From: Escherichia phage vB_EcoM_ESCO47
Length of the DNA: 64,000 bases
Direction: 5' to 3' (one strand)
Sequence record: OM386662.1
The notes below the pieces were generated by a model. It was not told where the DNA came from and ran no database searches. It saw nothing but the letters and a program-made list of their open reading frames with translations. The translations under genes and the position numbers were made by a program. Shown in pieces: positions 1 through 64,000 of this stretch; within the stretch, counting starts at the first letter, position 1; each line of letters opens with the position of its first letter.

Positions 1-1222
1 CACCACGGCCTGCACCACGAACAAATAGTCCTCGCATATCAGGAATACCCGGGTTCTGAGCATTTCCACCGAAGCGAGTACCGACAACAGATGCATACAC
101 AGGGTATGAAGCAGCGGAAACAGAACCACCTGTGCACATACGCCATTTATCGTTAGGAGCAGAAGTACCAGCCCACATAATAATAGTACCAACCGGAGCG
201 TCTTGAACCACTGTGTCTTGAGTTACAATTGCACTTCCGTTAACATTGCCCGCTGACATATTTACAGTACCGGTGATATTAGCTCCACCTCCAGCAATTG
301 TAAGTGTGTTATTAACTCGAAGAGTTCCATTAATAGTTTGGCCGCCTCTTTGATGTATTACATCGGCATTCCACGCTAAAGCTGATGCAGCGTCACCACC
401 ACTTTGCGAACCTGCTGTAGTTGTTAATCGAACAACACCACGTAAAGATGTCGTGGAAGCTCGTCCATTTAATGTAGCACCGGTTACAACAACCGATGCG
501 TTGTTGCTATTTACTTCAGCCTGTGTGCCTAGTTTAACGACGCCTTTATTAGAATCCGTGGCTACGGTATTCATAAACGTATATGGTGATATGGCATAGC
601 CTTCACGCAGTGTGCCCTGATAAGCTTGTGCTACAGTCGCCAATCGAACAACACCAGTAATAGATTCTGATGCATTGTCATTATTTGGGGCAATTTGGGC
701 AATTAATTTAATTGCCAACTGTTGGGTTTTCAACGGTGTCATTGCTGTGGTGTCATCAGATCCGGCTAACGCTGCTGCCGAGGTAGAAATTTTAATTACC
801 CCATTATTAGATTCAGTGGAATTACGAGTCAAAAACGCGTTATCAATACTCCCTAATAATTTTAATGGAGTGATTGAAGCATCATCAATAGTCCCGTCGA
901 TTGCTTCAGCTTCGGTTGCATAACGCGTCAAACCATACTGGGTTTCAGTGGCATTAGGATATTGTAAACGTGCATTTAATGTTGCAGGCGTTACCGCTTT
1001 ACTATTATCCAACCCATCAATAACTTCTTGATGAGTTGCTAATTGAATAATTCCAGGATCAGTTGTAGTTGCTTCTGGGACACCATCAACACCGACAGGA
1101 CTAATAGAAGCTAATGCATCCTGGACTGTTGTAATTGTATCCGGAAAACTCGACCCGGTAGGGTCGAATTCAACATATTGAGATTCATTTGAAACGTGTT
1201 GGTATGTATTGTTATTACTCAT
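1..1222 (-). CDS. 12: Short tail fibre protein gp12 (partial; 3' end lies beyond window start)
   Basis: Minus-strand frame open to window edge; N-terminus [21 protein letters not shown] resembles recalled T4 gp12; ATGA overlap with gene 11 stop. Confidence 0.85.
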
Positions 1223-1878
1223 GAGGCTCTCACAAAGTGATAGAAAACAGTAGGAGTGGTATGATTATCGAGAGTAACCGTCTGGGCACCCAATAAATTC
1301 CATGTTCCATAACCTGATTTAGATTCGGATAATATTTCTTGTGTTGTGGTTATTCCAAGGGATGAATGTGGATTTAATACATGTCGTTGGTTATCCAAAT
1401 ATACTATTTGGAGTTTATTACCTTCAGTTGGATGGTCCTGATAAGAAGCAATAGCCACACGATTTGCTATTGCATTCTGTAATGCTATACGGACTTGTGC
1501 AGTGAATTCGTTATCAGTCATACCAACAGTAGCATCGACATGAAGTCCAAATACATTAACAATAACAGGGTCACCGTCATTTAAAGTATCTTCCGTAACG
1601 GTTCCGGAAAACGTCCAATAATCTACTTGGGCTGTGCCTTCAGGAGAAACCCCACTTGTGTTTGTAATAACCGTGCCAATATCAGCGCGTGCTATATTAT
1701 GGACGTCATTTATTGCAGATTCGACGTTGGCTTCATAAAAACCTTTTGCCAACTGCGAAATAGTAACAGAACCGACGGATTGATTATTCAAAACATCGAT
1801 TTGCTGGTTGTTTTTTCTAAAATCTAAAAAATCTGCATGGCGGGATATGACTCCCGCCTTAGTATTAAGAATAGTCAT
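1219..1878 (-). CDS. 11: Baseplate wedge / short tail fibre attachment protein gp11
   Basis: 219-aa product [13 protein letters not shown]... T4 gp11-like; start set at TAATG overlap with gene 10 stop (ORF-track start 1896 is an upstream in-frame Met). Confidence 0.85.
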
Positions 1879-3683
1879 TATGCAATCCTTACCCAACGGT
1901 ATACGGTTATAGATGGTTGGATATTAGTTACCGAACGAGCCGGAGTATGAGATTCGTTAGTTGTAGCAAAATCTTCACGATACTTCGTATACACAGGACC
2001 TTCAGTATCAGGATCATATTGACAACCACCGATAATTACAGGACCATTCTCATCGGAAATAAGAACCTTTTCATCGGTTTTAGTTGCAGGTAAATCTGCA
2101 TTTTCTAATGTAATAGTTGTAACACCGACTGTTCCACCTGCAGTATGTGTTGGGTTGCCTGATACATCAAGGTCATTATTATTTAATGCAAAGTTAGGAT
2201 CAGAAATATCATCATTCCAACCTGCAAGAACTTTACCTTGTCCCCACAATTTCCATGAACCAAAACCTAAATACGTCGCTGGGTTATTAGGGTTAACGGC
2301 GTTTTCGTAAATAGTTCCTACAGGATAAATTGTATCAAATATCGCTGCCACTGAAGTGAATTGACGTTCATATGTAGGAACAGGCTCTACATTAGGCCAT
2401 CCAATTTTATCGAAATCTGTTAATGCAACGTCACCGGTAATTTCAGCATTAGGACCTTGAGAAACATATGTCTCGTCAGTTACATCAAGGATTTCGTCCA
2501 TTTCTAAAAGAGTTCCTAAGTCATTATTAAACCATGTGATATTAATAATGTCCTGGTCTTCAAATTGGCGATCAAACAAAATTGCGGTCGGGATATTATC
2601 CGTATATTCGATAGAATAATCGGTATTAGATTGCACCCAAGTTCCACCTAATTCAGCACAACCTTCCATCGAGTCCGAATCAGCGCCTTCACAACGGAAA
2701 ATCGGCATCCCGACTGTTCCAGCTAATTCTTGAAGAATACCATTAAAACGAACTTCTAATGAATTAGGATTCACCGGTTCAGTAGGATTAACACCAAACG
2801 CTTCAAATGGGATAGAACGAAGAGTTGTCAAATCATCAACTAAAATACTGCCTGGGATAGATTCCTTTTTAGTAAATCTAGAATCTAGAATTCTGATTTG
2901 GCGGCGACTATATGAACTACGCCATTGTGATACACCATCTAAGAATGTTTCGATTTGTACGGTGTCACCGATATTACAAGGTTGACGTAAACGAATATTA
3001 AATCCATCTAAAGCTATTACTTCACCATCATTAGCGCCCGGAGAACCGAAATCACTGTTATCACTAAACACATCACCGTAATACAATTCGTTACCACGAT
3101 GTTTTACACGGATGTTATTGACATTGTATGCAGTACCATTGAAAACATCTAAGAAGTCGGTTTGGCCTTGAGTTTCGATTAGAAATTCTCTACGAGCAAC
3201 ATTACTAATATCAGAGCTAACGATTTTATCGATTTGTTTATTTTTAATATATTCCCAACGACCTGGTGAACAATAAACTAGCTCTAAATCAGAGAATTGA
3301 ACATTGATTTCTACAGGGGATGAAGAACCTTTAATTGTATCACCAACAGCCGGAATTAACGTTACAGGGTTGATATTCCATGTAGCGAATACATCACGAG
3401 CACGAATAACTTTATTGTAATCTTCAGTGGTTCCTTTAGGGAGATTTAAAGAAACACGTCCTGCTGTAGTGTCAATAGCATATGATTTACCCCATGACGC
3501 CGCTAAATTAAGTCCATCAGATGCTTTATATGTTTTCCATGCGCCTGCGGCATATGGAACTTCTCCATCACCTAATTCGTAATAGATTTCGTCAAAGTTC
3601 TCATTTATTTTCTCGCCACCACGACGAAGGTAATCGCCTTGTCCGTCATCAACGACGTTACCAATTTTAATATTTTGTTTCAT
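1878..3683 (-). CDS. 10: Baseplate wedge protein gp10
   Basis: 601 aa, size and position match T4 gp10 (602 aa); coupled to genes 9 and 11. Confidence 0.85.
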
Positions 3684-4555
3684 TATTGAGCGACCCCAAT
3701 TTTCTGTGTTGAGATAACTTTAACTGCTGTACGTAATCCAATAATAGAGGATGTTACCGTCATAGTAGCAAAGTTGTTAACTATAGCAAAGCTAATATTA
3801 GCAATTTCATCTGCCTCATCAACGTTACCGACTCGCATAACAGCATATTCTGTTGAAAGGACCTGAGAATTGATTGCATCTATTAGAATATTTATTTCGC
3901 AAGTTTTAATTTTTCTACCATCAGTTGACTGGCACGTTACTAACAACTTCGCAGTATTATAATCCGTGCGATAGAACAACGGAATGTCCACTGATGTACC
4001 TGTTAAGCTCCATGTTCCGTCAACCGGAGATTCCTTTTGCCCAAACATACTATCGATGGAATAGTTCCAAACCGATTCACCGCCATTGCTTGAAATACAA
4101 CGAAGAACGACATGAGTAAATGGAGTAGAAATAACAAGATTTCCGAGAACACCTTTAATGGAACCATTTGTTACTTGAATACTTAACGGGTTGTTTACAG
4201 AAATAGACCCATTAGAGTTAATGAATTCCACCGAATCACCTAGCTCAGCACGGTCAACAATTGCAATAACACCGCCTTCGGTAGTGTCGATATCATGCAT
4301 TGTGCCTACTGCAACAGGTGTTTGATAATCAGTTGCCTTTCCTTTTTGATAATAGCCTGTTGCATAAATGGTTTGTCCACTAGGACCAGTTCCATTAGCT
4401 GTAGCCATTTTACGTTGGTCACCAAATGCGTTGTAAATAGCATTGATGTCATCATTTATTTTATTACCACCGTCGAATAAGATATCACCAGTAGAGGCGT
4501 TACCAATTTCACCGGTGTCAATTAATTGTTTAGGGGTTTGCCTAAAGAATGCCAT
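3683..4555 (-). CDS. 9: Baseplate wedge protein gp9 (long tail fibre socket)
   Basis: 290 aa, synteny and size match T4 gp9; late promoter TATAAATA upstream on minus strand. Confidence 0.85.
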   Translation of the reverse strand: MAFFRQTPKQLIDTGEIGNASTGDILFDGGNKINDDINAIYNAFGDQRKMATANGTGPSGQTIYATGYYQKGKATDYQTPVAVGTMHDIDTTEGGVIAIVDRAELGDSVEFINSNGSISVNNPLSIQVTNGSIKGVLGNLVISTPFTHVVLRCISSNGGESVWNYSIDSMFGQKESPVDGTWSLTGTSVDIPLFYRTDYNTAKLLVTCQSTDGRKIKTCEINILIDAINSQVLSTEYAVMRVGNVDEADEIANISFAIVNNFATMTVTSSIIGLRTAVKVISTQKIGVAQ

Positions 4556-4588
4556 AATTCCACCTTTTGTTGTCCGATATTATAGTAC

Positions 4589-4596
4589 TATTTATA
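4589..4596 (-). promoter_or_regulatory. T4 late promoter (gene 9)
   Basis: TATAAATA on minus strand about 35 nt upstream of gene 9 start. Confidence 0.6.
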
Positions 4597-4601
4597 GATA
4601 C

Positions 4602-4625
4602 AAAAACGGGAGCCCGAAGGCTCCC
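4602..4625 (-). terminator. Intrinsic terminator after gene 8
   Basis: Minus-strand hairpin GGGAGCC-TTCG-GGCTCCC followed by GTTTTTG. Confidence 0.6.
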
Positions 4626-4630
4626 TAAAA

Positions 4631-5635
4631 TTAGAACACAAACAAAATATTAATTTCTTCCGTCTGGTCCATTGCCATAATAATTGGCGGACGGTTTTCC
4701 ATGTAAATCATTTCACCTGAATGTCGTTGTAAATCTTTGGGGTCATAATAGTCCTTTTCAGCTTTAACATTAGGGTCATTAGGATTTTTCTTGGCTTCTA
4801 ATGGGTTAGCGATAATAGAGATTTGACGAAAACCTCTATTACCAGGTAGAGCCGCTTCTGGAAAATACACCGAATCTAAATACGCTTTAAAACGCATCGT
4901 GTTGGCTTTAACACGATATATCAATCCAAAATCATCTTGCTGCCACGTTAGGTTATTTTCATATCCCCAACGAGAAGGGTCTTCTTTGATTTCTTCTGGC
5001 CACGGAACAACAAGGTATTCGTTAGTGCAACGGTTTATCGATACATCAGGTGGAATCTCATAAAGATATTCCCAAATGTAACCATCACCGGTTTCAATAA
5101 TACCGTTTGCATCACCACGTCCTTCAGGAGGCGACATTGAACGAATAGATGGAGTCCATTTACCACCTAATTTGAGACACTCTTCTTTATTAGTAAGAGA
5201 TTCTATTGAACATAATCCTACATCCGGCACATCTAAACAACGATAAATTAACCATCCAGCGCCAACTTCGGTGGCATTATACGGAGCGGTATTACATGCA
5301 ACGATATCATTAATTCTAAACGTATATGGATCAGGATAACGCACATCGCCCCAATCACGTCTAGGAATAACGGAATCTAGCATAGAAGGTAAAACTTTTA
5401 CGGTGCCCATCATATGGGTCCACATATCAGTTACACCGAGAACAGAATCTGTAGGATAAGGTGGGGCAAAGCCCACCTCATTCTCGTTTGCTGACCATGG
5501 TTCAGAACGTCCAAATGTAATAAAAATGGTGTTCTTGTCTTCCCCATTTCCTACCGAATTATAAAAATTCAGCATTTTCTCTGTTCTAAATTTTGATGTA
5601 ACTATTGCACGATAGATAACACTTGAATCATTCAT
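4631..5635 (-). CDS. 8: Baseplate wedge protein gp8
   Basis: 334 aa; sequence MNDSSVIYRAIVTSKFRTEKMLNFYNS... closely matches recalled T4 gp8. Confidence 0.9.
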   Translation of the reverse strand: MNDSSVIYRAIVTSKFRTEKMLNFYNSVGNGEDKNTIFITFGRSEPWSANENEVGFAPPYPTDSVLGVTDMWTHMMGTVKVLPSMLDSVIPRRDWGDVRYPDPYTFRINDIVACNTAPYNATEVGAGWLIYRCLDVPDVGLCSIESLTNKEECLKLGGKWTPSIRSMSPPEGRGDANGIIETGDGYIWEYLYEIPPDVSINRCTNEYLVVPWPEEIKEDPSRWGYENNLTWQQDDFGLIYRVKANTMRFKAYLDSVYFPEAALPGNRGFRQISIIANPLEAKKNPNDPNVKAEKDYYDPKDLQRHSGEMIYMENRPPIIMAMDQTEEINILFVF

Positions 5636-8600
5636 CTAATTTAACCTGTGGTGGATTCACGGGGTCTCTAGGATTTCCTACATTATCGATTAGTCTTTTC
5701 TCGACTAAATCTCTGAACTGAGCAAACGTAGTACCAGACGCATCGAATAATGGGCTCATCAGTTTACGACGTTCTGATGGTAATTGACCTTGGAAAATGG
5801 AGTTATCATTTTCTGCGTTGTAGTCGGCAGGTAAAGGATATTCCTGTCCAGCCATAGGACCTGCATCATATAATGCTTCGCCTGTAACAGGGTCGTATTC
5901 AACATTACCTTGAGGGTCCAATCTTGCCACCCGGTCAGCGTATTGCGTAGGTAATCCAGAATCCCACTTATAGTTTTTATATTTATTAATTATTGTTTCA
6001 ACATGTTTAAGCGTTAATCCAACGTTAATAAACATTGTCAAAAGAGTTATTGCGATGAAGCCAAATCCAACCGGATGAACAAAACGTAATACGTCAGATT
6101 TCCATCTAGACGAAGGCAGATTTGATTTAATCTTCATTACATAATAAGATCTACCACGATTTATGTAGTCTATATTGTTTTGAGATAATTCTTTACCTTT
6201 GATTCCACGAACGATCATACCGTCAAAGCTCGGAAGTCTTTCCGCTTTAACTTCTTGTCCCTCAATAAGACGACCTAAAAGGTTATGAATCGTTACAGTC
6301 CACTGCAATTTACCCTTAGAGTAGCTTCTTTCTAAATAAGTAACATTACAACGTCCTGTGGCCGTGAATATTGTCTGTCCTACTAAATCTTCTGTAATAG
6401 TGTCAGACTCAACAACAATATCATACTCGGTCCCAGAAGACGATTCTATTTCGACTTCAACGTCTTCATTATACAAAACTTTAAACAAGAATTTATATGA
6501 CGCTTCAGTTCCTTTTGTCGAATAGAAATCATAACTTCTTGACTCAAAGAATCGAGCCACCAAATCACGCTTTTCAGCATTAAGGTAAATATTTCGCTTA
6601 TAAATCTCAGACCATAAGTATTCCCATGCGTGTTCTTCACGTGGATACTGGTTTTTAATAAGATTTAACAGGTTGTTATAGTGGGTCCCATATCCATCTG
6701 ATAAGTATTGGATATATGCTTCACAGAACGCTTCAAAGTTTGAATTATCTAGCAAATACGATTCTGGCATCATAGTCGTGATCAAAGGACGTAAATCCGG
6801 ATCTGCAATACCGTTCTCTTCAACAGGATTCCATGGAGTTTCTCTTTCCTGATTTTGTAAAAATGCCAGTAAGAACGTTTCGGTAGGTTTCCAAATAATG
6901 GAAACGTTATCTCTTACACGATAACTAAAGTCGTAATAGGAAATAATCTCACCTGATGATTTATAGAAAATCATACCGGATGCATATTTTTTAAAGCCGG
7001 TGAAATCAATATTAGGCATAACGATAGTACAATCGCCATCATTCCAATATTCGTGTACTTTTCTATCCGGAGAAGACGCTGGTAAGTTTTCAACGGCCTT
7101 TGTATATAACAACTCAGAATAAATGACAACAGCCCTATCTGAGTTATTAATCCAACAACGGGTGTCAGACTTTCTTGAATAGTTAAAGAAAGGTTCTGCA
7201 TAGTATTTCATAGGTTGCGGACTAAATGATTCCCAACCGGACTCTTCTGTTGAAATGAATGCCATCATATGGTAATGCTTATCAGCAAGCCATTCTCGCG
7301 GGTATTCATATTTTACTGCGCCAAGAAGACCGTACTTTATTTGGGTGACCGGGTCATTAACAATATCAGATTCCAAGAATTTAAAATTGCTTGACGAAAT
7401 AAAGAGTTCGGTGCCATCTGTGGACATACTGGTGAATGCAGGTTCAATACGACGACGTTCTTCTTCAGTATTACCAAAGACTCTAGTAAATGTACCTGTG
7501 GAGTGGTCTAGTACGTAAACTCCTTTATCAACAGAATCAAGAATAGGATTTGTTCTAGGGTCGTCATTCACATTAGCAACTTCGCCAATAATCAATGCAA
7601 ACACCTTACCACCGATAGAATCCATTTTATAACAAACAGCTTTAGGATTACCTGTAATATTAAATGTTTCCGGCTCGAACAAACGCTCAGAATATGTCGG
7701 AGACAATGGGTCTGAATCAATAGGAGCATTACTCGTTCTAATAAAGCGAACTTTATCTCGAGCAGCAACATATACATAATCGTCGTTACAAACAATAGCT
7801 TCTGCGACACGAGATACGTTTGCAGGTAACGATGCATAGTTACCGAAGATTTCTACGTCAAAACCTAAATTCAATTGGTCGCCAATTTTAGCAAATGTTA
7901 CGTCTTGAGAACTAAATCGAACGTCATCAGACGACCAACGAACATCCGTCGATTTACGTCCATAAAATACTTTATCATAGCCGAGAACATAAGTTGTGTA
8001 ATCAGATTGATAATAAACTGTGCGAGATAATGGATATCCCACGCGGTCATTAAACAATTTAACGGCTTTCCATGTTTGGCCTTTGTCATTAGATACTTTA
8101 ACCACAGGCTGATAACGTTCAAACAAGTAAAGAATACCTTCAGATTCCATCAAATAAACACGATTAATATCTCGACAAACATGTTTAATGGACCCTTGAA
8201 TTTCATGGTACTCATTTTCACCAACGATAAAGTTTCTAATGGATGAAATATCAGCATAAGCCGGACTGAATTGGAACGATTCGTTCATCAATGCGGCCAT
8301 GATAGTGTCGTTATTAAAATCGACATAGGCATGGTTATTATTTGTAAATTTTTCACGAATAAAACTATTTGCCAACTGCATTTCAATCATATTTTGAAAT
8401 GTATAAGCGTTGGTTTGAAACGTTTCAAAAATTTCTGTTTGAACCCAGTCAGATTGAGTAAATCCTTCTGCTGCTGTTGCTACACGCATAGTATAAGACG
8501 TTAACGGGTCCAAGCCACTTTCAAAGTAGTTACTATTTGCTGTGTAGCCTAAATTAATCCAACGATAACTAGACTGGGGAATATCCTCCCCAGCGGCTGT

Positions 8601-8726
8601 TTTAGTCTCAGCAATTTCTACGAAATAGTAGAAATTAGCACCAACGTCATCCCAGCGTATTTGAACTTGGTTTGCGGACAACTTGGATATTCTGAGACTT
8701 GTGACTGCTGGCGCTTTTACGGTCAT
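5628..8726 (-). CDS. 7: Baseplate wedge protein gp7
   Basis: 1032 aa, identical length to T4 gp7; synteny between 6 and 8. Confidence 0.85.
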   Translation of the reverse strand: MTVKAPAVTSLRISKLSANQVQIRWDDVGANFYYFVEIAETKTAAGEDIPQSSYRWINLGYTANSNYFESGLDPLTSYTMRVATAAEGFTQSDWVQTEIFETFQTNAYTFQNMIEMQLANSFIREKFTNNNHAYVDFNNDTIMAALMNESFQFSPAYADISSIRNFIVGENEYHEIQGSIKHVCRDINRVYLMESEGILYLFERYQPVVKVSNDKGQTWKAVKLFNDRVGYPLSRTVYYQSDYTTYVLGYDKVFYGRKSTDVRWSSDDVRFSSQDVTFAKIGDQLNLGFDVEIFGNYASLPANVSRVAEAIVCNDDYVYVAARDKVRFIRTSNAPIDSDPLSPTYSERLFEPETFNITGNPKAVCYKMDSIGGKVFALIIGEVANVNDDPRTNPILDSVDKGVYVLDHSTGTFTRVFGNTEEERRRIEPAFTSMSTDGTELFISSSNFKFLESDIVNDPVTQIKYGLLGAVKYEYPREWLADKHYHMMAFISTEESGWESFSPQPMKYYAEPFFNYSRKSDTRCWINNSDRAVVIYSELLYTKAVENLPASSPDRKVHEYWNDGDCTIVMPNIDFTGFKKYASGMIFYKSSGEIISYYDFSYRVRDNVSIIWKPTETFLLAFLQNQERETPWNPVEENGIADPDLRPLITTMMPESYLLDNSNFEAFCEAYIQYLSDGYGTHYNNLLNLIKNQYPREEHAWEYLWSEIYKRNIYLNAEKRDLVARFFESRSYDFYSTKGTEASYKFLFKVLYNEDVEVEIESSSGTEYDIVVESDTITEDLVGQTIFTATGRCNVTYLERSYSKGKLQWTVTIHNLLGRLIEGQEVKAERLPSFDGMIVRGIKGKELSQNNIDYINRGRSYYVMKIKSNLPSSRWKSDVLRFVHPVGFGFIAITLLTMFINVGLTLKHVETIINKYKNYKWDSGLPTQYADRVARLDPQGNVEYDPVTGEALYDAGPMAGQEYPLPADYNAENDNSIFQGQLPSERRKLMSPLFDASGTTFAQFRDLVEKRLIDNVGNPRDPVNPPQVKLDE

Positions 8727-10696
8727 TGTGAAATAGGCTCCAAATCTATAGTTAAGTATTGCGGACGTAAATCGTTTTCAAATACAATTAAGGAACCATC
8801 TTTTGTAAAAATAACATCATCTGTTGGATCCGAGTACAGTTCAATAGTTTGAACTTCAAAACGATCGGAAGAGAGGTCAATTTTATCAATATTCCAATAA
8901 ATCGAATCGGAAGGATAATTTATATCACCGATTGAATAGTATTTGTTTCGTCCATCAGTAACAGGAAGTTTATTAAAGTCATCACCTGTATATGGTTGTA
9001 TGTTTGCATTCTCGACAACATCACCATCGGCAAATGGTCCGATAATAACCTGACCAATACCGCGGTCATTACGATCTGAACCAACAATACGCACATCATA
9101 TTTGATGGTTTTGTTTGGATCCTCGACAGTAGGACGTAATGTATCAAATGAGAATGTATTTGATTCTAGTGAACGATCTTTAATCTGGTTATTATATTTA
9201 ATACCTGCTTCTGGGGTCTTATAAAAGTTCTGAACTTCACGAACTATTTGGATAGTGGCGGACGAACCAATTACAGAGATATCAGCATTATCAACATAAG
9301 TCAACATTTTAGATTTGGCAAATGAAGAGTTAAAGATTTCAACATCTTCGATATAATACCTATCAATTTTGTTAATAATTTGACCTTCGAGCCACTGTTC
9401 AGATTCTTGCAACTTATTTAATGCATACGTAACTTTGATATTCATTTTAATGAACAAATAATCAGGAGAAATAACAACAGGAGTAATCGTTCCTAAGTTA
9501 TAGTCATTTAAGTAGTTTTTAATATCGTCACGTTGGATAGAAGTCAGATATAAACCGGATTTAGGTTTAGCAGCGATAAATGCATAACCAGGTTTAGATG
9601 AATCTGTAAATGTTCTTACCGCTTGAATAATAGAACCAAAACGTTCCGAAACAAATGTATCATAGTCCGAAGCAGTAACACATCGTTGTTGTGTTTCGAG
9701 TTTGATAGTACCTAATTCACGGATACGTTCGATATCTTCTGGGTCACCACCACCGTCAGCACCTACGAAATCAGGATTTCCACTTGGGTTTTCATTAATA
9801 TCAATAACTGTGATATTAGACAGTGTATCAGCATAAGAAAATCCTACAGCACCATTGGCGTCAGCGCCGTTAGTCGAAATATATTCGATAACGATAGTAG
9901 AACCTTGCACAGGTTTTAAACCACCAATGTAGTTAGCAGATAATGCACCTTCAGATGTGTTAAGAGAGATCTCACCTTCACCAAAGTAAAATTCAGTATT
10001 GCCATCAATAGTTTCACGCATATAATAAATGGTGGAAGTTGAACCGGCATGAACCATTGATTTGCGCGTCCAGTCAGTCCATTCTGCTCCATCAACATAC
10101 AATTTAACCAGATTGCGATCAATATTTTTATCACGAATAATAATTGGTTTTAATTTATCAAATGTTAATTCAGTGCGAACAATACGTCCTTGAGCCAAAC
10201 GAAGACGTGGGAAATATTGGTTATTTCTATCTTTAACCACAATAACATCTTCTGTTGATACAAAGTTATATGGGTTAACAGATGTATCTTTAGCATAAGC
10301 CAAGAAACGAGTACCACGTGGAATAGTAATATAGTTTCTATTCAAAGCATCCGTACAGGTAAGCATAATTTCTGTTTGCGCCGCGGATTTAGACGCAGGC
10401 AAATATCCATTATCTTGCGCAGCTTGAACCACGGAACTACGTAAGTTTGCCGTACGTATAAAGCTTTCATATACTGCACTATTACTGAACTGTTGGATAT
10501 AAAGAGTATTGTATGCTAAAAGGTCGCACAATACGTTAAGGCGTGAACCTTCAAAATCATAGTCAAGAAATTCATTTTGACCATTAAGCCATTGGATGAT
10601 GTTTTGTTTAATTTCACTAAATGTACCCCCGATAAAAATCTCGGGAATAGCATTCGCTGTTCGAACTAATTGATAATTTACAGGGGTGGTTGCCAT
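8723..10696 (-). CDS. 6: Baseplate wedge protein gp6
   Basis: Start set at MATTPVNYQLVRTANAIPEIF (matches recalled T4 gp6 N-terminus) with AGGA RBS; ORF-track start 10753 is upstream in-frame. Confidence 0.85.
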   Translation of the reverse strand: MATTPVNYQLVRTANAIPEIFIGGTFSEIKQNIIQWLNGQNEFLDYDFEGSRLNVLCDLLAYNTLYIQQFSNSAVYESFIRTANLRSSVVQAAQDNGYLPASKSAAQTEIMLTCTDALNRNYITIPRGTRFLAYAKDTSVNPYNFVSTEDVIVVKDRNNQYFPRLRLAQGRIVRTELTFDKLKPIIIRDKNIDRNLVKLYVDGAEWTDWTRKSMVHAGSTSTIYYMRETIDGNTEFYFGEGEISLNTSEGALSANYIGGLKPVQGSTIVIEYISTNGADANGAVGFSYADTLSNITVIDINENPSGNPDFVGADGGGDPEDIERIRELGTIKLETQQRCVTASDYDTFVSERFGSIIQAVRTFTDSSKPGYAFIAAKPKSGLYLTSIQRDDIKNYLNDYNLGTITPVVISPDYLFIKMNIKVTYALNKLQESEQWLEGQIINKIDRYYIEDVEIFNSSFAKSKMLTYVDNADISVIGSSATIQIVREVQNFYKTPEAGIKYNNQIKDRSLESNTFSFDTLRPTVEDPNKTIKYDVRIVGSDRNDRGIGQVIIGPFADGDVVENANIQPYTGDDFNKLPVTDGRNKYYSIGDINYPSDSIYWNIDKIDLSSDRFEVQTIELYSDPTDDVIFTKDGSLIVFENDLRPQYLTIDLEPISQ

Positions 10697-10704
10697 TTTA
10701 ATTC

Positions 10705-10998
10705 CTATTTGATAAAGACTTTTGATGAGGCCTGAGAAACAGTATCCCCACATGAAATTGGGTCGGCCATTTGAACCGCCTTCTTACCGGTGACATAAAC
10801 TTTAGGTGTACGTGGTTGAGTAACACCACCATGGGTTTCGTATGGCTTTTTAATTTCTGTATGAGGTGTTATTTGATCTCCCGCAACAAGAACAGGAATA
10901 CCACCGGTAAAAACTTTTGATTGAGAAGAATTTATTACAGTAGGTGGCCATGAAGCATGGCCAGTCGTAATGCATTTATCGTAACTTAAGCCGGACAT
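10705..10998 (-). CDS. 5.4: Baseplate spike tip PAAR-repeat protein gp5.4
   Basis: 97 aa [21 protein letters not shown]...; matches recalled T4 gp5.4 in length and sequence. Confidence 0.8.
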
Positions 10999-11513
10999 TA
11001 TGGCCTCGCATAAACATAGTTTCTAAGTTGATTAGCCCATTTACTCCAGTTTCCTACGATAGTTTTCGTATAAACCTTAACAAGTTTTCTTTGTACTGGA
11101 GCTGGTGGAGGCTCATTGTCTGAGCCACTTCCTGAGCCGCCTGTTGAACCTTCTTCTTGGTAGTTATAAATCATTTCAACTGTATAACTAAACACTTTAA
11201 CGAGATTCTGTGGAGCTCTCCACAAATATAACTGTGTGCTCTCATCTGAAGGCAGATCATCCCACGAAGAAGCAGTTTCAAAATCATCGCCTAAACGATA
11301 ATTTAATGCATCGGAAGAAAAACTAAATACGCTTTCGTATGTTCCAAATAAATGATTTCCGTCTACTGTGATGCCTTGTGTAGGTTCATAATCTGTTATA
11401 TTTATTGACACTAATGTTTCAGACGTTTCTAACTGTGGAGTAAAAAGGACGTCAATAGACGCCCCTTCCATGTCTTCTCCTAAGTCGGTATTTAGAGGAA
11501 GTATTTGTGCCAT
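10998..11513 (-). CDS. Conserved hypothetical protein (T4 5.1-like position)
   Basis: 171-aa ORF between genes 5 and 5.4; Gly/Ser-rich acidic protein. Confidence 0.5.
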
Positions 11514-11516
11514 ATA

Positions 11517-13253
11517 TTACCCAATATCAATACGTGAACCGTCGATGGTGTATTGTCCTGAAGCGATGGAACTCATAGTGTTCATTGTTTCAGCCCAGTT
11601 CCCAGCCACAGTCATGTCAACGTTACCATTAACGGTCCATTTAACGTTACCATTAACAGTATAATCATGATTTCCTTCAACCTGAGTTTTAGCGTCACCT
11701 TTAACTAGGATATCGGCATTTCCATCAACAACAATTTTAATATTGCCTTTGACATAAAGTGTCCCATCACCTTCAACTGTTTTTACTTGGTCGCCTCTAA
11801 TAAAAATAGTGTCAGTGCCATCTATTTGATGGAGACGATTTGCCATGTTGTAATAAATTTCATCACAACCAACGTTAACTTTTTTATTACCGGAAACAAG
11901 GAAATTACCATCGCCGTTAGTTATATCGAAAAGGTCTTCAACTGTTTTACGAGTTTTACGTCCAGAAGGTGAAACCTCTTCATATGTTCCTGTTGGATGA
12001 ACTAAACGATACCGTTCTTGGCCAGGAGTATCATCGAATTCTTGGATATGACCACTTTCGGTTTCCATTGTATGAACATACGGATATTCGCCTTTATAAC
12101 TTGATTCCGGCTCTTTAAAAAGAATACGAGAATCAAAAGGAATAGGAGGCCCTGCAGGATCTTCTTCGTCATTAGAATTTGCTTTTACAAGATCAGCACC
12201 TACACCCGGTGATGGTGGAGTTTTAACAGGGACACCATACGATTCTAAGTTGCCTGTTAAAATAATCATTGTTACGCGAGACGCACGTCCTTTTGTTTGT
12301 TGGAACCATAAAGAATCACGTCCGGCTTTATATGCTGTTTTCCAATCACCTGCAGCCATGGCCGTAAGCATAGTATTAAATTTTGCTACACCGCCAACGC
12401 CCATCTGAAAACACATATTTTCTAATGCCATCTGACGAGATCTATTCATTTGAGCATAAACAGGACCCACCTTAGAGTTAGCCTTAATATCACGTTGCAT
12501 TTTAGCAATGTCTTTCTCAAATAAATTTGTAGCTTCTTCAAGTGTAATAGTTCCTGGGTTACCAGTTACTTCACGTCCTATTTGGTCAGAAAGAAGTTTA
12601 TTAATTTTTACCATATCACGAGTCTGTTCCATTGTGATAAGGTGTCCTATACCAATTGTAGGATAACCGAGATGATCCCAATAAACTTTATCACGAAGAC
12701 CTTCATCACGACGTAGCATTTCGGTTATTGTATAATTTGGATCATCGTCAGATGGAATATTGGCAATATCTGTATCATCAGGATTAATACCAACATCTAA
12801 GTTGTTGTCTTGAATAATGTTTGAAGTGGAATAATAACCTGCTTCTCCACCCTGGTTCAAAACGTTTGTGTCATTACCTAATCGACGCGGATACTGTCCT
12901 GTTGGGTCCGAAAATCCTTGAAGTCTATTCGGTTTCTCACGAACTATACCACCGTAAGTGCCTAAAACAATCCCATTTGTTTTCCATTTGTCTAAGAAAT
13001 GACCATATACTCTTGTTCCTTCAACTGGGCCTGTGACGGATCCACCAATACCTGACATAGCGGCAGAAGTTATAGGTTGGATAACTGTCATCCACGGAAG
13101 TTTCTCGGTAGGAATACCTTGAACATCACCTTGGGCTCTTTGCGCAGGATGAAGACCTATAACGCGTACACGTACACGTCCTTGTTTCAACGGGTCCATA
13201 CGATCTTCAACGACACCGACGAACCAATTTAAACTATTACTGATCATTTCCAT
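11517..13253 (-). CDS. 5: Baseplate hub / tail lysozyme gp5
   Basis: 578 aa MEMISNSLNWFVGVVEDRMDPLKQGRVRVRV...; OB-fold, lysozyme and beta-helix (VxGxxxxx repeats) as in T4 gp5. Confidence 0.9.
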   Translation of the reverse strand: MEMISNSLNWFVGVVEDRMDPLKQGRVRVRVIGLHPAQRAQGDVQGIPTEKLPWMTVIQPITSAAMSGIGGSVTGPVEGTRVYGHFLDKWKTNGIVLGTYGGIVREKPNRLQGFSDPTGQYPRRLGNDTNVLNQGGEAGYYSTSNIIQDNNLDVGINPDDTDIANIPSDDDPNYTITEMLRRDEGLRDKVYWDHLGYPTIGIGHLITMEQTRDMVKINKLLSDQIGREVTGNPGTITLEEATNLFEKDIAKMQRDIKANSKVGPVYAQMNRSRQMALENMCFQMGVGGVAKFNTMLTAMAAGDWKTAYKAGRDSLWFQQTKGRASRVTMIILTGNLESYGVPVKTPPSPGVGADLVKANSNDEEDPAGPPIPFDSRILFKEPESSYKGEYPYVHTMETESGHIQEFDDTPGQERYRLVHPTGTYEEVSPSGRKTRKTVEDLFDITNGDGNFLVSGNKKVNVGCDEIYYNMANRLHQIDGTDTIFIRGDQVKTVEGDGTLYVKGNIKIVVDGNADILVKGDAKTQVEGNHDYTVNGNVKWTVNGNVDMTVAGNWAETMNTMSSIASGQYTIDGSRIDIG

Positions 13254-13828
13254 TATGCGATCTCCATCTCACGAATCAAATCGGTAATAAAGGAGTTAAT
13301 ATCTTCTTTTGCCACAATTTTTATTTTACGTAATGCTTCGTTTTCAAGGACTGCCGCTTCATATGTATCAACTGCAGCTAAAGGACCTTTATACTGAGGA
13401 TATCTACGAGCTTTATCGCCCTTGTCATACCAAACTAATGGCTCATCAGGGTAAGAAACTAAATTATAAAATTTCTCACGATTTTCATTTATATGATAAA
13501 GAACTTGGTCTCCACCGGCATTAGCGTATTTTTGAATAGACGCTTGGTACGCCGCTTCTTGGGATGTAATCCAACCATAATACGGGTCGTAATTATCATT
13601 ACACATTAAAAGCACCCAGTACAACTGTGGATTGCCATAGATTTGGTTGGCTAGTTCTTCTGGGCGAGGAGAACCTTTAATATAATACGTACGTAATCTA
13701 TAATTGGCAGCAACGCGTTTAAAGTACTCTTTATAGTTACGAAATATATCAGTCATAGGAATAACAGGCGCATTCTTATCAATAGTTTTAGCACTGTACC
13801 CTATTGGATCAAAAAATGTAAAGAGCAT
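13253..13828 (-). CDS. 53: Baseplate wedge protein gp53
   Basis: 191 aa MLFTFFDPIGYSAKT...; T4 gp53-like; GGAGG RBS; divergent late promoter. Confidence 0.85.
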   Translation of the reverse strand: MLFTFFDPIGYSAKTIDKNAPVIPMTDIFRNYKEYFKRVAANYRLRTYYIKGSPRPEELANQIYGNPQLYWVLLMCNDNYDPYYGWITSQEAAYQASIQKYANAGGDQVLYHINENREKFYNLVSYPDEPLVWYDKGDKARRYPQYKGPLAAVDTYEAAVLENEALRKIKIVAKEDINSFITDLIREMEIA

Positions 13829-13850
13829 GGCTCCTCCAAGTATAAATTGG

Positions 13851-13858
13851 TATAAATA
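13851..13858 (+). promoter_or_regulatory. T4 late promoter (gene 4)
   Basis: TATAAATA about 27 nt upstream of gene 4 ATG. Confidence 0.65.
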
Positions 13859-13865
13859 ATAATAC

Positions 13866-13873
13866 TATTTATA
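13866..13873 (-). promoter_or_regulatory. T4 late promoter (gene 53), divergent from gene 4 promoter
   Basis: TATAAATA on minus strand about 38 nt upstream of gene 53 start. Confidence 0.6.
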
Positions 13874-13884
13874 AGGAGAACGCT

Positions 13885-14334
13885 ATGTCTTACTCTGGCA
13901 AATGGGTTCCCACCAATTTAAAAAAATATCGTGGAGATCCCACTAAAATTACATATAGGTCAAACTGGGAGAAATTTTTCTTCAATTATTGTGATAAAAA
14001 CCCTGACATCATTGCTTGGGGAAGTGAAACTGCGGTAATTCCATATTTTAGTAACGCAGACGGTAAGAAACGACGCTACTTCATGGATATATGGATGAAA
14101 GATGCTTCAGGCCAGGAGTTCTTTATAGAAATAAAACCAAAGAAAGAAACTCAACCACCTATTAAGCCTGTAAATCTTACAACTGCAGCAAAGAAACGTT
14201 ATATGAACGAGATCTATGTGTGGTCTGTTAACACAGATAAATGGAAAGCCGCGTCAGCGTTAGCAGAAAAGAAAAATATAAAATTCCGAGTTTTGACTGA
14301 AGATGGATTACGCAAACTTGGATACAAGGGGTAA
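13885..14334 (+). CDS. 4: Head completion protein gp4
   Basis: 149 aa [33 protein letters not shown]... matches recalled T4 gp4; late promoter TATAAATA at 13851. Confidence 0.9.
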
Positions 14335-14336
14335 TA

Positions 14337-15167
14337 ATGAGCATATTCCAACTAGTTACTGAAGGCACACAAGCCCCAAAGGTTGCACAGTCATTAAACG
14401 AAAAGAAATGGGTTGAGATTGGATTAGAATATAAGAAAGCTAAAGAGAAAGGAACCACCGCAAAGCAGTTTGCTGAAGCAAAAGGATTAAAATACTCATC
14501 CTTTACTGCAGCAATGTCTCGTTATGCATCGGCAATTAAACTTGCTCAAAAAATTGAAACACTTGAATCTAAACCTAAAAATAAACTTAGTAAACAAGAC
14601 CGCCAATTGATTATGATAAATTCATTTCGTAGCTCGATTAGAGAAAAAATCCGAAATGAAGGCGCAGCAGTTAATAACAAGTCAGCAAAATGGTTTGCTG
14701 ATACAATTAAAAAGAGTGTTAAAGGTCATAAGGTCGCAAAACCTCAACCTGGTAAAATTTATGCTTACATGTATGACGCAAAACATAAAGACACTCTCCC
14801 TTATTGGGATAAGTATCCTTTAATTATTTATTTAGGGCTAGGTAAACAAGGTTCAACTCCATTGATGTATGGATTGAACTTACACTATATTCCGCCTAAA
14901 GCTCGCCAACAGTTCCTTGAAGAATTGCTGAAGCAATATGCTAGCACGCCTACTATTACTAATAATACTAAGTTGAAAATCGACTGGAGTAAAGTGAAAG
15001 GTTTTAAAGGGACAGACAAGATGATTAAAGCTTATCTCCCTGGTCATATTAGAGGAACACTAATGGAAATAGCTCCTAAAGACTGGGCTAATGTAATTAT
15101 GTTACCTACTCAGAGCTTCCAATCTAAAGGAAAACGTTTCTCTGCTAATACCGTTTGGAAATCATAA
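14337..15167 (+). CDS. 2: DNA end protector protein gp2
   Basis: 276 aa, basic; size and synteny match T4 gp2 (274 aa). Confidence 0.75.
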
Positions 15168-15268
15168 TTCTATTCTCTTCCGTTCTTCTGAGTATCTGCT
15201 TAACCGGATTAATGGAAGAGACCTAAAACCATTATACTGTATTTTTACGAAAGCATTTTGAGGTGCTT

Positions 15269-15850
15269 ATGACTCGTCCTACGAGACAGATTTTTAACCA
15301 AGCGAATATAACAAACTTTGTTGTTGATATTCCAGATAATGACCGAGTATCAGGATTCGTCCTTAATGCTCAAGCTGCGCCTCTTCCTGGCGTAAGAATT
15401 CCAATAGTTGACACTGTCACGGGCACTATGGGATTAGGACGTGCGTCTCGCGCTGGCACATCATTTGAATATGACCCATTTATAGTTCGCTTTATCATAG
15501 ATGAAGACATGACGTCCTGGTTGAACATGTATAAATGGATGCTCAGCACTAATAACTATATTACAGGTGAGAATACTGCCCAAGCAGATGGTCCTGAGTT
15601 CGCTACACTACACATCTTGGATAACTCTAAGACAAAAATTGTTTTAACAGCGAACTTTTACAAACCCTGGGTTTCTGATCTATCTGAAATCGAATTTAGC
15701 TATACTGAAGATGCTGATGTTGCAATGGTTTGTACTGCTACTATACACTATGCATATATGACCATTGAAAAGGACGGAGAAATCATCCAGACTCAACAAC
15801 CTAAGGAATACGGTACGCTTTCACGCCCAAGACACCCTTCTCTACGATAA
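15269..15850 (+). CDS. 3: Tail completion / sheath stabiliser protein gp3
   Basis: Start moved to ATG 15269 with GAGG RBS (ORF-track start 15263 is GTG); synteny between 2 and 1. Confidence 0.75.
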   Translation: MTRPTRQIFNQANITNFVVDIPDNDRVSGFVLNAQAAPLPGVRIPIVDTVTGTMGLGRASRAGTSFEYDPFIVRFIIDEDMTSWLNMYKWMLSTNNYITGENTAQADGPEFATLHILDNSKTKIVLTANFYKPWVSDLSEIEFSYTEDADVAMVCTATIHYAYMTIEKDGEIIQTQQPKEYGTLSRPRHPSLR

Positions 15851-15903
15851 TCGCTTTTAGTTCCATATGATATAATTCCTCATAAATTAACTGAGGAAAA
15901 CTT

Positions 15904-16635
15904 ATGGAACTAATCTTCTTAAGTGGTCTCAAACGCAGTGGTAAAGACACTACAGCAGACTACATCAATTCAAACTTTAAATCCATTAAATACCAATTGG
16001 CCGCACCGCTAAAAGACGCTCTAGCTATTGCATGGGCTCGCAAACACGACGAAAATCCGGATGTGTTCATTGAATTAAAATATGAATATTTTGAAGGTGT
16101 CGGGTATGATCGTGAAACACCATTAGACCTTAACAATTTAGACGTTATTGAACTAATGGAAGAAGCTATTACTTATTTGCAAAAGTGTTATTTGCCTATA
16201 GGTGATATTAAAATACTGTCGGCTGGAGACGAATACTCTTATTTAGATGTTAAATCCTACAATGCTCTGCGAGACGTTATAAATAAAATCAACGACACAT
16301 GGTCTATCCGCCGTCTTATGCAAGCCCTCGGTACGGATGTTGTTGTTGATTTATTTGACCGTATGTATTGGGTTAAGCTTTTTGCATTAAACTATATGGA
16401 TTATATTGGAAGTGATTTTGATTACTACGTTGTAACCGATACACGCCAAGTCCATGAAATGGAAACCGCTAGAGCGATGGGTGCTACAGTTATTCACGTA
16501 GTTCGCTCTGGACAGGAATCCAATGATACACATATTACAGAAGCTGGGTTGCCTATTGAAGAAAGCGACCTGGTTATTACAAACGACGGCTCCCTAGAAG
16601 AGCTTTATTCTAAAATTGAAACTATCTTAAGGTAA
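15904..16635 (+). CDS. 1: Deoxynucleoside monophosphate kinase gp1
   Basis: P-loop SGLKRSGKDTTAD; sequence close to recalled T4 gp1. Confidence 0.9.
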   Translation: MELIFLSGLKRSGKDTTADYINSNFKSIKYQLAAPLKDALAIAWARKHDENPDVFIELKYEYFEGVGYDRETPLDLNNLDVIELMEEAITYLQKCYLPIGDIKILSAGDEYSYLDVKSYNALRDVINKINDTWSIRRLMQALGTDVVVDLFDRMYWVKLFALNYMDYIGSDFDYYVVTDTRQVHEMETARAMGATVIHVVRSGQESNDTHITEAGLPIEESDLVITNDGSLEELYSKIETILR

Positions 16636-16639
16636 TAAA

Positions 16640-16870
16640 ATGTCTACTGAAACTATCGAAAAACTGCAGTCCGAAATCGTTACTCTGAAATCTCGTATTC
16701 TTGATACCCAGGACAAAGCTACGGCTATCCAGCAGGAATCTCAGCTTCTTGGTAATGCATTGGCTAAAATTGCTAATCTGGTCGGTATCACCGGTGAATC
16801 TGTTAAAGTTGATGATCTGGTAGAAGCGGTTCGTTCCCTGGTTGAAGATTCTACTGAAGAAGCTGAATAA
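16640..16870 (+). CDS. 57A: Tail fibre assembly chaperone gp57A
   Basis: 76 aa coiled-coil MSTETIEKLQSEIVTLKSRILDTQDKA... like T4 gp57A. Confidence 0.8.
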   Translation: MSTETIEKLQSEIVTLKSRILDTQDKATAIQQESQLLGNALAKIANLVGITGESVKVDDLVEAVRSLVEDSTEEAE

Positions 16871-17326
<456 letters not shown>

Positions 17327-17338
17327 TTTCACAAACCA

Positions 17339-17379
17339 GTTTACAATGTTATAGGGCTATGTTATAGTAGTCCTATCAA
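17339..17379 (+). promoter_or_regulatory. T4-type early promoter
   Basis: GTTTAC -35, ~17 bp, TGnTATAGT extended -10, conserved CCTATCAA start region. Confidence 0.55.
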
Positions 17380-17405
17380 AACAAAACCAAATTAAAGGAA
17401 ATAAA

Positions 17406-17717
17406 ATGAAAACTTATCAAGAATTTATCGCCGAAGCTTCTGCTGCGCCAAAGACATTCATTATTAATACTCAGGTAGGTCTTGACGATGAGTATGCGGA
17501 TGCAATTCTGAAGTCACTTGCTAAGAACGGCGTTGAAGTAATCGCTTCGGACTTTAAGAAAGGGGCTTCCGAGATGTTTATTTCTATAACTAAAGGATCT
17601 AAAGCTAAGATCAAATCATCGTTCGGAGTTGCTCGCACCGATCAAATCGACAGACATGACTTTAAACAAACCGGTGTTAAACGACAGAACACAATTGCAT
17701 CACGTGGAATAAAATAG
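17406..17717 (+). CDS. Internal head protein (IpI-like) with capsid targeting sequence
   Basis: N-terminus MKTYQEFIAEA = T4 internal-protein capsid targeting sequence with LxE prohead-protease site; own early promoter. Confidence 0.7.
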   Translation: MKTYQEFIAEASAAPKTFIINTQVGLDDEYADAILKSLAKNGVEVIASDFKKGASEMFISITKGSKAKIKSSFGVARTDQIDRHDFKQTGVKRQNTIASRGIK

Positions 17718-17730
17718 TTTCACAAACCAT

Positions 17731-17771
17731 GTTTACTTTTAGATGGGGTAGTGATACTATTACCCTATCAA
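17731..17771 (+). promoter_or_regulatory. T4-type early promoter
   Basis: GTTTAC ... TGATACTAT ... CCTATCAA. Confidence 0.55.
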
Positions 17772-17820
17772 AACAAAACATCCAAATGGAAACTAAAATG
17801 AAAACATATCAAGAATTTAT
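17752..17820 (+). repeat. 69-bp direct repeat (promoter, leader and first codons of an internal-protein gene), copy 1
   Basis: Identical to 18095-18163. Confidence 0.8.
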
Positions 17821-18070
17821 CTCCGAATCCAGCCTTAATGAAGAAGTAAAAATTAACAAACCCGTTAAGGCTATTATCGATAATATAAACTATCTTTATA
17901 ACATCGATCTTACAAACTATATATTGATAGGCAATAAACGGAACTTTTTTACATTTGATATCTCGGAACTTGACCAGAATCAAATCAATAATATTGAACG
18001 CTTTGCTAATGACAAAGGGTTACGCCACGAGACAGCCGGCTATAAAAAATATGCAATTTATCTAAAATAA
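17798..18070 (+). CDS. Internal head protein family member (capsid targeting sequence)
   Basis: Start set at MKTYQEFISE (ORF-track start 17729 is upstream); 69-bp leader repeat shared with next gene. Confidence 0.65.
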   Translation: MKTYQEFISESSLNEEVKINKPVKAIIDNINYLYNIDLTNYILIGNKRNFFTFDISELDQNQINNIERFANDKGLRHETAGYKKYAIYLK

Positions 18071-18073
18071 ATT

Positions 18074-18114
18074 GTTTACAACGGGCTCTAGTGGTGATAC
18101 TATTACCCTATCAA
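18074..18114 (+). promoter_or_regulatory. T4-type early promoter
   Basis: GTTTACAACGGGCTCTAGTGGTGATACTATTACCCTATCAA. Confidence 0.55.
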
Positions 18115-18163
18115 AACAAAACATCCAAATGGAAACTAAAATGAAAACATATCAAGAATTTAT
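18095..18163 (+). repeat. 69-bp direct repeat, copy 2
   Basis: Identical to 17752-17820; adjacent 44-bp promoter block 18071-18114 also recurs at 18366-18409. Confidence 0.8.
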
Positions 18164-18365
18164 TGCAGAAGCTAAAAGACATGAAGATGAACTGCCTTTT
18201 GTTTCAAAAACCGTTGTTGGAACATTGGCTGATTTTAAAAAAATTCCTAATGATAAACTTGCTAAATTGGTTGGTTCTATCAGTGAAAAAGGTGGCAAGG
18301 TCACATTTACTGCTCAAGGCACAGCCAATCTTAAAAAACTTTTGAAAGCAGCTGGTGTTGAATAA
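18141..18365 (+). CDS. Internal head protein family member (capsid targeting sequence)
   Basis: Start set at MKTYQEFIAEAKRHEDE; identical promoter/leader repeat as previous gene. Confidence 0.65.
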   Translation: MKTYQEFIAEAKRHEDELPFVSKTVVGTLADFKKIPNDKLAKLVGSISEKGGKVTFTAQGTANLKKLLKAAGVE

Positions 18366-18368
18366 ATT

Positions 18369-18409
18369 GTTTACAACGGGCTCTAGTGGTGATACTATTA
18401 CCCTATCAA
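18369..18409 (+). promoter_or_regulatory. T4-type early promoter
   Basis: Exact repeat of promoter at 18074. Confidence 0.55.
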
Positions 18410-18424
18410 CTTGAGGAGAATAAA

Positions 18425-18610
18425 ATGAAACGTTGTGAATTAATTAGAAATGTTACTGCACTGGTCGCTGTTACTGCTTTTGGTTTTAGCATGTTTGCAG
18501 GATTCATGCTCGATATGCTTTCAACTTCCGAGAATATAATCTCTTTAGTAGTGGCATTTTTAATTGGTTCAATCTCTTTTGTTATGGATAAAATCTCTAA
18601 AGGTGGCTAA
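18425..18610 (+). CDS. Small hydrophobic membrane protein
   Basis: Start at MKRCEL with GAGGAG RBS; two predicted TM segments. Confidence 0.5.
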   Translation: MKRCELIRNVTALVAVTAFGFSMFAGFMLDMLSTSENIISLVVAFLIGSISFVMDKISKGG

Positions 18611-19017
18611 TGAACGTTGAATATTATGTATATGCGGATTATGAAAATAACCCGTCTAAAGATGAAGATAACCGTTTAGGCGTTGATCCTTTTGATTCTC
18701 CTGGTGCAGCTTGGCAATGGATTGAAAGCACTGATATTCCATATCGCTATATTGAAGTTGTTGACCAGGTTGGTAATAAGTATCCTAAGGAAGCATACGT
18801 CCCTTCAGGTAAGGTGAATTTTCTTTTGTTCGCCGGTGATAACTATTATCCACGTGGCGGCTATACCGATTTAATCGCTAAAGCATTTTCTGAAGACACA
18901 TTACGTGAAATCATTAAAGAAAACGAGAATAAGCCGCGATACGGTTCTGATCGTTTCGACTGGTGGCAGATTGTTAATGCCATCACCCATACTATTGTTG
19001 ATGAGGGTCAAGCATGA
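18610..19017 (+). CDS. Hypothetical protein
   Basis: 135-aa ORF, TAATG coupling to upstream gene; no recognisable domain. Confidence 0.5.
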   Translation: MNVEYYVYADYENNPSKDEDNRLGVDPFDSPGAAWQWIESTDIPYRYIEVVDQVGNKYPKEAYVPSGKVNFLLFAGDNYYPRGGYTDLIAKAFSEDTLREIIKENENKPRYGSDRFDWWQIVNAITHTIVDEGQA

Positions 19018-19298
19018 TTCTTTATGCTAAAGTATCATCCATTGAAAATGGATATAAAGGCGACCAAGATGCAGCAAAACAGTTGATTGATGTCTATGGT
19101 ATTTTAACATGTTTTGAAGTTGAAAAGGTTTATATCGACCGTTCATCTTCACAAGTCAAATTGATTTGGGAAGACCGTAAATTCAACACGGTTAATTTTG
19201 ATTTCTTTATTGAAACTGAATCAGGCCCAGTTGAATACGACATCTTCAAGAATCCTTTAGGACTGGATTGCATTCAGAACACATACACAATATGGTGA
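19014..19298 (+). CDS. Hypothetical protein
   Basis: 94-aa ORF, ATGA-coupled; no recognisable domain. Confidence 0.45.
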   Translation: MILYAKVSSIENGYKGDQDAAKQLIDVYGILTCFEVEKVYIDRSSSQVKLIWEDRKFNTVNFDFFIETESGPVEYDIFKNPLGLDCIQNTYTIW

Positions 19299-19330
19299 GA
19301 AATTGTTTTACTGACAGTAAAAATGATTAA

Positions 19331-19357
19331 TTTGCTTTAAGAATTATGTGTTATTAT
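19331..19357 (+). promoter_or_regulatory. MotA-dependent middle promoter candidate (upstream of tRNA cluster)
   Basis: MotA box TTTGCTTTA, 12 bp, -10 TATTAT. Confidence 0.45.
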
Positions 19358-19418
19358 TAATAAGTACCCTCTATTACCAAAGGTTCTTCCCTCAAAGAGC
19401 CTTTCATAATAGAATTAT

Positions 19419-19493
19419 GGCCCTTTAGCTCAATGGGAGAGCTGTCAGCTCATAACTGATAGGTAGCTGGATCGAAACCAGCAAGGGTCACCA
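19419..19493 (+). tRNA. tRNA with CAU anticodon (Met or lysidine-modified Ile)
   Basis: Manual cloverleaf: acceptor GGCCCTT/AAGGGTC, D-arm GCTC..GAGC, anticodon loop CTCATAA, T-stem GCTGG/CCAGC, 3' CCA encoded. Confidence 0.75.
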
Positions 19494-19497
19494 ATTT

Positions 19498-19569
19498 GGA
19501 TGCATAGCTCAGTGGTAGAGCAGTTGACTGTTAATCAATTGGTCCATGGTTCGAATCCATGTGTGTCCG
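19498..19569 (+). tRNA. tRNA-Asn (GUU anticodon)
   Basis: Manual cloverleaf: D-loop AGTGGTA, anticodon loop CTGTTAA, T-arm CATGG-TTCGAAT-CCATG; acceptor with G-U pairs; no encoded CCA. Confidence 0.7.
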
Positions 19570-19576
19570 CAAATTA

Positions 19577-19652
19577 CGAGGCATAGCTCAGAAGGAAGAG
19601 CAAGGACCTTCTAAGTCCTAGGTCGTAGGTTCGATCCCTACTGTCTCGACCA
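19577..19652 (+). tRNA. tRNA-Arg (UCU anticodon)
   Basis: Manual cloverleaf: acceptor CGAGGCA/TGTCTCG, anticodon loop CTTCTAA, T-loop TTCGATC, CCA encoded; T4 also carries tRNA-Arg(UCU). Confidence 0.75.
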
Positions 19653-19813
19653 AACAAGAAACCGGGTCGCTACCGGCAAGTCGTCGGACTGATGTTCCCT
19701 GTTTAAGGACTGGCATTAACAAATCTTTATGTTTTGTTAATGCCCCCTTACATCACAACAGAAACGGCGCATTGAACACTTACCTAGTAGGTGGAAACCC
19801 CGACAAGGTATAT
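19653..19813 (+). ncRNA. Candidate small structured RNA downstream of tRNA cluster
   Basis: Non-coding stretch with perfect 12-bp hairpin (19712-19744) ending at intrinsic terminator; T4 encodes small stable RNAs at the equivalent position. Confidence 0.3.
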
Positions 19814-19842
19814 AGCCCCTTCCGAAAGGTTGGGGCTTTTTT
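19814..19842 (+). terminator. Intrinsic terminator after tRNA/small RNA region
   Basis: AGCCCC-TTCCGAAAGGTT-GGGGCT followed by TTTTTT. Confidence 0.7.
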
Positions 19843-19843
19843 G

Positions 19844-19851
19844 TATAAATA
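19844..19851 (+). promoter_or_regulatory. T4 late promoter
   Basis: TATAAATA immediately after terminator, 36 nt upstream of ORF 19887. Confidence 0.55.
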
Positions 19852-19886
19852 TAGTAAACAATAAACCTACTTTCTAAGGACCATCA

Positions 19887-20507
19887 ATGTATACCTTTAA
19901 TGAATTTTTAGCCGAAACGGAAGTAATCACCGAAGCCGGTGTACGTATGACAAAAGAGAAATGGCAAGCTGCTTACGACGCTATTTCTGGTACAAAAACT
20001 AGTACAGAGTTTTTCAAAAACGTTCAAGCCATGTACGGTATCGACACTTCCAGCCAAAAAGAATATTACAGAGCTTCTAAAGCATTCAAAGATATTGTTA
20101 GTGGTGGTGTTTCTGCTAAATCAGGTTCGCCTAAAGTAAAACCTGCTCCTACCATTCCTAAACCTGCGTCCCCTAAAGCAAAACCTGAGCCTAAGCCGGA
20201 AGTAAAAGCAACTCCTAAAGCTCCTGCTCTTAAGTTTGATACTTCTAGCCTGGAAAAAAAATATAAACAACTATCTTCGCTTGTTCGTGATATTGAATCT
20301 GATACATCTTCACTCGTTCGTGAATTCAATAGTCTTCGTAATGGCCAACATATCAACAACCTTGATACCCCAGACCTTTATCGTCTTTATTTGACTATCG
20401 AAGGTTTGAAGTACACTCAACCACTTCATGATGAGATTAAAGAAAAACTTCGTCAAGCAGGTCGTTTGGCTGCTGACGCTGCTCAGTATGCAAAAACTCG
20501 TAAGTAA
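19887..20507 (+). CDS. Hypothetical protein with CTS-like N-terminus and Pro/Lys-rich linker
   Basis: MYTFNEFLAETE resembles the capsid targeting sequence; KPAPTIPKPASPKAKPEPKPE linker; late promoter TATAAATA upstream. Confidence 0.55.
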   Translation: MYTFNEFLAETEVITEAGVRMTKEKWQAAYDAISGTKTSTEFFKNVQAMYGIDTSSQKEYYRASKAFKDIVSGGVSAKSGSPKVKPAPTIPKPASPKAKPEPKPEVKATPKAPALKFDTSSLEKKYKQLSSLVRDIESDTSSLVREFNSLRNGQHINNLDTPDLYRLYLTIEGLKYTQPLHDEIKEKLRQAGRLAADAAQYAKTRK

Positions 20508-20510
20508 AGA

Positions 20511-20530
20511 ATGGGGACTTCGGTCCCCAT
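20511..20530 (+). other. C(UUCG)G tetraloop RNA hairpin
   Basis: ATGGGGAC-TTCG-GTCCCCAT directly after stop codon of ORF 19887-20507. Confidence 0.6.
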
Positions 20531-20568
20531 TAGGGGTCTATAACTTACTGAAAAAGTTGTTTACTTCT

Positions 20569-20608
20569 TCCCTAGATGTGTTACTATAGACCTATCAACA
20601 ACATGAGG
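20569..20608 (+). promoter_or_regulatory. T4-type early promoter
   Basis: GTTTAC ... TGTTACTAT ... CCTATCAA. Confidence 0.55.
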
Positions 20609-20616
20609 AGAATATT

Positions 20617-20922
20617 ATGAGTCTTTACACTGAACTGAATAAAAAAACTGAAGAATCTGCTGAAACTATTTTTAAAAACGTGCAAAAGCGTATTTTAGAA
20701 AAGATGTATAACGCTGCAGCTAAAGGTGAAAAATCTTGTCGGTTTCCGATGAGGTGTTCTTCTGATTTATGCGCAAATACTATTGAATGGTTGGAAAGTG
20801 AAGGTCTTACGGTAGAGAAAAACCCGGCGACTTCTATTGATGGCGAATCATATATTAGTATTTCTTGGGATAAACCACGTATGAATGAAGGACACTACAA
20901 GTTGTTAAGTTGGAAAAATTAA
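20617..20922 (+). CDS. Hypothetical protein
   Basis: 101-aa ORF with GAGGAG RBS and own early promoter. Confidence 0.5.
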   Translation: MSLYTELNKKTEESAETIFKNVQKRILEKMYNAAAKGEKSCRFPMRCSSDLCANTIEWLESEGLTVEKNPATSIDGESYISISWDKPRMNEGHYKLLSWKN

Positions 20923-20931
20923 AAATAATGA

Positions 20932-20970
20932 TGTATAAACACCAATGATGGTGATACTATAGACTTATCA
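20932..20970 (+). promoter_or_regulatory. T4-type early promoter (variant -35)
   Basis: GTATAAAC ... TGATACTAT ... CTTATCAA. Confidence 0.4.
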
Positions 20971-20989
20971 ACTACAGAGGAGAAACAAA

Positions 20990-21217
20990 ATGGCTAAAGT
21001 TAGTATTGATGTCGTTGATTATGAATACACAGAAGAAGTTATTCGCAACCGTCACCCTGAAGTTCGTATCGATTCAGTACAAGATTCCAAGTTCTGGACA
21101 ACTGAGCTTAATCTGAGTGGTCCTTATGAAGCTGTTAAGAAGTTCATGGTTGAAGAATACTGCGAAGGAATGCACCCGGAAGACGCCAAGTTTTATGTCA
21201 ATTTGATTAAAAAATAA
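20990..21217 (+). CDS. Hypothetical protein
   Basis: 75-aa ORF with GAGGAG RBS. Confidence 0.5.
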   Translation: MAKVSIDVVDYEYTEEVIRNRHPEVRIDSVQDSKFWTTELNLSGPYEAVKKFMVEEYCEGMHPEDAKFYVNLIKK

Positions 21218-21252
21218 TTTACAAACTCTTGAGAGCAGAGTATAATGCTCTC
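21218..21252 (+). promoter_or_regulatory. Sigma70-type promoter with -10 embedded in a palindrome
   Basis: TTTACA-N17-TATAAT; inverted repeat GAGAGCA / TGCTCTC brackets the -10. Confidence 0.5.
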
Positions 21253-21287
21253 ATTGGATAATAAACCACCAATTGAAAGGTAATAAT

Positions 21288-21881
21288 ATGAACACACTGA
21301 AGAAACTTGTTGAATTCATCCGCACTAAACTGGGTACTGCTATGGCTAAAAATCTTACTGTCGAAGAACAGTATAACGCAGCTGCAGATAAGTTGATTAC
21401 CCAAATCAAAGAACTAAAAACGGCTTCTGTTAAATCTATTAATGAAGAAAAACGTATTCGCGAACTTGTTAATGAAAAGAACAAGCAAGCCGCTTCTAAG
21501 GAACGTGAAATTCGTAAGCTCCTGGCTGAAGGACAGGATGTTACCATGCATGCTAAGCTTGGTCTTCTGTATCGTCGAACTGCCGAACAACTTAATACAA
21601 AAGCTGATGGGTATGCCGCTATGCGAATTGAAATTGCTCGTAAGGTGGTTGAACTTGACGATGCTCGTCAGAATCTGGCAATCAAACTCGAATACATTCG
21701 TGAAACTCGAGCAGCCAATGCCCTTGGTATCTCTACGGCTGATGATGTAATTGAAATCGCTGCACTGACTAAGGTTGATATCGAAGACACTCTGACTCGT
21801 GTTGAAACGTTCAATGGCTCTCCAGCTGGTGTCGAAACCACTTCTGCTGATGTACAAGAATATATTAACTCTTTGAAATAA
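21288..21881 (+). CDS. Hypothetical coiled-coil protein
   Basis: Start set at MNTLKK with GAAAGG RBS; long predicted helical/coiled-coil region. Confidence 0.5.
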
Positions 21882-21889
21882 AATAATAC

Positions 21890-21911
21890 GGAGGACTCCG
21901 GTCCTCCTTTT
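21890..21911 (+). terminator. Intrinsic terminator
   Basis: GGAGGAC-TCCG-GTCCTCC followed by TTTT. Confidence 0.65.
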
Positions 21912-21930
21912 GGATAATAAAGGAGTTAAC

Positions 21931-22533
21931 ATGCGAAACCAAAATAATGATATTGACTCAATGTTCGAAGAGTTCCGAGATAAGGTAAATCCACCTACGT
22001 CTTTAGTTGATTCATTACGATATGTTGCAACCGGACGTAAATGGTACTGGTCGTCTTCTTATGAGACCACCGAGAAAACGGCTAGCCATAGCAGAAAATC
22101 TTTATTAGCCCCAGGTATTATGATTCATGATATCGGAGCTATTGCTAAACTAGTTGCAGACCATGATATTAGATTCACTGATTTCGTTGCTCCTACGTGG
22201 TCTGTTTGTTGTTTAAACACTGAATGGGAATATATCAGCGAACGCTCTGAAGATTATTATGGTTTTAGAGATAAGCTTCTGAGGTCTAATATGTTTTATA
22301 TCGATACAGAAGTTCTAGTCGATAATAAAAAATATTACTTTACGTTAATCATCGATTCTGAAACTATGTATGAAGGCAAGCCTTTGCTTAAAAGAGTTGA
22401 TGCTTTAAGTGCTATTGATGCGCTTTATGAAACTATGGTTGTTAGTCCTAATTTCACTAACAATTTAATCCTTGAGCAATTTATTATGGAATGTAGAGAA
22501 TATGTCAAAGCCAACCCTGTACATGCCAATTAA
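21931..22533 (+). CDS. Hypothetical protein
   Basis: Start set at MRNQNND after AAGGAG RBS; follows terminator hairpin. Confidence 0.5.
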   Translation: MRNQNNDIDSMFEEFRDKVNPPTSLVDSLRYVATGRKWYWSSSYETTEKTASHSRKSLLAPGIMIHDIGAIAKLVADHDIRFTDFVAPTWSVCCLNTEWEYISERSEDYYGFRDKLLRSNMFYIDTEVLVDNKKYYFTLIIDSETMYEGKPLLKRVDALSAIDALYETMVVSPNFTNNLILEQFIMECREYVKANPVHAN

Positions 22534-22897
22534 GCCCTGGGCATATGAATACAAGCGTAAATTAATCCCAAATGAAGTACTATTTGGCCCTATTTTAGCT
22601 TTAGCATTTTTAATCTTTATGATTATAGGAGCCGTTTTAGATTCTAGTGAAGTTATATCGTCTGATGCAGCATTTTCATTAATGTTCGTCGCACCACTTA
22701 TTGTACCGTTTTTATTAATGCCTATTAACTGGATGGGATATTGGTACCAAGGACGTCATCACAGAGCCAGATTAAGAGAATGGAAAGTTCAGTGCGCAAA
22801 AGCCCAAGCTCAGTATGATGAAGCTGTTAAAAAATACGAATACAATGAAGCCATGGAATTCGTTAAGGAAATAAGATGCAAAAGCCTCAACTCTTAA
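22502..22897 (+). CDS. Small membrane protein, FIKECR-tail family
   Basis: Start MSKPTLYMP after conserved junction GGAATGTAGAGAATATG; two TM segments; C-terminal EFVKEIRCK. Confidence 0.45.
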   Translation: MSKPTLYMPIKPWAYEYKRKLIPNEVLFGPILALAFLIFMIIGAVLDSSEVISSDAAFSLMFVAPLIVPFLLMPINWMGYWYQGRHHRARLREWKVQCAKAQAQYDEAVKKYEYNEAMEFVKEIRCKSLNS

Positions 22898-23235
22898 CCG
22901 TATGGCCTTCTCTTGGTGAGAACATTCTAATTTTTATTATGAGTATTGGCATGGGATTTGCCTTTGGATTAGTTGGATTTCTTATTGACAGCGTTGTGTT
23001 AGGATTTATAGGGAACACTGGTGGATTCACAGACCAATGGCAGGACTTACGGTATACCCAAGCCTTTGCATCCATCGCATCATTTTGTACTGTAGTCTAT
23101 TTTTACTACGATTTTATAAACCACAACAAGAAAAATAAAAAGGTTTACGCTTCTCAAATGATTAGTTATAATGAACTCCTAGCTAGACGTGAAAATGAAA
23201 CAATCGAAAACTTTATTAAGGAATGTAGAAAATGA
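22876..23235 (+). CDS. Small membrane protein, FIKECR-tail family
   Basis: AAGGA RBS; TM segments; ends ENFIKECRK. Confidence 0.5.
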   Translation: MQKPQLLTVWPSLGENILIFIMSIGMGFAFGLVGFLIDSVVLGFIGNTGGFTDQWQDLRYTQAFASIASFCTVVYFYYDFINHNKKNKKVYASQMISYNELLARRENETIENFIKECRK

Positions 23236-23537
23236 GTAAGATTATTGAAATTAAAGTACCAGAGTTTAATGATGCCAAATCCGCTTCAGATGCAATTTAT
23301 AAACTTCTGAATCAAGCTGAACGTATCGAAGAAGAAGCAACAAAGATCGCAGACCAATATGCCGTATCATTTTCTGTAGGTGATTATGGTAGCGGTCGTA
23401 CTTATTATCCTAAGGGTGAAATCGTATCCCAGTGGATGAAAAATGAAATTGAAAATAATGGTGGCGATGTTAAGCGTGAAGGTAATGGTTACGTTATTAC
23501 TGAAGGTGCTTGGGTTTCGTCTTCTGCGTTGTGCTAA
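23232..23537 (+). CDS. Hypothetical protein, GWVSSSxxC-tail paralog 1
   Basis: ATGA coupling; C-terminus GAWVSSSALC shared with the next two genes. Confidence 0.5.
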   Translation: MSKIIEIKVPEFNDAKSASDAIYKLLNQAERIEEEATKIADQYAVSFSVGDYGSGRTYYPKGEIVSQWMKNEIENNGGDVKREGNGYVITEGAWVSSSALC

Positions 23538-23546
23538 GGAATCACT

Positions 23547-23819
23547 ATGTCTAAAGAACAAACCGAACTGGCTGAAGCTGTAGCAAAAATCTATGCATCT
23601 ATTGAGGCAGCCAAAGAAATTGCTGATAAACAAAACACCACGTTTAATTTGTATCCGGCATATGGTATGGGCGGAACCTATCATTCACCAGGTTATCTTA
23701 AAGCCGACCTTGAACATCATACTAAACATGGTAACCCTGAATGGGCTGACGTTTACCAATATGACTACAACCTGAGCCTTGAAGATGGCGGTTGGGTTGC
23801 ATCTTCTCACACTTGCTAA
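23547..23819 (+). CDS. Hypothetical protein, GWVSSSxxC-tail paralog 2
   Basis: AAGGA RBS; C-terminus GGWVASSHTC. Confidence 0.5.
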   Translation: MSKEQTELAEAVAKIYASIEAAKEIADKQNTTFNLYPAYGMGGTYHSPGYLKADLEHHTKHGNPEWADVYQYDYNLSLEDGGWVASSHTC

Positions 23820-23828
23820 GGAAACCAT

Positions 23829-24026
23829 ATGTCTCGTGAATTAGATTGTGCTGTACGTACGGCAGTAGCTGCTCTGGAAAACCTGTTCCAAATTGCAACA
23901 GAAGAACGCGAAGAAGTTACATTATGGATTGAAGATAACGCAGGTCTGAATCTCCAGGACGCGATTTCATTATCCCACAATAGTATTACTGTTCAAGGCT
24001 GGGTATCATCTAGTTATTCTTGCTAA
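23829..24026 (+). CDS. Hypothetical protein, GWVSSSxxC-tail paralog 3
   Basis: AAGGA RBS; C-terminus QGWVSSSYSC. Confidence 0.5.
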   Translation: MSRELDCAVRTAVAALENLFQIATEEREEVTLWIEDNAGLNLQDAISLSHNSITVQGWVSSSYSC

Positions 24027-24030
24027 AACA

Positions 24031-24072
24031 GTTTACAACAAGATAGGGCTATGTTATAGTAGTCCTATCAAA
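24031..24072 (+). promoter_or_regulatory. T4-type early promoter
   Basis: GTTTAC ... TGTTATAGT ... CCTATCAA. Confidence 0.55.
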
Positions 24073-24088
24073 TTAAATGGAGTCCACA

Positions 24089-24328
24089 ATGATTTATTAC
24101 GAAAGTATCGGAACCGAAGTAGTTGCTAAAACTATTACTCGTGAAAAGTTTGCAAAGATATTCGATATGCGTTATAAAAAATCTGAACACAAAGGCATCC
24201 GATTCAAAGATGCGCACTGTACAATTTGCCCTTATAATGAAGACATAAATGGTACAATCGTTCCATTGGTAGAGGCTTCACATGATGACCTCTGGGATGA
24301 ATATAATATCGCATGTCGTGAAATTTAA
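24089..24328 (+). CDS. Hypothetical protein
   Basis: Start set at MIYYESIG after early promoter. Confidence 0.45.
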   Translation: MIYYESIGTEVVAKTITREKFAKIFDMRYKKSEHKGIRFKDAHCTICPYNEDINGTIVPLVEASHDDLWDEYNIACREI

Positions 24329-24353
24329 GTAATCTAAATTCGAGGAAATTATT

Positions 24354-25310
24354 ATGATGTTAGTTATTGGTTCTCGTGCACTTCACTATCACGGTCTTAT
24401 TGATTCTAGCGCTATTAAAAATAGTGATTGGGACTTTATTGCGGATCAAGGTTCTTGGAATGCATTCAAAAATCAAATGATGGGTGTATATGTTCACCAA
24501 GATAACCCTGATGTCCAAGTTTTCAAATGCTTCCATAATGGACGCGAAACTCATTTTGAAGCATATATTGTTCCGGCAATCACTAATGTCCGTGAATTAG
24601 TCGGTGAACTCACTCCTGAAGATTTCACGTCTTCTTATGACCTTTTAAAATACGCCAGGAAAAATTTGACTAAAGACCGTTTGAACGGGTTTTACTGGGC
24701 AACTCCTGAGATATGTCTTGCAATTAAGATGTCTCATCGTTTCAAGAAAAATAATCCATTCTTTTTAAAGACTATGAACCATATTCAGTATCTTCGTGGT
24801 AAAGGTGTTACACCGAACGATGAACTTACTGAAATTATGCTGAAACGCCAGAAAGAAACCTTGAATTATGCTCACCCAGTTCTTGACACTTCTAAAAGTG
24901 CGTTCTTTAAAGATGACATCTATACATATGACCATGATACTATTCATGAAGCCATTGCACTAACAGACCGTCCAGCGTATACATTTTATATGAAAGACGG
25001 TTCTGAAGTCATGACCTCACGCGAGAAGTTCGAATTGTTACCAGAAATGGTCAAATTGGCCGGTGTATACGAAGAATCATGTGTACTAGCATTAGAACGT
25101 TCTCAGATTCCTAATGACTTTAAAATTAACCCTGAAGCCAGTTTCATGATGGCATTGGAAAAAGTCTGTACAAGCATCACCTCCGGTTGGTTCCGTGAGT
25201 ATGCCTGGGAAAACTACAGCAAAGTAGTAAGTATGTACCAAAGCTTAGGACATGATGATTACATCAAACGTTTCAAACAAAATTTCCATATGGTAAAACC
25301 TTTCAAATAA
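24354..25310 (+). CDS. Predicted nucleotidyltransferase-fold protein
   Basis: N-terminal GSRALHYHG...SDWDFIAD fits the minimal nucleotidyltransferase GS...DxD signature; GAGGA RBS. Confidence 0.5.
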   Translation: MMLVIGSRALHYHGLIDSSAIKNSDWDFIADQGSWNAFKNQMMGVYVHQDNPDVQVFKCFHNGRETHFEAYIVPAITNVRELVGELTPEDFTSSYDLLKYARKNLTKDRLNGFYWATPEICLAIKMSHRFKKNNPFFLKTMNHIQYLRGKGVTPNDELTEIMLKRQKETLNYAHPVLDTSKSAFFKDDIYTYDHDTIHEAIALTDRPAYTFYMKDGSEVMTSREKFELLPEMVKLAGVYEESCVLALERSQIPNDFKINPEASFMMALEKVCTSITSGWFREYAWENYSKVVSMYQSLGHDDYIKRFKQNFHMVKPFK

Positions 25311-25322
25311 CTTCACAAAACT

Positions 25323-25363
25323 GTTTACAACATGATAGGACTATGTTATAGTAGTCCTATTAA
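25323..25363 (+). promoter_or_regulatory. T4-type early promoter
   Basis: GTTTAC ... TGTTATAGT ... CCTATTAA. Confidence 0.55.
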
Positions 25364-25380
25364 AACATGAGGAGAATATT

Positions 25381-25686
25381 ATGAAATTAGGCGAAACCAA
25401 CCGAATTGGCCTTTTAACAATATTTGCATCACCTTTTTACGCAGCCCTTTCTGTTGCAGTATTACAAAAGGCTTACGATATGGATGGTGTTCCTGGTTTT
25501 GTATTCTTATCACCGTTTTTATTATTCGTCGGAGCATTGTTATTATATGCAACTACCGGTTTAGACCATAATGTCTGGGTCAATTATAAATGTAAATTGT
25601 CTGAAGAAGAACACGCAGAAGCTCGTAAAAAAACTATTGAATCTACCAATCTAGAAAATTTCATTAAAGAATGTCGAGGAAAATAA
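25381..25686 (+). CDS. Small membrane protein, FIKECR-tail family
   Basis: GAGGAG RBS; TM segments; ends ENFIKECRGK. Confidence 0.5.
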   Translation: MKLGETNRIGLLTIFASPFYAALSVAVLQKAYDMDGVPGFVFLSPFLLFVGALLLYATTGLDHNVWVNYKCKLSEEEHAEARKKTIESTNLENFIKECRGK

Positions 25687-25687
25687 T

Positions 25688-26374
25688 ATGAATAGTTCTA
25701 AAGTGTTTAATAGTCAAGCTCGTGCAGTAGGTGGTTTTGCTCATGCGATTAAAAACGGCCAAATTAAAAACGAGACTATGTTCTTTAACTGCGATTTGAA
25801 TTTTGCTTTTGATAATGGCGGCCCAATTACTCGTAGCTTTATCCAAAATCTTCCTGACGATTGGAAAGACTCGGATGTAGTATTTGATTCACGAGTCCAC
25901 ATGCTGATGCCTGGTTGGTATCCTGCTATCCCAGGTTATCACCATGACGATGTACCACGCCCTGATATTCCAGTTGGTCAACACTTTATTACTGCAGGAC
26001 AACCTGACTATGACAATCCTCGCTATTTGTCTGAACATATTCTTGGACTTGTTAACGCTGATGTGTGTCCTACTCATTTTGCAACAGGAACTGCAGAGTT
26101 CAGTCAGATTCCTGATGGCGAACTTATCTATCGTCAGTGGCACAAAGAAGTCCTCGAAAAAATCGAAAAAGGTGAACTAGAGAAATGGGAAGCTCCAGAT
26201 CGTACTCTTCTTCAGTTTGATTGGCAAACATGGCACACTGGTTCTCGTGCAATTAGTAACGGATGGCGTTGGTTCGGACGTGTATCTCGTAATACAGACC
26301 GAGTTAAAAAGATTACCAATGAAATTCGTGTCAATGCTCAAGTTTATCTGGAATTCCCTATGGAAGGCTGGTAA
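25688..26374 (+). CDS. Hypothetical protein
   Basis: 228-aa ORF with GAGGA RBS; no confident domain. Confidence 0.5.
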   Translation: MNSSKVFNSQARAVGGFAHAIKNGQIKNETMFFNCDLNFAFDNGGPITRSFIQNLPDDWKDSDVVFDSRVHMLMPGWYPAIPGYHHDDVPRPDIPVGQHFITAGQPDYDNPRYLSEHILGLVNADVCPTHFATGTAEFSQIPDGELIYRQWHKEVLEKIEKGELEKWEAPDRTLLQFDWQTWHTGSRAISNGWRWFGRVSRNTDRVKKITNEIRVNAQVYLEFPMEGW

Positions 26375-26865
26375 TGATTAACAAAACATATTGGTCTAAT
26401 ATTGACGACGGCAATGAAGGTATTTCGTACTATTCAGTAGATTGGACAGGATGTCCATCCTACTTAGTGAAACGTATTTGCCAAGAATTTAAAATCAACC
26501 AGCCAGCAGGTATTATCGTGAACAGATACATTAATGGATATCAACCTATCGATGAAGTAATACGAACAACTCAAGCTGATCTTGAAAAGTTTTTCAATAA
26601 GTGCCAATGGATAACAGGATGGATTATATTTGTACCGTCGGTATGGTTTTTCAGTACTAAGGTGAGTTCTTTCGGTTTTGTTGATATTATCGCTATCTTA
26701 TTAGCATCTACTATTGTAAGTGTTGTTGGTGGCATCATTGGCGGCGGTACCGCCGCCATCATTATTAATCTTATTAAAAGTAGTTTACAAGAACATAAAG
26801 ACAAGATAAAAGCCAAGAATAATGAAGTTGAACGTTTTATTACCGAATGCAGGAATTTGAGATGA
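26374..26865 (+). CDS. Membrane protein, FIKECR-tail family
   Basis: TAATG coupling; Gly-rich TM segments; ends ERFITECRNLR. Confidence 0.5.
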   Translation: MINKTYWSNIDDGNEGISYYSVDWTGCPSYLVKRICQEFKINQPAGIIVNRYINGYQPIDEVIRTTQADLEKFFNKCQWITGWIIFVPSVWFFSTKVSSFGFVDIIAILLASTIVSVVGGIIGGGTAAIIINLIKSSLQEHKDKIKAKNNEVERFITECRNLR

Positions 26866-27098
26866 GTATAGCAATTTACATTAAGTCAGAATCATGTGAT
26901 AGTTATCTGTACACATACGATAAAGATGTGTCAGAAGAAAAAATCAAAGACGACCTTAATATGGACCTTGATATGTTCTGTCCTATTGCAGATTACAAAC
27001 TTGCGGTCTCTAATAGTGAAAGTCCATCTAAAGAAACGCGCATTGAAGAATTTATGTCCGAATTAATGGCCAAATCATGGAACAGAGATGATGAGTAA
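26862..27098 (+). CDS. Hypothetical protein
   Basis: ATGA-coupled start at MSIAIYIKSE. Confidence 0.45.
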   Translation: MSIAIYIKSESCDSYLYTYDKDVSEEKIKDDLNMDLDMFCPIADYKLAVSNSESPSKETRIEEFMSELMAKSWNRDDE

Positions 27099-27546
27099 GA
27101 AAAATAAAGTGAAAGAGCTATCAGCCGGTATTATTTTCCTTACCGAAGATAAAGAGTTATTCATGGGGCGTGTAACTGGTTCTCGTCCTAAAGGTGCATT
27201 AGCTCATCGGTGGGATATTCCTAAAGGCCGTGTCGAACCTGGCGAATCTCCTATTGAAGCCGCTATTCGTGAATGCGAAGAAGAAACTGGGTTTACACAG
27301 TATGATCCGGCCTTCCTGAAAGATCTAGGTGAACATCGATACTCAGATAATAAGAATATTCATCTGTTCTATTATACGATCCCTGTAGAGCACGAGCAAT
27401 TCAGACACAGTGTTTGTAGTGCTTATCATACATTCCCTGATGGAACTTCTATCCCAGAATTTGATGCATTTGCACTAATTAAACCGAGTCAATGGGAATA
27501 TGTAATGGGTAAATCTTTATATAAGGTGCTCACTGCCATTCTGTAA
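27088..27546 (+). CDS. nudE: Nudix hydrolase NudE
   Basis: Nudix box GESPIEAAIRECEEETGF; immediately upstream of e as in T4 (e.1). Confidence 0.85.
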   Translation: MMSKKNKVKELSAGIIFLTEDKELFMGRVTGSRPKGALAHRWDIPKGRVEPGESPIEAAIRECEEETGFTQYDPAFLKDLGEHRYSDNKNIHLFYYTIPVEHEQFRHSVCSAYHTFPDGTSIPEFDAFALIKPSQWEYVMGKSLYKVLTAIL

Positions 27547-27553
27547 TTAATAA

Positions 27554-27580
27554 ATACCTCCTATAAACGTGGGAGGTATT
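27554..27580 (+). promoter_or_regulatory. RBS-sequestering hairpin with embedded late-promoter-like box upstream of lysozyme e
   Basis: Perfect 8-bp stem ATACCTCC / GGAGGTAT; 3' arm contains the SD GGAGG; loop TATAAACGTG. Confidence 0.65.
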
Positions 27581-28075
27581 ATGAATATATTTGAAATGCT
27601 TCGTAATGACGAAGGTCTTAGACTGTCTTTATACAAAGACACTGAAGGCTTTTGGACGATTGGCATAGGCCATTTAGTAACAAAGAACCCGTCTTTAGCC
27701 GTAGCTAAAGCTGAACTTGACCGAATGATAGGTCGTAAATGCAACGGTACAATTACACTTGATGAGGCTGAAAAGCTATTTAATGAAGACGTTGATAAAG
27801 CCGTTCGCGGAATCTTGGGTAATGCTAAACTAAAACTGGTTTATGATTCTTTAGATGCGGTGAGACGTTGTGCATTAATAAATATGGTCTTCCAAATGGG
27901 TGTAGCAGGCGTCGCAGGTTTTACTAATTCTCTTCGTATGCTTCAGCAGAAACGTTGGGATGAGGCAGCAGTAAACCTTGCCCAGAGCAAGTGGTACCGT
28001 CAGACGCCTAATCGCGCAAAACGTGTGATTGCTACCTTTAAAACTGGTACATGGACCGCGTATAAAAATCTATAA
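27581..28075 (+). CDS. e: Endolysin (T4 lysozyme, gene e)
   Basis: [32 protein letters not shown]... near-identical to recalled T4 lysozyme; start set at MNIF (ORF-track start 27569 upstream). Confidence 0.95.
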
Positions 28076-28079
28076 AGTT

Positions 28080-28113
28080 GTTTACTTTGTCCTGTGACCA
28101 TGATACTATATCC
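28080..28113 (+). promoter_or_regulatory. T4-type early promoter
   Basis: GTTTAC ... TGATACTAT. Confidence 0.5.
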
Positions 28114-28115
28114 AT

Positions 28116-28193
28116 AGTTACTTGAACAGACAAATCACTAATTAAAATATTTACATTTAGAACTCATATGAAAACATATAAAGAATTTATCGC
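28116..28193 (+). repeat. 78-bp direct repeat (leader and CTS codons), copy 1
   Basis: Matches 28602-28679 with one mismatch. Confidence 0.8.
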
Positions 28194-28566
28194 AGAGAAT
28201 GTAATTCCTGCATCTAAAGAACTTTTGGTGACGTTTGAATCCGAAGAGTTCACCGAAGAACTGAATGAGAACCTGACTACTGCCACACCTCAGGTTATCC
28301 GTGTTCGTAACGCCCTGCAGTCAGGCATGCCGGCCGGTGTCTCTAAGACCATGAAGTTGGCATTCACTACTTCTAATAACGAAGACTTTGGCAACGGTAT
28401 CGCTATGAACACTGGGCAGTATTATGTTGAGTGGAACGGTGAAACCGGCACGGCTAAGATTCGTCAGACACGTGCCGCTGGTGGCAAAATGCTGGACGTT
28501 AAACTAAACGTTAAAGAGAAAGACGTTGTAGCTCTGTTCAAGAACTGGATGAAATCTTACAAATAA
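28168..28566 (+). CDS. Internal head protein (IpIII-like position) with capsid targeting sequence
   Basis: N-terminus MKTYKEFIAEN; position after e as T4 ipIII. Confidence 0.65.
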   Translation: MKTYKEFIAENVIPASKELLVTFESEEFTEELNENLTTATPQVIRVRNALQSGMPAGVSKTMKLAFTTSNNEDFGNGIAMNTGQYYVEWNGETGTAKIRQTRAAGGKMLDVKLNVKEKDVVALFKNWMKSYK

Positions 28567-28600
28567 GTTTACATCTCCTAGAATTGTGATAGTATATCTA
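28567..28600 (+). promoter_or_regulatory. T4-type early promoter
   Basis: GTTTAC ... TGATAGTAT. Confidence 0.5.
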
Positions 28601-28601
28601 C

Positions 28602-28679
28602 AGTTACTTGAACAGACAAATCACTAATTAAAATATTTACATTTAGGACTCATATGAAAACATATAAAGAATTTATCGC
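28602..28679 (+). repeat. 78-bp direct repeat, copy 2
   Basis: Matches 28116-28193 with one mismatch. Confidence 0.8.
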
Positions 28680-29229
28680 TGAAGCTTCTGTAGCAAAAGC
28701 CCAAGGCATTAATAAAGACGAGTGGACTTACCGCGGAAATGGCTTTGACCCTAAAACAGCTCCTATCGAACGGTACTTAGCTACAAAGGCTTCCGACTTT
28801 AAAGCCTTCGCTTGGGAAGGACTTCGCTGGCGTAACGATCTAAATATTGAAGTTGACGGACTTAAATTTGCCCATATTCAAGATGTTGTTGCTAGTAACT
28901 TGGACGCAGCTTTTGTTAAAGCTGACGGTGACCTTCGTCGCTGGAATTTAAAACTATTCTCTAAACAGAAAGGTCCGGTGTTTGTGCCTAAAGCTGGTAA
29001 ATGGGTTATTGATAATAAATTAGCTAAGGCTGTCAACTACGCTGGTCTTGAATTCGCCAAGCATAAATCAAGATGGAAAGGTCTTGATGCAATGGACTTC
29101 CGTAAAGAATTTGCCGATGTTATGACTAAAGGCGGCTTTAAGGCAGAAATAGATACCTCTAAAGGTATGTTTAAAGACGCTAATATTCAGTACGCGTATG
29201 CTGTTGCTAATGCAGCCCGTGGTAATTAA
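28654..29229 (+). CDS. Internal head protein (IpII/IpIII-like) with capsid targeting sequence
   Basis: N-terminus MKTYKEFIAEA; 78-bp leader repeat shared with previous gene. Confidence 0.65.
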   Translation: MKTYKEFIAEASVAKAQGINKDEWTYRGNGFDPKTAPIERYLATKASDFKAFAWEGLRWRNDLNIEVDGLKFAHIQDVVASNLDAAFVKADGDLRRWNLKLFSKQKGPVFVPKAGKWVIDNKLAKAVNYAGLEFAKHKSRWKGLDAMDFRKEFADVMTKGGFKAEIDTSKGMFKDANIQYAYAVANAARGN

Positions 29230-29267
29230 TAAGGCCTATACGGCTTATTTACATTTAAAGGAAACAT

Positions 29268-29570
29268 ATGAAAACATATCAAGAATTTATTACTGAAGCG
29301 CGAGTGAGTGCAGGTAAATTAGAAGCCGCTATAAATAAAAAGGCCCATTCATTTCATGATTTGTCCGATAAAGACCGTAAGAAACTTGTAAGCCTTTATA
29401 TTGACAAAGAGCGTATTCTCGCTCTTCCTGGCGCTAATGAAGGTAAACAGGCCAAGCCTTTGAATGCTGTCGAAAAGAAAATTGATAACTTTGCTTCTAA
29501 ATTTGGTATGTCTATGGATGACCTTCAGCAAGCGGCTATCGAAGCAGCTAAAGTAATTAAAGGTAAATAA
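29268..29570 (+). CDS. Internal head protein family member with capsid targeting sequence
   Basis: N-terminus MKTYQEFITEA. Confidence 0.65.
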   Translation: MKTYQEFITEARVSAGKLEAAINKKAHSFHDLSDKDRKKLVSLYIDKERILALPGANEGKQAKPLNAVEKKIDNFASKFGMSMDDLQQAAIEAAKVIKGK

Positions 29571-29572
29571 CA

Positions 29573-29606
29573 GTTTACTTTCTCCTAGAATTGTGATATT
29601 ATATTC
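29573..29606 (+). promoter_or_regulatory. T4-type early promoter (upstream of denV remnant)
   Basis: GTTTAC ... TGATATTAT. Confidence 0.5.
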
Positions 29607-29627
29607 ATAATTACTTGGGTGGGTAAA

Positions 29628-29756
29628 ATGACTTATATTAATTTGACTTTAGTATCTGAATTTGCTGATCAACATTTAATCGCTGAATATTGTGAATTAC
29701 CATGTGGTTTTGGTGTAATTCGTAAATACGTGGCAAAAATATTTACATTCAAATAA
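29628..29756 (+). pseudogene. denV: denV (endonuclease V, pyrimidine-dimer glycosylase) remnant, truncated after 42 codons
   Basis: [25 protein letters not shown] aligns to recalled T4 Endo[26 protein letters not shown] but Arg3, Arg22, Arg26 are replaced and the frame stops at codon 43. Confidence 0.6.
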
Positions 29757-29902
29757 AATGGGAACAACCTGGACCTCATGATTCTATGAGGGATTCCCGC
29801 CGACCTGTAATAAGGTCGAGCGCAATGCGGTAATGAGTTTACATAGCGAGTCGAAGGACCTAACATGTGCCAAGGAATGGCCCAAACCTAGAGAGAAATA
29901 AT

Positions 29903-30442
29903 ATGAGAACATTTTTAACCGGACCTTATCTATCCCTGATGAATGCTTTTACACACCATTCTGATGCTAGAGTAGAAGAAATTTGTAAGAACGGTTATAT
30001 CCCACCATTTGAAGACGTACTCAAGCAGTACTGTACACTTCGTTTAGACGGTGGCAGACAATCAGGTAAATCAACTGCAGTAACTAATTTTGCCGCTAAT
30101 TGGCTGTACGACGGTGGAACAGTTATTGTTCTTTCTAATACTTCAGCTTATGCTAAAATTTCTGCTGGCAACATTGAAAAAGAATTTTCTCGTTATTCTA
30201 GCGATGATATTCGATTCCGTTTATTTACTGATTCTGTCCGTAGTTTTATTGGCAATGAAGGTTCTAAATTCCGTGGATTAACGCTTTCTCGTATTCTGTA
30301 TATAATTGACGAGCCTATTAAAGCTCCTGATATGGATAAGATTTACAATGCCCATATTAAAACAGTACAGCACTGCTGCAAAAGCAAATATTGCATCGGC
30401 GGTATTGCTCGTCCTCAATTTTTTGTGATAGGAATGCAATGA
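29903..30442 (+). CDS. P-loop NTPase-like hypothetical protein
   Basis: Walker A-like GGRQSGKST; start set at MRTFLTG with AGAGAG RBS. Confidence 0.5.
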   Translation: MRTFLTGPYLSLMNAFTHHSDARVEEICKNGYIPPFEDVLKQYCTLRLDGGRQSGKSTAVTNFAANWLYDGGTVIVLSNTSAYAKISAGNIEKEFSRYSSDDIRFRLFTDSVRSFIGNEGSKFRGLTLSRILYIIDEPIKAPDMDKIYNAHIKTVQHCCKSKYCIGGIARPQFFVIGMQ

Positions 30443-30792
30443 CAACAGTAGAAGTTTTTGAGTATTGTTACGCCAGCCCAGTGTGTAATAAACGAGCTCT
30501 CGTAGAAAATTATGAGATCTATCATTTTAAACCTAAACGATACCGTTTGACTAAAGGACCTTTTAAAGGTGAAGAAGTTCTTTGCACAGCTCCTAATGCA
30601 CGGTTGATGACTAGTATTCCGCATTTCAAAATGGAATTCATAGGACGTAAATACAAAGGGTTGATTACACAAAGTCTGATGGCTTATGACTCTGATCCGA
30701 TTTTGATGGAACCTACTGAATTTAAATCGTATTATTCTGGTTCTGTAAAGACCGTTGAAAATAATTCTTTTACGGTGGCATATCATGGCTAA
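30439..30792 (+). CDS. Hypothetical protein
   Basis: ATGA-coupled start MTTVEVFEY (ORF-track start 30391 upstream). Confidence 0.45.
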   Translation: MTTVEVFEYCYASPVCNKRALVENYEIYHFKPKRYRLTKGPFKGEEVLCTAPNARLMTSIPHFKMEFIGRKYKGLITQSLMAYDSDPILMEPTEFKSYYSGSVKTVENNSFTVAYHG

Positions 30793-31003
30793 ATTGACTA
30801 TTGAAGGCTCTGATGAAGCTTTGAAAAGATTCGTTGAATGGTTTAATGGACCTGGTGAACAAGACTTTCTGGAAGTCCAGGACGGTGGTCAATGGAATGG
30901 CAAAGAAATGGTTTATCCGACCACTTATATCTCTGTTCAGGGTTGGACCGACGGACTTCGTTTAGTAGAATATGATATTGCAACAAGTGAGGAAGTGAAA
31001 TGA
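30785..31003 (+). CDS. Hypothetical protein
   Basis: Start MAKLTIEG overlapping previous stop. Confidence 0.4.
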   Translation: MAKLTIEGSDEALKRFVEWFNGPGEQDFLEVQDGGQWNGKEMVYPTTYISVQGWTDGLRLVEYDIATSEEVK

Positions 31004-31263
31004 TTGAAGATATTAAGGGTTACAAACCGCATACCGATGAAAAAATAGGTAAAGTAAATGCTATCAAAGACGCGGAAGTCCGTCTTGGGTTGTTGTTTGA
31101 TGCTCTGATTGAAGAAGCATATATCTTGAAAGAAAATGAAACAGAGCAACAAACCAAAGAAGATATGGGTGCAGTGCAGGCTCTTAAGTATGCTAAGCAA
31201 CATCTAAAAGAAGCCAGCATGTGGGCTTGTCGCGCAGTTTTCCGACCTGAAGAAAAATACTAA
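31000..31263 (+). CDS. Hypothetical protein
   Basis: 87-aa ORF, ATGA-coupled. Confidence 0.45.
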   Translation: MIEDIKGYKPHTDEKIGKVNAIKDAEVRLGLLFDALIEEAYILKENETEQQTKEDMGAVQALKYAKQHLKEASMWACRAVFRPEEKY

Positions 31264-31267
31264 AACT

Positions 31268-31307
31268 GTTTACTTCTCCTCTAGTTGTGTTACTATAGAC
31301 CTGTCAA
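31268..31307 (+). promoter_or_regulatory. T4-type early promoter (regB)
   Basis: GTTTAC ... TGTTACTAT ... CCTGTCAA. Confidence 0.55.
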
Positions 31308-31324
31308 TTAGAGGAGAAATCAAA

Positions 31325-31783
31325 ATGACAATCAATTCAGAAGTTTTCATTCGTCGCAACAAACTCCGTCGAATCTTCGAATCGGAGTTCCGTCAAATCA
31401 ACGCCGATATCAAGAACTCTGCAAAAGCTCTTGGTATCACAGGCTTTCATATCAAGTATTCTCAACATCTTTTAGATCGTGCTATTCAACGTGAAATCGA
31501 TGAGAACTACGTTTTTGAATTATTCCGTAAAGTAAAAAATCATGTTAAAGAAGTTGCAGAATTTTTATCAATGCCAGCACGTCCTGATGTTGACGAAGAT
31601 TTTGTCGAAGGAGTTGAGTATCGTCCAGGACGTTTAGAAATAACCGATGGAAATCTTTGGTTAGGACTTACTGTCTGTCGAGAAAATCCTGCATTTGAAA
31701 TGAAAACTCTCCAATGCAGAATGGCTATTATCAATAGCAAACGACTACCTGGAAAAGCTTCAAAAGCAGTGATTAAAATCTAG
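31325..31783 (+). CDS. regB: Endoribonuclease RegB
   Basis: MTINSEVFIRRNKLRRIFESEFRQIN...RMAIINSKRLPGKASKAVIKI matches recalled T4 RegB; own early promoter. Confidence 0.9.
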   Translation: MTINSEVFIRRNKLRRIFESEFRQINADIKNSAKALGITGFHIKYSQHLLDRAIQREIDENYVFELFRKVKNHVKEVAEFLSMPARPDVDEDFVEGVEYRPGRLEITDGNLWLGLTVCRENPAFEMKTLQCRMAIINSKRLPGKASKAVIKI

Positions 31784-31791
31784 AGGTAAAC

Positions 31792-32334
31792 ATGAGAAAA
31801 GCACTACTCGCTGGTCTGTTAGCACTATCTTTAAATGCATACAGCTCCGAGCATACTTTCAGTAATGTCCAACTCGATAACTTGAAATACGCTTATCAGT
31901 TTGGGGAACAGTTTTCTAAGGATGGAAAATTTAAAACGCACGAAAATATGCATAAGAAAGGTCTTGGTTATATAATGGCTGCGATACTATGGCAAGAGTC
32001 GTCAGCAGGTATAAATGTCAAAGACAAAAAGGGACACCATTCTTATGGTATGTTTCAAAATTATTTACCGACAATGAAATCAAGAACAAAGGAACTCGGA
32101 TATAATATGTCCGATTCTCAAATTAAGAAAATGCTATCTAAGCGGTCTAATTCAGCAAGATGGGCTTATATCGAATTTTCTTATTGGTTAAATATACATA
32201 ATGGGGATATAAGAAAAGCTATATCTTCGTATAATGCGGGATGGAACCAAAAAGCAGGCCAGAAATATGCTAGTGAAGTCCTGGAAAAGGCTAATTACCT
32301 TAAATCGCATAAACTACTGGAAACACACGAATGA
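31792..32334 (+). CDS. Secreted lytic transglycosylase-like protein (T4 vs.1 position)
   Basis: N-terminal signal peptide MRKALLAGLLALSLNA; WQESSAG motif reminiscent of transglycosylase catalytic Glu. Confidence 0.5.
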   Translation: MRKALLAGLLALSLNAYSSEHTFSNVQLDNLKYAYQFGEQFSKDGKFKTHENMHKKGLGYIMAAILWQESSAGINVKDKKGHHSYGMFQNYLPTMKSRTKELGYNMSDSQIKKMLSKRSNSARWAYIEFSYWLNIHNGDIRKAISSYNAGWNQKAGQKYASEVLEKANYLKSHKLLETHE

Positions 32335-32675
32335 CCAAAATATTGCTTTTATTGGTTAGTATAGCTTCATTTGCAGCAAACGCAGTCACCAAATATGCGG
32401 AAGTTGTGGAGTATACAAATAGAACGTCTTCTGATTATTGTGGTAAAAACAAAGCGTGCCAGGTGGATTTTGCACAAAAACTTTTATATGCATACAAAGA
32501 TGGAGAAAAAGACGGAATGTCTCCCTATAAGTCAGAGACATTAATTAAACGATACAATAAAAAATGGCAAGTACTAGAATGTTCGGCAGCGGCACCAAAG
32601 GATAAAGCATTATGTGATTCTATGGTAGACCGCTTAGTTGATTCATATACAAGAGGACTAACTTCTTGTGATTAA
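32331..32675 (+). CDS. Small exported protein at the T4 vs (valyl-tRNA synthetase modifier) position
   Basis: 114 aa with hydrophobic N-terminus; assignment by synteny only. Confidence 0.35.
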   Translation: MTKILLLLVSIASFAANAVTKYAEVVEYTNRTSSDYCGKNKACQVDFAQKLLYAYKDGEKDGMSPYKSETLIKRYNKKWQVLECSAAAPKDKALCDSMVDRLVDSYTRGLTSCD

Positions 32676-33135
32676 AAACTATATCAAGGGCGATATCGTC
32701 GCCCTGTTTTCTGAAGGTAAAAATATTGCTCATGGGTGCAATTGTTTCCATACAATGGCTGCCGGTGTAGCAGGTCAATTGGCTAAAGCTTTTCCTAAAA
32801 TATTAGAAGCTGATAAGCTTCAAACCGAATGGGGTGATGAGACTAAACTTGGTTCATTTTCTGTTTACGAAAAGTATTTTAAAACTCATAAGGCATATTG
32901 CTTTAATCTTTATACACAGTTTGAGCCGGGACCTAATTTTGAGTACTCTGCTTTAATGAATTGTATGTTAGAATTAAATGACTTCGGTAAAAATAAATTA
33001 GCTAAACCGGTAATTTATATGCCACGAATTGGAGCCGGAATTGGTGGTGGAAATTGGGATGTCATCGAAGAGATTTTAGATACGTATTCCACTAAACTAG
33101 AAATTGTGATTGTTGATTGGGAACCGTTATTATGA
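32668..33135 (+). CDS. Macro-domain protein (TARG1/DarG-like ADP-ribose processing fold)
   Basis: GDIVALFSEGKNIAHGCNCFHTMAAGVAGQLAKAFP and later PRIGAGIGGGNW resemble macro-domain signatures. Confidence 0.55.
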   Translation: MIKNYIKGDIVALFSEGKNIAHGCNCFHTMAAGVAGQLAKAFPKILEADKLQTEWGDETKLGSFSVYEKYFKTHKAYCFNLYTQFEPGPNFEYSALMNCMLELNDFGKNKLAKPVIYMPRIGAGIGGGNWDVIEEILDTYSTKLEIVIVDWEPLL

Positions 33136-33344
33136 ATATACATTATCCACATCCATATGACCCAAAGAATAAGGCAGTAATTATTCGTCAATGGGAACGC
33201 ATTTGTCGTACCAAATGTCCAATTAATAGTCCACATGATGTAGATAAAGACTACATCGGAACATTAGTTGAATATACCTTTATTGATAAGAAAGGCCGTA
33301 AACAACATGTAGAAGAATATTGCTTAAAGGTGACATGGCTATGA
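33132..33344 (+). CDS. Hypothetical protein
   Basis: ATGA-coupled start MNIHYPH. Confidence 0.4.
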   Translation: MNIHYPHPYDPKNKAVIIRQWERICRTKCPINSPHDVDKDYIGTLVEYTFIDKKGRKQHVEEYCLKVTWL

Positions 33345-33547
33345 GTCAAACAAAAATTCTTACAGGTGCTAAATGCGAAAAATGCGAATGGCCTGTAGTT
33401 TTTGCTTTATGCAATGACGAAATGGCTTGTGATTTTGATTATTGGTGTTACTGTTCGAACAAAGGTTGTAGCAATCATAAAGGTGAAGGTTTTTACTCAG
33501 GATTTTACCCTTACCCAGATTTCGTTAAAGAAGGTGAACCTAAATGA
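33341..33547 (+). CDS. Cys-rich hypothetical protein (possible zinc ribbon)
   Basis: CEKCEWP...CNDEMACDFDYWCYCSNKGCSNH. Confidence 0.4.
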   Translation: MSQTKILTGAKCEKCEWPVVFALCNDEMACDFDYWCYCSNKGCSNHKGEGFYSGFYPYPDFVKEGEPK

Positions 33548-33726
33548 AATTAACTAAAGAAGAGAAAGCTAAACTGTTCGAACTTATCCATGACCTATTG
33601 GATGAGCAAGCAGCCACCAATGCGTACGATGAATATGCTCCTTTAACAGATGAAGAATATCAAGCATTGATGGAATCATTTGACAGGAAAGAACAAGAAC
33701 TCATTGACTACGTGAATTCACTATAA
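33544..33726 (+). CDS. Hypothetical acidic protein
   Basis: 60-aa ATGA-coupled ORF. Confidence 0.4.
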   Translation: MKLTKEEKAKLFELIHDLLDEQAATNAYDEYAPLTDEEYQALMESFDRKEQELIDYVNSL

Positions 33727-33735
33727 GGGACTCTT

Positions 33736-34317
33736 ATGGCTAGTTTAATTTTTACATATGCCGCTATGAACGCTGGTAAGTCTGCTTCATTACTTACTGC
33801 CGCACACAACTATAAAGAACGTGGCATGGGTGTATTAGTTCTTAAACCGGCTATTGATACTCGCGATTCAAAAGGTGAAATAGTCTCTCGTATTGGTATT
33901 CGTCAGGATGCCAATATAATTACAAAAGACATGGATATCTTTGAATTCTATAAATGGGCTGCAGCACAAAAGGATATTCATTGTGTATTTGTTGATGAAG
34001 CTCAGTTCTTAACTACTGAAAAGGTGTATCAACTTAGTCGTATTGTTGACGTGTACAATGTGCCGGTAATGGCATATGGACTACGAACAGATTTTAAAGG
34101 TAATCTATTTGAAGGTTCTCAAGCATTAATGGCTATTGCCGATAAGCTTGTTGAACTTAAAGGTGTCTGTCATTGTGGTAAAAAGGCCACAATGGTAGCT
34201 AGAGTCACGGAAGACGGACTTCCAATTACAGACGGCAGTCAAATTGAAATTGGTGATACCGATAGATATGTGTCATTATGCCGGAAGCATTGGAACGATT
34301 TGACAGGATTGTTATAA
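33736..34317 (+). CDS. tk: Thymidine kinase
   Basis: MASLIFTYAAMNAGKSASLLTAAHNYKERG... near-identical to recalled T4 Tk; P-loop and C-terminal CHCG zinc motif. Confidence 0.95.
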   Translation: MASLIFTYAAMNAGKSASLLTAAHNYKERGMGVLVLKPAIDTRDSKGEIVSRIGIRQDANIITKDMDIFEFYKWAAAQKDIHCVFVDEAQFLTTEKVYQLSRIVDVYNVPVMAYGLRTDFKGNLFEGSQALMAIADKLVELKGVCHCGKKATMVARVTEDGLPITDGSQIEIGDTDRYVSLCRKHWNDLTGLL

Positions 34318-34344
34318 ATACTAATATCTAACTAAGAGGTGTAT

Positions 34345-34557
34345 ATGCAGCATTTAAACGAAAGACAACTTCGTAATCTTACTGTTAGCCAATTAGATGA
34401 AATTCGAAGAGAGATTGGACATTCAATTTCTCATTTAAAAGAAGATATCCGTCAAACTGGTTCTAAAGCAGATTATACCCGTATGCGTAAGCTGGAAAAA
34501 TACCTCACAGATGTTAAGGCCGTCCAAAGGCGTAAAATTAATACAGGTCAAAAATAA
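34345..34557 (+). CDS. Hypothetical protein (T4 rI.-1 position)
   Basis: First ATG after AAGAGG RBS. Confidence 0.45.
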
Positions 34558-34569
34558 CAGGAGGCCGTT

Positions 34570-34869
34570 ATGGCCTTAAGAGCAATGGCCTTATTGGCAA
34601 TGCTTGGGTTGTTTGTAGCAACTACACCTTTTGTAAGTACTGCATATGTTGACCCACATTTTGATAACTATATGGAATCAGGGATTAAAAATGTTTATTC
34701 TCTATTTGAAATCCATAATGTAGAGAATTCTGAAAAATTTTATTCTTATATGGCTAAAAGTTTTAAAGCTAATCCCTGTCAAGATGCATTTGAATGCCAT
34801 GAACAAGGAACCAGAACCGCTAGACAGTTCGCAGAGTTTATGAATATAAAATTAAACGACTCATTCTGA
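34570..34869 (+). CDS. rI: Lysis inhibition regulator RI
   Basis: MALRAMALLAMLGLFVATTPFVSTAYVDPHFDNYMESGI... matches recalled T4 RI; N-terminal membrane anchor. Confidence 0.85.
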   Translation: MALRAMALLAMLGLFVATTPFVSTAYVDPHFDNYMESGIKNVYSLFEIHNVENSEKFYSYMAKSFKANPCQDAFECHEQGTRTARQFAEFMNIKLNDSF

Positions 34870-34893
34870 TGCATTTTAAATGCGACATAATCA

Positions 34894-34922
34894 AAGTCCC
34901 TTCCGAAAGGTTGGGACTTTTT
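34894..34922 (+). terminator. Intrinsic terminator after rI
   Basis: AAGTCCC-TTCCGAAAGGTT-GGGACTT followed by TTTT; same loop as terminator at 19814. Confidence 0.7.
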
Positions 34923-34933
34923 GGCATTTAGCA

Positions 34934-34974
34934 GTTTACATCTCGGTAAAATGGTGTTATAGTAGTCCTATCAA
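34934..34974 (+). promoter_or_regulatory. T4-type early promoter
   Basis: GTTTAC ... TGTTATAGT ... CCTATCAA. Confidence 0.55.
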
Positions 34975-34991
34975 ATAAAGAGGAGAACAAA

Positions 34992-35099
34992 ATGAAACTT
35001 TTGCTTATTGTATATGTTGTGATACAATACAACTATCCGATGTTCACATTCAATATGGTGAACAATATAATAAATCTTATTGAGAAGAGCATACAATGA
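34992..35099 (+). CDS. Small hydrophobic peptide (35 aa)
   Basis: GAGGAG RBS, ATGA-coupled to next gene; below ORF-track size cutoff. Confidence 0.35.
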   Translation: MKLLLIVYVVIQYNYPMFTFNMVNNIINLIEKSIQ

Positions 35100-35305
35100 G
35101 TTTATACGATCCTAGCGGTGATTCTGAAAATGGCGTTATCCTTTTAAAAGGTGAACGAACCAAAGAAATGGATATTGATGATGTTGAAGTGTCAAGTTGG
35201 ACCTTGATACCTGGTGGGATTTGTCTTGAACAGGACGATAACTTCATTTGCCTAGACGCTGGCCAAGTAGAAGCTCTCTATAGTATTTTAAAACATAACC
35301 GTTAA
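35096..35305 (+). CDS. Hypothetical acidic protein
   Basis: 69-aa ORF. Confidence 0.45.
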   Translation: MSLYDPSGDSENGVILLKGERTKEMDIDDVEVSSWTLIPGGICLEQDDNFICLDAGQVEALYSILKHNR

Positions 35306-35317
35306 GAGGAAATTATT

Positions 35318-35872
35318 ATGATTATTGAAACATCTGTTCTGTTTGGCGACCTGACAGCCGATGTAATTGATAATGCAATCGTGCTTAAACAAGAAGATGA
35401 TACAGTTGTTCTGACCATCCGGGATATTCAGAGTCTGTACGACTTGTCTATTATTGACACAGAGCAATATATTAGAGCGAACAGTCGACTTTTTAAAATC
35501 AATGATGAAGTCGTTGCCCGGTTACATCGTGGTGAAAACGGTTTTAATCTGGAAACCGAATGGGTTTGTTTATCCATTAATAACCGTTCAGAATTTTTAG
35601 AGAAAATTTTTAAACTGTTCCAAGAAGAGTGTGTACCTGAGCTTGAGTGGAAAGTCCCGGGTTGTGATGCAGTTATGCATTCAAGCGAAACCTTTGAAGG
35701 TGATGAAGAAGGTGATTATAATACTGAATTCAGTGTCCACCAACATCAAGGTCGCGATATGTTATCTATCATCCAAACCCACGATGGTGAAGCTGAAGTA
35801 GTATTCACTAAAGACGAATTGAAAGTTCTGGTAAAATACCTGAACACTATTATCCCAACTATGAACGCGTAA
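35318..35872 (+). CDS. Hypothetical protein
   Basis: 184-aa ORF with AAGAGG RBS. Confidence 0.5.
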   Translation: MIIETSVLFGDLTADVIDNAIVLKQEDDTVVLTIRDIQSLYDLSIIDTEQYIRANSRLFKINDEVVARLHRGENGFNLETEWVCLSINNRSEFLEKIFKLFQEECVPELEWKVPGCDAVMHSSETFEGDEEGDYNTEFSVHQHQGRDMLSIIQTHDGEAEVVFTKDELKVLVKYLNTIIPTMNA

Positions 35873-35881
35873 GGAATTATT

Positions 35882-36322
35882 ATGATTATTAATACAAACT
35901 CTTGGCACGCTAAATTACACGACCATTTTTATGACTGTCATTCTCGACCACACTCTTTATGTGCTTACTTCTGGAAAATTGTATGGGTCTGCTTTATTTG
36001 TTCTGTGCTTGCAGGCAGTACAGTCTTCGGTTTAACTGTTGCAGGTGCTGGTGTATTAGAGCATTTCTTTGTATTAAGTACTCCTGTTAGTTTGAGTCTT
36101 GGGTTTGTTTTAGGGCTGGCTATACTAGCGGTAGCATTTGGTTTAATGTACAGTCTAATGAATTTATGGTCCTGGTACGATTTACGTAAAGAAGAAAAAG
36201 AATTAGAACGAATTAAAGCCAAGCGTGAAGGCCGAGAAACTAAAGAAAACGTTTTCATTCAATATATCAAAGCTTGTAAATCTAAGATGTGTCCGGTAAT
36301 CCACTTCGAGGACATTAAATGA
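35882..36322 (+). CDS. Membrane protein
   Basis: AAGGA RBS; multiple TM segments; charged tail. Confidence 0.5.
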   Translation: MIINTNSWHAKLHDHFYDCHSRPHSLCAYFWKIVWVCFICSVLAGSTVFGLTVAGAGVLEHFFVLSTPVSLSLGFVLGLAILAVAFGLMYSLMNLWSWYDLRKEEKELERIKAKREGRETKENVFIQYIKACKSKMCPVIHFEDIK

Positions 36323-37305
36323 GAACTGTTATGAAGGGCTATTTTGGCTCACATCTTTATGGAACTAGTACGCCAGAATCTGACGTTGATTTTAAAGAAA
36401 TTTATGTCCCTCATGCTCGTGATATCTTGACCGGTAACGTTAAAGAACATATGAGCAAGAACACGAATAACACATCTTCTAAGAACACAAAAGACGACGT
36501 GGACCATGAGTTGTATAGTCTCAAATATTTCTTTAAACTAGCTGCGGACGGCGAAACCGTCGCATTAGATATGCTTCACACTCCACAAAGTCTAGTAGTT
36601 AAATCTGATTTGCCTGATGTATGGAAGTATATTCAAGATAACAGGTCTCGTTTCTATACAACTAACATGAAATCTTATTTAGGGTATGTCCGTAAGCAAG
36701 CTTCCAAATATGGTGTTAAGGGTTCTCGATTGGCTGTTCTTCGTCAAGCCCTTAAACGTTCTAATGAACGGGGACAATACTTTGATAATGGTGCAGTAAT
36801 TCGTTTATCACATATGAAGAATGTTCTGCCTGTAGGTGAATTTGCTTCGTGGGTTGAAACCGAAAACGAGAAAACAGGTAAGCAAACATTCTATAATCTG
36901 TTAGACCGTAAATTCCAAGACACGTTAACCAATAAAGAGTTCAATGCCATCCTGGTTAAACTGGAAGAGAACTATGGTGAACGTGCTCGTAAGGCGGAAG
37001 CCAACGAAGGTATTGACTGGAAAGCATTGAGTCATGCATGTCGTGGTGGACTTCAACTATTGGAAATTTACAAAACCGGCGACCTGGTTTACCCACTTCA
37101 GGATGCTCCATTTATTCTCGATGTTAAGCTTGGTAAACATACATTTAAAACTGTACAAGAATTCCTAGAAGATATCGTTGACCAAGTTGAACAAGCATCA
37201 GAACAAGCCGCTAAGAACGGTATGCAACAAAAAGTAGATATGAGTTTCTGGGATGATTTCCTTGAGCAAGTCTATCTCGAAAATCATAATTCTTACTATA
37301 AATAG
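36319..37305 (+). CDS. Predicted nucleotidyltransferase-fold protein
   Basis: N-terminal GSHLYGTSTPESDVDF fits the nucleotidyltransferase GS...DxD signature; paralogous architecture to 24354-25310. Confidence 0.5.
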   Translation: MRTVMKGYFGSHLYGTSTPESDVDFKEIYVPHARDILTGNVKEHMSKNTNNTSSKNTKDDVDHELYSLKYFFKLAADGETVALDMLHTPQSLVVKSDLPDVWKYIQDNRSRFYTTNMKSYLGYVRKQASKYGVKGSRLAVLRQALKRSNERGQYFDNGAVIRLSHMKNVLPVGEFASWVETENEKTGKQTFYNLLDRKFQDTLTNKEFNAILVKLEENYGERARKAEANEGIDWKALSHACRGGLQLLEIYKTGDLVYPLQDAPFILDVKLGKHTFKTVQEFLEDIVDQVEQASEQAAKNGMQQKVDMSFWDDFLEQVYLENHNSYYK

Positions 37306-37332
37306 ATAAATAACTCTTAACTTGAGGTAAAT

Positions 37333-37614
37333 ATGAAAAAATTAGTAATTGGTTTATTTGCAGTAATGATGGCGTTCTCTGTTGGTGCTACCACGGGTGC
37401 TACCAGCGGTAGTGCAGGCGCTGGTGGTAACCAGTCTTCTGGGCCTTCCAATGGTTCGGTAAATGCGTCACATTCTCAGGGTATTGAGAACATTAAATCA
37501 AGCTATATTAATAGCACGGCCGGACAAGCAACTGAAGCATGGTCAAAGGGTCGAGTAGTTACTCGCTCCGTATTCTGTGATATGCCTAATTATGTTGCTA
37601 AGTGCGATAAGTAA
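37333..37614 (+). CDS. Secreted Gly/Ser-rich protein
   Basis: Signal peptide MKKLVIGLFAVMMAFSVGA; GAGG RBS. Confidence 0.5.
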   Translation: MKKLVIGLFAVMMAFSVGATTGATSGSAGAGGNQSSGPSNGSVNASHSQGIENIKSSYINSTAGQATEAWSKGRVVTRSVFCDMPNYVAKCDK

Positions 37615-37618
37615 ATGT

Positions 37619-37638
37619 GGGGACCTTCGGGTCCCTTT
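37619..37638 (+). other. C(UUCG)G tetraloop RNA hairpin
   Basis: GGGGACC-TTCG-GGTCCC followed by TTT, after ORF 37333-37614. Confidence 0.6.
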
Positions 37639-37666
37639 AGGGGGTTAAAATATTTTTAAAAAAGTA

Positions 37667-37704
37667 GTGTACATGCTTTTAGGATATGTTATTATAGACC
37701 TATC
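37667..37704 (+). promoter_or_regulatory. Early/middle promoter (variant)
   Basis: GTGTACATGCTTTT ... TGTTATTAT ... CCTATCGAA. Confidence 0.35.
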
Positions 37705-37733
37705 GAAACGAAATGAGTAAATTGGAGAATAAA

Positions 37734-38714
37734 ATGTTCAACGTTCAAATCAAAAAAGGTATCTATCGTAATAACGAAATCTCTGGTTCTTATGTCGCCA
37801 CAAAGACCTGGTTCCCGGCAAAGCTTAATCCTGAGTGTTCTCACCTCGGTGATGGTAAAGTTTTCATTATGATTGATGGTTCTGAACGTGGAGTATGGGT
37901 CTTTAAATCAGATATCGTTATGGAAGGAGTTGAGACCTCTCCAGTTACAGTTGTTGAAAGCAACGAAGACATGAAAACTCGTATCAATAAACGCTTTAAA
38001 GTAATGAATATGATGACGAATGGCATTATCAATGGCAAAATTCGTTCACTCATTATTTCAGGTGCAGCTGGTATTGGTAAAACGTATTCTCTGGATAAAG
38101 CACTTAATAACGCTAATGATAATGGTTTCATCAAATACAAAAGCATTAATGGTAAAATCTCTGGTATTGGCCTTTACGAACAACTTTGGCTCAACCGTGA
38201 TGCAGACAGCGTTCTCTTAATCGACGACGTTGATGTATTCTCAGATATGGACATCTTGAACCTTCTTAAAGCAGCATTAGATACTGGTGATAAACGCAAA
38301 GTTTGTTGGAGCACTGCGTCATCTTATCTCGATGATAAGGGTATTGATAAAGAATTTGAGTTTGAAGGTACTATCGTTTTCATTACAAACGTTGATATCG
38401 ATAAAGAGTTAGAACGCGGTTCGAAACTTGCTCCACACCTTCAGGCTTTAGTATCTCGTTCAGTGTATCTTGACCTTGGAGTACACTCTAATGAAGAGAT
38501 TATGGTTCGAGTTGAAGATGTAATATTATCTACTGACATGATGCAGAAACGTGGTCTGACTGATGCAGAAACGTATAAAGCATTATCTTGGATGAAGGCT
38601 AACGTATCTCGTCTTCGCAATGTATCATTACGTACGGCTCTTTATGTAGCAGATTTTATTTCAACTGATAAAGATGGTTGGGAGGAAATCTCTGAAGTAA
38701 CTTTACTGAAATAA
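37734..38714 (+). CDS. AAA+/P-loop ATPase
   Basis: Walker A ISGAAGIGKT, Walker B VLLIDDVD; start set at ATG 37734 with GGAG RBS. Confidence 0.6.
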   Translation: MFNVQIKKGIYRNNEISGSYVATKTWFPAKLNPECSHLGDGKVFIMIDGSERGVWVFKSDIVMEGVETSPVTVVESNEDMKTRINKRFKVMNMMTNGIINGKIRSLIISGAAGIGKTYSLDKALNNANDNGFIKYKSINGKISGIGLYEQLWLNRDADSVLLIDDVDVFSDMDILNLLKAALDTGDKRKVCWSTASSYLDDKGIDKEFEFEGTIVFITNVDIDKELERGSKLAPHLQALVSRSVYLDLGVHSNEEIMVRVEDVILSTDMMQKRGLTDAETYKALSWMKANVSRLRNVSLRTALYVADFISTDKDGWEEISEVTLLK

Positions 38715-38852
38715 GCTTATAGGAAGTTCTGAGATAACAAAAGCCATAAAGATGAATAATCATATGGCTTACCTCAAAGAAGGACACCAGGAACCTACTG
38801 AGGGCATAGAAATATTTAAAAATAATGATGTACAAATCAAAGAGGATATGTT

Positions 38853-39140
38853 ATGGATTTTATGCAAAAAATTAAAGCCGCAGTCGAACTCTATGCTCAT
38901 CGTATGGTTAGTTCTACGATGCAATATAGCGAGGAGGTTCGCCAGGACTCTTCCTTGAAAGGAAAAACTAAAGCCTTAATTACCTTAGATCGTTTGCAAA
39001 AGAATGCCGTAGAGATGCTCCAGTACGACAAGGGTGTATATAAGAAAGAACAGGAAGAGAAACTTAAATCTGAAAAATTAAAGAAAATCCCGAAGTCGGT
39101 TTGGTTCAGTGGAAAAAATACCGAAAAAAGTTTCTTTTAG
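38853..39140 (+). CDS. Hypothetical protein
   Basis: 95-aa ORF with AGAGGA RBS; overlaps alternative ORF 38752-38958. Confidence 0.4.
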   Translation: MDFMQKIKAAVELYAHRMVSSTMQYSEEVRQDSSLKGKTKALITLDRLQKNAVEMLQYDKGVYKKEQEEKLKSEKLKKIPKSVWFSGKNTEKSFF

Positions 39141-39142
39141 TT

Positions 39143-39182
39143 GTTTACAAGGTCTATGGTTATGTTATTATAGACCTATCAA
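39143..39182 (+). promoter_or_regulatory. T4-type early promoter
   Basis: GTTTAC ... TGTTATTAT ... CCTATCAA. Confidence 0.55.
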
Positions 39183-39198
39183 CTACTGGAGGTAAAAC

Positions 39199-39723
39199 AT
39201 GAACGCTAAAGATATTTTCAATCTGGTAAATTATAACGACGGTAAATTTAAATCTGAAGCACAAAGCAAGTTCTTTAATGATGTTGCTTATGGTAACGAG
39301 ATTACCGTAGACGGAGGTCAGATTTTCAAATCTCGCTGGAATTGGATTGTTATCATCGATTCAGTTGGAATTGTGGAAGTCTACAAAAACACCAACAAAA
39401 AACGTACTCTTCACTGGAGTCGTGCTACAAACGCAGAGTATCAGGCAAAACGTAAAGCACATAACATGCCTACTGAGTCTGATATCCAAAACATTAAATC
39501 AGATATCGAATACTACGACAGTCTGATTGCAGAACAACAAGCAGTTATTGACAAGTTCGACGAAATCAAAGCTTGTAAAGAAATTCCTGAATTTATGCGG
39601 GAATCAGTAAACGAACAGTACGCCCTCACTTCAGGTCGTATCGAGCAGTACAAATCACAACGAGCAGAACGCCAAGCACTTCTTCGGAAATTTGAAGAAC
39701 GTTTAAAGACGGTTCACGCATAA
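39199..39723 (+). CDS. Hypothetical protein
   Basis: 174-aa ORF with GGAGG RBS and early promoter. Confidence 0.5.
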   Translation: MNAKDIFNLVNYNDGKFKSEAQSKFFNDVAYGNEITVDGGQIFKSRWNWIVIIDSVGIVEVYKNTNKKRTLHWSRATNAEYQAKRKAHNMPTESDIQNIKSDIEYYDSLIAEQQAVIDKFDEIKACKEIPEFMRESVNEQYALTSGRIEQYKSQRAERQALLRKFEERLKTVHA

Positions 39724-39785
39724 ACGCTTTACCCAAGGATGGGTTATAATGGTTTTGAGTTCCAATTCAATCTGAGGAAATAGAT

Positions 39786-40763
39786 ATGAGTATTACATCA
39801 AACGCAGTAAAACATGAAATCAATGTATTATGCTCCAAACAACTTCCGATTTGGTTTGCTACCAGCAATCGTCGCGAATCTCTTAATTATGAAGCGATCG
39901 CTGTTCAAGTTCATCAACTGTTAATTACTAAATTTGATTTCCATGTACCGTCAGAAATCTATATTAAGTTGGCTATTACGTTGCTTAAAGAGTGCAAAAA
40001 TTATGGTCGCTCTATGGCAGACGGTATTTTCAACGCGTTGAACAAGCTTAATGTTCTGTCAATGGTTAACTCAAACAATATTTTGCGTAATCTCGGACGT
40101 ACTGATCTGTTCTGTCGTGAAAAAGGTAAAATGACACTCAAACAGATCGCCCATCATCTCAACCAGAACCAGTCTAGGTTTATCGCAGTATCGGCACGGT
40201 TACAGACTGGTCTGAATCGTCAGATGAATTTTAAAACGTTTTCAAAATATCCGGGTTATAACGAATTCTTTAAATGCGAAGTCCAGAACATTGGTGGTAA
40301 AACCGTGTTGGTTGTTCGTGTAACATTTGAAGGACGTCGTCAGCATTATTTTAATATTATCGGGTCCGGCCTTCAACATTTAGGTTTTATCGACGAAGTT
40401 AAGATTTTACGTCAACCGAACGGATTCTCGATTGGGTACGAATGCACGTTAAAAGATGAGTTTTTAGAAAAAGCTCCTCCTAAATTCGTTGAAGCACCGC
40501 CGATTATGGCAACACGTGATATTGCCGAAGAAGACAAGCTTCAAGAGCTTATCGACAATCTTGAATCAGGATTTGATCAACCTGTACAGAAATTTAAATC
40601 AAAACATGCTGAACAAATCAAATATTTTGAAGAACTGATTAATGAGCTTAATGTAACTATTCAACAGACTGACGATGAAATCTCTCGATTAGCCGGTATG
40701 AATGGTAAAAATAAAACCGAACGAGCTAATCTTATTCAGGTTGTAAAACTTCTTAAGGAATGA
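39786..40763 (+). CDS. Hypothetical protein with C-terminal coiled coil (paralog pair A)
   Basis: 325 aa; GAGGAA RBS; upstream CCAAGGAYGG...TATAAT element shared with next gene. Confidence 0.5.
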   Translation: MSITSNAVKHEINVLCSKQLPIWFATSNRRESLNYEAIAVQVHQLLITKFDFHVPSEIYIKLAITLLKECKNYGRSMADGIFNALNKLNVLSMVNSNNILRNLGRTDLFCREKGKMTLKQIAHHLNQNQSRFIAVSARLQTGLNRQMNFKTFSKYPGYNEFFKCEVQNIGGKTVLVVRVTFEGRRQHYFNIIGSGLQHLGFIDEVKILRQPNGFSIGYECTLKDEFLEKAPPKFVEAPPIMATRDIAEEDKLQELIDNLESGFDQPVQKFKSKHAEQIKYFEELINELNVTIQQTDDEISRLAGMNGKNKTERANLIQVVKLLKE

Positions 40764-40821
40764 TGTACAACCAAGGACGGATGGAGTATAATCATTCTAT
40801 CTTAACCAAGAGGAGAACATT

Positions 40822-41775
40822 ATGAAAACTCGTTCACATTACATTGATTACTTTGCAGGTCTTATCGCTAACGTTCATGCCCAACGTGCTTCTGGTGTAC
40901 TAGGATTTGATGTTCCACACCGAGATGTAGTAAGTGGTATTCTTCGAGATTTTGGTACATACATAGGCCAAGAAAATCATATCTGTAAAGATACTCAAAA
41001 TGCATATTCTCATTCATTAGGGACACTGCTTCAATGGTTCAAACGTTCTCGTTTATTATCTTCTACTGTAGCTCGCGATAACATTAAAAACTTTATGAAG
41101 CCGAGCTTTATTAAATCTGTGACATCTAAAACCGATTTGGTTGAATTCACTATTGTTAATGATGTTAAAAAGACTCGTTTGGCTGATTGGTTAACTACCA
41201 TTCCTGAAACTAAATTTGCTGATAAATTTGCTTGTGAATTCAATAACCAAGTGAATATGCTTTTTAAACATTCTCGTAAATTATTCACAGGCGGCGATGA
41301 TCGTACAAATACAGTTCATGCTAAAGATTGGGTTACTGCAGTGTTCAAACCAACCGGTAATGGTACCGCATCATTATCAATTGATATTCAGGTTCCTTAT
41401 TATTACTCACGTAATCTCGGCACCATGAAAGCTGAAGAAATTAAGAAGCACAATAAAACCATTCGTTCGCTGACTTATAAACTTCGCATGATGTTAAGAA
41501 TCATGGACGTGGTAGAAATGTATGATGAAACCGAAGATAACGGTTCAATGTTATTCAGTTCTCGTATTCAAATTAAGCTGAAGAACCCTAATACGTATAA
41601 ACCTAAGCCTATTAAAGAACCTAAAGTAGAAAAAGTTGATAATTTAAGAGAAGAACGCGAATATCTCAAATCTCGTCTGAAAGAAGTCGAAGCCCAGATT
41701 GCAGAACAAACTAAATCGTTAAAAGCTCTGAATGCGAAAGCGGATGGTTTACGAAATGCCATTGAGGTTTTATAA
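40822..41775 (+). CDS. Hypothetical protein with C-terminal coiled coil (paralog pair B)
   Basis: 317 aa; AGAGGAG RBS; similar size and architecture to 39786-40763. Confidence 0.5.
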   Translation: MKTRSHYIDYFAGLIANVHAQRASGVLGFDVPHRDVVSGILRDFGTYIGQENHICKDTQNAYSHSLGTLLQWFKRSRLLSSTVARDNIKNFMKPSFIKSVTSKTDLVEFTIVNDVKKTRLADWLTTIPETKFADKFACEFNNQVNMLFKHSRKLFTGGDDRTNTVHAKDWVTAVFKPTGNGTASLSIDIQVPYYYSRNLGTMKAEEIKKHNKTIRSLTYKLRMMLRIMDVVEMYDETEDNGSMLFSSRIQIKLKNPNTYKPKPIKEPKVEKVDNLREEREYLKSRLKEVEAQIAEQTKSLKALNAKADGLRNAIEVL

Positions 41776-42080
41776 TGAAACTACGTCTTTTAGAGGATAT
41801 TGATATGAACACTAATCACCGCTTGGTTAAGTTTATTGACGATAGTTCAAAGATTGAATTTGTTCAGCGAGATAAAATCCACGGTGAAGAAGAGTTCGTT
41901 CCTCCGGCATGGAACGAAATAATGAAAATGGTTGAACGACGTGAAAATGCTGCCAAATCGGCAGCAAAACATCCATGCCCGGAATGTGGAACTATCCAAG
42001 TCCAACTGGTTAACTGGACCACTGATAACTTGAAATTGAAATGTCGTAAATGCTTCCACAAATTTGAGAGAACATTATAA
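41775..42080 (+). CDS. Zinc-ribbon hypothetical protein
   Basis: CPECG...CRKC four-Cys motif; ATGA coupling. Confidence 0.45.
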   Translation: MKLRLLEDIDMNTNHRLVKFIDDSSKIEFVQRDKIHGEEEFVPPAWNEIMKMVERRENAAKSAAKHPCPECGTIQVQLVNWTTDNLKLKCRKCFHKFERTL

Positions 42081-42493
42081 TGAGATATAGCCTTCGTTGT
42101 TTTATTGCAGCTTTAGTTTTTGTCATCATTCCATTCATTTGGAGCAGCCAGAATACTTACATGGAAACTAAAGTAATTCCTGTGGAGGTAGTGGAATTAA
42201 TCTCAGGCCAATCTACAGGAAAATATTCTAAATTGGAATTTATTGCAGTTTATAAAGATGAACAAGGTCGAGTTTTTGACAGGCATGTATCTCCATCATT
42301 TTATACGCTTCTGAATAAAGGTGATACGATAGCTATAGAAATTCGTGAGATGGATATCAAACAAACTACTAAAGATAACCTGATTTGGTTCTTTGGTACA
42401 GTGTTGATGTTCTCTATCGGTATCACAGGTTTTATTACATGTATTGTATTTGGTGTTGCATATTTAATCGATGAAAGGAAAAATAATGTTTAA
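42080..42493 (+). CDS. Membrane protein
   Basis: N- and C-terminal TM segments. Confidence 0.45.
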   Translation: MRYSLRCFIAALVFVIIPFIWSSQNTYMETKVIPVEVVELISGQSTGKYSKLEFIAVYKDEQGRVFDRHVSPSFYTLLNKGDTIAIEIREMDIKQTTKDNLIWFFGTVLMFSIGITGFITCIVFGVAYLIDERKNNV

Positions 42494-42749
42494 AGTGTAT
42501 GGTTATGACTCTACTATTCATAAATGCATTTATTGTGATAATGCGAAACGATTGCTGACTGTTAAGAAACAGCCATTCGAATTCATTAATGTTATGCCAG
42601 AAAAAGGTGTGTTCGACGATGAGAAAATTGCTGAGCTTCTGGTTAAGCTTGGACGTGAATCACAAGTCGGATTGACTATGCCTCAAGTGTTTGCTCCTGA
42701 CGGAAGTCACATTGGTGGATTTGACCAACTGCGAGAATATTTTAAATGA
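42486..42749 (+). CDS. nrdC: Thioredoxin/glutaredoxin NrdC
   Basis: MFKVYGYDSTIHKCIYCDNAKRLL... matches recalled T4 NrdC, CxYC active site; start set at MFKVY. Confidence 0.9.
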   Translation: MFKVYGYDSTIHKCIYCDNAKRLLTVKKQPFEFINVMPEKGVFDDEKIAELLVKLGRESQVGLTMPQVFAPDGSHIGGFDQLREYFK

Positions 42750-43081
42750 ACGATATTGATTTCGCCAAAGCATATAAATTTGTAGCAACTCTTCTCGGCC
42801 CTGACGCTCCTACTAAGCTTGAAGTTTTAAATTCGATTCCGACTTCATTGGTTCGAGATGCTGAAATATGGACATGGGACGACCCGGCTGTTTGTGAAGA
42901 CCTGTATATTCTGATGAATGACTTGATGGTTAAAAAGCCTGAAACAATGGTTACTATTACTGCTGAAGAATATAATCGCCTACAAGCCATAGAAGAGCTT
43001 CTGTGGAACATTGAATCAGCTTTGCCGTCTGGACTAGAATCCTGGATTGATTATGAAGAGCTCAATAAACTCCGCGGTTAA
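42746..43081 (+). CDS. Hypothetical protein
   Basis: 111-aa ATGA-coupled ORF. Confidence 0.45.
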   Translation: MNDIDFAKAYKFVATLLGPDAPTKLEVLNSIPTSLVRDAEIWTWDDPAVCEDLYILMNDLMVKKPETMVTITAEEYNRLQAIEELLWNIESALPSGLESWIDYEELNKLRG

Positions 43082-43130
43082 ACCGTGGTATTCGGCTCGA
43101 TGGGAGACTGTCGAGCCGGACGTCGAAACA

Positions 43131-43162
43131 GTTTACAACGACGAAGAAACATGTTATGATGA
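43131..43162 (+). promoter_or_regulatory. T4-type early promoter
   Basis: GTTTAC ... TGTTATGAT. Confidence 0.4.
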
Positions 43163-43200
43163 ACCTTCAATAAATGAATTAATTGATATGGAGTATGGTT

Positions 43201-43614
43201 ATGAATATTTCTGAAACTCGCGGTAAATGGTTCAAGATTGTTAAAGAAGATGAAGAACTACAAGCCAAGTTTCCTGAATTAAAGAAAGGAACAATCATCA
43301 AGGTAATTGGTATTTCAACAACGGCTGACCTGTCTGGTGGCATCGTTGAAGTGATGTTGTCTACTGGCGAGAAACTTTGCATCAACGACCGTGATATTGG
43401 TTTTTGGTGTTTCTGGGAATCTGATTCAATAGATGAACTCGAAGAAATTGACCAAGTAGTTCGTGACAGTGAACTACTTGGTGAATTCGAAGGGGAACGT
43501 ATTTCTTATGCTTTAGCTAAATTAGCCGCACAAGAAAATAATGACGGCTATGAAGGTAATCTGATGCAAGCCGCAGCGGAATACATTGAATATTTAGAAA
43601 GACGTTTAAGTTAA
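43201..43614 (+). CDS. Hypothetical acidic protein
   Basis: Start chosen at third ATG with GGAG RBS. Confidence 0.45.
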   Translation: MNISETRGKWFKIVKEDEELQAKFPELKKGTIIKVIGISTTADLSGGIVEVMLSTGEKLCINDRDIGFWCFWESDSIDELEEIDQVVRDSELLGEFEGERISYALAKLAAQENNDGYEGNLMQAAAEYIEYLERRLS

Positions 43615-43623
43615 AGGTTTATT

Positions 43624-43803
43624 ATGAAAACTGAATTATTTTATGGCGAAAGAAAAAATGGACAAAAATCCTGGAAATTTGTTATGACTGGGGCTCCAAA
43701 CAATCCGACTATGGCTACTTCAATTATTTCAGTAACACGTCCTACTAAGAAAATGATTCGTCAATATAAACGTTTTCATCGAGACTTTTATAACGTTTAC
43801 TAA
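43624..43803 (+). CDS. Small basic protein (59 aa)
   Basis: AAAGG RBS; below ORF-track cutoff. Confidence 0.35.
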   Translation: MKTELFYGERKNGQKSWKFVMTGAPNNPTMATSIISVTRPTKKMIRQYKRFHRDFYNVY

Positions 43804-43805
43804 AT

Positions 43806-43813
43806 TATAAATA
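43806..43813 (+). promoter_or_regulatory. T4 late promoter (gene 49)
   Basis: TATAAATA 30 nt upstream of gene 49 ATG, followed by a short hairpin. Confidence 0.6.
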
Positions 43814-43842
43814 CCCTTATCTATTTAAGGTAAGGGTTTATC

Positions 43843-44316
43843 ATGTTATTATCAGGCGCAAAATATAAAGAAGAAAAACAAAAATTTTATGATGCACAGA
43901 ATGGTAAGTGTCCTATTTGCCACCGTGAATTAGACCCTGATGTTCAAGGTAACCATCTTGACCACGACCACGAATTAAACGGGCCAAAAGCCGGTAGAGT
44001 TCGTGGATTACTCTGTAATCTGTGCAACGCAGCAGAAGGTCAAATGAAGCATAAGTTCAACCGTTCCGGTCTTAAAGGCTGTGATGTCGACTACCTAGAA
44101 TGGCTTGAAGCTCTTCTTGCTTATTTGAAACAAGATTATTCTGATAATAATATCCATCCTAATTTTGTTCCAGACAAAACTAAAGAGTTCTCAAGACTAT
44201 GTAAAGAGGAAATGATGGCTGAGATGCTTCAAAGAGGATTTGAATATAATGAATCTGATACTAAAACACAATTAATAGCTTCATTCAAAAAGCAGCTTAG
44301 AAAGAGTTTAAAATGA
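43843..44316 (+). CDS. 49: Endonuclease VII (Holliday junction resolvase) gp49
   Basis: 157 aa MLLSGAKYKEEKQKFYDAQNGKCPICHREL...HLDHDHELNGPKAGRVRGLLCNLCN matches recalled T4 gp49; late promoter upstream. Confidence 0.9.
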   Translation: MLLSGAKYKEEKQKFYDAQNGKCPICHRELDPDVQGNHLDHDHELNGPKAGRVRGLLCNLCNAAEGQMKHKFNRSGLKGCDVDYLEWLEALLAYLKQDYSDNNIHPNFVPDKTKEFSRLCKEEMMAEMLQRGFEYNESDTKTQLIASFKKQLRKSLK

Positions 44317-46130
44317 AAATCGAAAAAGAAATTGAAGGATTAATTCATAAAACTAATAAAGATCTTTTGAACGAGAATGCTAATAAAGATTCTCGTGTTT
44401 TTCCAACTCAACGGGACCTTATGGCTGGTATTGTGTCTAAGCACATTGCCAAAAATATGGTCCCGTCTTTTATTATGAATGCGCATGAAAGCGGAATCAT
44501 TCACATGCATGATATTGATTATTCTCCTGCTCTTCCGTTTACTAATTGCTGTTTAGTCGATTTAAAGGGGATGCTTGAGAATGGATTTAAATTAGGCAAT
44601 GCTCAAATTGAAACGCCTAAATCTATTGGCGTTGCTACTGCAATTATGGCACAAATTACTGCACAAGTTGCTTCACACCAGTATGGCGGAACTACATTTG
44701 CGAATGTTGATAAAGTTCTTTCTCCTTATGTTAAACGCACATACGCTAAACATGTTGAAGATGCAGAAAAATGGCAAATACCAGACATTCTGAATTATGC
44801 TCAATCCAAAACAGAAAAAGATGTCTATGACGCATTCCAAGCTTACGAATATGAAGTGAACACGTTATTCAGTTCAAACGGACAAACTCCTTTTGTTACT
44901 ATAACATTTGGAACAGGAACTGATTGGACTGAACGAATGATTCAGAAGGCAATTCTTAAAAACCGCATTAAAGGCCTTGGTCGTGATGGAATAACTCCTA
45001 TTTTTCCTAAACTTGTTATGTTTGTTGAAGAAGGTGTTAATCTTTATAAAGATGATCCGAACTATGATATTAAACAGCTTGCTCTAGAGTGCGCAAGCAA
45101 AAGAATGTATCCTGATATTATTTCAGCTAAGAACAATAAAGCTATCACTGGCTCATCTATTCCTGTTTCTCCAATGGGTTGCCGCAGTTTCTTGAGTGTG
45201 TGGAAAGATTCAACCTGTAATGAAATTCTTGACGGACGTAATAATCTCGGTGTTGTAACACTGAATCTTCCTCGTATCGCATTGGATTCTTATATTGGAA
45301 CACAGTTCAATGAACAGAAATTTATCGAATTATTTAATGAACGAATGGATTTATGTTTTGAAGCTTTGATGTGTAGAATTAGTTCCTTAAAAGGAGTTAA
45401 AGCGACTGTTGCTCCTATTCTTTATCAAGAAGGTGCATTCGGGGTTCGTCTTAAACCTGATGACGACATAATTGAGTTATTTAAAAACGGTAGAAGTTCA
45501 GTGTCTTTGGGATACATTGGTATTCACGAATTGAATATTCTTGTTGGACGCGATATTGGGCAAGAAATTTTAACTAAAATGAATGCTCATCTTAAACAGT
45601 GGACTGAAAGAACTGGATTTGCTTTTAGTTTATATTCTACTCCTGCTGAAAACCTTTGTTATCGCTTCTGTAAACTCGATACAGAAAAATATGGAAGTGT
45701 AAAAGATGTTACCGATAAAGGTTGGTACACTAACAGTTTCCATGTTTCAGTAGAAGAAAATATTACTCCATTTGAAAAGATTTCTCGTGAAGCGCCATAT
45801 CATTTCATTGCGACAGGTGGTCACATTTCTTATGTCGAACTTCCTGATATGAAAAATAACTTAAAAGGACTTGAGGCTGTGTGGGATTATGCTGTACAAC
45901 ATTTAGATTATTTTGGTGTTAATATGCCAGTAGATAAATGTTTTACATGTGGAAGTACCCATGAAATGACTCCTACTGAAAACGGATTTGTTTGTTCAGT
46001 TTGTGGAGAAACTGATCCTAAAAAGATGAATACCATAAGAAGAACATGTGGTTATTTGGGAAATCCGAACGAACGCGGATTTAATCTAGGTAAAAATAAA
46101 GAAATCATGCATAGGGTTAAACACCAATGA
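44313..46130 (+). CDS. nrdD: Anaerobic ribonucleoside-triphosphate reductase NrdD
   Basis: 605 aa (same as spliced T4 NrdD); C-terminal Cys cluster CFTCGS...CSVCGE and glycyl-radical region; uninterrupted ORF. Confidence 0.9.
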   Translation: MKIEKEIEGLIHKTNKDLLNENANKDSRVFPTQRDLMAGIVSKHIAKNMVPSFIMNAHESGIIHMHDIDYSPALPFTNCCLVDLKGMLENGFKLGNAQIETPKSIGVATAIMAQITAQVASHQYGGTTFANVDKVLSPYVKRTYAKHVEDAEKWQIPDILNYAQSKTEKDVYDAFQAYEYEVNTLFSSNGQTPFVTITFGTGTDWTERMIQKAILKNRIKGLGRDGITPIFPKLVMFVEEGVNLYKDDPNYDIKQLALECASKRMYPDIISAKNNKAITGSSIPVSPMGCRSFLSVWKDSTCNEILDGRNNLGVVTLNLPRIALDSYIGTQFNEQKFIELFNERMDLCFEALMCRISSLKGVKATVAPILYQEGAFGVRLKPDDDIIELFKNGRSSVSLGYIGIHELNILVGRDIGQEILTKMNAHLKQWTERTGFAFSLYSTPAENLCYRFCKLDTEKYGSVKDVTDKGWYTNSFHVSVEENITPFEKISREAPYHFIATGGHISYVELPDMKNNLKGLEAVWDYAVQHLDYFGVNMPVDKCFTCGSTHEMTPTENGFVCSVCGETDPKKMNTIRRTCGYLGNPNERGFNLGKNKEIMHRVKHQ

Positions 46131-46597
46131 ATTATGATAGATTTTATCCTTGTGATTTTGTGAATGGCCCTGGTTGCAGGGTCGTTCTTTTCGTTACAGG
46201 TTGTTTGCATAAATGCGAAGGGTGTTATAATAAATCAACATGGAATGCTAGAAATGGTATTCCATTCACTGGTGAAACACTAGAACAATTAATTGAATGT
46301 TTGAATAATGATTATATAGAAGGATTGACTATAACCGGAGGTGACCCTCTCTATCCTGATAACAGAGATGTGATTCACTCCGTGGTTCAAACTATTAAAA
46401 ATCTTTATCCAAATAAAAGCATTTGGTTGTGGACAGGATATAAGTTTGAAGATATTAAACAACTAGAAATGCTTAAATATGTTGATGTTATTATTGATGG
46501 GAAGTATGAGAAAAATCTTCCGACCAAAAAACTGTGGCGAGGATCAGATAATCAGCGACTTTGGTCAAATACCGATGGGGTGTGGAAACATGATTAA
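46127..46597 (+). CDS. nrdG: Anaerobic RNR activating enzyme NrdG
   Basis: Radical-SAM Cys cluster GCLHKCEGC; 156 aa as in T4; ATGA-coupled to nrdD. Confidence 0.9.
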   Translation: MNYDRFYPCDFVNGPGCRVVLFVTGCLHKCEGCYNKSTWNARNGIPFTGETLEQLIECLNNDYIEGLTITGGDPLYPDNRDVIHSVVQTIKNLYPNKSIWLWTGYKFEDIKQLEMLKYVDVIIDGKYEKNLPTKKLWRGSDNQRLWSNTDGVWKHD

Positions 46598-46712
46598 ATT
46601 GAATTACATTATGGATACTATAAATGGTATGATTTTTAATTTTGGTCCAGAATTTTATTCGCAATACAGTTTAGTGCTTATCAATGCTTGGTTAATCAAT
46701 TAAGGGTAAAAT

Positions 46713-46928
46713 ATGTATAAATTTCGTAAAGGTTTAGCTGATTTTCTTACAACTGTAACGTTCTTTTTGTTTATGGCAGTTGGAGCTATTTTTCTTATTC
46801 CTTTTACTGTTGTATTTTTCATGATTAGTTTAATTTCTCCGGAAAAGGGTTTATCCTCCAGCGAATTCAATGAACGTTTGGACAAAATTACTAATAAACT
46901 GAATTCTGTTCTTGATAAAAAGGCTTAA
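46713..46928 (+). CDS. Small membrane protein
   Basis: Two TM segments. Confidence 0.45.
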   Translation: MYKFRKGLADFLTTVTFFLFMAVGAIFLIPFTVVFFMISLISPEKGLSSSEFNERLDKITNKLNSVLDKKA

Positions 46929-46930
46929 TT

Positions 46931-47242
46931 ATGATTAGTTTTGAGCGGTATGTGGTGGAGAGATGGAATGGGTTTGATATGTTCGGTAATGACTATTATT
47001 TCTATGAATGTAGTCTAAATCCTAGTTTCTGGGCCGGACGTGAATCTGATCTCGAAGAAATTAATGCTCGCGCCGACCTGTTAGGTGAACTCCCTACAGT
47101 ATACTTTAGCTTTGACGAGTCAGGTTTCGTTATCCAAGTTTATTTTCCTGAAGAAAATTCAGGTGATGATTCTGTTAACCCGCCTTATTGGGCTTACCAG
47201 GGGATTATTTCTCGTGGAACAAAACAAGAACCTACAGAATAA
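46931..47242 (+). CDS. Hypothetical protein
   Basis: 103-aa ORF with AAAAGG RBS. Confidence 0.45.
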   Translation: MISFERYVVERWNGFDMFGNDYYFYECSLNPSFWAGRESDLEEINARADLLGELPTVYFSFDESGFVIQVYFPEENSGDDSVNPPYWAYQGIISRGTKQEPTE

Positions 47243-47537
47243 AATTGAAATCTACGGTATCCCTGAAGAAGTTGGTCGTTGTCCTGGATGCCATATGGTC
47301 ACAAAACTTTTAAAGGAACTCAATGCTCCTTTTACCTTTTATAAAGTCCTCACTAATAATGGTAAGATTGAATATGACCGTCCTTTAATCGTATCTCTTG
47401 CTAAACGTGCAGGATTCACTTCACTTAATATTCGTTATCCTGTCATATTTTTAAATGATAAGAAACAAAAGAATATTGCAGAGTTTAAAGAGTCTCTAAT
47501 TTCATTAGGATATGACTCTGATATAATCGAAGATTGA
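47166..47537 (+). CDS. nrdH: Glutaredoxin-like protein (NrdH-like); start uncertain
   Basis: CPGC redox motif in KIEIYGIPEEVGRCPGCHMV; only in-frame ATG (47166) overlaps previous gene in another frame; domain begins near 47241 without canonical start. Confidence 0.45.
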   Translation: MILLTRLIGLTRGLFLVEQNKNLQNKIEIYGIPEEVGRCPGCHMVTKLLKELNAPFTFYKVLTNNGKIEYDRPLIVSLAKRAGFTSLNIRYPVIFLNDKKQKNIAEFKESLISLGYDSDIIED

Positions 47538-47559
47538 CCAGGAGCCGTCTGGTCTTCTT
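47535..47559 (+). terminator. Intrinsic terminator candidate after glutaredoxin gene
   Basis: GACCAG-GAGCCGT-CTGGTC followed by TTCTTT. Confidence 0.5.
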
Positions 47560-47645
47560 TAACCCACTTCCTATATAATCTATTAGATTTCTTTCCTCTT
47601 TATCACAGTGTGCCCCTCTCAAATCAAAAATATTTTCATAAAGCA

Positions 47646-47678
47646 GTTTACTTTTGCCTATGGTGTGATACAGTAGTA
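47646..47678 (+). promoter_or_regulatory. T4-type early promoter
   Basis: GTTTAC ... TGTGATACAGT. Confidence 0.45.
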
Positions 47679-47702
47679 TTAACAACGTGTAAAGGAGCTC
47701 GT

Positions 47703-48113
47703 ATGAAGATACAAACTGATTCTACCCTAACCGAGCTCCATGAGCAAATAGAAGAACTCGGACTACCATGGTTTGAAGTTCCAATTTATGATTTCACAAT
47801 AGTGCCCTTGACTCCTGAAGATGAGGATGTCGCATCAGAGATATTTGAAGATGTTGAAATCGGTGATTCGTATGGTGTGACTCTTTCGTACAGTTCTGTT
47901 ATAGTTCTTACGATAAACTTGAATGAATCATGGGTGAACACCTTAGCGCATGAAATCGTTCATATCAAAAACAGTATTGCGGCGCATAAAGGGATAAAGT
48001 GGTGTGTAAACAATGACGAGGCTGAAGCCTACCTAGTCGGATGGTTATCTGAACAACTTTTTAAATTTTACACAAATCGTTTAAAAACAGTTTACACACC
48101 AAATGATAAGTGA
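47703..48113 (+). CDS. Putative zinc metallopeptidase-motif protein
   Basis: HExxH motif LAHEIVHIK; start set at MKIQTDS with AAGGAG RBS. Confidence 0.45.
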   Translation: MKIQTDSTLTELHEQIEELGLPWFEVPIYDFTIVPLTPEDEDVASEIFEDVEIGDSYGVTLSYSSVIVLTINLNESWVNTLAHEIVHIKNSIAAHKGIKWCVNNDEAEAYLVGWLSEQLFKFYTNRLKTVYTPNDK

Positions 48114-48130
48114 TACTATCGACCTATCAA
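48090..48130 (+). promoter_or_regulatory. T4-type early promoter (inside 3' end of upstream gene)
   Basis: GTTTAC ... TGATACTAT ... CCTATCAA. Confidence 0.5.
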
Positions 48131-48147
48131 CTACCGATGAGAACATT

Positions 48148-48330
48148 ATGCTTATCAAAGATAAAGAAATTAAAGTTGACTGGTATTATTCGGTAAATGG
48201 CTATCCTGTACAGGTAACCAAAGTGACTGACCAAGATGTATGGTATCGTCCTTTGAAACGGCCTGACTCACCATTAATGGTATGTAATCATTCGGTGTTT
48301 TGTTCGGTAGCAAAGGAAATTAAATCATGA
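48148..48330 (+). CDS. Hypothetical protein
   Basis: Start set at MLIKDKEIK downstream of early promoter. Confidence 0.4.
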   Translation: MLIKDKEIKVDWYYSVNGYPVQVTKVTDQDVWYRPLKRPDSPLMVCNHSVFCSVAKEIKS

Positions 48331-48575
48331 GCCTGAAAATACACGCAAAGAGAAATGTTATTACCCTGAATCTTGACGACGAACGTTTGATTTTTATTAC
48401 TATCACAGATAAAAATATTGAAATTGCTAATGGTCCTAAGGCTTATTGCTGTCCTGTTAAGAATTGGAAACACGTAACATTTCTTACTTTAGGCGACCTC
48501 CTTGAAGATATTAAATTGGATTTAGGAATTCGAGATATCCAATACATTAAAAATATTATTGATGCTAACTGCTGA
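48327..48575 (+). CDS. Hypothetical protein
   Basis: 82-aa ATGA-coupled ORF. Confidence 0.45.
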   Translation: MSLKIHAKRNVITLNLDDERLIFITITDKNIEIANGPKAYCCPVKNWKHVTFLTLGDLLEDIKLDLGIRDIQYIKNIIDANC

Positions 48576-48583
48576 GGTAACTA

Positions 48584-48876
48584 TGGGTAAAACTATCCGT
48601 CGTAAAGAATTGACTGTAAAAGATTTTTATTATTCAGGACGCCGTAAAGCACCTGACGGTGTAAGTCAGGATCAAGTTGAAGAAAATATCTTCCGTTCCG
48701 ATAAGTGGAAACGTATGCGCGGAACCAGTTCTGAAGTTAAAAAGCATCAAAGCAGCCTTTTACGAGGCGAAGTAAGAAAATTGAAAAAAGATGTTTACAG
48801 TAAAGAGGATTATGATTATAATACTTCTCATACTGAAGCCAAACGTAAAGCCAATGAATGTTTCAAATACAGTTGA
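48584..48876 (+). CDS. Hypothetical basic protein
   Basis: Start MGKTIRRK with GAGGT RBS. Confidence 0.45.
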
Positions 48877-48885
48877 GGAAATTGA

Positions 48886-49036
48886 TATGACTATTTTAAC
48901 AGAATCCGTAAAACGCACTCTCTACAAGCAAGGTCTTTATTCACTGCCACGTGCTCCTAAAGCAGATTCAAGCAAATGGACCCTGGCAAAGTGGATTAAG
49001 TTTATTGACGAAAATGGGACTTGGAACACAAAATGA
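48886..49036 (+). CDS. Hypothetical small protein
   Basis: Start MTILTESVK after GAGGAAATTGATATG junction (same junction precedes 49309). Confidence 0.35.
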
Positions 49037-49233
49037 ACACTGAAAATATTGTGTCATGGCAACTTCGTGAAGAACGCGCCGAATTCTTTGCCAACATGAA
49101 ACTCAACGGTGTTGAGGACGAAGACTTTTTACGCTGGTTCTGGATTTACAAATATAAAGAATGCCAACATGCCGTGCTATTGACTTGCGCAGTTATGTAC
49201 GAAGGCTGGAAAGGTGCCAAAAAGTTCGGATAA
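49033..49233 (+). CDS. Hypothetical protein
   Basis: ATGA-coupled start MNTENIV. Confidence 0.4.
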   Translation: MNTENIVSWQLREERAEFFANMKLNGVEDEDFLRWFWIYKYKECQHAVLLTCAVMYEGWKGAKKFG

Positions 49234-49236
49234 CGA

Positions 49237-49271
49237 TTTACAAACTCTTGGGAGTAGAGTATAATACTCCC
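49237..49271 (+). promoter_or_regulatory. Sigma70-type promoter with -10 embedded in a palindrome (second copy)
   Basis: TTTACA-N17-TATAAT; inverted repeat GGGAGTA / TACTCCC with compensatory changes relative to copy at 21218. Confidence 0.5.
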
Positions 49272-49308
49272 AATGGATAATAAAATTTTAATTACCGAGG
49301 AAATTGAT

Positions 49309-49641
49309 ATGTCTACTGAAATCAAAAATGTTGTTAACTCCTTTGCCTACGATAAAGTTGTAGATCTGATGGAAAAAGGCAATTCTGTTACTCCTCAAAT
49401 TCTTGATGCATGGGAAGCGCGCCTTTATGAAATCATGCAGAAACATGATCAAAAAATCGGACGTAATTCAATTCGTGAAATTCTGGTTCAGTACATTCTC
49501 TCTGAATTTGATGTTGCAGCATTTGGTGTTGAATCAAAAGCTTACCAGAAACATGAAATCTCTGAAACGACTATCCGTCGTATGAAGAATCAGCGTAAGA
49601 AAAAATTCGTTGACCTGAAAATTGTTAAGGCGGCAAAATGA
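49309..49641 (+). CDS. Hypothetical protein
   Basis: Start MSTEIKNVV after GAGGAA RBS; sigma70-type promoter upstream. Confidence 0.45.
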   Translation: MSTEIKNVVNSFAYDKVVDLMEKGNSVTPQILDAWEARLYEIMQKHDQKIGRNSIREILVQYILSEFDVAAFGVESKAYQKHEISETTIRRMKNQRKKKFVDLKIVKAAK

Positions 49642-49865
49642 GCTTAAACGAAACTTTGATTAATGACCTTCGTTTAGCTGGTTATGAAGTAAACACCAAT
49701 AACATTGGTTTGATTCAGATCGAAGGTCCTGGATTTATTTTAGAACATGAATTCAATCAGTGGTGGTTATATGAATCATATGACGATTCACTGCATTTTG
49801 AATACGTCGACCAGTTTGATCGTTTAGATGATGCTCTGGAAGCGGCTAAGTCGATGAGTCTATAG
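49638..49865 (+). CDS. Hypothetical acidic protein
   Basis: 75-aa ATGA-coupled ORF. Confidence 0.45.
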   Translation: MSLNETLINDLRLAGYEVNTNNIGLIQIEGPGFILEHEFNQWWLYESYDDSLHFEYVDQFDRLDDALEAAKSMSL

Positions 49866-49879
49866 TCGATAGTATCTCG

Positions 49880-49917
49880 TGCTTTAAGACGGGTCTTCAA
49901 ATATTATGATATAATAG
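49880..49917 (+). promoter_or_regulatory. Promoter upstream of gene 55 (class uncertain)
   Basis: TGCTTTA box-like element, TGATATAAT extended -10 and CCTATGAA start region. Confidence 0.35.
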
Positions 49918-49944
49918 ACCTATGAATTGAGCCAAGAGGTACTT

Positions 49945-50505
49945 ATGACTAATGTAAAGTTAACCAAAAATAACTATGTAAATAACAAAGAGCTTCTCGC
50001 TGCTATAACGGAGTGGAAAAAGGAGCTCCTAAATAATAAAGACCATAATAAAATTGTTCGACAGAATGATACAATAGGGTTGGCAATTATGCTAATTGCT
50101 GAAGGTCTCTCTAAACGTTTTAACTTTTCAGGATACACCCAGTCTTGGAAACAAGAAATGATTGCCGACGGAATTGAAGCTTCTATTAAAGGACTTCATA
50201 ATTTTGATGAGACTAAATACACTAACCCACATGCATACATAACTCAAGCTTGTTTTAATGCTTTTGTCCAACGTATCAAAAAAGAGCGTAAGGAAGTTGC
50301 AAAGAAATATAGTTACTTCGTTCATAATGTCTATGACAGCCATGACGATGATATGGTAGCGTTGGTAGATGAAACCTTTATTCAGGACATTTACGATAAA
50401 ATGACGCATTACGAAGAATCTGCTTATAAAGCTCCTGGGGCTGAAAAGAAGGAAACTGTTCGCGATTCACCAAGTTTGGATTTTTTATATGAGGACGACA
50501 ATTGA
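49945..50505 (+). CDS. 55: Late-transcription sigma factor gp55
   Basis: [20 protein letters not shown]...[47 protein letters not shown] matches recalled T4 gp55; start set at MTNVKL with AGAGGT RBS. Confidence 0.9.
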
Positions 50506-50707
50506 CATCTCTAATTTTTTAGAAGAACCATTTGATGAAGCATTACCTTATTCCGTAAAAATGTTGGGTCGAGAAGCATTTAAAATTAATTTCGATATCG
50601 ACCCTTTAAATCCACATGACGTATCCTTTTCAATTAATGGACAAGAAGTTGAGTACACGTTTAGTATTGAAGAGGATGGACGTTTTTATTTTAATTTGAT
50701 GAGATAA
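50489..50707 (+). CDS. Hypothetical protein
   Basis: 72-aa ORF overlapping gene 55 end; start uncertain. Confidence 0.35.
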
Positions 50708-50708
50708 T

Positions 50709-51074
50709 ATGAATACCGAGATTATTGAAAGCGCTGAACATAAATTGGCTAAAGAATTTGAAGAAATTCGTGAAGCCGAAAACAAAGAAGCCGAAGATAA
50801 AGTAGCCAAAATGCTACAAGAAATCCAAAAGAAAAATGAAGCTGAAGCCGCTAAGAAAGCCGAAAAGATTCTTAAAAAGAATCGCGGTGAACTCAACCGT
50901 CTTTATGCTCATGCGCAAGAAGCTGCAATTCAAAATAACTTCGAAGCTTATGAATACGCTATTAAAAAATCTCGTGATATTCTGCGTCAACCTTACACCG
51001 ACGAATTGATTAAAATTCAGTGGGTTACCACTCGTCAGGCTATTGAGGATATCATTAATGGCATTAGTAAATAA
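50709..51074 (+). CDS. Hypothetical helical protein
   Basis: 121-aa ORF, Glu/Lys/Ala-rich. Confidence 0.45.
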   Translation: MNTEIIESAEHKLAKEFEEIREAENKEAEDKVAKMLQEIQKKNEAEAAKKAEKILKKNRGELNRLYAHAQEAAIQNNFEAYEYAIKKSRDILRQPYTDELIKIQWVTTRQAIEDIINGISK

Positions 51075-51258
51075 ACCATTTAAACGGCTTCTAGTAGGAG
51101 CCGCTTTTAGACTTCGCTCTTATGGTGATATTTGTATCAAGCAGTCCGAAACCGAATACAAAATGATTGGACGTACGTCTGATGGTATTTTTCAGATTGA
51201 GCCTGTAGCGAAGGTATGGGTAGATTCACATCAACTTAAAAAATGGTGGCAGCGTTGA
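51058..51258 (+). CDS. Hypothetical protein
   Basis: Start MALVNKPF with GAGGA RBS; followed by intrinsic terminator. Confidence 0.4.
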   Translation: MALVNKPFKRLLVGAAFRLRSYGDICIKQSETEYKMIGRTSDGIFQIEPVAKVWVDSHQLKKWWQR

Positions 51259-51266
51259 ATAATTTA

Positions 51267-51293
51267 AAGGAAGCACTAGTGCTTCCTTTTTTT
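51267..51293 (+). terminator. Intrinsic terminator
   Basis: AGGAAGCAC-TA-GTGCTTCCT palindrome followed by TTTTTTT. Confidence 0.7.
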
Positions 51294-51317
51294 GCTTTCT
51301 ATACGGGATGATAGAAT
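51291..51317 (+). promoter_or_regulatory. MotA-dependent middle promoter candidate (genes 47/46)
   Basis: TTTGCTTTC, 12 bp, -10 TAGAAT; directly after terminator. Confidence 0.45.
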
Positions 51318-51341
51318 GAATTATCTTAATGAGGAAATGAT

Positions 51342-52361
51342 ATGAAAATTTTGCAATTAGGTGACTTCCATATCGGGGTCAAACAAGACGACCCATGGGT
51401 TCAAGATATTCAGCGTGACGGCATTCGACAAGCAATTGAGTATTCTAAGAAAAACGGAATTAACACATGGATTCAATATGGTGATTGGTTTGATGTCCGT
51501 AAAGCAATAACACATCGCACAATGGAATTTAACCGTGAACTGGTCAACATGATTACTAAAGCTGGTATTCGTGTCCATGTAACTATCGGGAATCATGACA
51601 TTGCGTTCAAGAATACAATAACACCAAATACGGTTTCTGAACTACTTACCCAATTTGAAAACTTTACAATCTATGAACATCCAACTACAGTAGATTTCGA
51701 CGGTTGTCTTATTGATATTATTCCATGGATGTGTGAAGAGAATACAGGCGAAATCTTAGAACATATCAAAACGAGTTCAGCCGCGTATTGTGTTGGGCAC
51801 TGGGAACTGAATGGCTTTTATTTCTATAAAGGAATGAAGTCTCATGGGCTTGAACCTGATTTCTTAAAGACTTATAAACAAGTCTGGTCCGGCCACTTCC
51901 ACACAATCTCTGAAGCTGCTAACGTCAAATATATTGGGACACCATGGACCCTTACTGCAGGTGATGAGAATGATCCTCGCGGATTCTGGGTATTTGACAC
52001 TGATGTTGAACGTATGGAATTTATTCCTAATGAAACAACATGGCATCGACGAATCACTTATCCGTTTAAAGGCAAAATCAATTATTCTGATTATACTAAT
52101 CTAGCCGTACGTGTTATAGTATCAGAAATTGATTCAGAGTTGACTAAGTTTGAATCTGAACTTGAAAAAGTAGTTCACTCTCTTCGTATGGTTTCTAAAG
52201 TTGATAACAGTGTTGAATCTGATGACGACCAGGAAATCGAGATTAAATCACTTCAAGATATCATTAAAGAATATATTGACGCGATTCCAGATATCTCGGA
52301 CGAAGACAGAGAAGCGCTGGTCAAATATTCCAACGAACTTTATATTGAGGCAACACAATGA
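51342..52361 (+). CDS. 47: Recombination endonuclease subunit gp47 (Mre11-like)
   Basis: MKILQLGDFHIGVKQDDPWVQ...; phosphoesterase motifs GDxHxG, GNHD; 339 aa as T4 gp47. Confidence 0.95.
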   Translation: MKILQLGDFHIGVKQDDPWVQDIQRDGIRQAIEYSKKNGINTWIQYGDWFDVRKAITHRTMEFNRELVNMITKAGIRVHVTIGNHDIAFKNTITPNTVSELLTQFENFTIYEHPTTVDFDGCLIDIIPWMCEENTGEILEHIKTSSAAYCVGHWELNGFYFYKGMKSHGLEPDFLKTYKQVWSGHFHTISEAANVKYIGTPWTLTAGDENDPRGFWVFDTDVERMEFIPNETTWHRRITYPFKGKINYSDYTNLAVRVIVSEIDSELTKFESELEKVVHSLRMVSKVDNSVESDDDQEIEIKSLQDIIKEYIDAIPDISDEDREALVKYSNELYIEATQ

Positions 52362-52615
52362 CTTTAGATGAATTTAACAATGCTGGACTCAGGCTTGAAG
52401 TTGAAATGGACGTTAAAGATGATGATGGATTCGAGAACACTATCAAGTATTGGATTGAGCCATTACGCGTTGAAGGCAATGAAGTTAAAGCAGTTCATGT
52501 CTGCACCGACTGGGCTATTGAATTTAGCTTTAATATAATGGACGACGATACTCCTGGCTCTATTCTTAAAATGGCTGAAGCATGTATCAAGGATGCGTAT
52601 AATGACGAAGACTGA
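52358..52615 (+). CDS. Hypothetical protein (T4 46.2 position)
   Basis: 85-aa ATGA-coupled ORF. Confidence 0.45.
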   Translation: MTLDEFNNAGLRLEVEMDVKDDDGFENTIKYWIEPLRVEGNEVKAVHVCTDWAIEFSFNIMDDDTPGSILKMAEACIKDAYNDED

Positions 52616-52841
52616 TTATGAAATCCATCGTCATGAATTTAGTATTGATGACGGTTATATTGGTGTCGTTGAATGGACTGAGAATTACGAGGAGACAACT
52701 CCTCGTTTCTTTGGAACAATGTATGTTACCTGTGAGTACGCACCGGGTGTTGTTATGTATGCAGAACTAGATGAATATTTTGCTGATAGAGATGACATGT
52801 TAAAATATGTAGAGGACTTCATTCGAAGAGAATACATATGA
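52593..52841 (+). CDS. Hypothetical protein (T4 46.1 position)
   Basis: 82-aa ORF with AAGGA RBS. Confidence 0.45.
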   Translation: MRIMTKTDYEIHRHEFSIDDGYIGVVEWTENYEETTPRFFGTMYVTCEYAPGVVMYAELDEYFADRDDMLKYVEDFIRREYI

Positions 52842-54526
52842 AATCATTTAAATTAAATCGTGTTCGTTATAAAAATATAATGTCTGTTGGGCAAAATTTT
52901 ATCGATATCCAATTAGATAAAGTCCAAAAGACCTTAATCACAGGTAAAAATGGTGGTGGTAAATCTACGATGTTAGAAGCCATCACTTTTGGACTTTTCG
53001 GCAAACCATTTCGTGATGTTAAGAAAGGACAAATCATTAATAGCACGAACAAGAAAGAGCTCTTAGTTGAGCTTTGGATGGAATTCGATGATAAAAAATA
53101 CTTCATCAAACGAGGTCAAAAGCCCAATATTTTCGAAATCTCCGTTGACGGTGTTCGTCTCGATGAATCTGCCAGCAGTCGTGACTTCCAAGAAGAATTT
53201 GAACGTAGCATCGGAATGTCCTATGCGTCTTTTAAACAAATCGTCGTTCTTGGTACAGCAGGGTATACCCCTTTCATGGCTCTTAGCACCCCAGCTCGTA
53301 GAAAACTTGTCGAAGACCTTTTAGAAGTCGGCACACTCGCTGAAATGGATAAAATCAATAAGTCTCAAGTTCGCGAACTTAATTCCCGGGGGCAAGTTCT
53401 CGATGCCAAGAAAGATGGTGTTATCCAACAAATTAAGATTTATAATGAGAATATCGAACGTCAAAAGAAATTATCCGGTGATAATGTAGCTCGTCTACAG
53501 AATATGTATGATGACCTGGCTAAAGAAGCTCGGTCATTAAAAGCAGAAATCGAAGAAGCTAATGAGCGACTACTTAATATCGTTCTTGACGAAGACCCTA
53601 CTGAGGCATTCAACAAGATAGGACAAGAAGCATTATTGATTAAATCTAAAATTGACTCATATAACAAAGTTATTAAGATGTATCATGACGGCGGTACATG
53701 TCCTACTTGTGCATCACAGTTGCACCAGGGTGATCCTATTGTCTCTAAGATTACCGATAAGCTTCATGAATGTAATCACTCATTCGAGCAACTTACCTGT
53801 CACAGAGATAATCTGAGTGTCCTAGTGGACGAATATAGAGCTAATGTTAAGACTAAACAGGACCTTGCATCTGATATTCGTACCAAGAAACAAGCAATGA
53901 TTGCCACTATTGATAAAGCTAAGAAAGTTAAAGCTGCAATAGAGCAAGCCTCAGCAGAATTTATCGACCATGCCGATGAGATAGCTTTGCTTCAAAAAGA
54001 ACTTGATAAAATCATTAAAACAAAATCGGATATCGTTCTTGAAAAATACCATCGTGGTATTATCACAGATATGTTAAAAGATTCTGGTATTAAAGGTGCT
54101 ATCATTAAAAAATATGTGCCTCTGTTCAACAAGCAGATTAACCATTACCTTAAAATCATGGAAGCTGATTACGTGTTTTCTATTGATGAAGAATTCAATG
54201 AATCTATAAAATCCCGTGGTCGTGAAGATTTTAGTTATGCTTCATTTAGCCAAGGTGAAAAAGCACGTATTGATATCGCTTTATTGTTCACATGGCGAGA
54301 TATTGCTGAAAAGGTTTCTGGTGTTAGAATCAATACATTAATTATGGACGAAGTCATGGATTCCGCGACTGATTCTGAAGGTATTAAAGCTATTTCAACA
54401 ATTCTTAACTCTCTAACCGATGCAAACGTGTTTATAATTAGTCACAGAGACCATGACCCACAAGCTTATGGACAACATCTTCAAATGAGCAAAGTTGGAC
54501 GATTTACTGTAATGAAAGCCTCTTAA
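52838..54526 (+). CDS. 46: Recombination endonuclease subunit gp46 (Rad50/SbcC-like ATPase)
   Basis: Walker A GKNGGGKST, long coiled coil with CPTC zinc hook, signature SQGEKARIDIAL, Walker B LIMDEV; 562 aa. Confidence 0.95.
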   Translation: MKSFKLNRVRYKNIMSVGQNFIDIQLDKVQKTLITGKNGGGKSTMLEAITFGLFGKPFRDVKKGQIINSTNKKELLVELWMEFDDKKYFIKRGQKPNIFEISVDGVRLDESASSRDFQEEFERSIGMSYASFKQIVVLGTAGYTPFMALSTPARRKLVEDLLEVGTLAEMDKINKSQVRELNSRGQVLDAKKDGVIQQIKIYNENIERQKKLSGDNVARLQNMYDDLAKEARSLKAEIEEANERLLNIVLDEDPTEAFNKIGQEALLIKSKIDSYNKVIKMYHDGGTCPTCASQLHQGDPIVSKITDKLHECNHSFEQLTCHRDNLSVLVDEYRANVKTKQDLASDIRTKKQAMIATIDKAKKVKAAIEQASAEFIDHADEIALLQKELDKIIKTKSDIVLEKYHRGIITDMLKDSGIKGAIIKKYVPLFNKQINHYLKIMEADYVFSIDEEFNESIKSRGREDFSYASFSQGEKARIDIALLFTWRDIAEKVSGVRINTLIMDEVMDSATDSEGIKAISTILNSLTDANVFIISHRDHDPQAYGQHLQMSKVGRFTVMKAS

Positions 54527-55239
54527 TGAGGCTTATGTTTACAGTTATCAAAATGCCAACGATGCATATTAGCAGGGATCCCTATTTTATCGCAATGAGG
54601 ACATTTAATTTTCTTGTCCTCTTTTTTCTTTCTGTTAGGATTTGATTTACAGAATTTTATATGCGGCTTTAACGCCGATAACTTAGTAGTTAAGCCACAA
54701 AACGGGCAAGAATCTTCTTTCCAAATTTTCGTGGCCATGGTTTTAATTATTTTATCCTTTGTTTCTTGATCAAGTTTTACTATTTTAGGCGTAGGGCCTT
54801 GTTTACAGTTATCAAAATGCCAACGTCTCATGTTTCCTTCAGTGCCAGTTAAACCGCAGTGTGGACATGTAATCTTTGGTTTATTTTTTGCAGACTCGGA
54901 CATTTTCTTACGAGTTTCAGCAGTGAATTCTTTGTTCTTTTGAACTTCTTGATTCTTACGTCGAAGCCATCCAAATAATTTGTTTTTGCTTCTATCTGCT
55001 TTAGGAGATGAGATAGTCATCATACGAGCAGCATATATTAAAGAGGCATTATCTGGATGGATTTTTACTAGCAGTTGATGTGCCAAATAATGTTCTTCTG
55101 GTGTTAAATCTACTAAGTTTAAAGCATCATCACTTCCACCTAAACATTGTGGTATAATGTAATGACGTTCTGTATAACCATCTAAACTTCTTGATTTAGC
55201 ATTGGTGATAAGCTTTTCGTATATTGAGTTATAATTCAT
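54523..55239 (-). CDS. Free-standing HNH homing-endonuclease-like protein with triple zinc-finger repeats
   Basis: N-terminal HNH-like ERHYIIPQCLGGSDDALNLVDLTPEEHYLAH; three CPHCG...WHFDNCK repeats; opposite strand to neighbours; AAGGA RBS. Confidence 0.7.
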   Translation of the reverse strand: MNYNSIYEKLITNAKSRSLDGYTERHYIIPQCLGGSDDALNLVDLTPEEHYLAHQLLVKIHPDNASLIYAARMMTISSPKADRSKNKLFGWLRRKNQEVQKNKEFTAETRKKMSESAKNKPKITCPHCGLTGTEGNMRRWHFDNCKQGPTPKIVKLDQETKDKIIKTMATKIWKEDSCPFCGLTTKLSALKPHIKFCKSNPNRKKKEDKKIKCPHCDKIGIPANMHRWHFDNCKHKPH

Positions 55240-55284
55240 TTACTAAATCCTTATTTGATACAGCAACAGATAAATTGATAAACC

Positions 55285-55292
55285 TATTTATA
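55285..55292 (-). promoter_or_regulatory. T4 late promoter (HNH endonuclease gene)
   Basis: TATAAATA on minus strand 46 nt upstream of the HNH gene start. Confidence 0.5.
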
Positions 55293-55318
55293 TTGCTTTA
55301 AACACGGAGATTTATAAT
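55293..55318 (+). promoter_or_regulatory. MotA-dependent middle promoter candidate (45.2/rpbA/45)
   Basis: TTGCTTTA, 12 bp, -10 TATAAT. Confidence 0.4.
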
Positions 55319-55508
55319 GGCTGAATTTTCAACCGGACAACAACTTCTAGCTGTTCCAGAAATTAAAAAATATGTTCTGACTAATACCTTTTCAGGTGAA
55401 GAACATATTGTTACTGAAGAAATGCTCAAAAATGCTTTTAAAAATGAGTATTATAAAATAATGTCTAATCGTTCAAATGCTTTTATTGTTAGCGACTACT
55501 ATGACTAA
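55317..55508 (+). CDS. Conserved hypothetical protein (T4 45.2 position)
   Basis: 63-aa ORF; synteny. Confidence 0.5.
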   Translation: MAEFSTGQQLLAVPEIKKYVLTNTFSGEEHIVTEEMLKNAFKNEYYKIMSNRSNAFIVSDYYD

Positions 55509-55521
55509 AGAGAGAAATAAT

Positions 55522-55938
55522 ATGTTTACTACTGCTAAAGGTTTTACTGCTGCTGATCTGAAAGTTACTTCTATTCGTACTGACGCTAACCCACATAACC
55601 GGAATCGTGTTCGTAAAGCATGGGTCCTGCATTGTGATGATGTAAGCGCTAAGAAACTTCAGTCTCTGCCACAAGAAATTAAATTCATGCTGTATGGTTT
55701 CATTGATAATGATGTTTCCGATAAGTGGATCGAACTAATGCGCAAACATCGTGAAAATGCTATCGCAGCTGGTGGTAAAATGATTCTAGATAAAGATGGT
55801 TCAGAACGATTGGAAGACTTCTATTGTGTAGACTCAAATGACCAACTTATTGCAGCCGGTGAAATTGTAGCTGCTAAGATTCCAGAATATATTGAAACAC
55901 TGCCTGAAGCTATTAAAAAGCAAATGGTTGCTGCATAA
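55522..55938 (+). CDS. rpbA: RNA polymerase binding protein RpbA
   Basis: Position immediately upstream of gene 45 as in T4; start set at MFTTAKG with AAGAGAG RBS. Confidence 0.55.
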   Translation: MFTTAKGFTAADLKVTSIRTDANPHNRNRVRKAWVLHCDDVSAKKLQSLPQEIKFMLYGFIDNDVSDKWIELMRKHRENAIAAGGKMILDKDGSERLEDFYCVDSNDQLIAAGEIVAAKIPEYIETLPEAIKKQMVAA

Positions 55939-55987
55939 TATTTTTGATATAAAATAAACTTCTTGATTTGAATTGAAAGGAAATAAA

Positions 55988-56674
55988 ATGAAACTGACTA
56001 AAGACACCATCGCTATTCTTAAAAACTTTGCTTCCATTAACTCTGGTGTCATGCTTACTCCAGGTAAGTTTATTATGACTCGGGCTATTAACGGAACCAC
56101 ATATGCTGAAGCAACTATTACTGACGAAATTGATTTTGAAGTTGCTCTTTATGACCTTAACAGTTTTTTAAGTATTCTGAGTCTTGTTTCTGATGATGCA
56201 GAAATTTCTATGAATGAAGACGGTAATATTAAAATCGCCGACACTCGTTCTACTGTTTACTGGCCAGCCGCAGACAAGAGTACAATCGTATTCCCTAACA
56301 AACCAATTCAGTTCCCGGTAGCATCGGTTATCACTGAAATTAAAGCTGAAGACCTTCAGCAATTGCTTCGAGTTTCACGTGGACTCCAGATCGATACAAT
56401 TGCTATCACTAATAAAGATGGTAAAATCGTTGTAAATGGTTATAACAAAGTTGAAGACTCTGGTCTTACTCGTCCTAAGTATTCTTTGACTCTGACTGAT
56501 TATGATGGTTCTAATAACTTCAACTTTGTAATCAATATGGCTAACATGAAAATTCAACCAGGCAATTACAAAGTTATGCTCTGGGGAGCTGGTGATAAAG
56601 TTGCAGCCAAGTTCGAAAGCTCTCAAGTTAGTTATGTTATTGCAATGGAAGCTGATTCCACTCACGATTTCTAA
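55988..56674 (+). CDS. 45: Sliding clamp gp45
   Basis: MKLTKDTIAILKNFASINSGVMLTPGKFIMTRAINGTTYAEA... matches recalled T4 gp45; 228 aa. Confidence 0.95.
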   Translation: MKLTKDTIAILKNFASINSGVMLTPGKFIMTRAINGTTYAEATITDEIDFEVALYDLNSFLSILSLVSDDAEISMNEDGNIKIADTRSTVYWPAADKSTIVFPNKPIQFPVASVITEIKAEDLQQLLRVSRGLQIDTIAITNKDGKIVVNGYNKVEDSGLTRPKYSLTLTDYDGSNNFNFVINMANMKIQPGNYKVMLWGAGDKVAAKFESSQVSYVIAMEADSTHDF

Positions 56675-56700
56675 GCTTTACGTTTAATATGTTATGATTT

Positions 56701-56723
56701 GGAGGAGAAATCCTCCACTTTTT
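56701..56723 (+). terminator. Hairpin plus T-run between genes 45 and 44 (attenuator candidate)
   Basis: GGAGGA-GAAA-TCCTCC followed by ACTTTTTG. Confidence 0.5.
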
Positions 56724-56741
56724 GATAATGAGGAAAATTAT

Positions 56742-57704
56742 ATGATTACCATCAATTCCAAAGAACACATTCTAGAACAGAAATATCGTCCTTCTTCCAT
56801 TGACGAATGTATTCTGCCTGCGTATGACCATGAAACATTCAAGTCTTTAGTATCTAAAGGAAAACTTCCTCATATTATTTTGCACTCTCCTTCTCCTGGC
56901 ACAGGTAAAACAACCGTAGCAAAAGCATTATGTAATGATATCAATGCAGAAATGATGTTCGTCAACGGTTCTGATTGTAAGATTGATTTTGTGCGTGGCC
57001 CGTTAACTGCATTCGCTCGTTCAGTCTCAATGGAAGGCAAGCCTAAAGTTATTGTTATTGATGAATTTGACCGTAGTGGCCTCGCCGAATCACAACGTCA
57101 CCTTCGTACGTTTATGGAAGAATTCTCTAGTAACTGCTCTATTGTTATTACTGCTAACAACATCGATGGAATTATTGAACCATTACGTAGTCGTTGTCGA
57201 GTTATCGAATTCGGACGTCCAACCGAAGAAGATAAAATCTCAATGATGAAGAAAATGATTCATCGTATGGTTGAAATCTGTAAGAATGAAAATATCGAAA
57301 TCGCTGATATGAAAGTTGTTGCAGCTCTGGTTAAAAAGAACTTCCCGGACTTTCGTCGTACAATCGGTCAATTAGACCAGTACTCGTCTAAAGGTGTTCT
57401 TGATGCTGGTATTTTGTCTATCGTAACTAATGACCGTGGCACGGTCTCTGATGTTATCGAAGCAATGAAGAACAAAGATATCAAACAGCTTCGTGCATTA
57501 GCTCCAAAATACGCTGCAGATTATTCATGGTTCATCGATAAATTAGTTTCAGAATGTTATGACCAAGTTGCACCTGGTAAAAGTATTATTTCGCTTTATG
57601 AAATCGCAGGCGAAAATAATAAGTTTCATGGATTAGCAAGTAATATTGAATTACATGTTATGTATATGCTTCTTCAACTGACCTGTGAACTGACTTGGAA
57701 ATAA
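56742..57704 (+). CDS. 44: Clamp loader large subunit gp44
   Basis: Walker [15 protein letters not shown] Walker B, SRC motif LRSRC; start set at [11 protein letters not shown]. Confidence 0.95.
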
Positions 57705-57705
57705 T

Positions 57706-58269
57706 ATGAACTTATTCGATGATGACGTCCGGCTTAACGAGCACCAAATTGCATGGAAGTCTAATGACGCTGATGCGATTCAAAAATGTGCTGATATGTT
57801 TAAAGAAAAACCTGAGAATGAATTCTTTAAAATCATTAATGCTATTAATGAAAAGAAATCTATGTCAATTGCTCAGGTCGACTACTCAAAATTTATGGTT
57901 GAGAACTCATTATCCCAGTTCCCAGAATGTATGCCAGCTGTTTACATGATGAACTTAGTCGGTTCTGAATTAAGTGATGAAGCGCACTTCAACTATATGA
58001 TGGCGGCAATTCCGCGCGGTCGTCGATTCTCTAAATGGGCTAAACTAGTCGAAGACACTTCAGAGTTACTAGTTATCAAACTGTTGATGAAACATTACAC
58101 AATCAACATGAATGATGCTACAGAGTATAAGCGGCTCCTTGAAAAAAATAACAAGTTGCCAATAGTCCTTAAAGAACTGAAGGCCATGGTCACTGATGAA
58201 TTTCTCAAAGAAGTTACCAAAAACGTGAAAGAACAAAAACAATTTAAAAAAATAGCATTGGAATGGTAA
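57706..58269 (+). CDS. 62: Clamp loader small subunit gp62
   Basis: 187 aa as T4 gp62; coupled to gene 44. Confidence 0.9.
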
Positions 58270-58271
58270 AA

Positions 58272-58640
58272 ATGATTGAAATTAAATTGAAGAACCCTGA
58301 AGATTTTCTGAAAGTCAAAGAGACTTTGACCCGTATGGGCATCGCTAATAACAAGGATAAAGTCCTTTACCAGTCTTGTCATATCCTCCAAAAGCAAGGT
58401 AAGTATTATATCGTCCACTTTAAAGAAATGTTGCGTATGGATGGACGTCAGGTTGATATTGACGGTGAAGACTATCAGCGACGTGATTCGATTGCCCAGT
58501 TGCTTGAAGACTGGGGATTGATTGTTATTGAAGACTCTGCTCGTGAAGATCTATTTAGCCTGACTAATAACTTCCGAGTTATCTCTTTTAAACAGAAAGA
58601 TGACTGGACTTTGAAAGCAAAATATACAATTGGTAATTAA
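58272..58640 (+). CDS. regA: Translational repressor RegA
   Basis: MIEIKLKNPEDFLKVKETLTRMGIANNKDKVLYQSCHILQKQGKYYIVHFKEMLRMDGRQV matches recalled T4 RegA; 122 aa. Confidence 0.9.
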   Translation: MIEIKLKNPEDFLKVKETLTRMGIANNKDKVLYQSCHILQKQGKYYIVHFKEMLRMDGRQVDIDGEDYQRRDSIAQLLEDWGLIVIEDSAREDLFSLTNNFRVISFKQKDDWTLKAKYTIGN

Positions 58641-58644
58641 AGCA

Positions 58645-58662
58645 ATGGGACTTCGGTCCCAT
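58645..58662 (+). other. C(UUCG)G tetraloop RNA hairpin
   Basis: ATGGGAC-TTCG-GTCCCAT directly after regA stop, upstream of gene 43. Confidence 0.6.
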
Positions 58663-58722
58663 TTGGAGTATAATGTCTATAACAACAAACAAAGACAATA
58701 ACTCGTCTATAAAGGAAAAATA

Positions 58723-61434
58723 ATGCAAGAATTTTATTTGACAGTAGAACAGATTGGTGACTCAATTTTCGAACGTTATATCGATTCTAACGGTCGTGAA
58801 CGTGTTCGTGAAGTAGAGTATAAGCCATCATTGTTTGCACATTGTCCCGAAAGTCAGGCTACAAAATATTTTGATATCTATGGTAAACCATGTACTCGTA
58901 AGTTATTCGCTAATATGCGTGACGCATCTCAGTGGATTAAACGCATGGAAGATATCGGTCTTGAAGCATTAGGTATGGACGATTTTAAATTGTCTTATAT
59001 CAGTGATACGTATCCGGTTGATATCAAATACGACCATACTAAAATTCGTGTAGCGAACTTTGACATCGAAGTAACATCTCCTGACGGGTTCCCTGAGCCG
59101 TCACAAGCAAAACATCCTATTGATGCTATCACTCATTATGACTCAATTGATGACAGGTTTTATGTATTTGACCTTTTGAATTCTCCATATGGTAATGTAG
59201 AAGAATGGTCTATCGAAATTGCGGCTAAGCTTCAAGAACAAGGCGGTGATGAAGTTCCATCCGAAATTATCGACAAAATTGTTTATATGCCGTTTGATAA
59301 TGAAAAAGAATTATTGATGGAATATCTCAATTTCTGGCAACAGAAAACTCCTGTCATTTTAACCGGATGGAACGTTGAGACATTTGATATTCCATATGTG
59401 TATAACAGAATCAAGAATATTTTTGGTGAATCCACAGCAAAACGGTTGTCACCACATCGCAAGACTCGTGTTAAAGTTATTGAAAACATGTATGGTTCAC
59501 GAGAAATCATTACATTGTTTGGTATCTCTGTTCTTGATTATATCGACCTTTACAAAAAGTTCTCTTTCACGAACCAACCGTCATATTCTCTGGACTATGT
59601 TTCAGAATTTGAATTGAATGTTGGTAAACTGAAATACGACGGTCCTATTTCTAAACTTCGCGAAAGTAATCATCAACGATATATAAGCTATAACATCATC
59701 GACGTATATCGTGTATTGCAAATTGATGCTAAACGCCAGTTCATTAACTTGAGCTTGGACATGGGTTATTATGCTAAAATTCAGATTCAATCTGTGTTCA
59801 GTCCAATTAAAACTTGGGACGCTATTATTTTTAATAGCCTTAAAGAACAAAACAAGGTGATTCCACAAGGTCGTTCGCATCCAGTTCAACCTTACCCGGG
59901 TGCTTTTGTTAAGGAACCTATTCCAAATCGATACAAATATGTGATGAGCTTCGACCTCACATCTCTGTATCCAAGCATCATTCGCCAAGTGAATATTAGC
60001 CCAGAAACAATAGCAGGAACGTTTAAAGTAGCTCCATTACATGATTATATTAACGCTGTTGCTGAACGTCCTTCTGATGTGTACAGTTGTTCTCCTAACG
60101 GCATGATGTATTATAAAGACCGTGACGGTGTTGTTCCAACTGAAATCACTAAAGTCTTTAATCAACGTAAAGAACATAAAGGTTATATGCTTGCGGCTCA
60201 ACGTAATGGTGAAATAATTAAAGAGGCCTTACATAATCCTAATCTTTCTGTTGATGAACCATTAGATGTTGATTATCGTTTTGACTTCACTGACGAGATT
60301 AAAGAAAAGATTAAAAAGTTGTCTGCTAAATCTCTTAATGAAATGTTGTTTAGAGCTCAACGTACTGAAGTTGCAGGTATGACTGCACAAATTAACCGTA
60401 AATTGCTCATCAACTCGCTTTATGGTGCACTTGGAAACGTTTGGTTCCGTTATTACGATTTGCGTAATGCAACTGCAATCACAACATTCGGTCAAATGGC
60501 TTTACAATGGATTGAACGTAAAGTTAATGAATATCTTAACGAAGTTTGTGGTACACAAGGCGAAGCTTTCGTTCTATATGGTGATACAGACTCCATTTAC
60601 GTATCTGTAGATAAAATTATTGATAAGGTTGGTGAATCTAAATTCCGCGATACTAACCATTGGGTAGACTTCTTAGATAAGTTCGCTCGTGAACGTATGG
60701 AACCTGCTATTGATAGAGGTTTCCGTGAAATGTGCGAATACATGAATAATAAGCAACATTTGATGTTCATGGACCGAGAAGCTATCGCTGGGCCTCCGCT
60801 TGGTTCTAAAGGTATTGGTGGATTCTGGACTGGTAAGAAACGTTATGCATTAAACGTGTGGGATATGGAAGGAACCAGATACGCTGAACCTAAGCTTAAA
60901 ATCATGGGTCTCGAAACACAGAAATCTTCGACTCCTAAAGCAGTACAGAAAGCTCTTAAGGAATGTATTCGTCGTATGCTTCAGGAAGGCGAAGAATCAT
61001 TACAAGAATATTTTAAAGAGTTTGAAAAAGAGTTCCGTCAGCTGGATTATATTAGCATCTCATCAGTGTCATCGGCAAATAACATTGCTAAATATGATGT
61101 CGGTGGATTCCCAGGTCCTAAATGTCCATTCCATATTCGTGGAATTCTGACATATAACCGAGCTATCAAAGGTAATATTGATGCTCCACAAGTTGTAGAA
61201 GGTGAAAAGGTATACGTTCTGCCTTTACGTGATGGAAACCCGTTCGGTGATAAATGTATCGCATGGCCATCTGGTACAGAAATCACTGATTTGATTAAAG
61301 ACGACGTGCTTCGTTGGATGGACTACACTGTTCTCCTTGAGAAGACATTTATTAACCCACTTGAAGGATTCACGTCAGCAGCGAAACTCGATTATGAGAA
61401 GAAAGCATCTCTGTTCGATATGTTCGATTTTTGA
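58723..61434 (+). CDS. 43: DNA polymerase gp43 (family B)
   Basis: 903 aa; exo motifs FDIE, YNIIDV; pol motifs DLTSLYPS, YGDTDS; sequence near-identical to recalled RB69 gp43. Confidence 0.97.
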   Translation: MQEFYLTVEQIGDSIFERYIDSNGRERVREVEYKPSLFAHCPESQATKYFDIYGKPCTRKLFANMRDASQWIKRMEDIGLEALGMDDFKLSYISDTYPVDIKYDHTKIRVANFDIEVTSPDGFPEPSQAKHPIDAITHYDSIDDRFYVFDLLNSPYGNVEEWSIEIAAKLQEQGGDEVPSEIIDKIVYMPFDNEKELLMEYLNFWQQKTPVILTGWNVETFDIPYVYNRIKNIFGESTAKRLSPHRKTRVKVIENMYGSREIITLFGISVLDYIDLYKKFSFTNQPSYSLDYVSEFELNVGKLKYDGPISKLRESNHQRYISYNIIDVYRVLQIDAKRQFINLSLDMGYYAKIQIQSVFSPIKTWDAIIFNSLKEQNKVIPQGRSHPVQPYPGAFVKEPIPNRYKYVMSFDLTSLYPSIIRQVNISPETIAGTFKVAPLHDYINAVAERPSDVYSCSPNGMMYYKDRDGVVPTEITKVFNQRKEHKGYMLAAQRNGEIIKEALHNPNLSVDEPLDVDYRFDFTDEIKEKIKKLSAKSLNEMLFRAQRTEVAGMTAQINRKLLINSLYGALGNVWFRYYDLRNATAITTFGQMALQWIERKVNEYLNEVCGTQGEAFVLYGDTDSIYVSVDKIIDKVGESKFRDTNHWVDFLDKFARERMEPAIDRGFREMCEYMNNKQHLMFMDREAIAGPPLGSKGIGGFWTGKKRYALNVWDMEGTRYAEPKLKIMGLETQKSSTPKAVQKALKECIRRMLQEGEESLQEYFKEFEKEFRQLDYISISSVSSANNIAKYDVGGFPGPKCPFHIRGILTYNRAIKGNIDAPQVVEGEKVYVLPLRDGNPFGDKCIAWPSGTEITDLIKDDVLRWMDYTVLLEKTFINPLEGFTSAAKLDYEKKASLFDMFDF

Positions 61435-61475
61435 TATAATGCCATGGACGGCAAACTAACCTAAATGAGAGAAAT

Positions 61476-62108
61476 ATGAAAACCACTCCTATTACTATCG
61501 CAATTGACGCAATCGTAAAGCAAGCTTCATCTCTGGCTACTATGGCTAAAGTAATTAGTCAAAATTCAGCTCGATACAATGCCATTCTTGAAACCTTGCG
61601 ACGTCCTGGTCTGAGTAATTATGAAAGTCGTGTAATTATTACCGGTGTCGGTAAAAATGCTAATATCGCAACTAAAGCTTCTGAAACATTTGCTTCACTC
61701 GGTATCCCGAGTATGTACTTGAACACTGGGCATTATTCTCACGGTGATGCAGGATTCATTGCGCCTAATGATGTGTTGATTCATATTAGTCGTTCTGGTA
61801 AAACTGAAGAAATGATTGGCGTGGCTAAGCATCTTAAAATGATTCGTCCGAACGTCAAACAGATTCTGTTGCATTGTAACCCGGACATTCCACAAGAAAA
61901 TGAAGCCCTTTTTGATTACTCTTTCTGTACAGGCATCGCAGTAGAGGTTGATGAGAATTCTCTGGCTCCGACTATGTCAACTACATTGTTGTTAGCGCTT
62001 ATCGATACGTTTGCTATCAACCTTTCATCTGAACGTGGATTTACCTCTAATGACTTCCTTAAGTTCCACCCTGGTGGTGCACTAGGTGCCATGTTACGAG
62101 GCGAATAA
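61476..62108 (+). CDS. SIS-domain sugar-phosphate isomerase (arabinose-5-phosphate isomerase KdsD/GutQ-like, no CBS domains)
   Basis: ITGVGKNANIATKASETFASLGIPS...SHGDAGFIAPNDVLIHISRSGKTEE...FLKFHPGGALG resembles KdsD SIS-domain motifs; ends where KdsD CBS domains would begin. Confidence 0.65.
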   Translation: MKTTPITIAIDAIVKQASSLATMAKVISQNSARYNAILETLRRPGLSNYESRVIITGVGKNANIATKASETFASLGIPSMYLNTGHYSHGDAGFIAPNDVLIHISRSGKTEEMIGVAKHLKMIRPNVKQILLHCNPDIPQENEALFDYSFCTGIAVEVDENSLAPTMSTTLLLALIDTFAINLSSERGFTSNDFLKFHPGGALGAMLRGE

Positions 62109-62251
62109 TGAAAGCAATAGCAATAGGACTTTTACTATTGATGCTTGTTATGACTATCTACTGGAGCTTAACTGCTCCAGTAATGGTTCCGACTCTTATA
62201 ATCGGATGGATTATGATTGGACTACAAGCAAAGTATGAATGCTTTAACTAG
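62108..62251 (+). CDS. Small hydrophobic peptide (47 aa)
   Basis: TAATG-coupled; two TM-like segments; below ORF-track cutoff. Confidence 0.3.
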   Translation: MKAIAIGLLLLMLVMTIYWSLTAPVMVPTLIIGWIMIGLQAKYECFN

Positions 62252-62292
62252 AATAGTGTACAATACTCCTACTTACCAATGAGGACCACAAC

Positions 62293-63978
62293 ATGAAAAA
62301 AGCTGTTATTCTTGGTGCTGGACTGGCAACTCGTTTGTATCCAATAACGCATCATATTCCTAAGGTGCTTGTTAACTATAAACAAGACACTATTCTGAGC
62401 AATTTGTATACAATTTATTCTGATCTTGGCGCAGACGAAATTATTGTAGTAGTTCATTCAAAATTTGCTGAAACTGTTCGAGCTTATTGTGAGCAAGAAG
62501 GGTTCAATGTGACTATTCGTACAGTTGATGAAGCGTATGGATCTGCTTATGCTCTTGCTAAATTACACAAAGATTTAGACGGCCATAATGTAATTGTTAA
62601 CTGGTGTGATATTATTCCTGATTTTGGTTCATGGTCATGGAATGTTAACGCAATCTATGTTAAGGGCGACGAATGTCGATATAATTTCGACGGTGAAAAT
62701 ATCACTAACGTAGGTTCAACAGGTGGTAATGTTGTAGGAATTTATCAGTTCAAAGACTGGGAATTCTATATGGGTTCTACCGATGAGGAAATTCATGAAT
62801 ACTGCAAAGGACGTGATTTCGTAGAATTCCTTTACGGCAGCGCATTCAATAAATCAGAGCTTATGAATCTAATTGATTTAGGTGATATGCCTAAACTTGA
62901 AAAAGCTCATGAAGTTCGTGAACTTAATCGTAGTTTTAATGCAGTTGAAATTGGTGAAGAAACTGTAACTAAATTCGCATTAACCGAACAGGGTCGAGCT
63001 CTTCAGAAAGATGAGATTTCATGGTATCTTAAAGTGAAATCAGATTCAGTTCCTCAGTTAGTTTCTGTTAATGAAAATAACTTTGAAATGGAACGCATTA
63101 AAGGTAGGCCGGCATTTGAATATATTAAATCCAAATCAAGTCTTGCTCGTCCACAAATTGTTGATGCAATTTTAGATGCACTGAAATTCAGCACAGACAC
63201 TTATTTTGTAAGTCCTGAAACTGTTCGTCGTGATTTCACTAAAGAATTCTATACTAAAGTTATTGATCGTTGTGAAAGCATTCAACCATTGATTGATTCA
63301 TTTGGTAAAATCACACATGTGAACTACACCAAGATTGGACGTCTGAAGCCAATGCTGAAACAAGCTTTAGAACACCTTATTCGTTATCATAACCGTTCTC
63401 AGGGACAGTACTCTGTTATTCATGGTGACCCGAACTTCAGTAATACTATGATTACTGATAACGGCGAAGTCAAGTTTATCGACCCTCGTGGATATTTTGG
63501 CGAAACCAAGATTTACGGCCCGAAATTGTATGATGAAGCTAAAGTGCTTTATGCTGTTTCAGGTTATGATGAATTCAATGCTAATCCGACCTGGGGGCAG
63601 TTTACTATTGATGAAACAACTTGTAATGTGTCTATTAACATCAATCCATTAGTTTACAAATATGGAAAGATGAGTTCGTTTAACGAGTATCATCATTTGG
63701 CAGTGGCAATTATCTGGATTGCATTAGGTGGTTATTTCAAGAATAATCCACTTAAAGCGGTAGCCGCATATTATAAAGGTATGGAACTTCTGACTAAGCA
63801 ATTACGTAACATGGGCCGTGTACTTCAGGACGGCTCTATTAGTTATGACGTAGCAGAACCTGTAACGGCTACACTGATTACAAAAAATCCTGGTAAATGG
63901 GTACTAACTGATAAAGAAACTGGTGTTTCCTATCGTCCAATCGGTGGCGATATCACTCATCAATGGGAACGAATCTAA
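62293..63978 (+). CDS. Bifunctional sugar-1-phosphate nucleotidyltransferase / sugar kinase (APH-fold) fusion
   Basis: N-terminus MKKAVILGAGLATRLYPITHHIPKVLV = NTP-transferase signature; C-terminus HGDPNFSNTMI...IDPRGYFG = aminoglycoside/choline-kinase-type catalytic loop. Confidence 0.65.
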   Translation: MKKAVILGAGLATRLYPITHHIPKVLVNYKQDTILSNLYTIYSDLGADEIIVVVHSKFAETVRAYCEQEGFNVTIRTVDEAYGSAYALAKLHKDLDGHNVIVNWCDIIPDFGSWSWNVNAIYVKGDECRYNFDGENITNVGSTGGNVVGIYQFKDWEFYMGSTDEEIHEYCKGRDFVEFLYGSAFNKSELMNLIDLGDMPKLEKAHEVRELNRSFNAVEIGEETVTKFALTEQGRALQKDEISWYLKVKSDSVPQLVSVNENNFEMERIKGRPAFEYIKSKSSLARPQIVDAILDALKFSTDTYFVSPETVRRDFTKEFYTKVIDRCESIQPLIDSFGKITHVNYTKIGRLKPMLKQALEHLIRYHNRSQGQYSVIHGDPNFSNTMITDNGEVKFIDPRGYFGETKIYGPKLYDEAKVLYAVSGYDEFNANPTWGQFTIDETTCNVSININPLVYKYGKMSSFNEYHHLAVAIIWIALGGYFKNNPLKAVAAYYKGMELLTKQLRNMGRVLQDGSISYDVAEPVTATLITKNPGKWVLTDKETGVSYRPIGGDITHQWERI

Positions 63979-64000
63979 TGCACCGTGTAGAAAACATGCT

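What the first reader, a model, noticed from the sequence alone, without database searches (positions are those of the whole stretch)
39724..41775. Paralogous gene pair with duplicated upstream control element
ORFs 39786-40763 (325 aa) and 40822-41775 (317 aa) share size and a C-terminal coiled coil, and each is preceded by a similar element (ACCCAAGGATGGGTTATAAT and AACCAAGGACGGATGGAGTATAAT) that differs from the GTTTAC early-promoter class used elsewhere. This looks like a duplicated module with its own regulation.
Basis: seen in the sequence. Interest (0 to 1): 0.4.

Follow-up and report, generated by a model that had tools for sequence, protein, structure and literature searches.

The report
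T4-type NrdC cassettes with hairpin promoters
The two genes are known but uncharacterised T4-type phage genes (NrdC.6-like and NrdC.3), very distant relatives in a variable tandem array, and each has its own promoter whose spacer holds a small conserved hairpin; most of this is ordinary for T4-like phages, but I found no earlier description of the hairpin.

Summary
Both ORFs, their sizes, their C-terminal heptad helices and the two CCAAGGA...TATAAT elements are at the stated coordinates (2 matches against 0.05 expected by chance).

The window comes from Escherichia phage vB_EcoM_ESCO47, a T4-like phage. ORF B is the T4 NrdC.3 ortholog (57% identity). ORF A is a NrdC.6 homolog (27%).

A and B show no pairwise or family-to-family sequence similarity. 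They share the same order of secondary-structure elements, give reciprocal Foldseek hits, and link through a merged NrdC.3/4/5 profile (HHalign 48%, or 83-90% with secondary structure added). They are best read as ancient paralogs, not a recent duplicate pair. They belong to a 2-4 cassette array whose member NrdC.5 counteracts the Dsr1 defence.

The upstream elements are not a new promoter class:
- A has a MotA-box (middle-type) promoter.
- B has a degenerate early -35/-10 promoter, which reads GTTTAC in relatives.

What the two promoters share is a 4-8 bp hairpin with an invariant AGGA loop inside the promoter spacer. It is conserved across four genera with compensatory stem changes.

Recombination between these repeats precisely accounts for the missing middle cassette in this phage. 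The elements therefore behave like PeSL-type regulatory cassettes. The role of the hairpin is unknown.

The parts
39725..39731 (+). MotA-box-like element CGCTTTA of the A promoter. It lies 13 nt upstream of the -10 hexamer, 2 nt after the nrdC.8-like stop codon.
   Evidence: Read directly from the sequence. T4 nrdC.7, VR25, dhaeg and IME281 have nGCTTTA at the same place, 12 nt from TATAAT. No -35-like hexamer lies at 16-18 bp (one search lists none for this site).
39731..39744 (+). Spacer hairpin of the A promoter: ACCCA / loop AGGA / TGGGT, a perfect 5-bp stem.
   Evidence: the hairpin is part of the minimum-free-energy fold. Covariation across 13 distinct elements is.
39745..39750 (+). -10 hexamer TATAAT of the A promoter. 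The predicted start site is about 39757.
   Evidence: Start site is inferred, not measured.
39786..40763 (+). ORF A, 325 aa, a NrdC.6-family protein (GenBank UPW39306.1, mislabelled 'thioredoxin'). Its Shine-Dalgarno GAGGA is at 39774-39778.
   Evidence: 27% identity to T4 NrdC.6, E=7e-17. (phrog_2257, 4e-94). (100% identity to the vB_EcoM_ESCO47 protein; precomputed Pfam PF26899). (structure model).
40764..40769 (+). Degenerate -35 hexamer TGTACA of the B promoter, with a 17-bp spacer. It lies directly after the stop codon of A (40761-40763).
   Evidence: 10 of 12 match to the sigma-70 consensus. Relatives have (G)TTTACA at the mid|B junction.
40768..40783 (+). Spacer hairpin of the B promoter: CAACC / loop AAGGAC / GGATG. 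It has one internal A.A mismatch in this phage. vB_Eco_F27 has the perfect CAACCA/TGGTTG.
   Evidence: This sequence supplies the only unpaired cell at pair 7-18 of the covariation table.
40783..40792 (+). GGAG (40783-40786) followed by the -10 hexamer TATAAT (40787-40792) of the B promoter. The predicted start site is about 40799.
   Evidence: GGAG-TATAAT is conserved in the Mosigvirus, Gaprivervirus and Dhakavirus elements and in the T4 nrdC.3 element.
40822..41775 (+). ORF B, 317 aa, NrdC.3 ortholog (GenBank UPW39307.1, mislabelled 'thioredoxin'). Its Shine-Dalgarno GAGGAG is at 40810-40815. Its stop codon overlaps the start of the nrdC.2-like ORF at 41775.
   Evidence: 57% identity to T4 NrdC.3, E=1.7e-123. 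(phrog_1435, 2e-104). (precomputed Pfam PF26897). (structure model).

Best explanation
The region holds two surviving cassettes of a variable tandem gene array. The array lies in a hyperplastic early region of a T4-type (Mosigvirus-like) phage, between nrdC.8 and nrdC.2.

ORF A is the NrdC.6-type member and ORF B is NrdC.3. T4 carries four members (NrdC.6, .5, .4, .3), most Mosigviruses carry three, and this phage and vB_Eco_F27 carry two.

The members are ancient paralogs with one architecture: an N-terminal helical bundle, two more helices, a beta-hairpin/helix/beta-hairpin unit, a disordered linker, and a C-terminal heptad helix.

Each cassette is transcribed by host RNA polymerase from its own promoter:
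- A from a MotA-box plus -10 promoter (middle type).
- B from a -35/17 bp/-10 promoter (early type), with a weakened -35 here.

The shared 'CCAAGGA' is the core of a 4-8 bp hairpin with an invariant AGGA loop. The hairpin fills the promoter spacer and is maintained by compensatory changes.

The promoter repeats also act as portable homology. Recombination inside the 27-bp repeat removes or inserts whole cassettes, as described for PeSL regulatory cassettes.

Shown here: gene identities, array variation, the deletion junction, hairpin covariation, and profile and fold similarity.

Inferred: promoter activity and promoter class; that the proteins are accessory host-range or anti-defence factors (by analogy with NrdC.5 against Dsr1); and any role of the hairpin. 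My preferred guess for the hairpin is that it acts on read-through RNA by presenting an unpaired GGA, the feature RegB requires.
For: Identity:
- B is 57% identical to T4 NrdC.3 (E=1.7e-123) and A is 27% identical to NrdC.6 (E=7e-17).
- The window protein is 100% identical to a vB_EcoM_ESCO47 protein.

Array and its variation:
- The gene maps of 14 loci are; the F27 locus, added afterwards, shows the same two-gene layout as the window.

Paralogy:
- NrdC.4 against NrdC.3: 96-98% HHalign probability. NrdC.5 against NrdC.4: 52-85%.
- The A family against the merged NrdC.3/4/5 profile: 47.7%, E=1.9e-4, colinear over 120 columns. With secondary structure added: 82.7% local and 90.2% global, E=1.2e-5, covering A 14-323 against B 1-317.
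- Secondary-structure elements fall at nearly the same residues in both models.
- Foldseek: model A hits a NrdC.3 ortholog (A0A449C4K0, E=1.4e-4, probability 1.0). Model B hits a NrdC.6-like protein (A0A2K9VMF6, E=5e-3, probability 0.94). The two models also share hits E5EYP0, A0A1Z1LY96 and A0A1J0MH73.

Hairpin:
- Seven different stems occur around a constant AGGA loop.
- On 13 distinct elements, 84.6% of cells are paired against 64% in shuffles (0 of 500 shuffles reach the observed value).
- The covariation score is 0.468 against 0.099 in shuffles, and at most 0.135 when the partners are slid.
- One pair shows UA, AU, CG and GC.
- As a control, 120 matches to a loose version of the pattern in viral contigs had 0-1 bp of pairing in 110 cases. 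The six matches with stems of 4 bp or more all came from T4-like contigs.

Cassette loss:
- The F27 and window junction equals the left flank of the A|middle repeat plus the right flank of the middle|B repeat of the three-cassette phages.

Portability:
- The same element precedes an unrelated small ORF in another early region of Mosigvirus-like phages.

Function lead:
- T4 nrdC.5 restores infection on Dsr1-carrying hosts (PMC9391042).

PeSL precedent:
- PMC2839356 and PMC4122927.
Against: - A and B have no direct sequence similarity, and the A family scores below 3% against each single family.
- The structure models are of low confidence (mean pLDDT 63 and 55), and the cross-family Foldseek TM-scores are low (0.26-0.30).
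- The secondary structure fed to HHalign came from those same models.
- No transcription start data were available, so promoter use and class are read from consensus only. The -35 of B matches only 4 of 6 positions.
- The B hairpin carries a mismatch in this very phage, so any hairpin function may be weakened here.
- Each hairpin alone is weak (-3 to -8 kcal/mol) and not unusual by energy. About 10% of random 29-mers in the window hold a 5-bp stem.
- The anti-defence role is extrapolated from one paralog that is absent from this phage.
Confidence: 0.7

Rival explanations
1. The two genes are unrelated in origin. Similar size and a C-terminal coiled coil are coincidence or convergence. The upstream similarity exists only because a portable promoter cassette (PeSL-like) has spread to many early genes, not because gene and promoter were duplicated together.
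For: There is no pairwise or family-to-family similarity. The same promoter and hairpin element precedes an unrelated small ORF elsewhere in Mosigvirus-like genomes. The structure models are of low confidence.
Against: Foldseek hits are reciprocal and full length. The HHalign match to the merged profile is colinear, at 48-90%. The merged NrdC.3/4/5 HMM ranks A-like and NrdC.6 proteins first among all non-members of 379 local ORFs, though at E=0.13-0.17. The order of secondary-structure elements is identical. NrdC.3.4 and .5 are clearly homologous, and A occupies the first slot of the same array.
Confidence: 0.2
2. The hairpin is an RNA signal that acts only on read-through transcripts, because it lies upstream of each cassette's own start site. 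It presents an unpaired GGA in the loop with the fourth base held in the closing pair. In the early-type elements a second GGAG with an A/U-rich 3' side follows. The phage RegB endoribonuclease would cut there. Together with PNK and RNase G/E, this would uncouple each cassette from upstream transcription.
For: The AGGA loop is invariant while the stems covary. regB is present in the window at 31325-31783 (PF10715, 1e-68). The review PMC3014915 states four relevant points: RegB cuts GGAG/U in intergenic regions of early genes; the GGA triplet is totally conserved; RegB alone cleaves a small RNA when GGA is unpaired and the fourth nucleotide is constrained; and strong sites read GGAGRAYARAA. The sequence GGAGUAUAAUAAA matches 5 of the 7 following positions.
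Against: In 5 of 13 elements the fourth base is C (GGAC), which is not a described RegB target. The same review says RNA secondary structure generally protects against RegB. The hairpin is always inside a promoter, which an RNA-only function would not require. There are no cleavage data.
Confidence: 0.25
3. The hairpin matters at the DNA level. One version is a single-strand or cruciform structure that promotes or targets recombination at cassette borders, as the PeSL authors speculated for their stem-loops. The other is that it is merely kept perfect by quasi-palindrome templated mutation, without selection for any function.
For: The cassette deletion junction lies inside the repeat. The PeSL papers map one crossover to a stem-loop loop and propose the stem-loop as a target for a recombination protein (PMC2839356). 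The element is portable. Templated correction of quasi-palindromes is a known T4 mutational mechanism (my own knowledge; not checked here).
Against: Homologous recombination over a 27-bp identical repeat explains the junction without any hairpin. Stems of 4-6 bp do not extrude as cruciforms in duplex DNA. The invariant non-palindromic AGGA loop suggests sequence-specific recognition, not structure alone.
Confidence: 0.15
4. The inverted repeat is an operator for a dimeric DNA-binding regulator that controls these promoters together.
For: The core CCA-N4-TGG is nearly invariant and sits between -35 and -10, a classical operator position.
Against: The outer stem positions vary but stay complementary (UA, AU, CG and GC at one pair). 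Base-specific half-site recognition does not predict that. The position of the hairpin within the spacer shifts by 4 bp between elements: it abuts -35 in Mosigvirus and abuts -10 in T4 nrdC.4. No candidate regulator is known.
Confidence: 0.07

Closest known systems
Bacteriophage T4 ORFs nrdC.3 and nrdC.6 ('conserved hypothetical proteins' of the nrdC-tk early region)
   Same: B is a full-length ortholog of NrdC.3 (57% identity) and lies directly upstream of nrdC.2. A is a full-length homolog of NrdC.6 (27-31%) and lies downstream of nrdC.8.
   Different: A is a divergent Mosigvirus-type allele that is 50 aa longer than T4 NrdC.6. In T4, nrdC.7 sits between the promoter and nrdC.6. Here the nrdC.7-like membrane gene lies downstream of nrdC.2. 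NrdC.5 and NrdC.4 are absent.
PeSL / PmSL regulatory cassettes of T4-type phages (Arbiol et al. 2010, PMC2839356; Comeau et al. 2014, PMC4122927)
   Same: They are short conserved promoter-containing repeats in hyperplastic regions. They flank non-essential variable ORFs. Indels have crossovers inside the repeat. Early (sigma-70-like) and middle (Mot-box) versions exist, and a stem-loop is part of the unit.
   Different: In PeSLs the stem-loop lies just upstream of the promoter and works as a terminator. Here the stem-loop lies inside the spacer between the -35 or MotA box and the -10, has no U tract, and carries an invariant AGGA loop. The stem consensus reported for the T4/PST pair (AGNA...TCNT) is different.
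T4 middle (MotA/AsiA-dependent) and early promoters
   Same: A: an nGCTTTA box 12-13 bp upstream of TATAAT. B: TTTACA-like -35, 17-bp spacer, TATAAT. Both agree with the consensus summarised in PMC2988021 and PMC4122927.
   Different: The first base of the MotA box is C rather than T. The -35 of B is TGTACA in this phage. A conserved, covarying spacer hairpin is not mentioned in the two reviews and two PeSL papers I consulted.
T4 NrdC.5, inhibitor of the Dsr1 (defence-associated sirtuin) system (Srikant et al. 2022, PMC9391042)
   Same: It belongs to the same tandem array. It is homologous to NrdC.4 and NrdC.3 at profile level. It is an early, non-essential, host-range-type gene.
   Different: Neither A nor B is the NrdC.5 ortholog. 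The NrdC.5-like middle cassette of Mosigviruses is missing from this phage. No activity has been tested for NrdC.3 or NrdC.6.

Membership tests
T4 NrdC.3 family (PHROG 1435 / Pfam PF26897) | Full-length sequence homology to T4 NrdC.3 | tested here: met
   BLASTP 57% identity over 318 aa, E=1.7e-123. phrog_1435 at E=2e-104. All database relatives carry PF26897.
T4 NrdC.3 family (PHROG 1435 / Pfam PF26897) | Conserved position immediately upstream of nrdC.2 | tested here: met
   The stop codon of B overlaps the start of the nrdC.2-like ORF at 41775.
T4 NrdC.6 family (PHROG 2257 / Pfam PF26899) | Full-length sequence homology to T4 NrdC.6 | tested here: met
   BLASTP 27% identity over 300 aa, E=7e-17. 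tblastn 30-32% over 100% of the query in Tequatrovirus genomes. phrog_2257 at E=4e-94. PF26899.
NrdC.3/4/5/6 superfamily (proposed here) | A and B share common ancestry, detectable by profile or fold | tested here: inconclusive
   Direct family-to-family HHalign gives 0.3%. Against the merged NrdC.3/4/5 profile it gives 47.7%, or 83-90% with secondary structure added. Reciprocal Foldseek hits have E=1.4e-4 and 5e-3 but TM only 0.26-0.30, and the models have pLDDT 55-63.
PeSL (promoter-early stem-loop) cassette | Sigma-70-like early promoter (-35, about 17 bp, -10) | tested here: met
   Met for B: TGTACA-17-TATAAT, 10 of 12, and TTTACA in relatives. Not met for A, which has no -35 and fits the Mot-box (PmSL) version instead.
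PeSL (promoter-early stem-loop) cassette | Stem-loop located just upstream of the promoter and acting as a transcription terminator | tested here: not met
   The stem-loop lies between the -35 or MotA box and the -10, and is followed by TATAAT, not a U tract. The terminator scan found none at these sites.
PeSL (promoter-early stem-loop) cassette | Lies in a hyperplastic region, flanks variable non-essential ORFs, and indel crossovers fall inside the repeat | tested here: met
   The array has 2, 3 or 4 cassettes, and some members are split or lost. The two-cassette junction maps inside the 27-bp repeat.
PeSL (promoter-early stem-loop) cassette | Formation of excised mini-circles during infection | not testable with these tools
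   This needs inverse PCR on infected cells (method in PMC2839356).
T4 middle promoter (MotA/AsiA sigma appropriation) | MotA box (a/t)(a/t)TGCTT(t/c)A centred near -30, 11-13 bp from a TAnnnT -10 | tested here: met
   A has aaCGCTTTA, then 13 nt, then TATAAT. One mismatch (C for T) lies at the first base of the core.
T4 middle promoter (MotA/AsiA sigma appropriation) | Transcription depends on MotA and AsiA | not testable with these tools
   This needs primer extension or RNA-seq in motA- or asiA- infections.
RegB endoribonuclease target | GGAG/U with an unpaired GGA and a constrained fourth nucleotide, or GGAGRAYARAA | tested here: inconclusive
   The loop is AGGA followed by a paired U in 8 of 13 elements and by C in 5 of 13. 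The adjacent GGAGUAUAAU matches 5 of 7 consensus positions. regB is present. No cleavage data exist.
Thioredoxin/glutaredoxin (the GenBank label of both proteins) | Thioredoxin-fold domain with a CxxC motif | tested here: not met
   There is no thioredoxin-family hit in Pfam at E up to 1 or in NCBIfam. The predicted architecture is helical plus beta-alpha-beta. The label is propagated from the locus names 'nrdC.n'.

The most novel reading that the evidence does not exclude
The AGGA-loop hairpin embedded between the -35 or MotA box and the -10 is a dedicated cis-element that marks the borders of an anti-defence gene-cassette array in T-even-type phages. It would be read either as RNA or as single-stranded DNA. 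As RNA, it would be a RegB- or ribosome-recognised signal that insulates each cassette from read-through transcription. As single-stranded DNA, it would be a recombination signal, functionally analogous to an integron attC site. On either reading, the unit of promoter, hairpin and gene would be a mobile, self-regulated module for rapid turnover of host-range genes.
Probability: 0.2. Interest if true: 0.65.

Novelty: new variant of a known kind. Interest (0 to 1): 0.4.

Why it matters
The nrdC-tk region of T-even phages is a store of uncharacterised early genes. One of them (NrdC.5) is already known to defeat a bacterial defence.

If NrdC.3, .4, .5 and .6 are one diversifying paralog family, with cassettes that come and go by recombination at their promoters, there is a rational set of candidates to test against defence systems. 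This would also explain how closely related therapeutic coliphages differ in host range.

The covarying hairpin inside otherwise textbook T4 promoters is a small, cheaply testable feature. It could reveal an extra layer of control or a recombination signal in one of the best-studied transcription systems.

If the hairpin turns out to be inert, the finding reduces to ordinary PeSL-like promoter repeats in front of known hypothetical genes.

Tried and rejected
- Pfam, NCBIfam and PDB sequence searches gave nothing for A or B beyond weak coiled-coil noise.
- An exhaustive phmmer of A against 1.84 billion representatives found only 6 relatives, all in its own family, and no bridge to B.
- Two loose DNA-pattern scans of viral contigs returned mostly chance matches. 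They were useful only as a null control. One apparent extra hairpin variant (L188, CCCC/GGGG) lay inside an unrelated ORF and was dropped.
- Protein-based locus searches in IMG/VR gave only 5-7 loci, so GenBank phage records were used instead.
- The idea that the imperfect B hairpin of this window is a recombinant of Mosigvirus and Dhakavirus arms was dropped. Two point substitutions relative to vB_Eco_F27 explain it equally well.
- A 14-codon upstream ORF starting at the ATG inside AAGGATGG was rejected. It has no spacing from the Shine-Dalgarno-like motif, and the ATG reads ACG in Mosigvirus relatives.
- Neither T4 GenBank record carries promoter annotation in this region.
- A reading as a terminator was rejected: there is no U tract, the stems are weak, and the scan found none.
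Full report
WHAT IS THERE

The window is a T4-like coliphage. Megablast finds 657 Tevenvirinae records, the best being Mosigvirus at 86-90% identity. ORF A is 100% identical to a protein of Escherichia phage vB_EcoM_ESCO47.

The + strand runs in the early-gene direction. The gene order is nrdC.11, nrdC.10, nrdC.9, nrdC.8, A, B, nrdC.2, an nrdC.7-like membrane gene, nrdC, then gene 49 and nrdD.

The pattern CCAAGGA-N(1-12)-TATAAT occurs twice in 64 kb, only at these two sites, against 0.05 expected.

Both proteins end in a long predicted helix with heptad periodicity.

GENE IDENTITIES

B is the ortholog of T4 NrdC.3 (57% identity, E=1.7e-123). A is a homolog of T4 NrdC.6 (27%, E=7e-17). They fall in different PHROGs of unknown function and carry different precomputed Pfam accessions, PF26899 and PF26897.

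Both are labelled 'thioredoxin' in GenBank. That label is copied from the locus names nrdC.n. No thioredoxin domain is detectable.

ARE A AND B PARALOGS?

Directly, no. BLASTP gives E=1.5. HHalign of the two family alignments gives 0.4%, with only a weak coiled-coil match. tblastn of A finds one place per genome. An exhaustive phmmer finds only A's own family.

The wider array does link them. From 14 loci I built alignments of the four T4 families:
- NrdC.4 against NrdC.3 gives 96-98% probability.
- NrdC.5 against NrdC.4 gives 52-85%.
- NrdC.5 against NrdC.3 gives 45% in global mode.
- The A/NrdC.6 family is below 3% against each single family.
- Against the merged NrdC.3/4/5 profile it gives 47.7% (E=1.9e-4) over 120 colinear columns (A 73-201 with B 62-223).
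- With the DSSP strings of the two models added as secondary structure, this rises to 82.7% local and 90.2% global (E=1.2e-5) over nearly the full lengths.

The two AlphaFold2 models are of low overall confidence (pLDDT 63 and 55). Their N-terminal domains are fairly confident (75-90). The order and positions of the elements are almost the same:
- Helices at about 3-23, 35-50, 56-71, 77-105, 118-127 and 129-141 in A, against 4-24, 33-47, 56-74, 77-91, 120-126 and 129-150 in B.
- Then a beta-hairpin, a helix and a beta-hairpin.
- Then a disordered linker and the C-terminal helix.

Foldseek against BFVD is reciprocal:
- Model A hits the NrdC.3 ortholog of phage fPS-65 (E=1.4e-4, probability 1.0).
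- Model B hits the NrdC.6-like protein of Sf25 (E=5e-3, probability 0.94).
- Both models hit the same further T4-like phage proteins of about 300-350 aa.

I conclude that A and B are probably ancient paralogs within one superfamily. They are not a recent duplicate pair. This step is supported but not proven.

THE ARRAY VARIES

- T4-like Tequatroviruses carry nrdC.7-nrdC.6 | nrdC.5 | nrdC.4 | nrdC.3.
- Mosigviruses such as moha and phiC120 carry A | a NrdC.5-like gene | B.
- Gaprivervirus and Dhakavirus carry nrdC.6 | a NrdC.5-like gene | nrdC.4 and lack nrdC.3.
- This window and vB_Eco_F27 carry only A | B.
- Several phages have split or missing members: T2, L131, SP18 and Pinarejo.
- Some Tequatroviruses carry a NrdC.3 allele closer to the window's B (76-78%) than the T4 allele is (57%).

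The one member with a known phenotype is T4 nrdC.5. It restores infection on hosts carrying the Dsr1 defence (PMC9391042).

THE UPSTREAM ELEMENTS

They are promoters of ordinary T4 types.

A has aaCGCTTTA, then 13 nt, then TATAAT, with no -35. That is the MotA-box geometry of middle promoters. T4 has CCGCTTTA-12-TATAAT at the equivalent site upstream of nrdC.7.

B has TGTACA-17-TATAAT. At the middle|B junction of three-cassette relatives the same element reads GTTTAC-AACCAAGGATGGTTGGAG-TATAAT, a standard early promoter.

THE SPACER HAIRPIN

What the elements share is the spacer. It forms a hairpin with an invariant AGGA (or AAGGAY) loop. The stems differ between elements but stay complementary:
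- ACCC(A)/(T)GGGT
- TTATACCA/TGGTATAA
- CAACC(A)/(T)GGTTG
- CATCC(A)/(T)GGATG
- AGCCA/TGGCT
- CCACA/TGTGG
- TCCA/TGGA

On 13 distinct homologous elements:
- 84.6% of cells are paired, against 64% after shuffling (0 of 500 shuffles reach the observed value).
- The covariation score is 0.468, against 0.099 in shuffles and at most 0.135 when partners are slid by 1-3 columns.
- One pair shows UA, AU, CG and GC.

As a control, I took 120 matches to a loose version of the motif across IMG/VR. Of these, 110 had 0-1 bp of pairing. The six matches with stems of 4 bp or more all came from T4-like contigs.

In this window the A hairpin is perfect (5 bp). The B hairpin has one A.A mismatch.

Single hairpins are weak and not unusual by energy. 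The evidence is the covariation. The sequences are related by descent, so the shuffle control overstates significance. The slid-partner control and the four pair types at one position argue that the signal is real.

CASSETTE LOSS AT THE REPEAT

In three-cassette Mosigviruses the repeat TACAACCAAGGATGGTTGGAGTATAAT occurs after A and again before B. In F27 (and, with two substitutions, in this window) the sequence to the left of a single copy equals the A|middle junction. The sequence to the right equals the middle|B junction. This is a precise deletion or insertion of the middle cassette by recombination within the repeat.

The same element also precedes an unrelated small ORF in another early region of Mosigvirus-like phages.

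This is the behaviour described for PeSL/PmSL cassettes (PMC2839356, PMC4122927). One defining difference remains: PeSL stem-loops sit upstream of the promoter and terminate transcription, whereas this one sits inside the spacer and has no U tract.

HOW IT MOST LIKELY WORKS

Shown: two cassettes, each with a consensus promoter directly upstream, a leader of about 35 nt and a strong Shine-Dalgarno sequence.

Inferred: A is transcribed in the middle mode and B in the early mode, and both are also covered by read-through from upstream early promoters.

The hairpin lies upstream of each cassette's own start site. Any RNA role could therefore affect only read-through transcripts. The loop offers an unpaired GGA whose fourth base is in the closing pair. 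In early-type elements it is followed by GGAG-UAUAAU. regB is present in the window. The review PMC3014915 states that RegB cuts GGAG/U in early intergenic regions and needs an unpaired GGA with a constrained fourth base. I rank this as the leading hypothesis for the hairpin, at about 0.25.

Three observations count against it:
- In 5 of 13 elements the fourth base is C.
- The same review says secondary structure usually protects against RegB.
- An RNA role does not explain why the hairpin is always inside a promoter.

DNA-level roles (a recombination signal, or quasi-palindrome maintenance) and an operator are the alternatives. The operator fits the covariation poorly.

Protein function is unknown. 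The only lead is the anti-Dsr1 activity of the paralog NrdC.5, which this phage lacks.

VERDICT

The genes are known T4 'conserved hypothetical' ORFs, and the promoter repeats fit a known kind (PeSL-like cassettes, T4 early and middle promoters).

Two things appear not to have been described:
- the superfamily link between NrdC.6 and NrdC.3/4/5;
- the covarying AGGA-loop hairpin inside the promoter spacer.

The check for prior description was limited: neither PeSL paper uses the word 'spacer', and neither the transcription review nor the post-transcriptional review mentions such a hairpin.

Interest is moderate.

Noticed in passing
window 39786-41775; also L002 (phage moha) and other GenBank records: Both proteins, and most nrdC.n neighbours in many GenBank phage records, are annotated 'thioredoxin' (UPW39306.1, UPW39307.1). 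No thioredoxin domain is detectable. The label appears to be propagated from the locus names nrdC.1 to nrdC.11.
   Followed up: yes
window 44226-44256: Inside the 3' end of gene 49, about 60 nt upstream of the nrdD start, lies a perfect MotA box TGCTTCA. It overlaps a 6-bp hairpin TTCAAA-GAGGA-TTTGAA that abuts TATAAT. It is conserved in T4 and in Mosigvirus loci. This is a second case of a GGA-loop hairpin filling the spacer of a middle-type promoter.
   Followed up: partly
window 21218-21260 and 49237-49279: Two early promoters read TTTACAA-ACTCT-T(GAGAGC/GGGAGT)-AGAGTATAAT-(GCTCTC/ACTCCC). They have a 5-bp stem ACTCT/AGAGT abutting the -10. They also have a second inverted repeat that brackets the -10 and differs between the two copies in a compensatory way (GAGAGC/GCTCTC against GGGAGT/ACTCCC). 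Promoter-embedded hairpins may be more general in this phage.
   Followed up: no
window 42080-42493: The nrdC.7-like predicted membrane protein (40% identical to T4 NrdC.7) lies downstream of nrdC.2 in this phage and in Mosigviruses. In T4 it lies between nrdC.8 and nrdC.6. The gene has moved within the array.
   Followed up: partly
window 39199-39723 (nrdC.8-like, 174 aa): This gene also ends in a long charged helical segment. It was the best non-family hit of the NrdC.6 HMM (E=0.15). A 175-aa Klebsiella phage KPV15 protein (A0A1J0MH73) was hit by both structure models. NrdC.8 may be a short relative of the same superfamily.
   Followed up: no
window 40758-40797: A longer inverted repeat GAATGAT...ATCATTC brackets the whole B promoter, from the stop codon of A to just past the -10. 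The RNA fold is -11 kcal/mol with z=-2.6. vB_Eco_F27 has one mismatch in it. Its significance is unknown.
   Followed up: no
window 31325-31783: The window contains the regB endoribonuclease gene (PF10715, E=1e-68). It is relevant to any RNA-processing reading of the GGA and GGAG motifs.
   Followed up: yes
L130, L131, L132, L138 (Tequatrovirus loci) compared with window 40822-41775: Some Tequatroviruses carry a NrdC.3 allele 76-78% identical to the window's B, whereas the T4 allele is only 57% identical to B. This points to allele exchange across genera within the array.
   Followed up: no
L135 (T2), L131, L137 (SP18), L265 (Pinarejo): Array members are often split or lost. nrdC.4 and nrdC.6 are in two pieces in T2. 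nrdC.4 is split in L131. The NrdC.5-like gene is split in SP18. nrdC.6 is reduced to its last 45 codons in Pinarejo. This fits dispensable, fast-turnover cassettes.
   Followed up: partly
L226 5100-5200 (IMG/VR contig; 97% identical to phages AV110, vB_EQ1 and phi25-307): The same promoter and hairpin element (GTTTAC-ATCC-AAGGAC-GGAT-TAGAG-TATAAT) sits in a different early region, upstream of an unrelated small ORF. The element is therefore not confined to the NrdC array.
   Followed up: partly

What the first reader, a model, noticed from the sequence alone, without database searches (positions are those of the whole stretch)
47085..47537. Glutaredoxin domain ORF without a canonical start
The CPGC glutaredoxin domain begins near 47241 (KIEIYGIPEEVGRCPGCHMV) immediately after the stop of the upstream ORF, but the only in-frame ATG is at 47166, inside that upstream ORF in another frame, and no ATG/GTG/TTG lies at the domain boundary. 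Possibilities are an overlapping gene, reinitiation at a non-canonical codon (ATT at 47244), or a frameshift.
Basis: seen in the sequence. Interest (0 to 1): 0.4.

Follow-up and report, generated by a model that had tools for sequence, protein, structure and literature searches.

The report
Phage nrdH glutaredoxin with GTG start

Summary
The upstream ORF stops at 47240-47242, and 47166 is the only in-frame ATG. It has the best Shine-Dalgarno match of any in-frame candidate (AGGGG, 47199-47203).

- **Same start in relatives.** This GTG is the annotated nrdH start in T4, RB69, RB14, Mizar, SF, VR26, MX01 and UP19.
- **No alternative in several relatives.** In T4, VR26, UPEC01, MX01 and a metagenomic relative, an in-frame stop lies 3-4 codons upstream of it. 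No other canonical start is possible there.
- **Frame switch.** Among Mosigvirus-type relatives, 22 of 25 variable sites in 47085-47213 fall on codon position 3 of the upstream ORF, which is position 2 of the glutaredoxin frame. Downstream of 47243, 51 of 73 fall on glutaredoxin position 3.
- **The ATG is not conserved.** ATG 47166 is AGG in RB69 and Mizar.

The gene is therefore nrdH at 47214-47537 (107 aa, 89% identical to T4 NrdH). It overlaps the RB69ORF082c-like gene by 29 nt and ends at a terminator. The ATT-reinitiation and frameshift ideas have no support. The N-terminus has not been determined experimentally. This is already known and of low interest.

The parts
47214..47537 (+). nrdH coding sequence (T4-type glutaredoxin, 107 aa, plus TGA stop at 47535-47537)
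   Evidence: 89% identity to T4 NrdH NP_049686 and 90% over the full 107 aa to RB14 NrdH. Pfam Glutaredoxin and PHROG 22 thioredoxin domain. Same start position as annotated in Mizar, SF and RB69.
47214..47216 (+). GTG start codon of nrdH
   Evidence: Conserved as GTG in every Tequatrovirus, Mosigvirus, Gaprivervirus and Dhakavirus relative examined. In-frame stops lie 3-4 codons upstream of it in T4, VR26, UPEC01, MX01 and L010.
47199..47203 (+). Shine-Dalgarno-like AGGGG, 10 nt upstream of the GTG
   Evidence: Anti-SD duplex of -6.5 kcal/mol, the best of all in-frame candidates. Relatives have AAGGA at this position, and the Mizar record annotates an RBS there.
47214..47242 (+). 29-nt overlap between the 3' end of the upstream ORF and the 5' end of nrdH
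   Evidence: Coordinates. The coding-frame signal switches across this segment.
47280..47291 (+). CPGC redox-active motif (TGT CCT GGA TGC)
   Evidence: Read directly. It aligns with the CVYC/CGPC site of T4 glutaredoxin PDB 1AAZ/1ABA.
46931..47242 (+). RB69ORF082c-like gene (103 aa, function unknown)
   Evidence: PHROG 2749, E 1.1e-48. Variable sites fall on its third codon position, 25/33 and 22/25. Annotated in RB69, RB14, Mizar and SF; absent from T4.
46713..46928 (+). gp55.8-like predicted membrane protein gene
   Evidence: PHROG 1930, E 9e-36. The Mizar annotation calls it T4 55.8-like.
47536..47563 (+). intrinsic-terminator-like hairpin GACCAGGAGCCGTCTGGTC followed by TTCTTT, directly after nrdH
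   Evidence: A terminator is annotated at the equivalent position in PhAPEC2.
44313..46597 (+). nrdD (44313-46130) and nrdG (46127-46597), the anaerobic ribonucleotide reductase genes upstream in the same direction
   Evidence: Synteny with T4, RB69, Mizar and SF.

Best explanation
The region encodes the T4-type NrdH glutaredoxin-like protein of a Mosigvirus-related T4-like phage. Translation starts at the canonical alternative start codon GTG at 47214, read as fMet, with a Shine-Dalgarno-like AGGGG 10 nt upstream. This gives a 107-aa protein: a short, variable 9-residue N-terminal tail (MEQNKNLQN) followed by the thioredoxin-fold domain (KIEIYG...CPGC...). The start lies 29 nt inside the 3' end of the preceding gene, an RB69ORF082c homolog, in a different frame. 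The open frame back to 47085 is non-coding read-through in the nrdH frame. nrdH is the last gene of the nrdD-nrdG-55.8-ORF082c-nrdH run and is followed by a terminator. Shown: the position, conservation and context of the GTG, and the frame switch. Inferred: that ribosomes actually initiate there; that some coupling to translation of the upstream gene may occur; and that the protein acts as a thiol-disulfide reductant.
For: (1) GTG at 47214 is in frame and has the strongest anti-SD pairing of any in-frame ATG/GTG/TTG or near-cognate codon between 47085 and 47250. (2) The homologous GTG is the annotated start in T4, RB69, RB14, Mizar with an annotated RBS, SF RefSeq, VR26, MX01 and UP19. (3) In T4, VR26, UPEC01, MX01 and metagenomic locus L010, an in-frame stop lies 3-4 codons upstream of that GTG. 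It is then the only canonical start ahead of the domain. (4) T4 lacks the upstream ORF entirely yet keeps 'GTG-AAA-CAA-AAT'. So conservation of 'GTG xxx CAA AAY' does not come from the overlapping gene. (5) Codon-position test on the window plus nine Mosigvirus-type relatives: in 47085-47213, 22 of 25 variable sites are at position 3 of the upstream-ORF frame, which is position 2 of the nrdH frame. In 47243-47534, 51 of 73 are at position 3 of the nrdH frame. (6) The upstream ATG 47166 is AGG in Mizar, RB69, L005 and L006. (7) Wildcard pattern scans of IMG/VR across the start triplet found GTG in all 8 true nrdH contexts.
Against: No N-terminal sequence, proteomic or ribosome-profiling data for NrdH of T4 or any relative were found, so every cited start is an annotation. 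The 10-nt SD-to-start spacing is at the long end of the usual range. The window has AGGGG where relatives have AAGGA. The overlap segment 47214-47242 has only 5 variable sites, too few to show a coding signature of its own. A weak predicted hairpin (47197-47217) pairs the SD and GTG. It is not significant (z = -0.87) and its G-C pair is lost in relatives that have AAGGA.
Confidence: 0.93

Rival explanations
1. Translation starts further upstream in the same frame (ATG 47166, or GTG 47163, TTG 47112 or GTG 47085). This would give a 123-150-aa glutaredoxin with an N-terminal extension encoded in double-coding overlap with the upstream gene.
For: The frame is open back to 47085 and has an ATG at 47166. 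The PhAPEC2 record annotates a long 140-aa version from an upstream ATG.
Against: 22 of 25 variable sites in 47085-47213 hit position 2 of this frame, so they are all non-synonymous. ATG 47166 is AGG in RB69, Mizar, L005 and L006. The ATG used in PhAPEC2 is ACG in the window. These candidates have weak or no SD, -1.0 to +0.7 kcal/mol. T4, VR26, UPEC01, MX01 and L010 have in-frame stops just upstream of the conserved GTG.
Confidence: 0.02
2. Ribosomes terminating at TAA 47240-47242 reinitiate at the non-canonical ATT at 47244. The protein would then begin at the domain boundary.
For: ATT is 1 nt past the upstream stop in this window. ATT is a known rare bacterial start codon (general knowledge, for example infC).
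Against: The adjacency is not conserved. In SF, PhAPEC2, HX01 and RB69 the upstream ORF stops 6 nt further downstream, at TGA. In T4 there is no upstream ORF at this position. There is no SD, -0.7 kcal/mol. The equivalent codon is GTA or ATA in genera that have an ATG just before it. A conserved canonical GTG with an SD lies 30 nt upstream. Minor additional initiation at ATT cannot be excluded.
Confidence: 0.03
3. A programmed ribosomal frameshift near the end of the upstream ORF fuses the ORF082c-like protein to the glutaredoxin domain.
For: Only the geometry: the two ORFs overlap in different frames, with nrdH in the +1 frame relative to the upstream ORF.
Against: T4 has nrdH without the upstream gene. 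More distant genera have unrelated upstream genes and an ATG at the domain boundary. I saw no slippery motif shared across the aligned overlap sequences; this was by eye, not a formal search. The two proteins belong to separate PHROG families, each covered end to end.
Confidence: 0.01
4. The gene is decaying, or the sequence carries an error: the original ATG was lost and the domain is no longer expressed.
For: More distant genera do have an ATG right at the domain boundary.
Against: The nrdH frame downstream of 47243 shows strong third-position bias, 51 of 73 variable sites. The ORF is intact, and the same GTG architecture is conserved across four genera. tblastn found matches in 1,349 phage records, 1,268 of them covering at least 80% of the query.
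Confidence: 0.01

Closest known systems
Bacteriophage T4 NrdH glutaredoxin (gene nrdH, NP_049686, 102 aa)
   Same: 89% identical over 100 residues. Same CPGC motif. Same GTG start followed by x-Gln-Asn. Same position downstream of nrdD, nrdG and 55.8, and upstream of 55.6.
   Different: The T4 N-terminal tail is 5 codons shorter (VKQNK versus VEQNKNLQNK). T4 lacks the ORF082c-like gene, so its GTG sits 2 nt after the 55.8 stop rather than inside an upstream gene. T4 uses AAGGA as its SD.
NrdH of RB69, RB14 and Mosigvirus phages (e.g. RB69 NP_861771, RB14 ACP30717, Mizar XXL68515)
   Same: Identical architecture: a 107-aa product in RB14 and Mizar, GTG start, overlap with the RB69ORF082c homolog and a terminator after the gene. 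90% identical to RB14 NrdH over the full length.
   Different: A few substitutions in the tail (K5/Q8 versus S5/K8). SD AGGGG versus AAGGA. In several relatives the upstream ORF ends 6 nt later. RB69's own nrdH is truncated at the C-terminus (90 aa).
T4 glutaredoxin/thioredoxin NrdC (PDB 1AAZ, 1ABA, 1DE1, 1DE2)
   Same: Closest solved structure by sequence. The CxxC motif and the conserved Pro before beta-3 both align.
   Different: Only a distant paralog (E about 0.003-0.005). Different active-site dipeptide (VY versus PG). Encoded elsewhere in T4-type genomes.
Bacterial NrdH-redoxin (class Ib RNR reductant, E. coli NrdH)
   Same: Small CxxC redoxin associated with ribonucleotide reductase genes, and the same gene name.
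   Different: No NCBIfam family, including any NrdH model that library holds, matched at E <= 0.01. The motif is CPGC rather than the CVQC I recall for E. coli NrdH (from memory, not tested). The neighbours are class III (nrdDG) genes, not class Ib. The shared name is historical and does not indicate orthology.

Membership tests
T4-type NrdH (Tevenvirinae nrdH) | Full-length sequence similarity to T4 NrdH | tested here: met
   89% identity over 100 aa, E 6e-69. 90% over 107 aa to RB14 NrdH.
T4-type NrdH (Tevenvirinae nrdH) | CPGC redox motif near the N-terminus of the domain | tested here: met
   TGT CCT GGA TGC at 47280-47291. Conserved in T4, RB14, VR26, MX01 and UP19.
T4-type NrdH (Tevenvirinae nrdH) | Synteny: downstream of nrdD-nrdG-55.8 and upstream of 55.6 | tested here: met
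   The window carries one extra ORF (47703-48113) between nrdH and 55.6.
T4-type NrdH (Tevenvirinae nrdH) | GTG start followed by x-Gln-Asn/Lys, as in T4 and its closest genera | tested here: met
   GTG GAA CAA AAC at 47214. The same is seen in 4 genera.
T4-type NrdH (Tevenvirinae nrdH) | Glutaredoxin (GSH-dependent) activity, as stated in the T4 record's note | not testable with these tools
   Biochemical property. Only the annotation note in NC_000866 is available.
Pfam Glutaredoxin PF00462 / thioredoxin fold | Score at or above the Pfam gathering threshold | tested here: met
   23.7 bits against a cutoff of 22.9, which is borderline. Supported by PHROG 22 'thioredoxin domain', E 3.6e-16.
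Pfam Glutaredoxin PF00462 / thioredoxin fold | CxxC and the conserved Pro align with a solved glutaredoxin | tested here: met
   Alignment to 1ABA/1AAZ: rCpgC against kCvyC, and ryPvif against tmPqvf. No structure was predicted here.
Bacterial NrdH-redoxin (class Ib) | Match to a curated NrdH-redoxin family model | tested here: not met
   NCBIfam scan returned no family at E <= 0.01.
Non-canonical initiation or programmed frameshift gene | No usable canonical start in frame; recoding signal conserved in homologs | tested here: not met
   A canonical GTG with an SD is present and conserved. Homologs initiate independently, T4 without the upstream ORF. No slippery motif was seen by eye in the aligned overlaps.

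The most novel reading that the evidence does not exclude
The GTG start is conserved across four Tevenvirinae genera, whereas more distant genera use ATG. In ORF082c-carrying phages it is buried 29 nt inside the upstream gene, and in this window it is weakly paired with its SD. The most novel reading is that this is a selected device that throttles NrdH synthesis and couples it to translation of the upstream gene, rather than a neutral feature.
Probability: 0.2. Interest if true: 0.15.

Novelty: already known. Interest (0 to 1): 0.04.

Why it matters
It matters little biologically. It is a standard case of a GTG-initiated phage gene whose start overlaps the end of the preceding gene. The practical value is for annotation. 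The same locus is mis-annotated in several public genomes: too long in PhAPEC2, truncated past the active site in UPEC01, and missing in HX01. The comparative argument here fixes the correct start. That argument rests on in-frame stops in sister genera, T4's natural deletion of the upstream ORF, and the codon-position switch.

Tried and rejected
(1) Upstream starts at 47085, 47112, 47163 and 47166. Rejected on the substitution pattern, lack of conservation, weak SD and in-frame stops in relatives.

(2) ATT 47244 reinitiation. Rejected as the main mechanism.

(3) Frameshift fusion. Rejected.

(4) RNA structure around the start. A small hairpin pairs the SD with the GTG, but the fold is no better than shuffles (z = -0.87) and is not conserved.

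(5) Wildcard pattern scans of IMG/VR across the start triplet. Four of the 12 matches had TTG, TAG or AAA at that position. All four proved to be chance matches in unrelated sequence, with no KIEIYG downstream.

(6) Literature. Miller et al. 2003 (PMC150520) is not held. Searches for T4 nrdH and for T4 ribosome profiling found no experimental N-terminus.

(7) Rfam found only the three tRNAs and nothing near the finding.

(8) Three family scans failed on a one-base frame error for the neighbouring ORF and were repeated (then 41-43).

The large protein database searches and structure prediction were deliberately not used, because the question was settled without them.

Full report
**What is there**

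The window is a T4-like phage of the Mosigvirus type, about 92% identical to the nearest records over 20 kb. Around the finding the + strand carries:
- endonuclease VII, 43843-44316
- nrdD, 44313-46130, and nrdG, 46127-46597
- a gp55.8-like membrane protein gene, 46713-46928
- a 103-aa ORF, 46931-47242

Pfam Glutaredoxin matches the flagged ORF just above threshold, at 23.7 against 22.9 bits. PHROG 22 'thioredoxin domain' matches at E 3.6e-16. The closest solved structure by sequence is T4 glutaredoxin NrdC, with the CxxC and the conserved proline aligned. The protein is 89% identical to T4 NrdH. A terminator-like hairpin follows at 47536-47554 with a T-rich tail. A terminator is annotated at the same place in PhAPEC2.

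**Checking the observation**

- KIEIYG starts at 47241.
- The upstream ORF's TAA is at 47240-47242.
- The only in-frame ATG is at 47166.
- None of the nine codons 47217-47243 is ATG, GTG or TTG.

However, the codon just before those nine, at 47214-47216, is an in-frame GTG. Ten nucleotides upstream of it lies AGGGG (47199-47203). I scored every in-frame canonical or near-cognate codon between 47085 and 47250 for pairing of its -20 to -4 region with the 16S rRNA 3' end. GTG 47214 scores -6.5 kcal/mol. ATG 47166 and GTG 47163 score -1.0, GTG 47085 scores +0.4, TTG 47112 scores +0.7 and ATT 47244 scores -0.7. The SD pairings of the neighbouring genes score -2.4 to -5.0.

**Comparative evidence**

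A megablast of 46900-47600 finds 443 phage records. tblastn of the domain finds 1,349. I read the start context in 20 named phage records from at least ten genera, plus nine IMG/VR loci (some of which are the same genomes as named records).

- **Annotated starts.** The position equivalent to 47214 is the annotated nrdH start in these phages:
  - Mizar, which also annotates an RBS at the equivalent of 47200-47203
  - the RefSeq record of SF
  - RB69 and RB14
  - VR26, MX01 and UP19
  - T4, whose nrdH (NP_049686) begins ...AAGGAATAGTT-GTG-AAA-CAA-AAT-AAG-ATT-GAA...
- **Conservation of the motif.** The motif 'GTG xxx CAA AAY/AAG' is conserved in Tequatrovirus, Mosigvirus, Gaprivervirus and Dhakavirus. 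It is followed by a leader of variable length: 4 codons in T4, 6 in VR26 and 9 in the window.
- **In-frame stops.** In T4 (TAG TAA GGA ATA GTT GTG), VR26 and L010 (TAA TTT CCT GTG), and MX01 and UPEC01 (TGA TTT CCT GTG), a stop sits 3-4 codons upstream of the GTG. In those phages no other canonical start precedes the domain.
- **T4's natural deletion.** T4 lacks the upstream ORF altogether and still keeps the GTG. RB14, in the same genus, has the ORF. So NrdH translation does not depend on that ORF. The conserved codons after the GTG are also not conserved on the ORF's account.
- **More distant genera.** Yersinia MHG19, Klebsiella phages, Erwinia Cronus, Salmonella SEA1, Enterobacter EC-W2 and Acinetobacter AM101 have an ATG 1-3 codons before the IEIYG-type strand. 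It usually overlaps the upstream stop.
- **Pattern scans.** Scans of IMG/VR with the start triplet left as a wildcard gave GTG in all eight true nrdH contexts. The four other matches were chance hits in unrelated sequence.

**Where coding in the nrdH frame begins**

I aligned window 46931-47537 with nine Mosigvirus-type relatives. There are no gaps in the window row, and 137 sites vary.
- In 47085-47213, 22 of 25 variable sites fall on codon position 3 of the upstream ORF. That is position 2 of the nrdH frame, so every such change would alter an amino acid there.
- In 47243-47534, 51 of 73 variable sites fall on position 3 of the nrdH frame.

The coding frame therefore switches inside 47214-47242. 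That 29-nt segment has only five variable sites and is uninformative by itself.

The upstream candidates are also not conserved. ATG 47166 is AGG in Mizar, RB69, L005 and L006. The upstream ATG that the PhAPEC2 annotators chose is ACG in the window.

The close juxtaposition of the upstream stop and the domain is not conserved either. An AAT-to-AAC change in SF, PhAPEC2, HX01 and RB69 moves the upstream stop 6 nt downstream.

**Mechanism**

The best explanation is ordinary SD-directed initiation at GTG 47214. This gives a 107-aa NrdH (MEQNKNLQN-KIEIYG...). Its first 29 nt overlap the end of the RB69ORF082c-like gene (PHROG 2749, E 1e-48).

Some translational coupling is plausible, because ribosomes finishing the upstream gene pass over the SD and the GTG. 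A weak predicted hairpin pairs the SD with the GTG. That fold is no better than shuffled sequence (z = -0.87), and its central G-C pair is lost in relatives with AAGGA. I therefore treat coupling as conjecture.

Despite its name, the protein does not match curated bacterial families such as NrdH-redoxin. The NCBIfam scan found no family at E <= 0.01.

**Rivals**

- **Longer N-terminal extensions.** Excluded by the substitution pattern, non-conservation, weak SD and in-frame stops in relatives.
- **ATT reinitiation.** It has no SD and no conserved geometry, and it is unnecessary. It cannot be excluded as a trace event.
- **A frameshift fusion.** It has no support. T4 lacks the partner ORF, I saw no shared slippery motif by eye in the aligned overlaps, and the two proteins belong to separate families.
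- **Gene decay.** Contradicted by strong third-position bias and wide conservation.

**Limits**

I found no experimental N-terminus for NrdH in any T4-like phage. The conclusion rests on comparative sequence evidence, which is strong.

**Verdict**

The feature is already known and ordinary. Its only practical use is to correct annotation. Public records disagree at this locus:
- PhAPEC2 annotates 140 aa from an upstream ATG.
- UPEC01 annotates 82 aa from an internal ATG just after the CPGC motif.
- HX01 annotates no gene here.

Noticed in passing
window 47703-48113 (+): An extra 136-aa ORF with a strong SD (AAAGGAG) and an HExxH motif (HEIVH) lies between the nrdH terminator and the 55.6-like gene. 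Nothing sits at this position in T4, RB69, Mizar, SF or PhAPEC2. Pfam and NCBIfam find nothing, and PHROG 1365 (unknown function) matches residues 63-125 only. tblastn against 50,697 phage records finds 11 matches, all under 60% identical (33-36% for those covering most of the ORF). All are in about 38-42 kb phages (ST231, sortregn, IME_EC2, Sortsne and others), and none is T4-like. This may be a horizontally acquired small metallopeptidase-like accessory gene.
   Followed up: partly
L003 (PhAPEC2) 1716-2138; L035 (UPEC01) 452-700; L014 (HX01) 601-894: Public annotations of this nrdH disagree. PhAPEC2 starts at a non-conserved upstream ATG (140 aa). UPEC01 starts at an internal ATG immediately after the CPGC motif, so the annotated protein lacks the active site. 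HX01 annotates no gene over the intact ORF.
   Followed up: yes
L022 (RB69 NC_004928) 4090-4362 (-): RB69's own nrdH is 90 aa and ends ...NDKKQRYCRV*, whereas the window and other relatives continue ...NDKKQKNIAEFKESLISLGYDSDIIED. This looks like a C-terminal frameshift or truncation in the RB69 reference sequence.
   Followed up: no
window 46931-47242; L004 (T4) versus L037 (RB14): The RB69ORF082c-like gene is present or absent within a single genus. RB14 and RB51 (Tequatrovirus) have it and T4 does not. In T4 the deletion ends just upstream of the nrdH GTG, and the last codons of 55.8 (AAG GAA TAG) supply the SD.
   Followed up: partly
window 54523-55239 (-): A 238-aa ORF lies on the opposite strand to all its neighbours, immediately after the 562-aa ORF at 52838-54526. 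It matches PHROG 655 'homing endonuclease' at E 2.7e-64, so it is a free-standing homing endonuclease gene.
   Followed up: partly
window 19419-19652 (+): A cluster of three tRNA genes (Met-CAT, Asn-GTT, Arg-TCT), found by both ARAGORN and Rfam.
   Followed up: no
window 40000-60000: The best megablast identity to any of 50,697 phage records over 20 kb is about 92%, all to Mosigvirus-type phages at 85-88% coverage. The source phage is not in that collection and may be a distinct species.
   Followed up: no
window 47197-47217 (+): A predicted small hairpin (CCA.GGGA/UCUC.UGG) pairs the nrdH SD with the GTG start. The fold is not statistically distinguishable from shuffles, and it is weakened in relatives that carry AAGGA.
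   Followed up: partly

What the first reader, a model, noticed from the sequence alone, without database searches (positions are those of the whole stretch)
49237..49285. Second copy of the palindrome-embedded promoter
See the finding at 21218; this copy sits upstream of ORF 49309, six genes before sigma factor gene 55, and carries the GGGAGTA / TACTCCC variant of the stem.
Basis: seen in the sequence. Interest (0 to 1): 0.4.

Follow-up and report, generated by a model that had tools for sequence, protein, structure and literature searches.

The report
Early promoter inside a conserved hairpin
This is a real, repeated phage "early promoter built into a hairpin" cassette of a kind already described in T4-type phages (PeSL elements); what is added here is evidence that the hairpin is kept by compensatory mutations and sits directly before a likely RegB RNase cutting site.

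Summary
Window 49237-49285 has a near-consensus early promoter (TTTACA, 17 bp, TATAAT). A perfect 9-bp inverted repeat (TTGGGAGTA / TACTCCCAA) brackets the -10 box. The site at 21218 is a second copy with a different but still complementary stem. One detail is wrong: gene 55 is the third gene downstream (55.2, 55.1, 55), not six genes away.

The window is a Mosigvirus-like T4-type phage. The element fits the published PeSL class (promoter-early stem-loop; Arbiol 2010, Comeau 2014), so the kind is known.

New here:
- Across 24 distinct homologues, 6 of 9 stem pairs change on both sides.
- The closest published orthologue (G2285) differs by five substitutions. All five are in the stem and all keep or extend pairing.
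- Mispairs are mostly G·U rather than A·C. Both arms lie upstream of the predicted start. The hairpin therefore most likely acts in read-through RNA.
- The block just 3' of the stem, GGAUAAUAAAA, matches the RegB/S1 target consensus exactly. T4 has the same block at the same junction, where RegB cleavage upstream of ORF 55.2 is published.
- Relatives carry an extra ORF here, flanked by two such cassettes.

Verdict: an ordinary new member of a known kind, with a testable hairpin-plus-RegB-site idea.

The parts
49219..49223 (+). A5 tract about -53 to -49, lying in the 3' end of gene 55.3. It may be a weak UP-like element.
   Evidence: Read from the sequence. Otherwise the 20 nt upstream of the -35 box are no more AT-rich than the genome average. 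Copy 1 has a clear A-rich tract.
49237..49242 (+). -35 hexamer TTTACA (the T4-type early promoter form).
   Evidence: It matches the TTTACW given for T4/PST PeSLs in PMC4122927.
49248..49256 (+). 5' arm of the hairpin, TTGGGAGTA, occupying spacer nt 6-14.
49257..49264 (+). 8-nt loop GAGTATAA, containing the first five bases of the -10 box.
   Evidence: It is invariant in all 24 homologues because the search pattern fixed it.
49260..49265 (+). -10 hexamer TATAAT.
49265..49273 (+). 3' arm of the hairpin, TACTCCCAA, starting at the last T of the -10 box.
49272..49273 (+). Predicted transcription start (A/A, 7-8 nt after the -10 box). This is inferred, not measured.
   Evidence: Inferred from standard sigma-70 promoter geometry. 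It means the cassette's own transcript contains neither complete arm of the hairpin.
49275..49285 (+). GGATAATAAAA, an exact match to the strong RegB/S1 target consensus GGA(G/U)RAYARAA. The predicted cut is between G49276 and A49277.
   Evidence: 5 exact matches in the window, all on the + strand, against 0.9 expected. The consensus is from PMC3014915 and PMC1702504. The identical block is present at the T4 55.3/55.2 junction. The regB gene is in the window.
49297..49311 (+). Shine-Dalgarno GAGGA (49297-49301) and the ATG of the gene 55.2 homologue (49309).
   Evidence: 75% identity to T4 gp55.2.
21218..21266 (+). Sister copy. The -35 box is at 21218-21223, the stem is TGAGAGCA (21230-21237) / TGCTCTCA (21246-21253), the -10 box is at 21241-21246, and GGATAATAAAC is at 21256-21266. 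It lies upstream of ORF 21288-21881, downstream of the tRNA cluster and an internal-protein-like gene.

Best explanation
The element is a PeSL-type composite regulatory cassette of a T4-type (Mosigvirus-like) phage. It has three overlapping parts.

1. Promoter. A strong host-sigma-70 early promoter (TTTACA-17-TATAAT) starts transcription at about 49272 and drives genes 55.2, 55.1 and probably 55 right after infection.

2. Hairpin. The 5' arm lies in the promoter spacer and the 3' arm starts at the last base of the -10 box. Both arms are upstream of the cassette's own start site. The hairpin can therefore form only in RNA that reads through from upstream early promoters. There it most likely acts as a 3' structural barrier or attenuator that marks the end of the upstream cistron. 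It is not a classical terminator.

3. RegB site. One nucleotide after the stem lies GGAUAAUAAAA, a RegB/S1 endoribonuclease site. A cut there would sever the upstream message, leaving it capped by the hairpin. The cut would also strip the first few nucleotides from the cassette's own transcript and so expose the downstream message to decay.

Because the whole roughly 50-bp module is repeated, it also offers homology for the gain and loss of small genes.

Shown here: the sequence anatomy, covariation of the stem, recurrence of the design, synteny, an indel at the site, the consensus match, and the presence of regB.

Inferred: promoter activity, the start site, RNA-level action of the hairpin, and RegB cutting at this site in this phage.
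For: Promoter:
- It scores 11 of 12 with a 17-bp spacer.
- It matches the T4/PST PeSL promoter formula TTTACW-N17-TAYWAT.

The stem is maintained:
- In 24 distinct homologues collected with both arms unconstrained, 6 of 9 pairs change on both sides.
- There are 27 doubly changed cells against 9.3 +/- 2.4 in shuffles (0 of 500 reach it).
- Pairing is 87.5%, against 38-57% when the partner is slid by 1-3 columns.
- There are at least nine different stem sequences.
- The syntenic cassette in phage G2285 differs from the window's copy by five substitutions between the -35 box and the GGAU block. All five are in the stem: two compensatory pairs plus one added pair.
- Unrelated chance hits to the same search pattern show no pairing.

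RNA or sense-strand action:
- In the inner seven pairs, the non-Watson-Crick cells are 10 G·U against 1 A·C.
- A second promoter family shows 3 kinds of G·U mispair and no A·C in its inner pairs.
- Both arms lie upstream of the predicted start.
- Upstream genes are co-oriented, with early-promoter-like sites at 48091 and 48794. No terminator-like site lies between them and the cassette on the + strand.

Generality: 8 of 26 early-promoter-like sites in the window have an embedded stem of at least 8 bp at p <= 0.016, where about 0.4 is expected. Several are in the same register.

RegB:
- The consensus match is exact.
- regB is encoded at 31325-31777.
- GGA(U/G) plus an A-rich tail is kept 0-3 nt after the stem in all family members.
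- T4 has no promoter at this junction but has a different hairpin (AAGGGC-UUCG-GCCUUU) followed by the identical UGGAUAAUAAAAUUUUAA.
- Durand et al. 2006 report that ORF 55.2 carries one of only two RegB-cleaved intergenic GGAU sequences in T4.

Indel association: Mosigvirus O157tp6 and an IMG/VR relative have an extra 79-aa ORF at this spot, flanked by two promoter-hairpin cassettes. This is the pattern reported for PeSLs.
Against: - There is no expression data for this phage. Promoter use, the start site, hairpin formation and RegB cutting are all inferred.
- The two window copies are perfect Watson-Crick palindromes and fold equally well on either strand. Strand preference therefore rests only on homologues.
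- The G·U versus A·C contrast is based on few independent events (about 8 kinds against 1), and the sequences are related.
- One orthologue (L001) carries an A·C mismatch.
- T4 has two GGAU sequences upstream of 55.2: the consensus one and one in the Shine-Dalgarno region. The text of PMC1702504 held here does not say which is cut.
- A RegB site only 3-4 nt from a 5' end may not be usable on the cassette's own transcript.
- Terminator or attenuator activity has been measured only for a GC-rich RB49 stem-loop, not for this type.
Confidence: 0.7

Rival explanations
1. The palindrome matters only as DNA. It is a recombination substrate (homology, or a hairpin or cruciform cut by phage nucleases) that shuffles small genes, and the stem has no role in RNA.
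For: PeSLs were proposed as recombination points, and mini-circles were detected between flanking PeSLs. Relatives have an extra ORF flanked by two cassettes exactly at this site. The two window copies are perfect palindromes on both strands.
Against: Homologous exchange needs only the repeated sequence, not self-complementarity. That leaves unexplained why the stem is restored after mutation. Mispairs are mostly G·U, which would be C·A on the other strand. A 9-bp stem with an 8-nt loop is a poor cruciform. This reading can coexist with the main one as a side effect.
Confidence: 0.12
2. The hairpin is a classical intrinsic (Rho-independent) terminator that stops upstream transcription at the promoter.
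For: The PeSL papers call the stem-loop a terminator or attenuator. An RB49 stem-loop reduced lacZ expression about as much as rrnB T1. The stem is stable: about -15 kcal/mol for the 64-nt segment, z about -2.8.
Against: No U tract follows the stem; the sequence after it is AAUGGAUAAUAAAA. The terminator scan does not list it, although it does find a canonical terminator at 51266-51289. No family member has a U run next to the stem.
Confidence: 0.1
3. The inverted repeat is an operator for a dimeric phage or host protein that switches off early promoters.
For: The repeat overlaps the core promoter, which is where repressors act. The mechanism of T4 early-promoter shut-off is described as not explained by AsiA.
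Against: Half-site sequences vary widely (at least nine stem versions) while complementarity is kept. This is the signature of base pairing, not of protein-base contacts. A second promoter family has an unrelated stem sequence in the same register.
Confidence: 0.04
4. There is no function. The palindromes arise and are perfected by templated (strand-switch) mutation at quasi-palindromes, a process known in T4, and are simply carried along with the promoter.
For: Templated correction would generate apparently compensatory changes without selection. This rests on established knowledge of quasi-palindrome mutagenesis in T4 and was not tested here.
Against: It does not explain the fixed register relative to the -35 and -10 boxes across unrelated stem sequences. 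It does not explain the enrichment at about a third of early promoters or the excess of G·U intermediates. It also leaves unexplained why T4 keeps a different hairpin at the same junction.
Confidence: 0.04

Closest known systems
PeSL elements (promoter-early stem-loop cassettes) of T4-type phages: Arbiol et al. 2010 (PMC2839356) for RB49/phi1; Comeau et al. 2014 (PMC4122927) for T4/PST and KVP40/nt-1
   Same: [quoted passage not shown] Both are repeated in the genome, sit among small non-essential ORFs, and lie next to indels between related phages. The promoter formula TTTACW-N17-TAYWAT and the stem type AGNA...TNCT given for the T4/PST group fit this element.
   Different: For PST the figure legend places the stems just upstream of the promoter. 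Here the stem is inside the promoter, which is the commonest arrangement described for RB49/phi1. Neither PeSL paper mentions covariation, RNA-level pairing or RegB. This family also has an added conserved GGA(U/G)+A-rich block after the stem.
Conserved intercistronic early-promoter and stem-loop repeats of the T-even internal-protein (IP) loci (Repoila et al. 1994, as summarised in PMC2839356)
   Same: These are T4-type early promoters with AT-rich stem-loops flanking variable small genes. Copy 1 (21218) lies in the corresponding region, downstream of the tRNA cluster and an internal-protein-like gene. T4's own ipIII/ipII/denV intergenic regions show promoters with the -10 box inside a stem-loop.
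   Different: The 1994 paper could not be read here, so details rest on the later summary. The copy under review lies in the gene 55 region, not an IP locus.
RegB/S1 endoribonuclease target sites of T4 (Durand et al. 2006, PMC1702504; Uzan & Miller 2010, PMC3014915)
   Same: The 11-nt single-stranded site GGA(G/U)RAYARAA sits in an intergenic region of an early transcript. The identical 11-mer is present upstream of T4 ORF 55.2, where a RegB-cleaved GGAU is reported.
   Different: Most known sites are Shine-Dalgarno sequences. This one lies 34 nt upstream of the start codon, right after a hairpin and at +3/+4 of the predicted transcript. Cleavage in this phage is untested.
Intrinsic terminators, and 3' stabilising hairpins of bacterial and phage operons
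   Same: Both are stable intercistronic RNA hairpins at the end of a cistron.
   Different: This element has no U tract, and its loop and 3' arm are constrained by the -10 box.

Membership tests
PeSL (promoter-early stem-loop cassette) | Sigma-70-like early promoter; for the T4/PST group, TTTACW-N17-TAYWAT. | tested here: met
   TTTACA-17-TATAAT at 49237-49265.
PeSL (promoter-early stem-loop cassette) | Sequence able to form a stable stem-loop within or next to the promoter. | tested here: met
   A 9-bp perfect stem overlaps the -10 box. The segment folds at about -15 kcal/mol, z -2.8. Covariation across homologues supports it.
PeSL (promoter-early stem-loop cassette) | [quoted passage not shown] | tested here: inconclusive
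   Copy 1 has TTGATTAAAAAATAA. Copy 2 has only an A5 tract at 49219-49223 within the end of gene 55.3, and is otherwise near the genome-average AT content.
PeSL (promoter-early stem-loop cassette) | Shine-Dalgarno sequence and start codon of the downstream gene at the 3' end; intergenic between co-oriented small ORFs. | tested here: met
   GAGGA at 49297-49301 and ATG at 49309. The flanking genes are the 55.3 and 55.2 homologues.
PeSL (promoter-early stem-loop cassette) | Repeated in the genome and associated with indels or replacements between close relatives. | tested here: met
   There are two copies of this family plus other stem-bearing early promoters. Relatives have an extra 79-aa ORF flanked by two cassettes at this site, and T4 has no promoter here.
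PeSL (promoter-early stem-loop cassette) | Measured promoter activity, and attenuation of upstream transcription. | not testable with these tools
   This needs reporter fusions or RNA mapping. Published tests exist only for RB49/phi1 elements.
Intrinsic (Rho-independent) terminator | GC-rich hairpin immediately followed by a U tract. | tested here: not met
   The stem is followed by AAUGGAUAAUAAAA. The terminator scan of 47000-52000 does not report it.
RegB/S1 target site | 11-nt sequence GGA(G/U)RAYARAA. | tested here: met
   GGATAATAAAA at 49275-49285 is one of 5 exact matches, all on the + strand, against 0.9 expected.
RegB/S1 target site | The site is single-stranded, in an intergenic part of an early transcript. 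| tested here: inconclusive
   The site is intergenic and 1 nt 3' of the stem. It is unpaired in the fold of copy 1. In copy 2 it is weakly paired in an MFE structure with 14% ensemble frequency.
RegB/S1 target site | The phage encodes RegB. | tested here: met
   tblastn gives 78% identity to T4 RegB at 31325-31777.
RegB/S1 target site | RegB-dependent cleavage in vivo. | not testable with these tools
   Cleavage of a GGAU at T4 ORF 55.2 is published. The identical 11-mer is present there, but which of T4's two GGAU sequences is cut could not be read.
Protein operator (palindromic repressor site) | Half-site sequence conserved among homologues. | tested here: not met
   There are at least nine stem sequences with complementarity kept.
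Rfam RNA families | Match to a curated covariance model. | tested here: not met
   Only three tRNAs reach the gathering score in the whole window.

The most novel reading that the evidence does not exclude
The hairpin and the adjacent RegB site form one conserved functional unit, a cistron-boundary processing module. RegB cuts 1-3 nt after the stem. The upstream message is then left with a 3'-terminal hairpin that blocks exonucleases, and the downstream message loses its protected 5' end and decays. The promoter is folded into the same hairpin so that the downstream genes are re-supplied only while early promoters fire. The T4 junction supports the unit being independent of the promoter: it has a different hairpin, no promoter and the same RegB block. 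This coupling is not described in the PeSL or RegB papers read here.
Probability: 0.3. Interest if true: 0.5.

Novelty: new member of a known kind. Interest (0 to 1): 0.3.

Why it matters
On its own this is a routine regulatory cassette of a T4-type phage, and near-identical copies exist in published Mosigvirus genomes. Its value is as a clean natural experiment. The same promoter is carried with many different but always complementary stems, and T4 keeps a different hairpin in front of the identical RegB block at the same gene junction. Together these suggest that the stem-loops of PeSL elements work in RNA, and that at least one family works together with RegB. Whether they are terminators has only been assumed. 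This would link two separately studied topics, PeSL-mediated genome plasticity and RegB-controlled early mRNA decay, and it can be tested with simple mutants.

Tried and rejected
- My first homologue scan fixed TTG in the 5' arm, which forces G·U mispairs at two positions. I discarded that G·U count and rescanned with both arms free.
Only the clearly bimodal group with 8-9 pairs was used.
- An intrinsic terminator is rejected because no U tract follows the stem.
- A coding explanation for the conserved tail is rejected. The ORF listing offers an in-frame ATG at 49273, but it has no ribosome site. In copy 1 and in relatives the frame is closed or the ATG is absent.
- The tail as a Shine-Dalgarno sequence is rejected, because every family member has a separate Shine-Dalgarno sequence 20-25 nt further on.
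- No Rfam family matches.
- Repoila et al. 1994 could not be read.
- Figure 3A of Durand 2006, which would show the exact 55.2 cut site, is not held.
- No metagenome or bacterial-genome scans, protein database searches or structure predictions were run, because the question is about non-coding DNA and the viral collections gave enough homologues.

Full report
**Observation.**

The sequence at 49237-49285 reads ATTTACA-AACTC-TTGGGAGTA-GAG-TATAAT-ACTCCCAA-T-GGATAATAAAA. Its parts are:
- a -35 hexamer TTTACA (49237-49242), a 17-bp spacer and a -10 hexamer TATAAT (49260-49265);
- a perfect 9-bp inverted repeat, TTGGGAGTA (49248-49256) and TACTCCCAA (49265-49273), around an 8-nt loop that holds most of the -10 box.

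The site at 21218 has the same layout with the stem TGAGAGCA / TGCTCTCA. The two copies differ in the stem by two compensated changes. A 37-nt pattern that leaves the inner stem free, allowing up to 3 mismatches, finds only these two sites in the window. It finds none in 100 shuffles.

One stated detail is wrong. tblastn with T4 proteins and PHROGs gives the order 55.3 (49033-49233), cassette, 55.2 (49309-49641), 55.1 (49638-49865), gene 55 (49945-50505). Gene 55 is therefore the third gene downstream, not six genes away.

**What genome this is.**

The window is a T4-type phage. It is about 92% identical over 24 kb to published Mosigvirus (RB69-group) phages such as NHEP10, F2 and G2285. Around the finding itself the identity is only about 84%. 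The window encodes homologues of T4 e, ipIII, ipII, regB, tk, nrdH, 55.x, 55, 47 and 46 on the + strand.

**Known class.**

Arbiol et al. 2010 (PMC2839356) and Comeau et al. 2014 (PMC4122927) describe PeSLs, promoter-early stem-loop cassettes of T4-type phages. A PeSL has:
- a sigma-70-like early promoter;
- an AT-rich upstream region;
- the Shine-Dalgarno sequence and start codon of the next gene.

PeSLs are repeated among small non-essential ORFs and lie next to indels. For the T4/PST group the papers give the promoter as TTTACW-N17-TAYWAT and the stems as often AGNA-loop-TCNT. The finding fits this description. The authors regard the stem-loop as a terminator or attenuator of upstream transcription. 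They tested only a GC-rich RB49 stem. Neither paper mentions RegB, covariation or RNA-level pairing.

**Is the stem maintained?**

I scanned IMG/VR with patterns that fix only the promoter parts and the loop and leave both arms free. This gave 24 distinct homologous cassettes plus unrelated chance hits.

The homologues carry at least nine stem versions:
- GAGAGCA/TGCTCTC
- GGGAGCA/TGCTCC(C/T)
- GGGAGTA/TACTCCC
- GGGACCA/TGGTCC(C/T)
- GGGATCA/TGGTCCT
- GGGGTCA/TGACCCC
- GGGGCCA/TGGTCCC
- GAGGACA/TGTCCTC
- AGGAGCA/TGCTCCT

On the gap-free alignment A1:
- 6 of 9 pairs change on both sides;
- 27 cells carry a double change, against 9.3 +/- 2.4 in shuffles (0 of 500 reach it);
- 87.5% of cells pair, against 38-57% when the 3' partner is slid by one to three columns.

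The chance hits to the same pattern show no pairing.

The sharpest single comparison is with the syntenic cassette of phage G2285. It sits at the same 55.3 stop and upstream of the same 55.2 start. Between the -35 box and the GGAU block it differs from the window's copy by five substitutions. All five are in the stem: two compensatory pairs and one change that adds a ninth pair. Eighteen of the 62 aligned positions are stem positions, so by position alone the chance of this is about (18/62)^5 = 0.002 (my arithmetic).

**Is the design general?**

Other early-promoter-like sites in the window carry an unrelated stem in the same register. At 17340, 24032 and 25324 the stem is ATAGG(G/A)CTA...TAGTCCTAT. 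The 5' arm again occupies spacer nt 6-14, and the 3' arm again starts at the last T of the -10 box.

I compared each of 26 candidate sites with shuffles of its own spacer and downstream sequence. Eight have an embedded stem of at least 8 bp at p <= 0.016, where about 0.4 would be expected.

In IMG/VR the second family is bimodal. There is a chance background of 3-5 pairs and a separate group with 8-9 pairs whose stems again covary: GGGCTA/TAGCCC, GGGTCA/TGACCC, GGGCCA/TGGCCC and GGATTA/TAGTCC. T4's own ipIII/ipII/denV intergenic regions show the same arrangement.

**RNA or DNA?**

Three points favour RNA.

First, the predicted start is at 49272-49273, based on standard sigma-70 geometry. Both arms therefore lie upstream of the cassette's own transcript. 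Only read-through RNA from upstream can contain the hairpin. The upstream genes are co-oriented, and early-promoter-like sites lie at 48091 and 48794. No terminator-like site lies between them and the cassette on the + strand.

Second, the mispairs are biased. In the inner seven pairs of the arms-free set, the non-Watson-Crick cells are 10 G·U against 1 A·C. The second family adds three kinds of G·U mispair and no A·C in its inner pairs. A G·U pair on the sense strand is a C·A mismatch on the other strand. This favours pairing in the sense-strand RNA over a cruciform or a protein-bound duplex. The evidence is limited: few independent events, related sequences, and two window copies that fold equally well on either strand.

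Third, variable half-sites with preserved complementarity argue against a sequence-specific operator.

The hairpin is not a classical intrinsic terminator. No U tract follows it, and the scan does not report it, although it does report a canonical terminator at 51266-51289.

**The conserved tail.**

All family members keep GGA(U/G) followed by an A-rich stretch 0-3 nt after the stem. Examples are GGAUAAUAAAA, GGAUUAUAAAA, GGAGUAUAAAA, GGAGAAUAAAC and GGAGCACAAAA. This block is not the Shine-Dalgarno sequence, which lies 20-25 nt further on.

The strong RegB/S1 target is GG*AGRAYARAA, and GGAU is tolerated only with a strict A-rich tail (PMC3014915 and PMC1702504). The window's GGATAATAAAA (49275-49285) matches at every position. 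It is one of five exact matches in the window, all on the + strand, against 0.9 expected (0 of 100 shuffles reach five). Three of the other four are Shine-Dalgarno sequences of early genes. The window encodes RegB (31325-31777, 78% identical to T4 RegB).

At the same 55.3/55.2 junction T4 has no promoter. It has a different hairpin (AAGGGC-UUCG-GCCUUU), followed two nucleotides later by the identical UGGAUAAUAAAAUUUUAA. Durand et al. [quoted passage not shown] T4 has two GGAU sequences upstream of 55.2. By the authors' own rule the consensus one is the likelier target. The figure that would settle this is not held, so this step is inference.

**Indel association.**

Mosigvirus O157tp6 (L001) and an IMG/VR relative (L048, about 90% identical to the window over 11 kb) have an extra 79-aa ORF between 55.3 and 55.2. 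It is preceded by its own promoter-like hairpin (ACGATAGGAAG...CTTCCTATCGT) and followed by the family-1 cassette. The window and G2285 have a single cassette and no extra ORF. T4 has neither the promoter nor the extra ORF. This is the pattern PeSL papers attribute to exchange between flanking cassettes.

**Most likely mechanism.**

The cassette is a composite boundary module.
- The promoter fires with host RNA polymerase immediately after infection and transcribes 55.2, 55.1 and probably 55.
- The hairpin forms in read-through RNA and marks the 3' side of the upstream cistron as a structural barrier or attenuator.
- RegB, once made, cuts at GG^AU just after the stem. This leaves the upstream fragment capped by the hairpin. 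It also removes the first few nucleotides from the cassette's own transcript, which would feed the known RegB, polynucleotide kinase and RNase G/E decay route described in PMC3014915.

The anatomy, covariation, recurrence, synteny, consensus match and presence of regB are shown. Promoter activity, the start site, hairpin function and RegB cutting in this phage are inferred. I put about 0.7 on the overall reading and about 0.3 on the specific hairpin-plus-RegB coupling.

**Novelty and score.**

The kind is known, and near-identical cassettes are present in published genomes. About 735 phage records have a match, with up to four places per genome. The window's copy is a new stem variant of a known element. 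The covariation evidence and the link to RegB go beyond what the PeSL papers state, and they give a modest, testable idea. Interest is 0.3.

Noticed in passing
window 17340-17385, 24032-24077, 25324-25369; also 17732, 39144, 40764: A second family of early promoters (GTTTACA-N17-TATAGT with TGn) has an unrelated stem ATAGG(G/A)CTA / TAGTCCTAT in the same register as the finding. Two of the three copies have a G·T wobble. Further promoters carry embedded stems of 9-12 bp.
   Followed up: partly
window 34935-34992: A half cassette: it has the promoter and the 3' arm TAGTCCTAT of the second family, but the 5' arm is replaced (GTAAAATGG). It is followed by the Shine-Dalgarno sequence GGAGAACAAAA, an exact RegB consensus. 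This may be a recombination product like the 'degraded PeSLs' in PMC4122927.
   Followed up: no
L049 (T4 NC_000866, 55.3/55.2 junction, about 40786-40860): T4 has a UUCG-tetraloop hairpin followed by UGGAUAAUAAAAUUUUAA inside the annotated 3' end of ORF 55.3. In the window and in Mosigvirus, the homologous 55.3 ORF stops before this region.
   Followed up: partly
L001 2150-2210 and L048 (syntenic): An extra 79-aa ORF sits between 55.3 and 55.2 in some Mosigvirus relatives. It is preceded by a hairpin ACGATAGGAAG-ATAATAACATGA-CTTCCTATCGT with a degenerate -35 box (ATATACA / ATGTACA).
   Followed up: partly
window 51266-51316: A canonical terminator-like hairpin (AAAGGAAGCACTAGTGCTTCCTTT followed by a T run) is followed 17 nt later by GGATGATAGAA. 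That is another exact RegB-consensus match that is not a Shine-Dalgarno sequence. It lies upstream of gene 47 (start 51342).
   Followed up: no
window 19419-19652 and 19887-20507: Three tRNA genes (Met, Asn, Arg) are followed by an ORF starting MYTFNEFLAE. This resembles the N-terminal capsid-targeting sequence of T4 internal proteins (from memory), so copy 1 of the cassette may lie in an internal-protein-type variable region.
   Followed up: no
L181 740-1111 (phage G2285, CDS G2285_00074): The annotated start of the 55.2 homologue is an ATG inside the -10 box / 3' arm of the cassette. The start with a Shine-Dalgarno sequence is 39 nt further on, so this is probably an annotation error. In the window, the ORF listing likewise offers an in-frame ATG at 49273 that has no ribosome site.
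   Followed up: partly
L026 (IMGVR_UViG_3300022932_000015), around the pattern match: An unrelated viral contig, picked up by chance, has TTGATATAG-GAGTATAA-TTATATCAA. That is a TATAAT box inside an 8-9 bp hairpin in the same register.
   Followed up: no
window 49880-49925: Between 55.1 and gene 55 there is a TGCTTTAAG motif resembling a MotA box, and GATATAATAGACCTAT, whose end resembles the 3' arm of the second hairpin family. This may be a middle promoter or a cassette remnant in front of gene 55.
   Followed up: no
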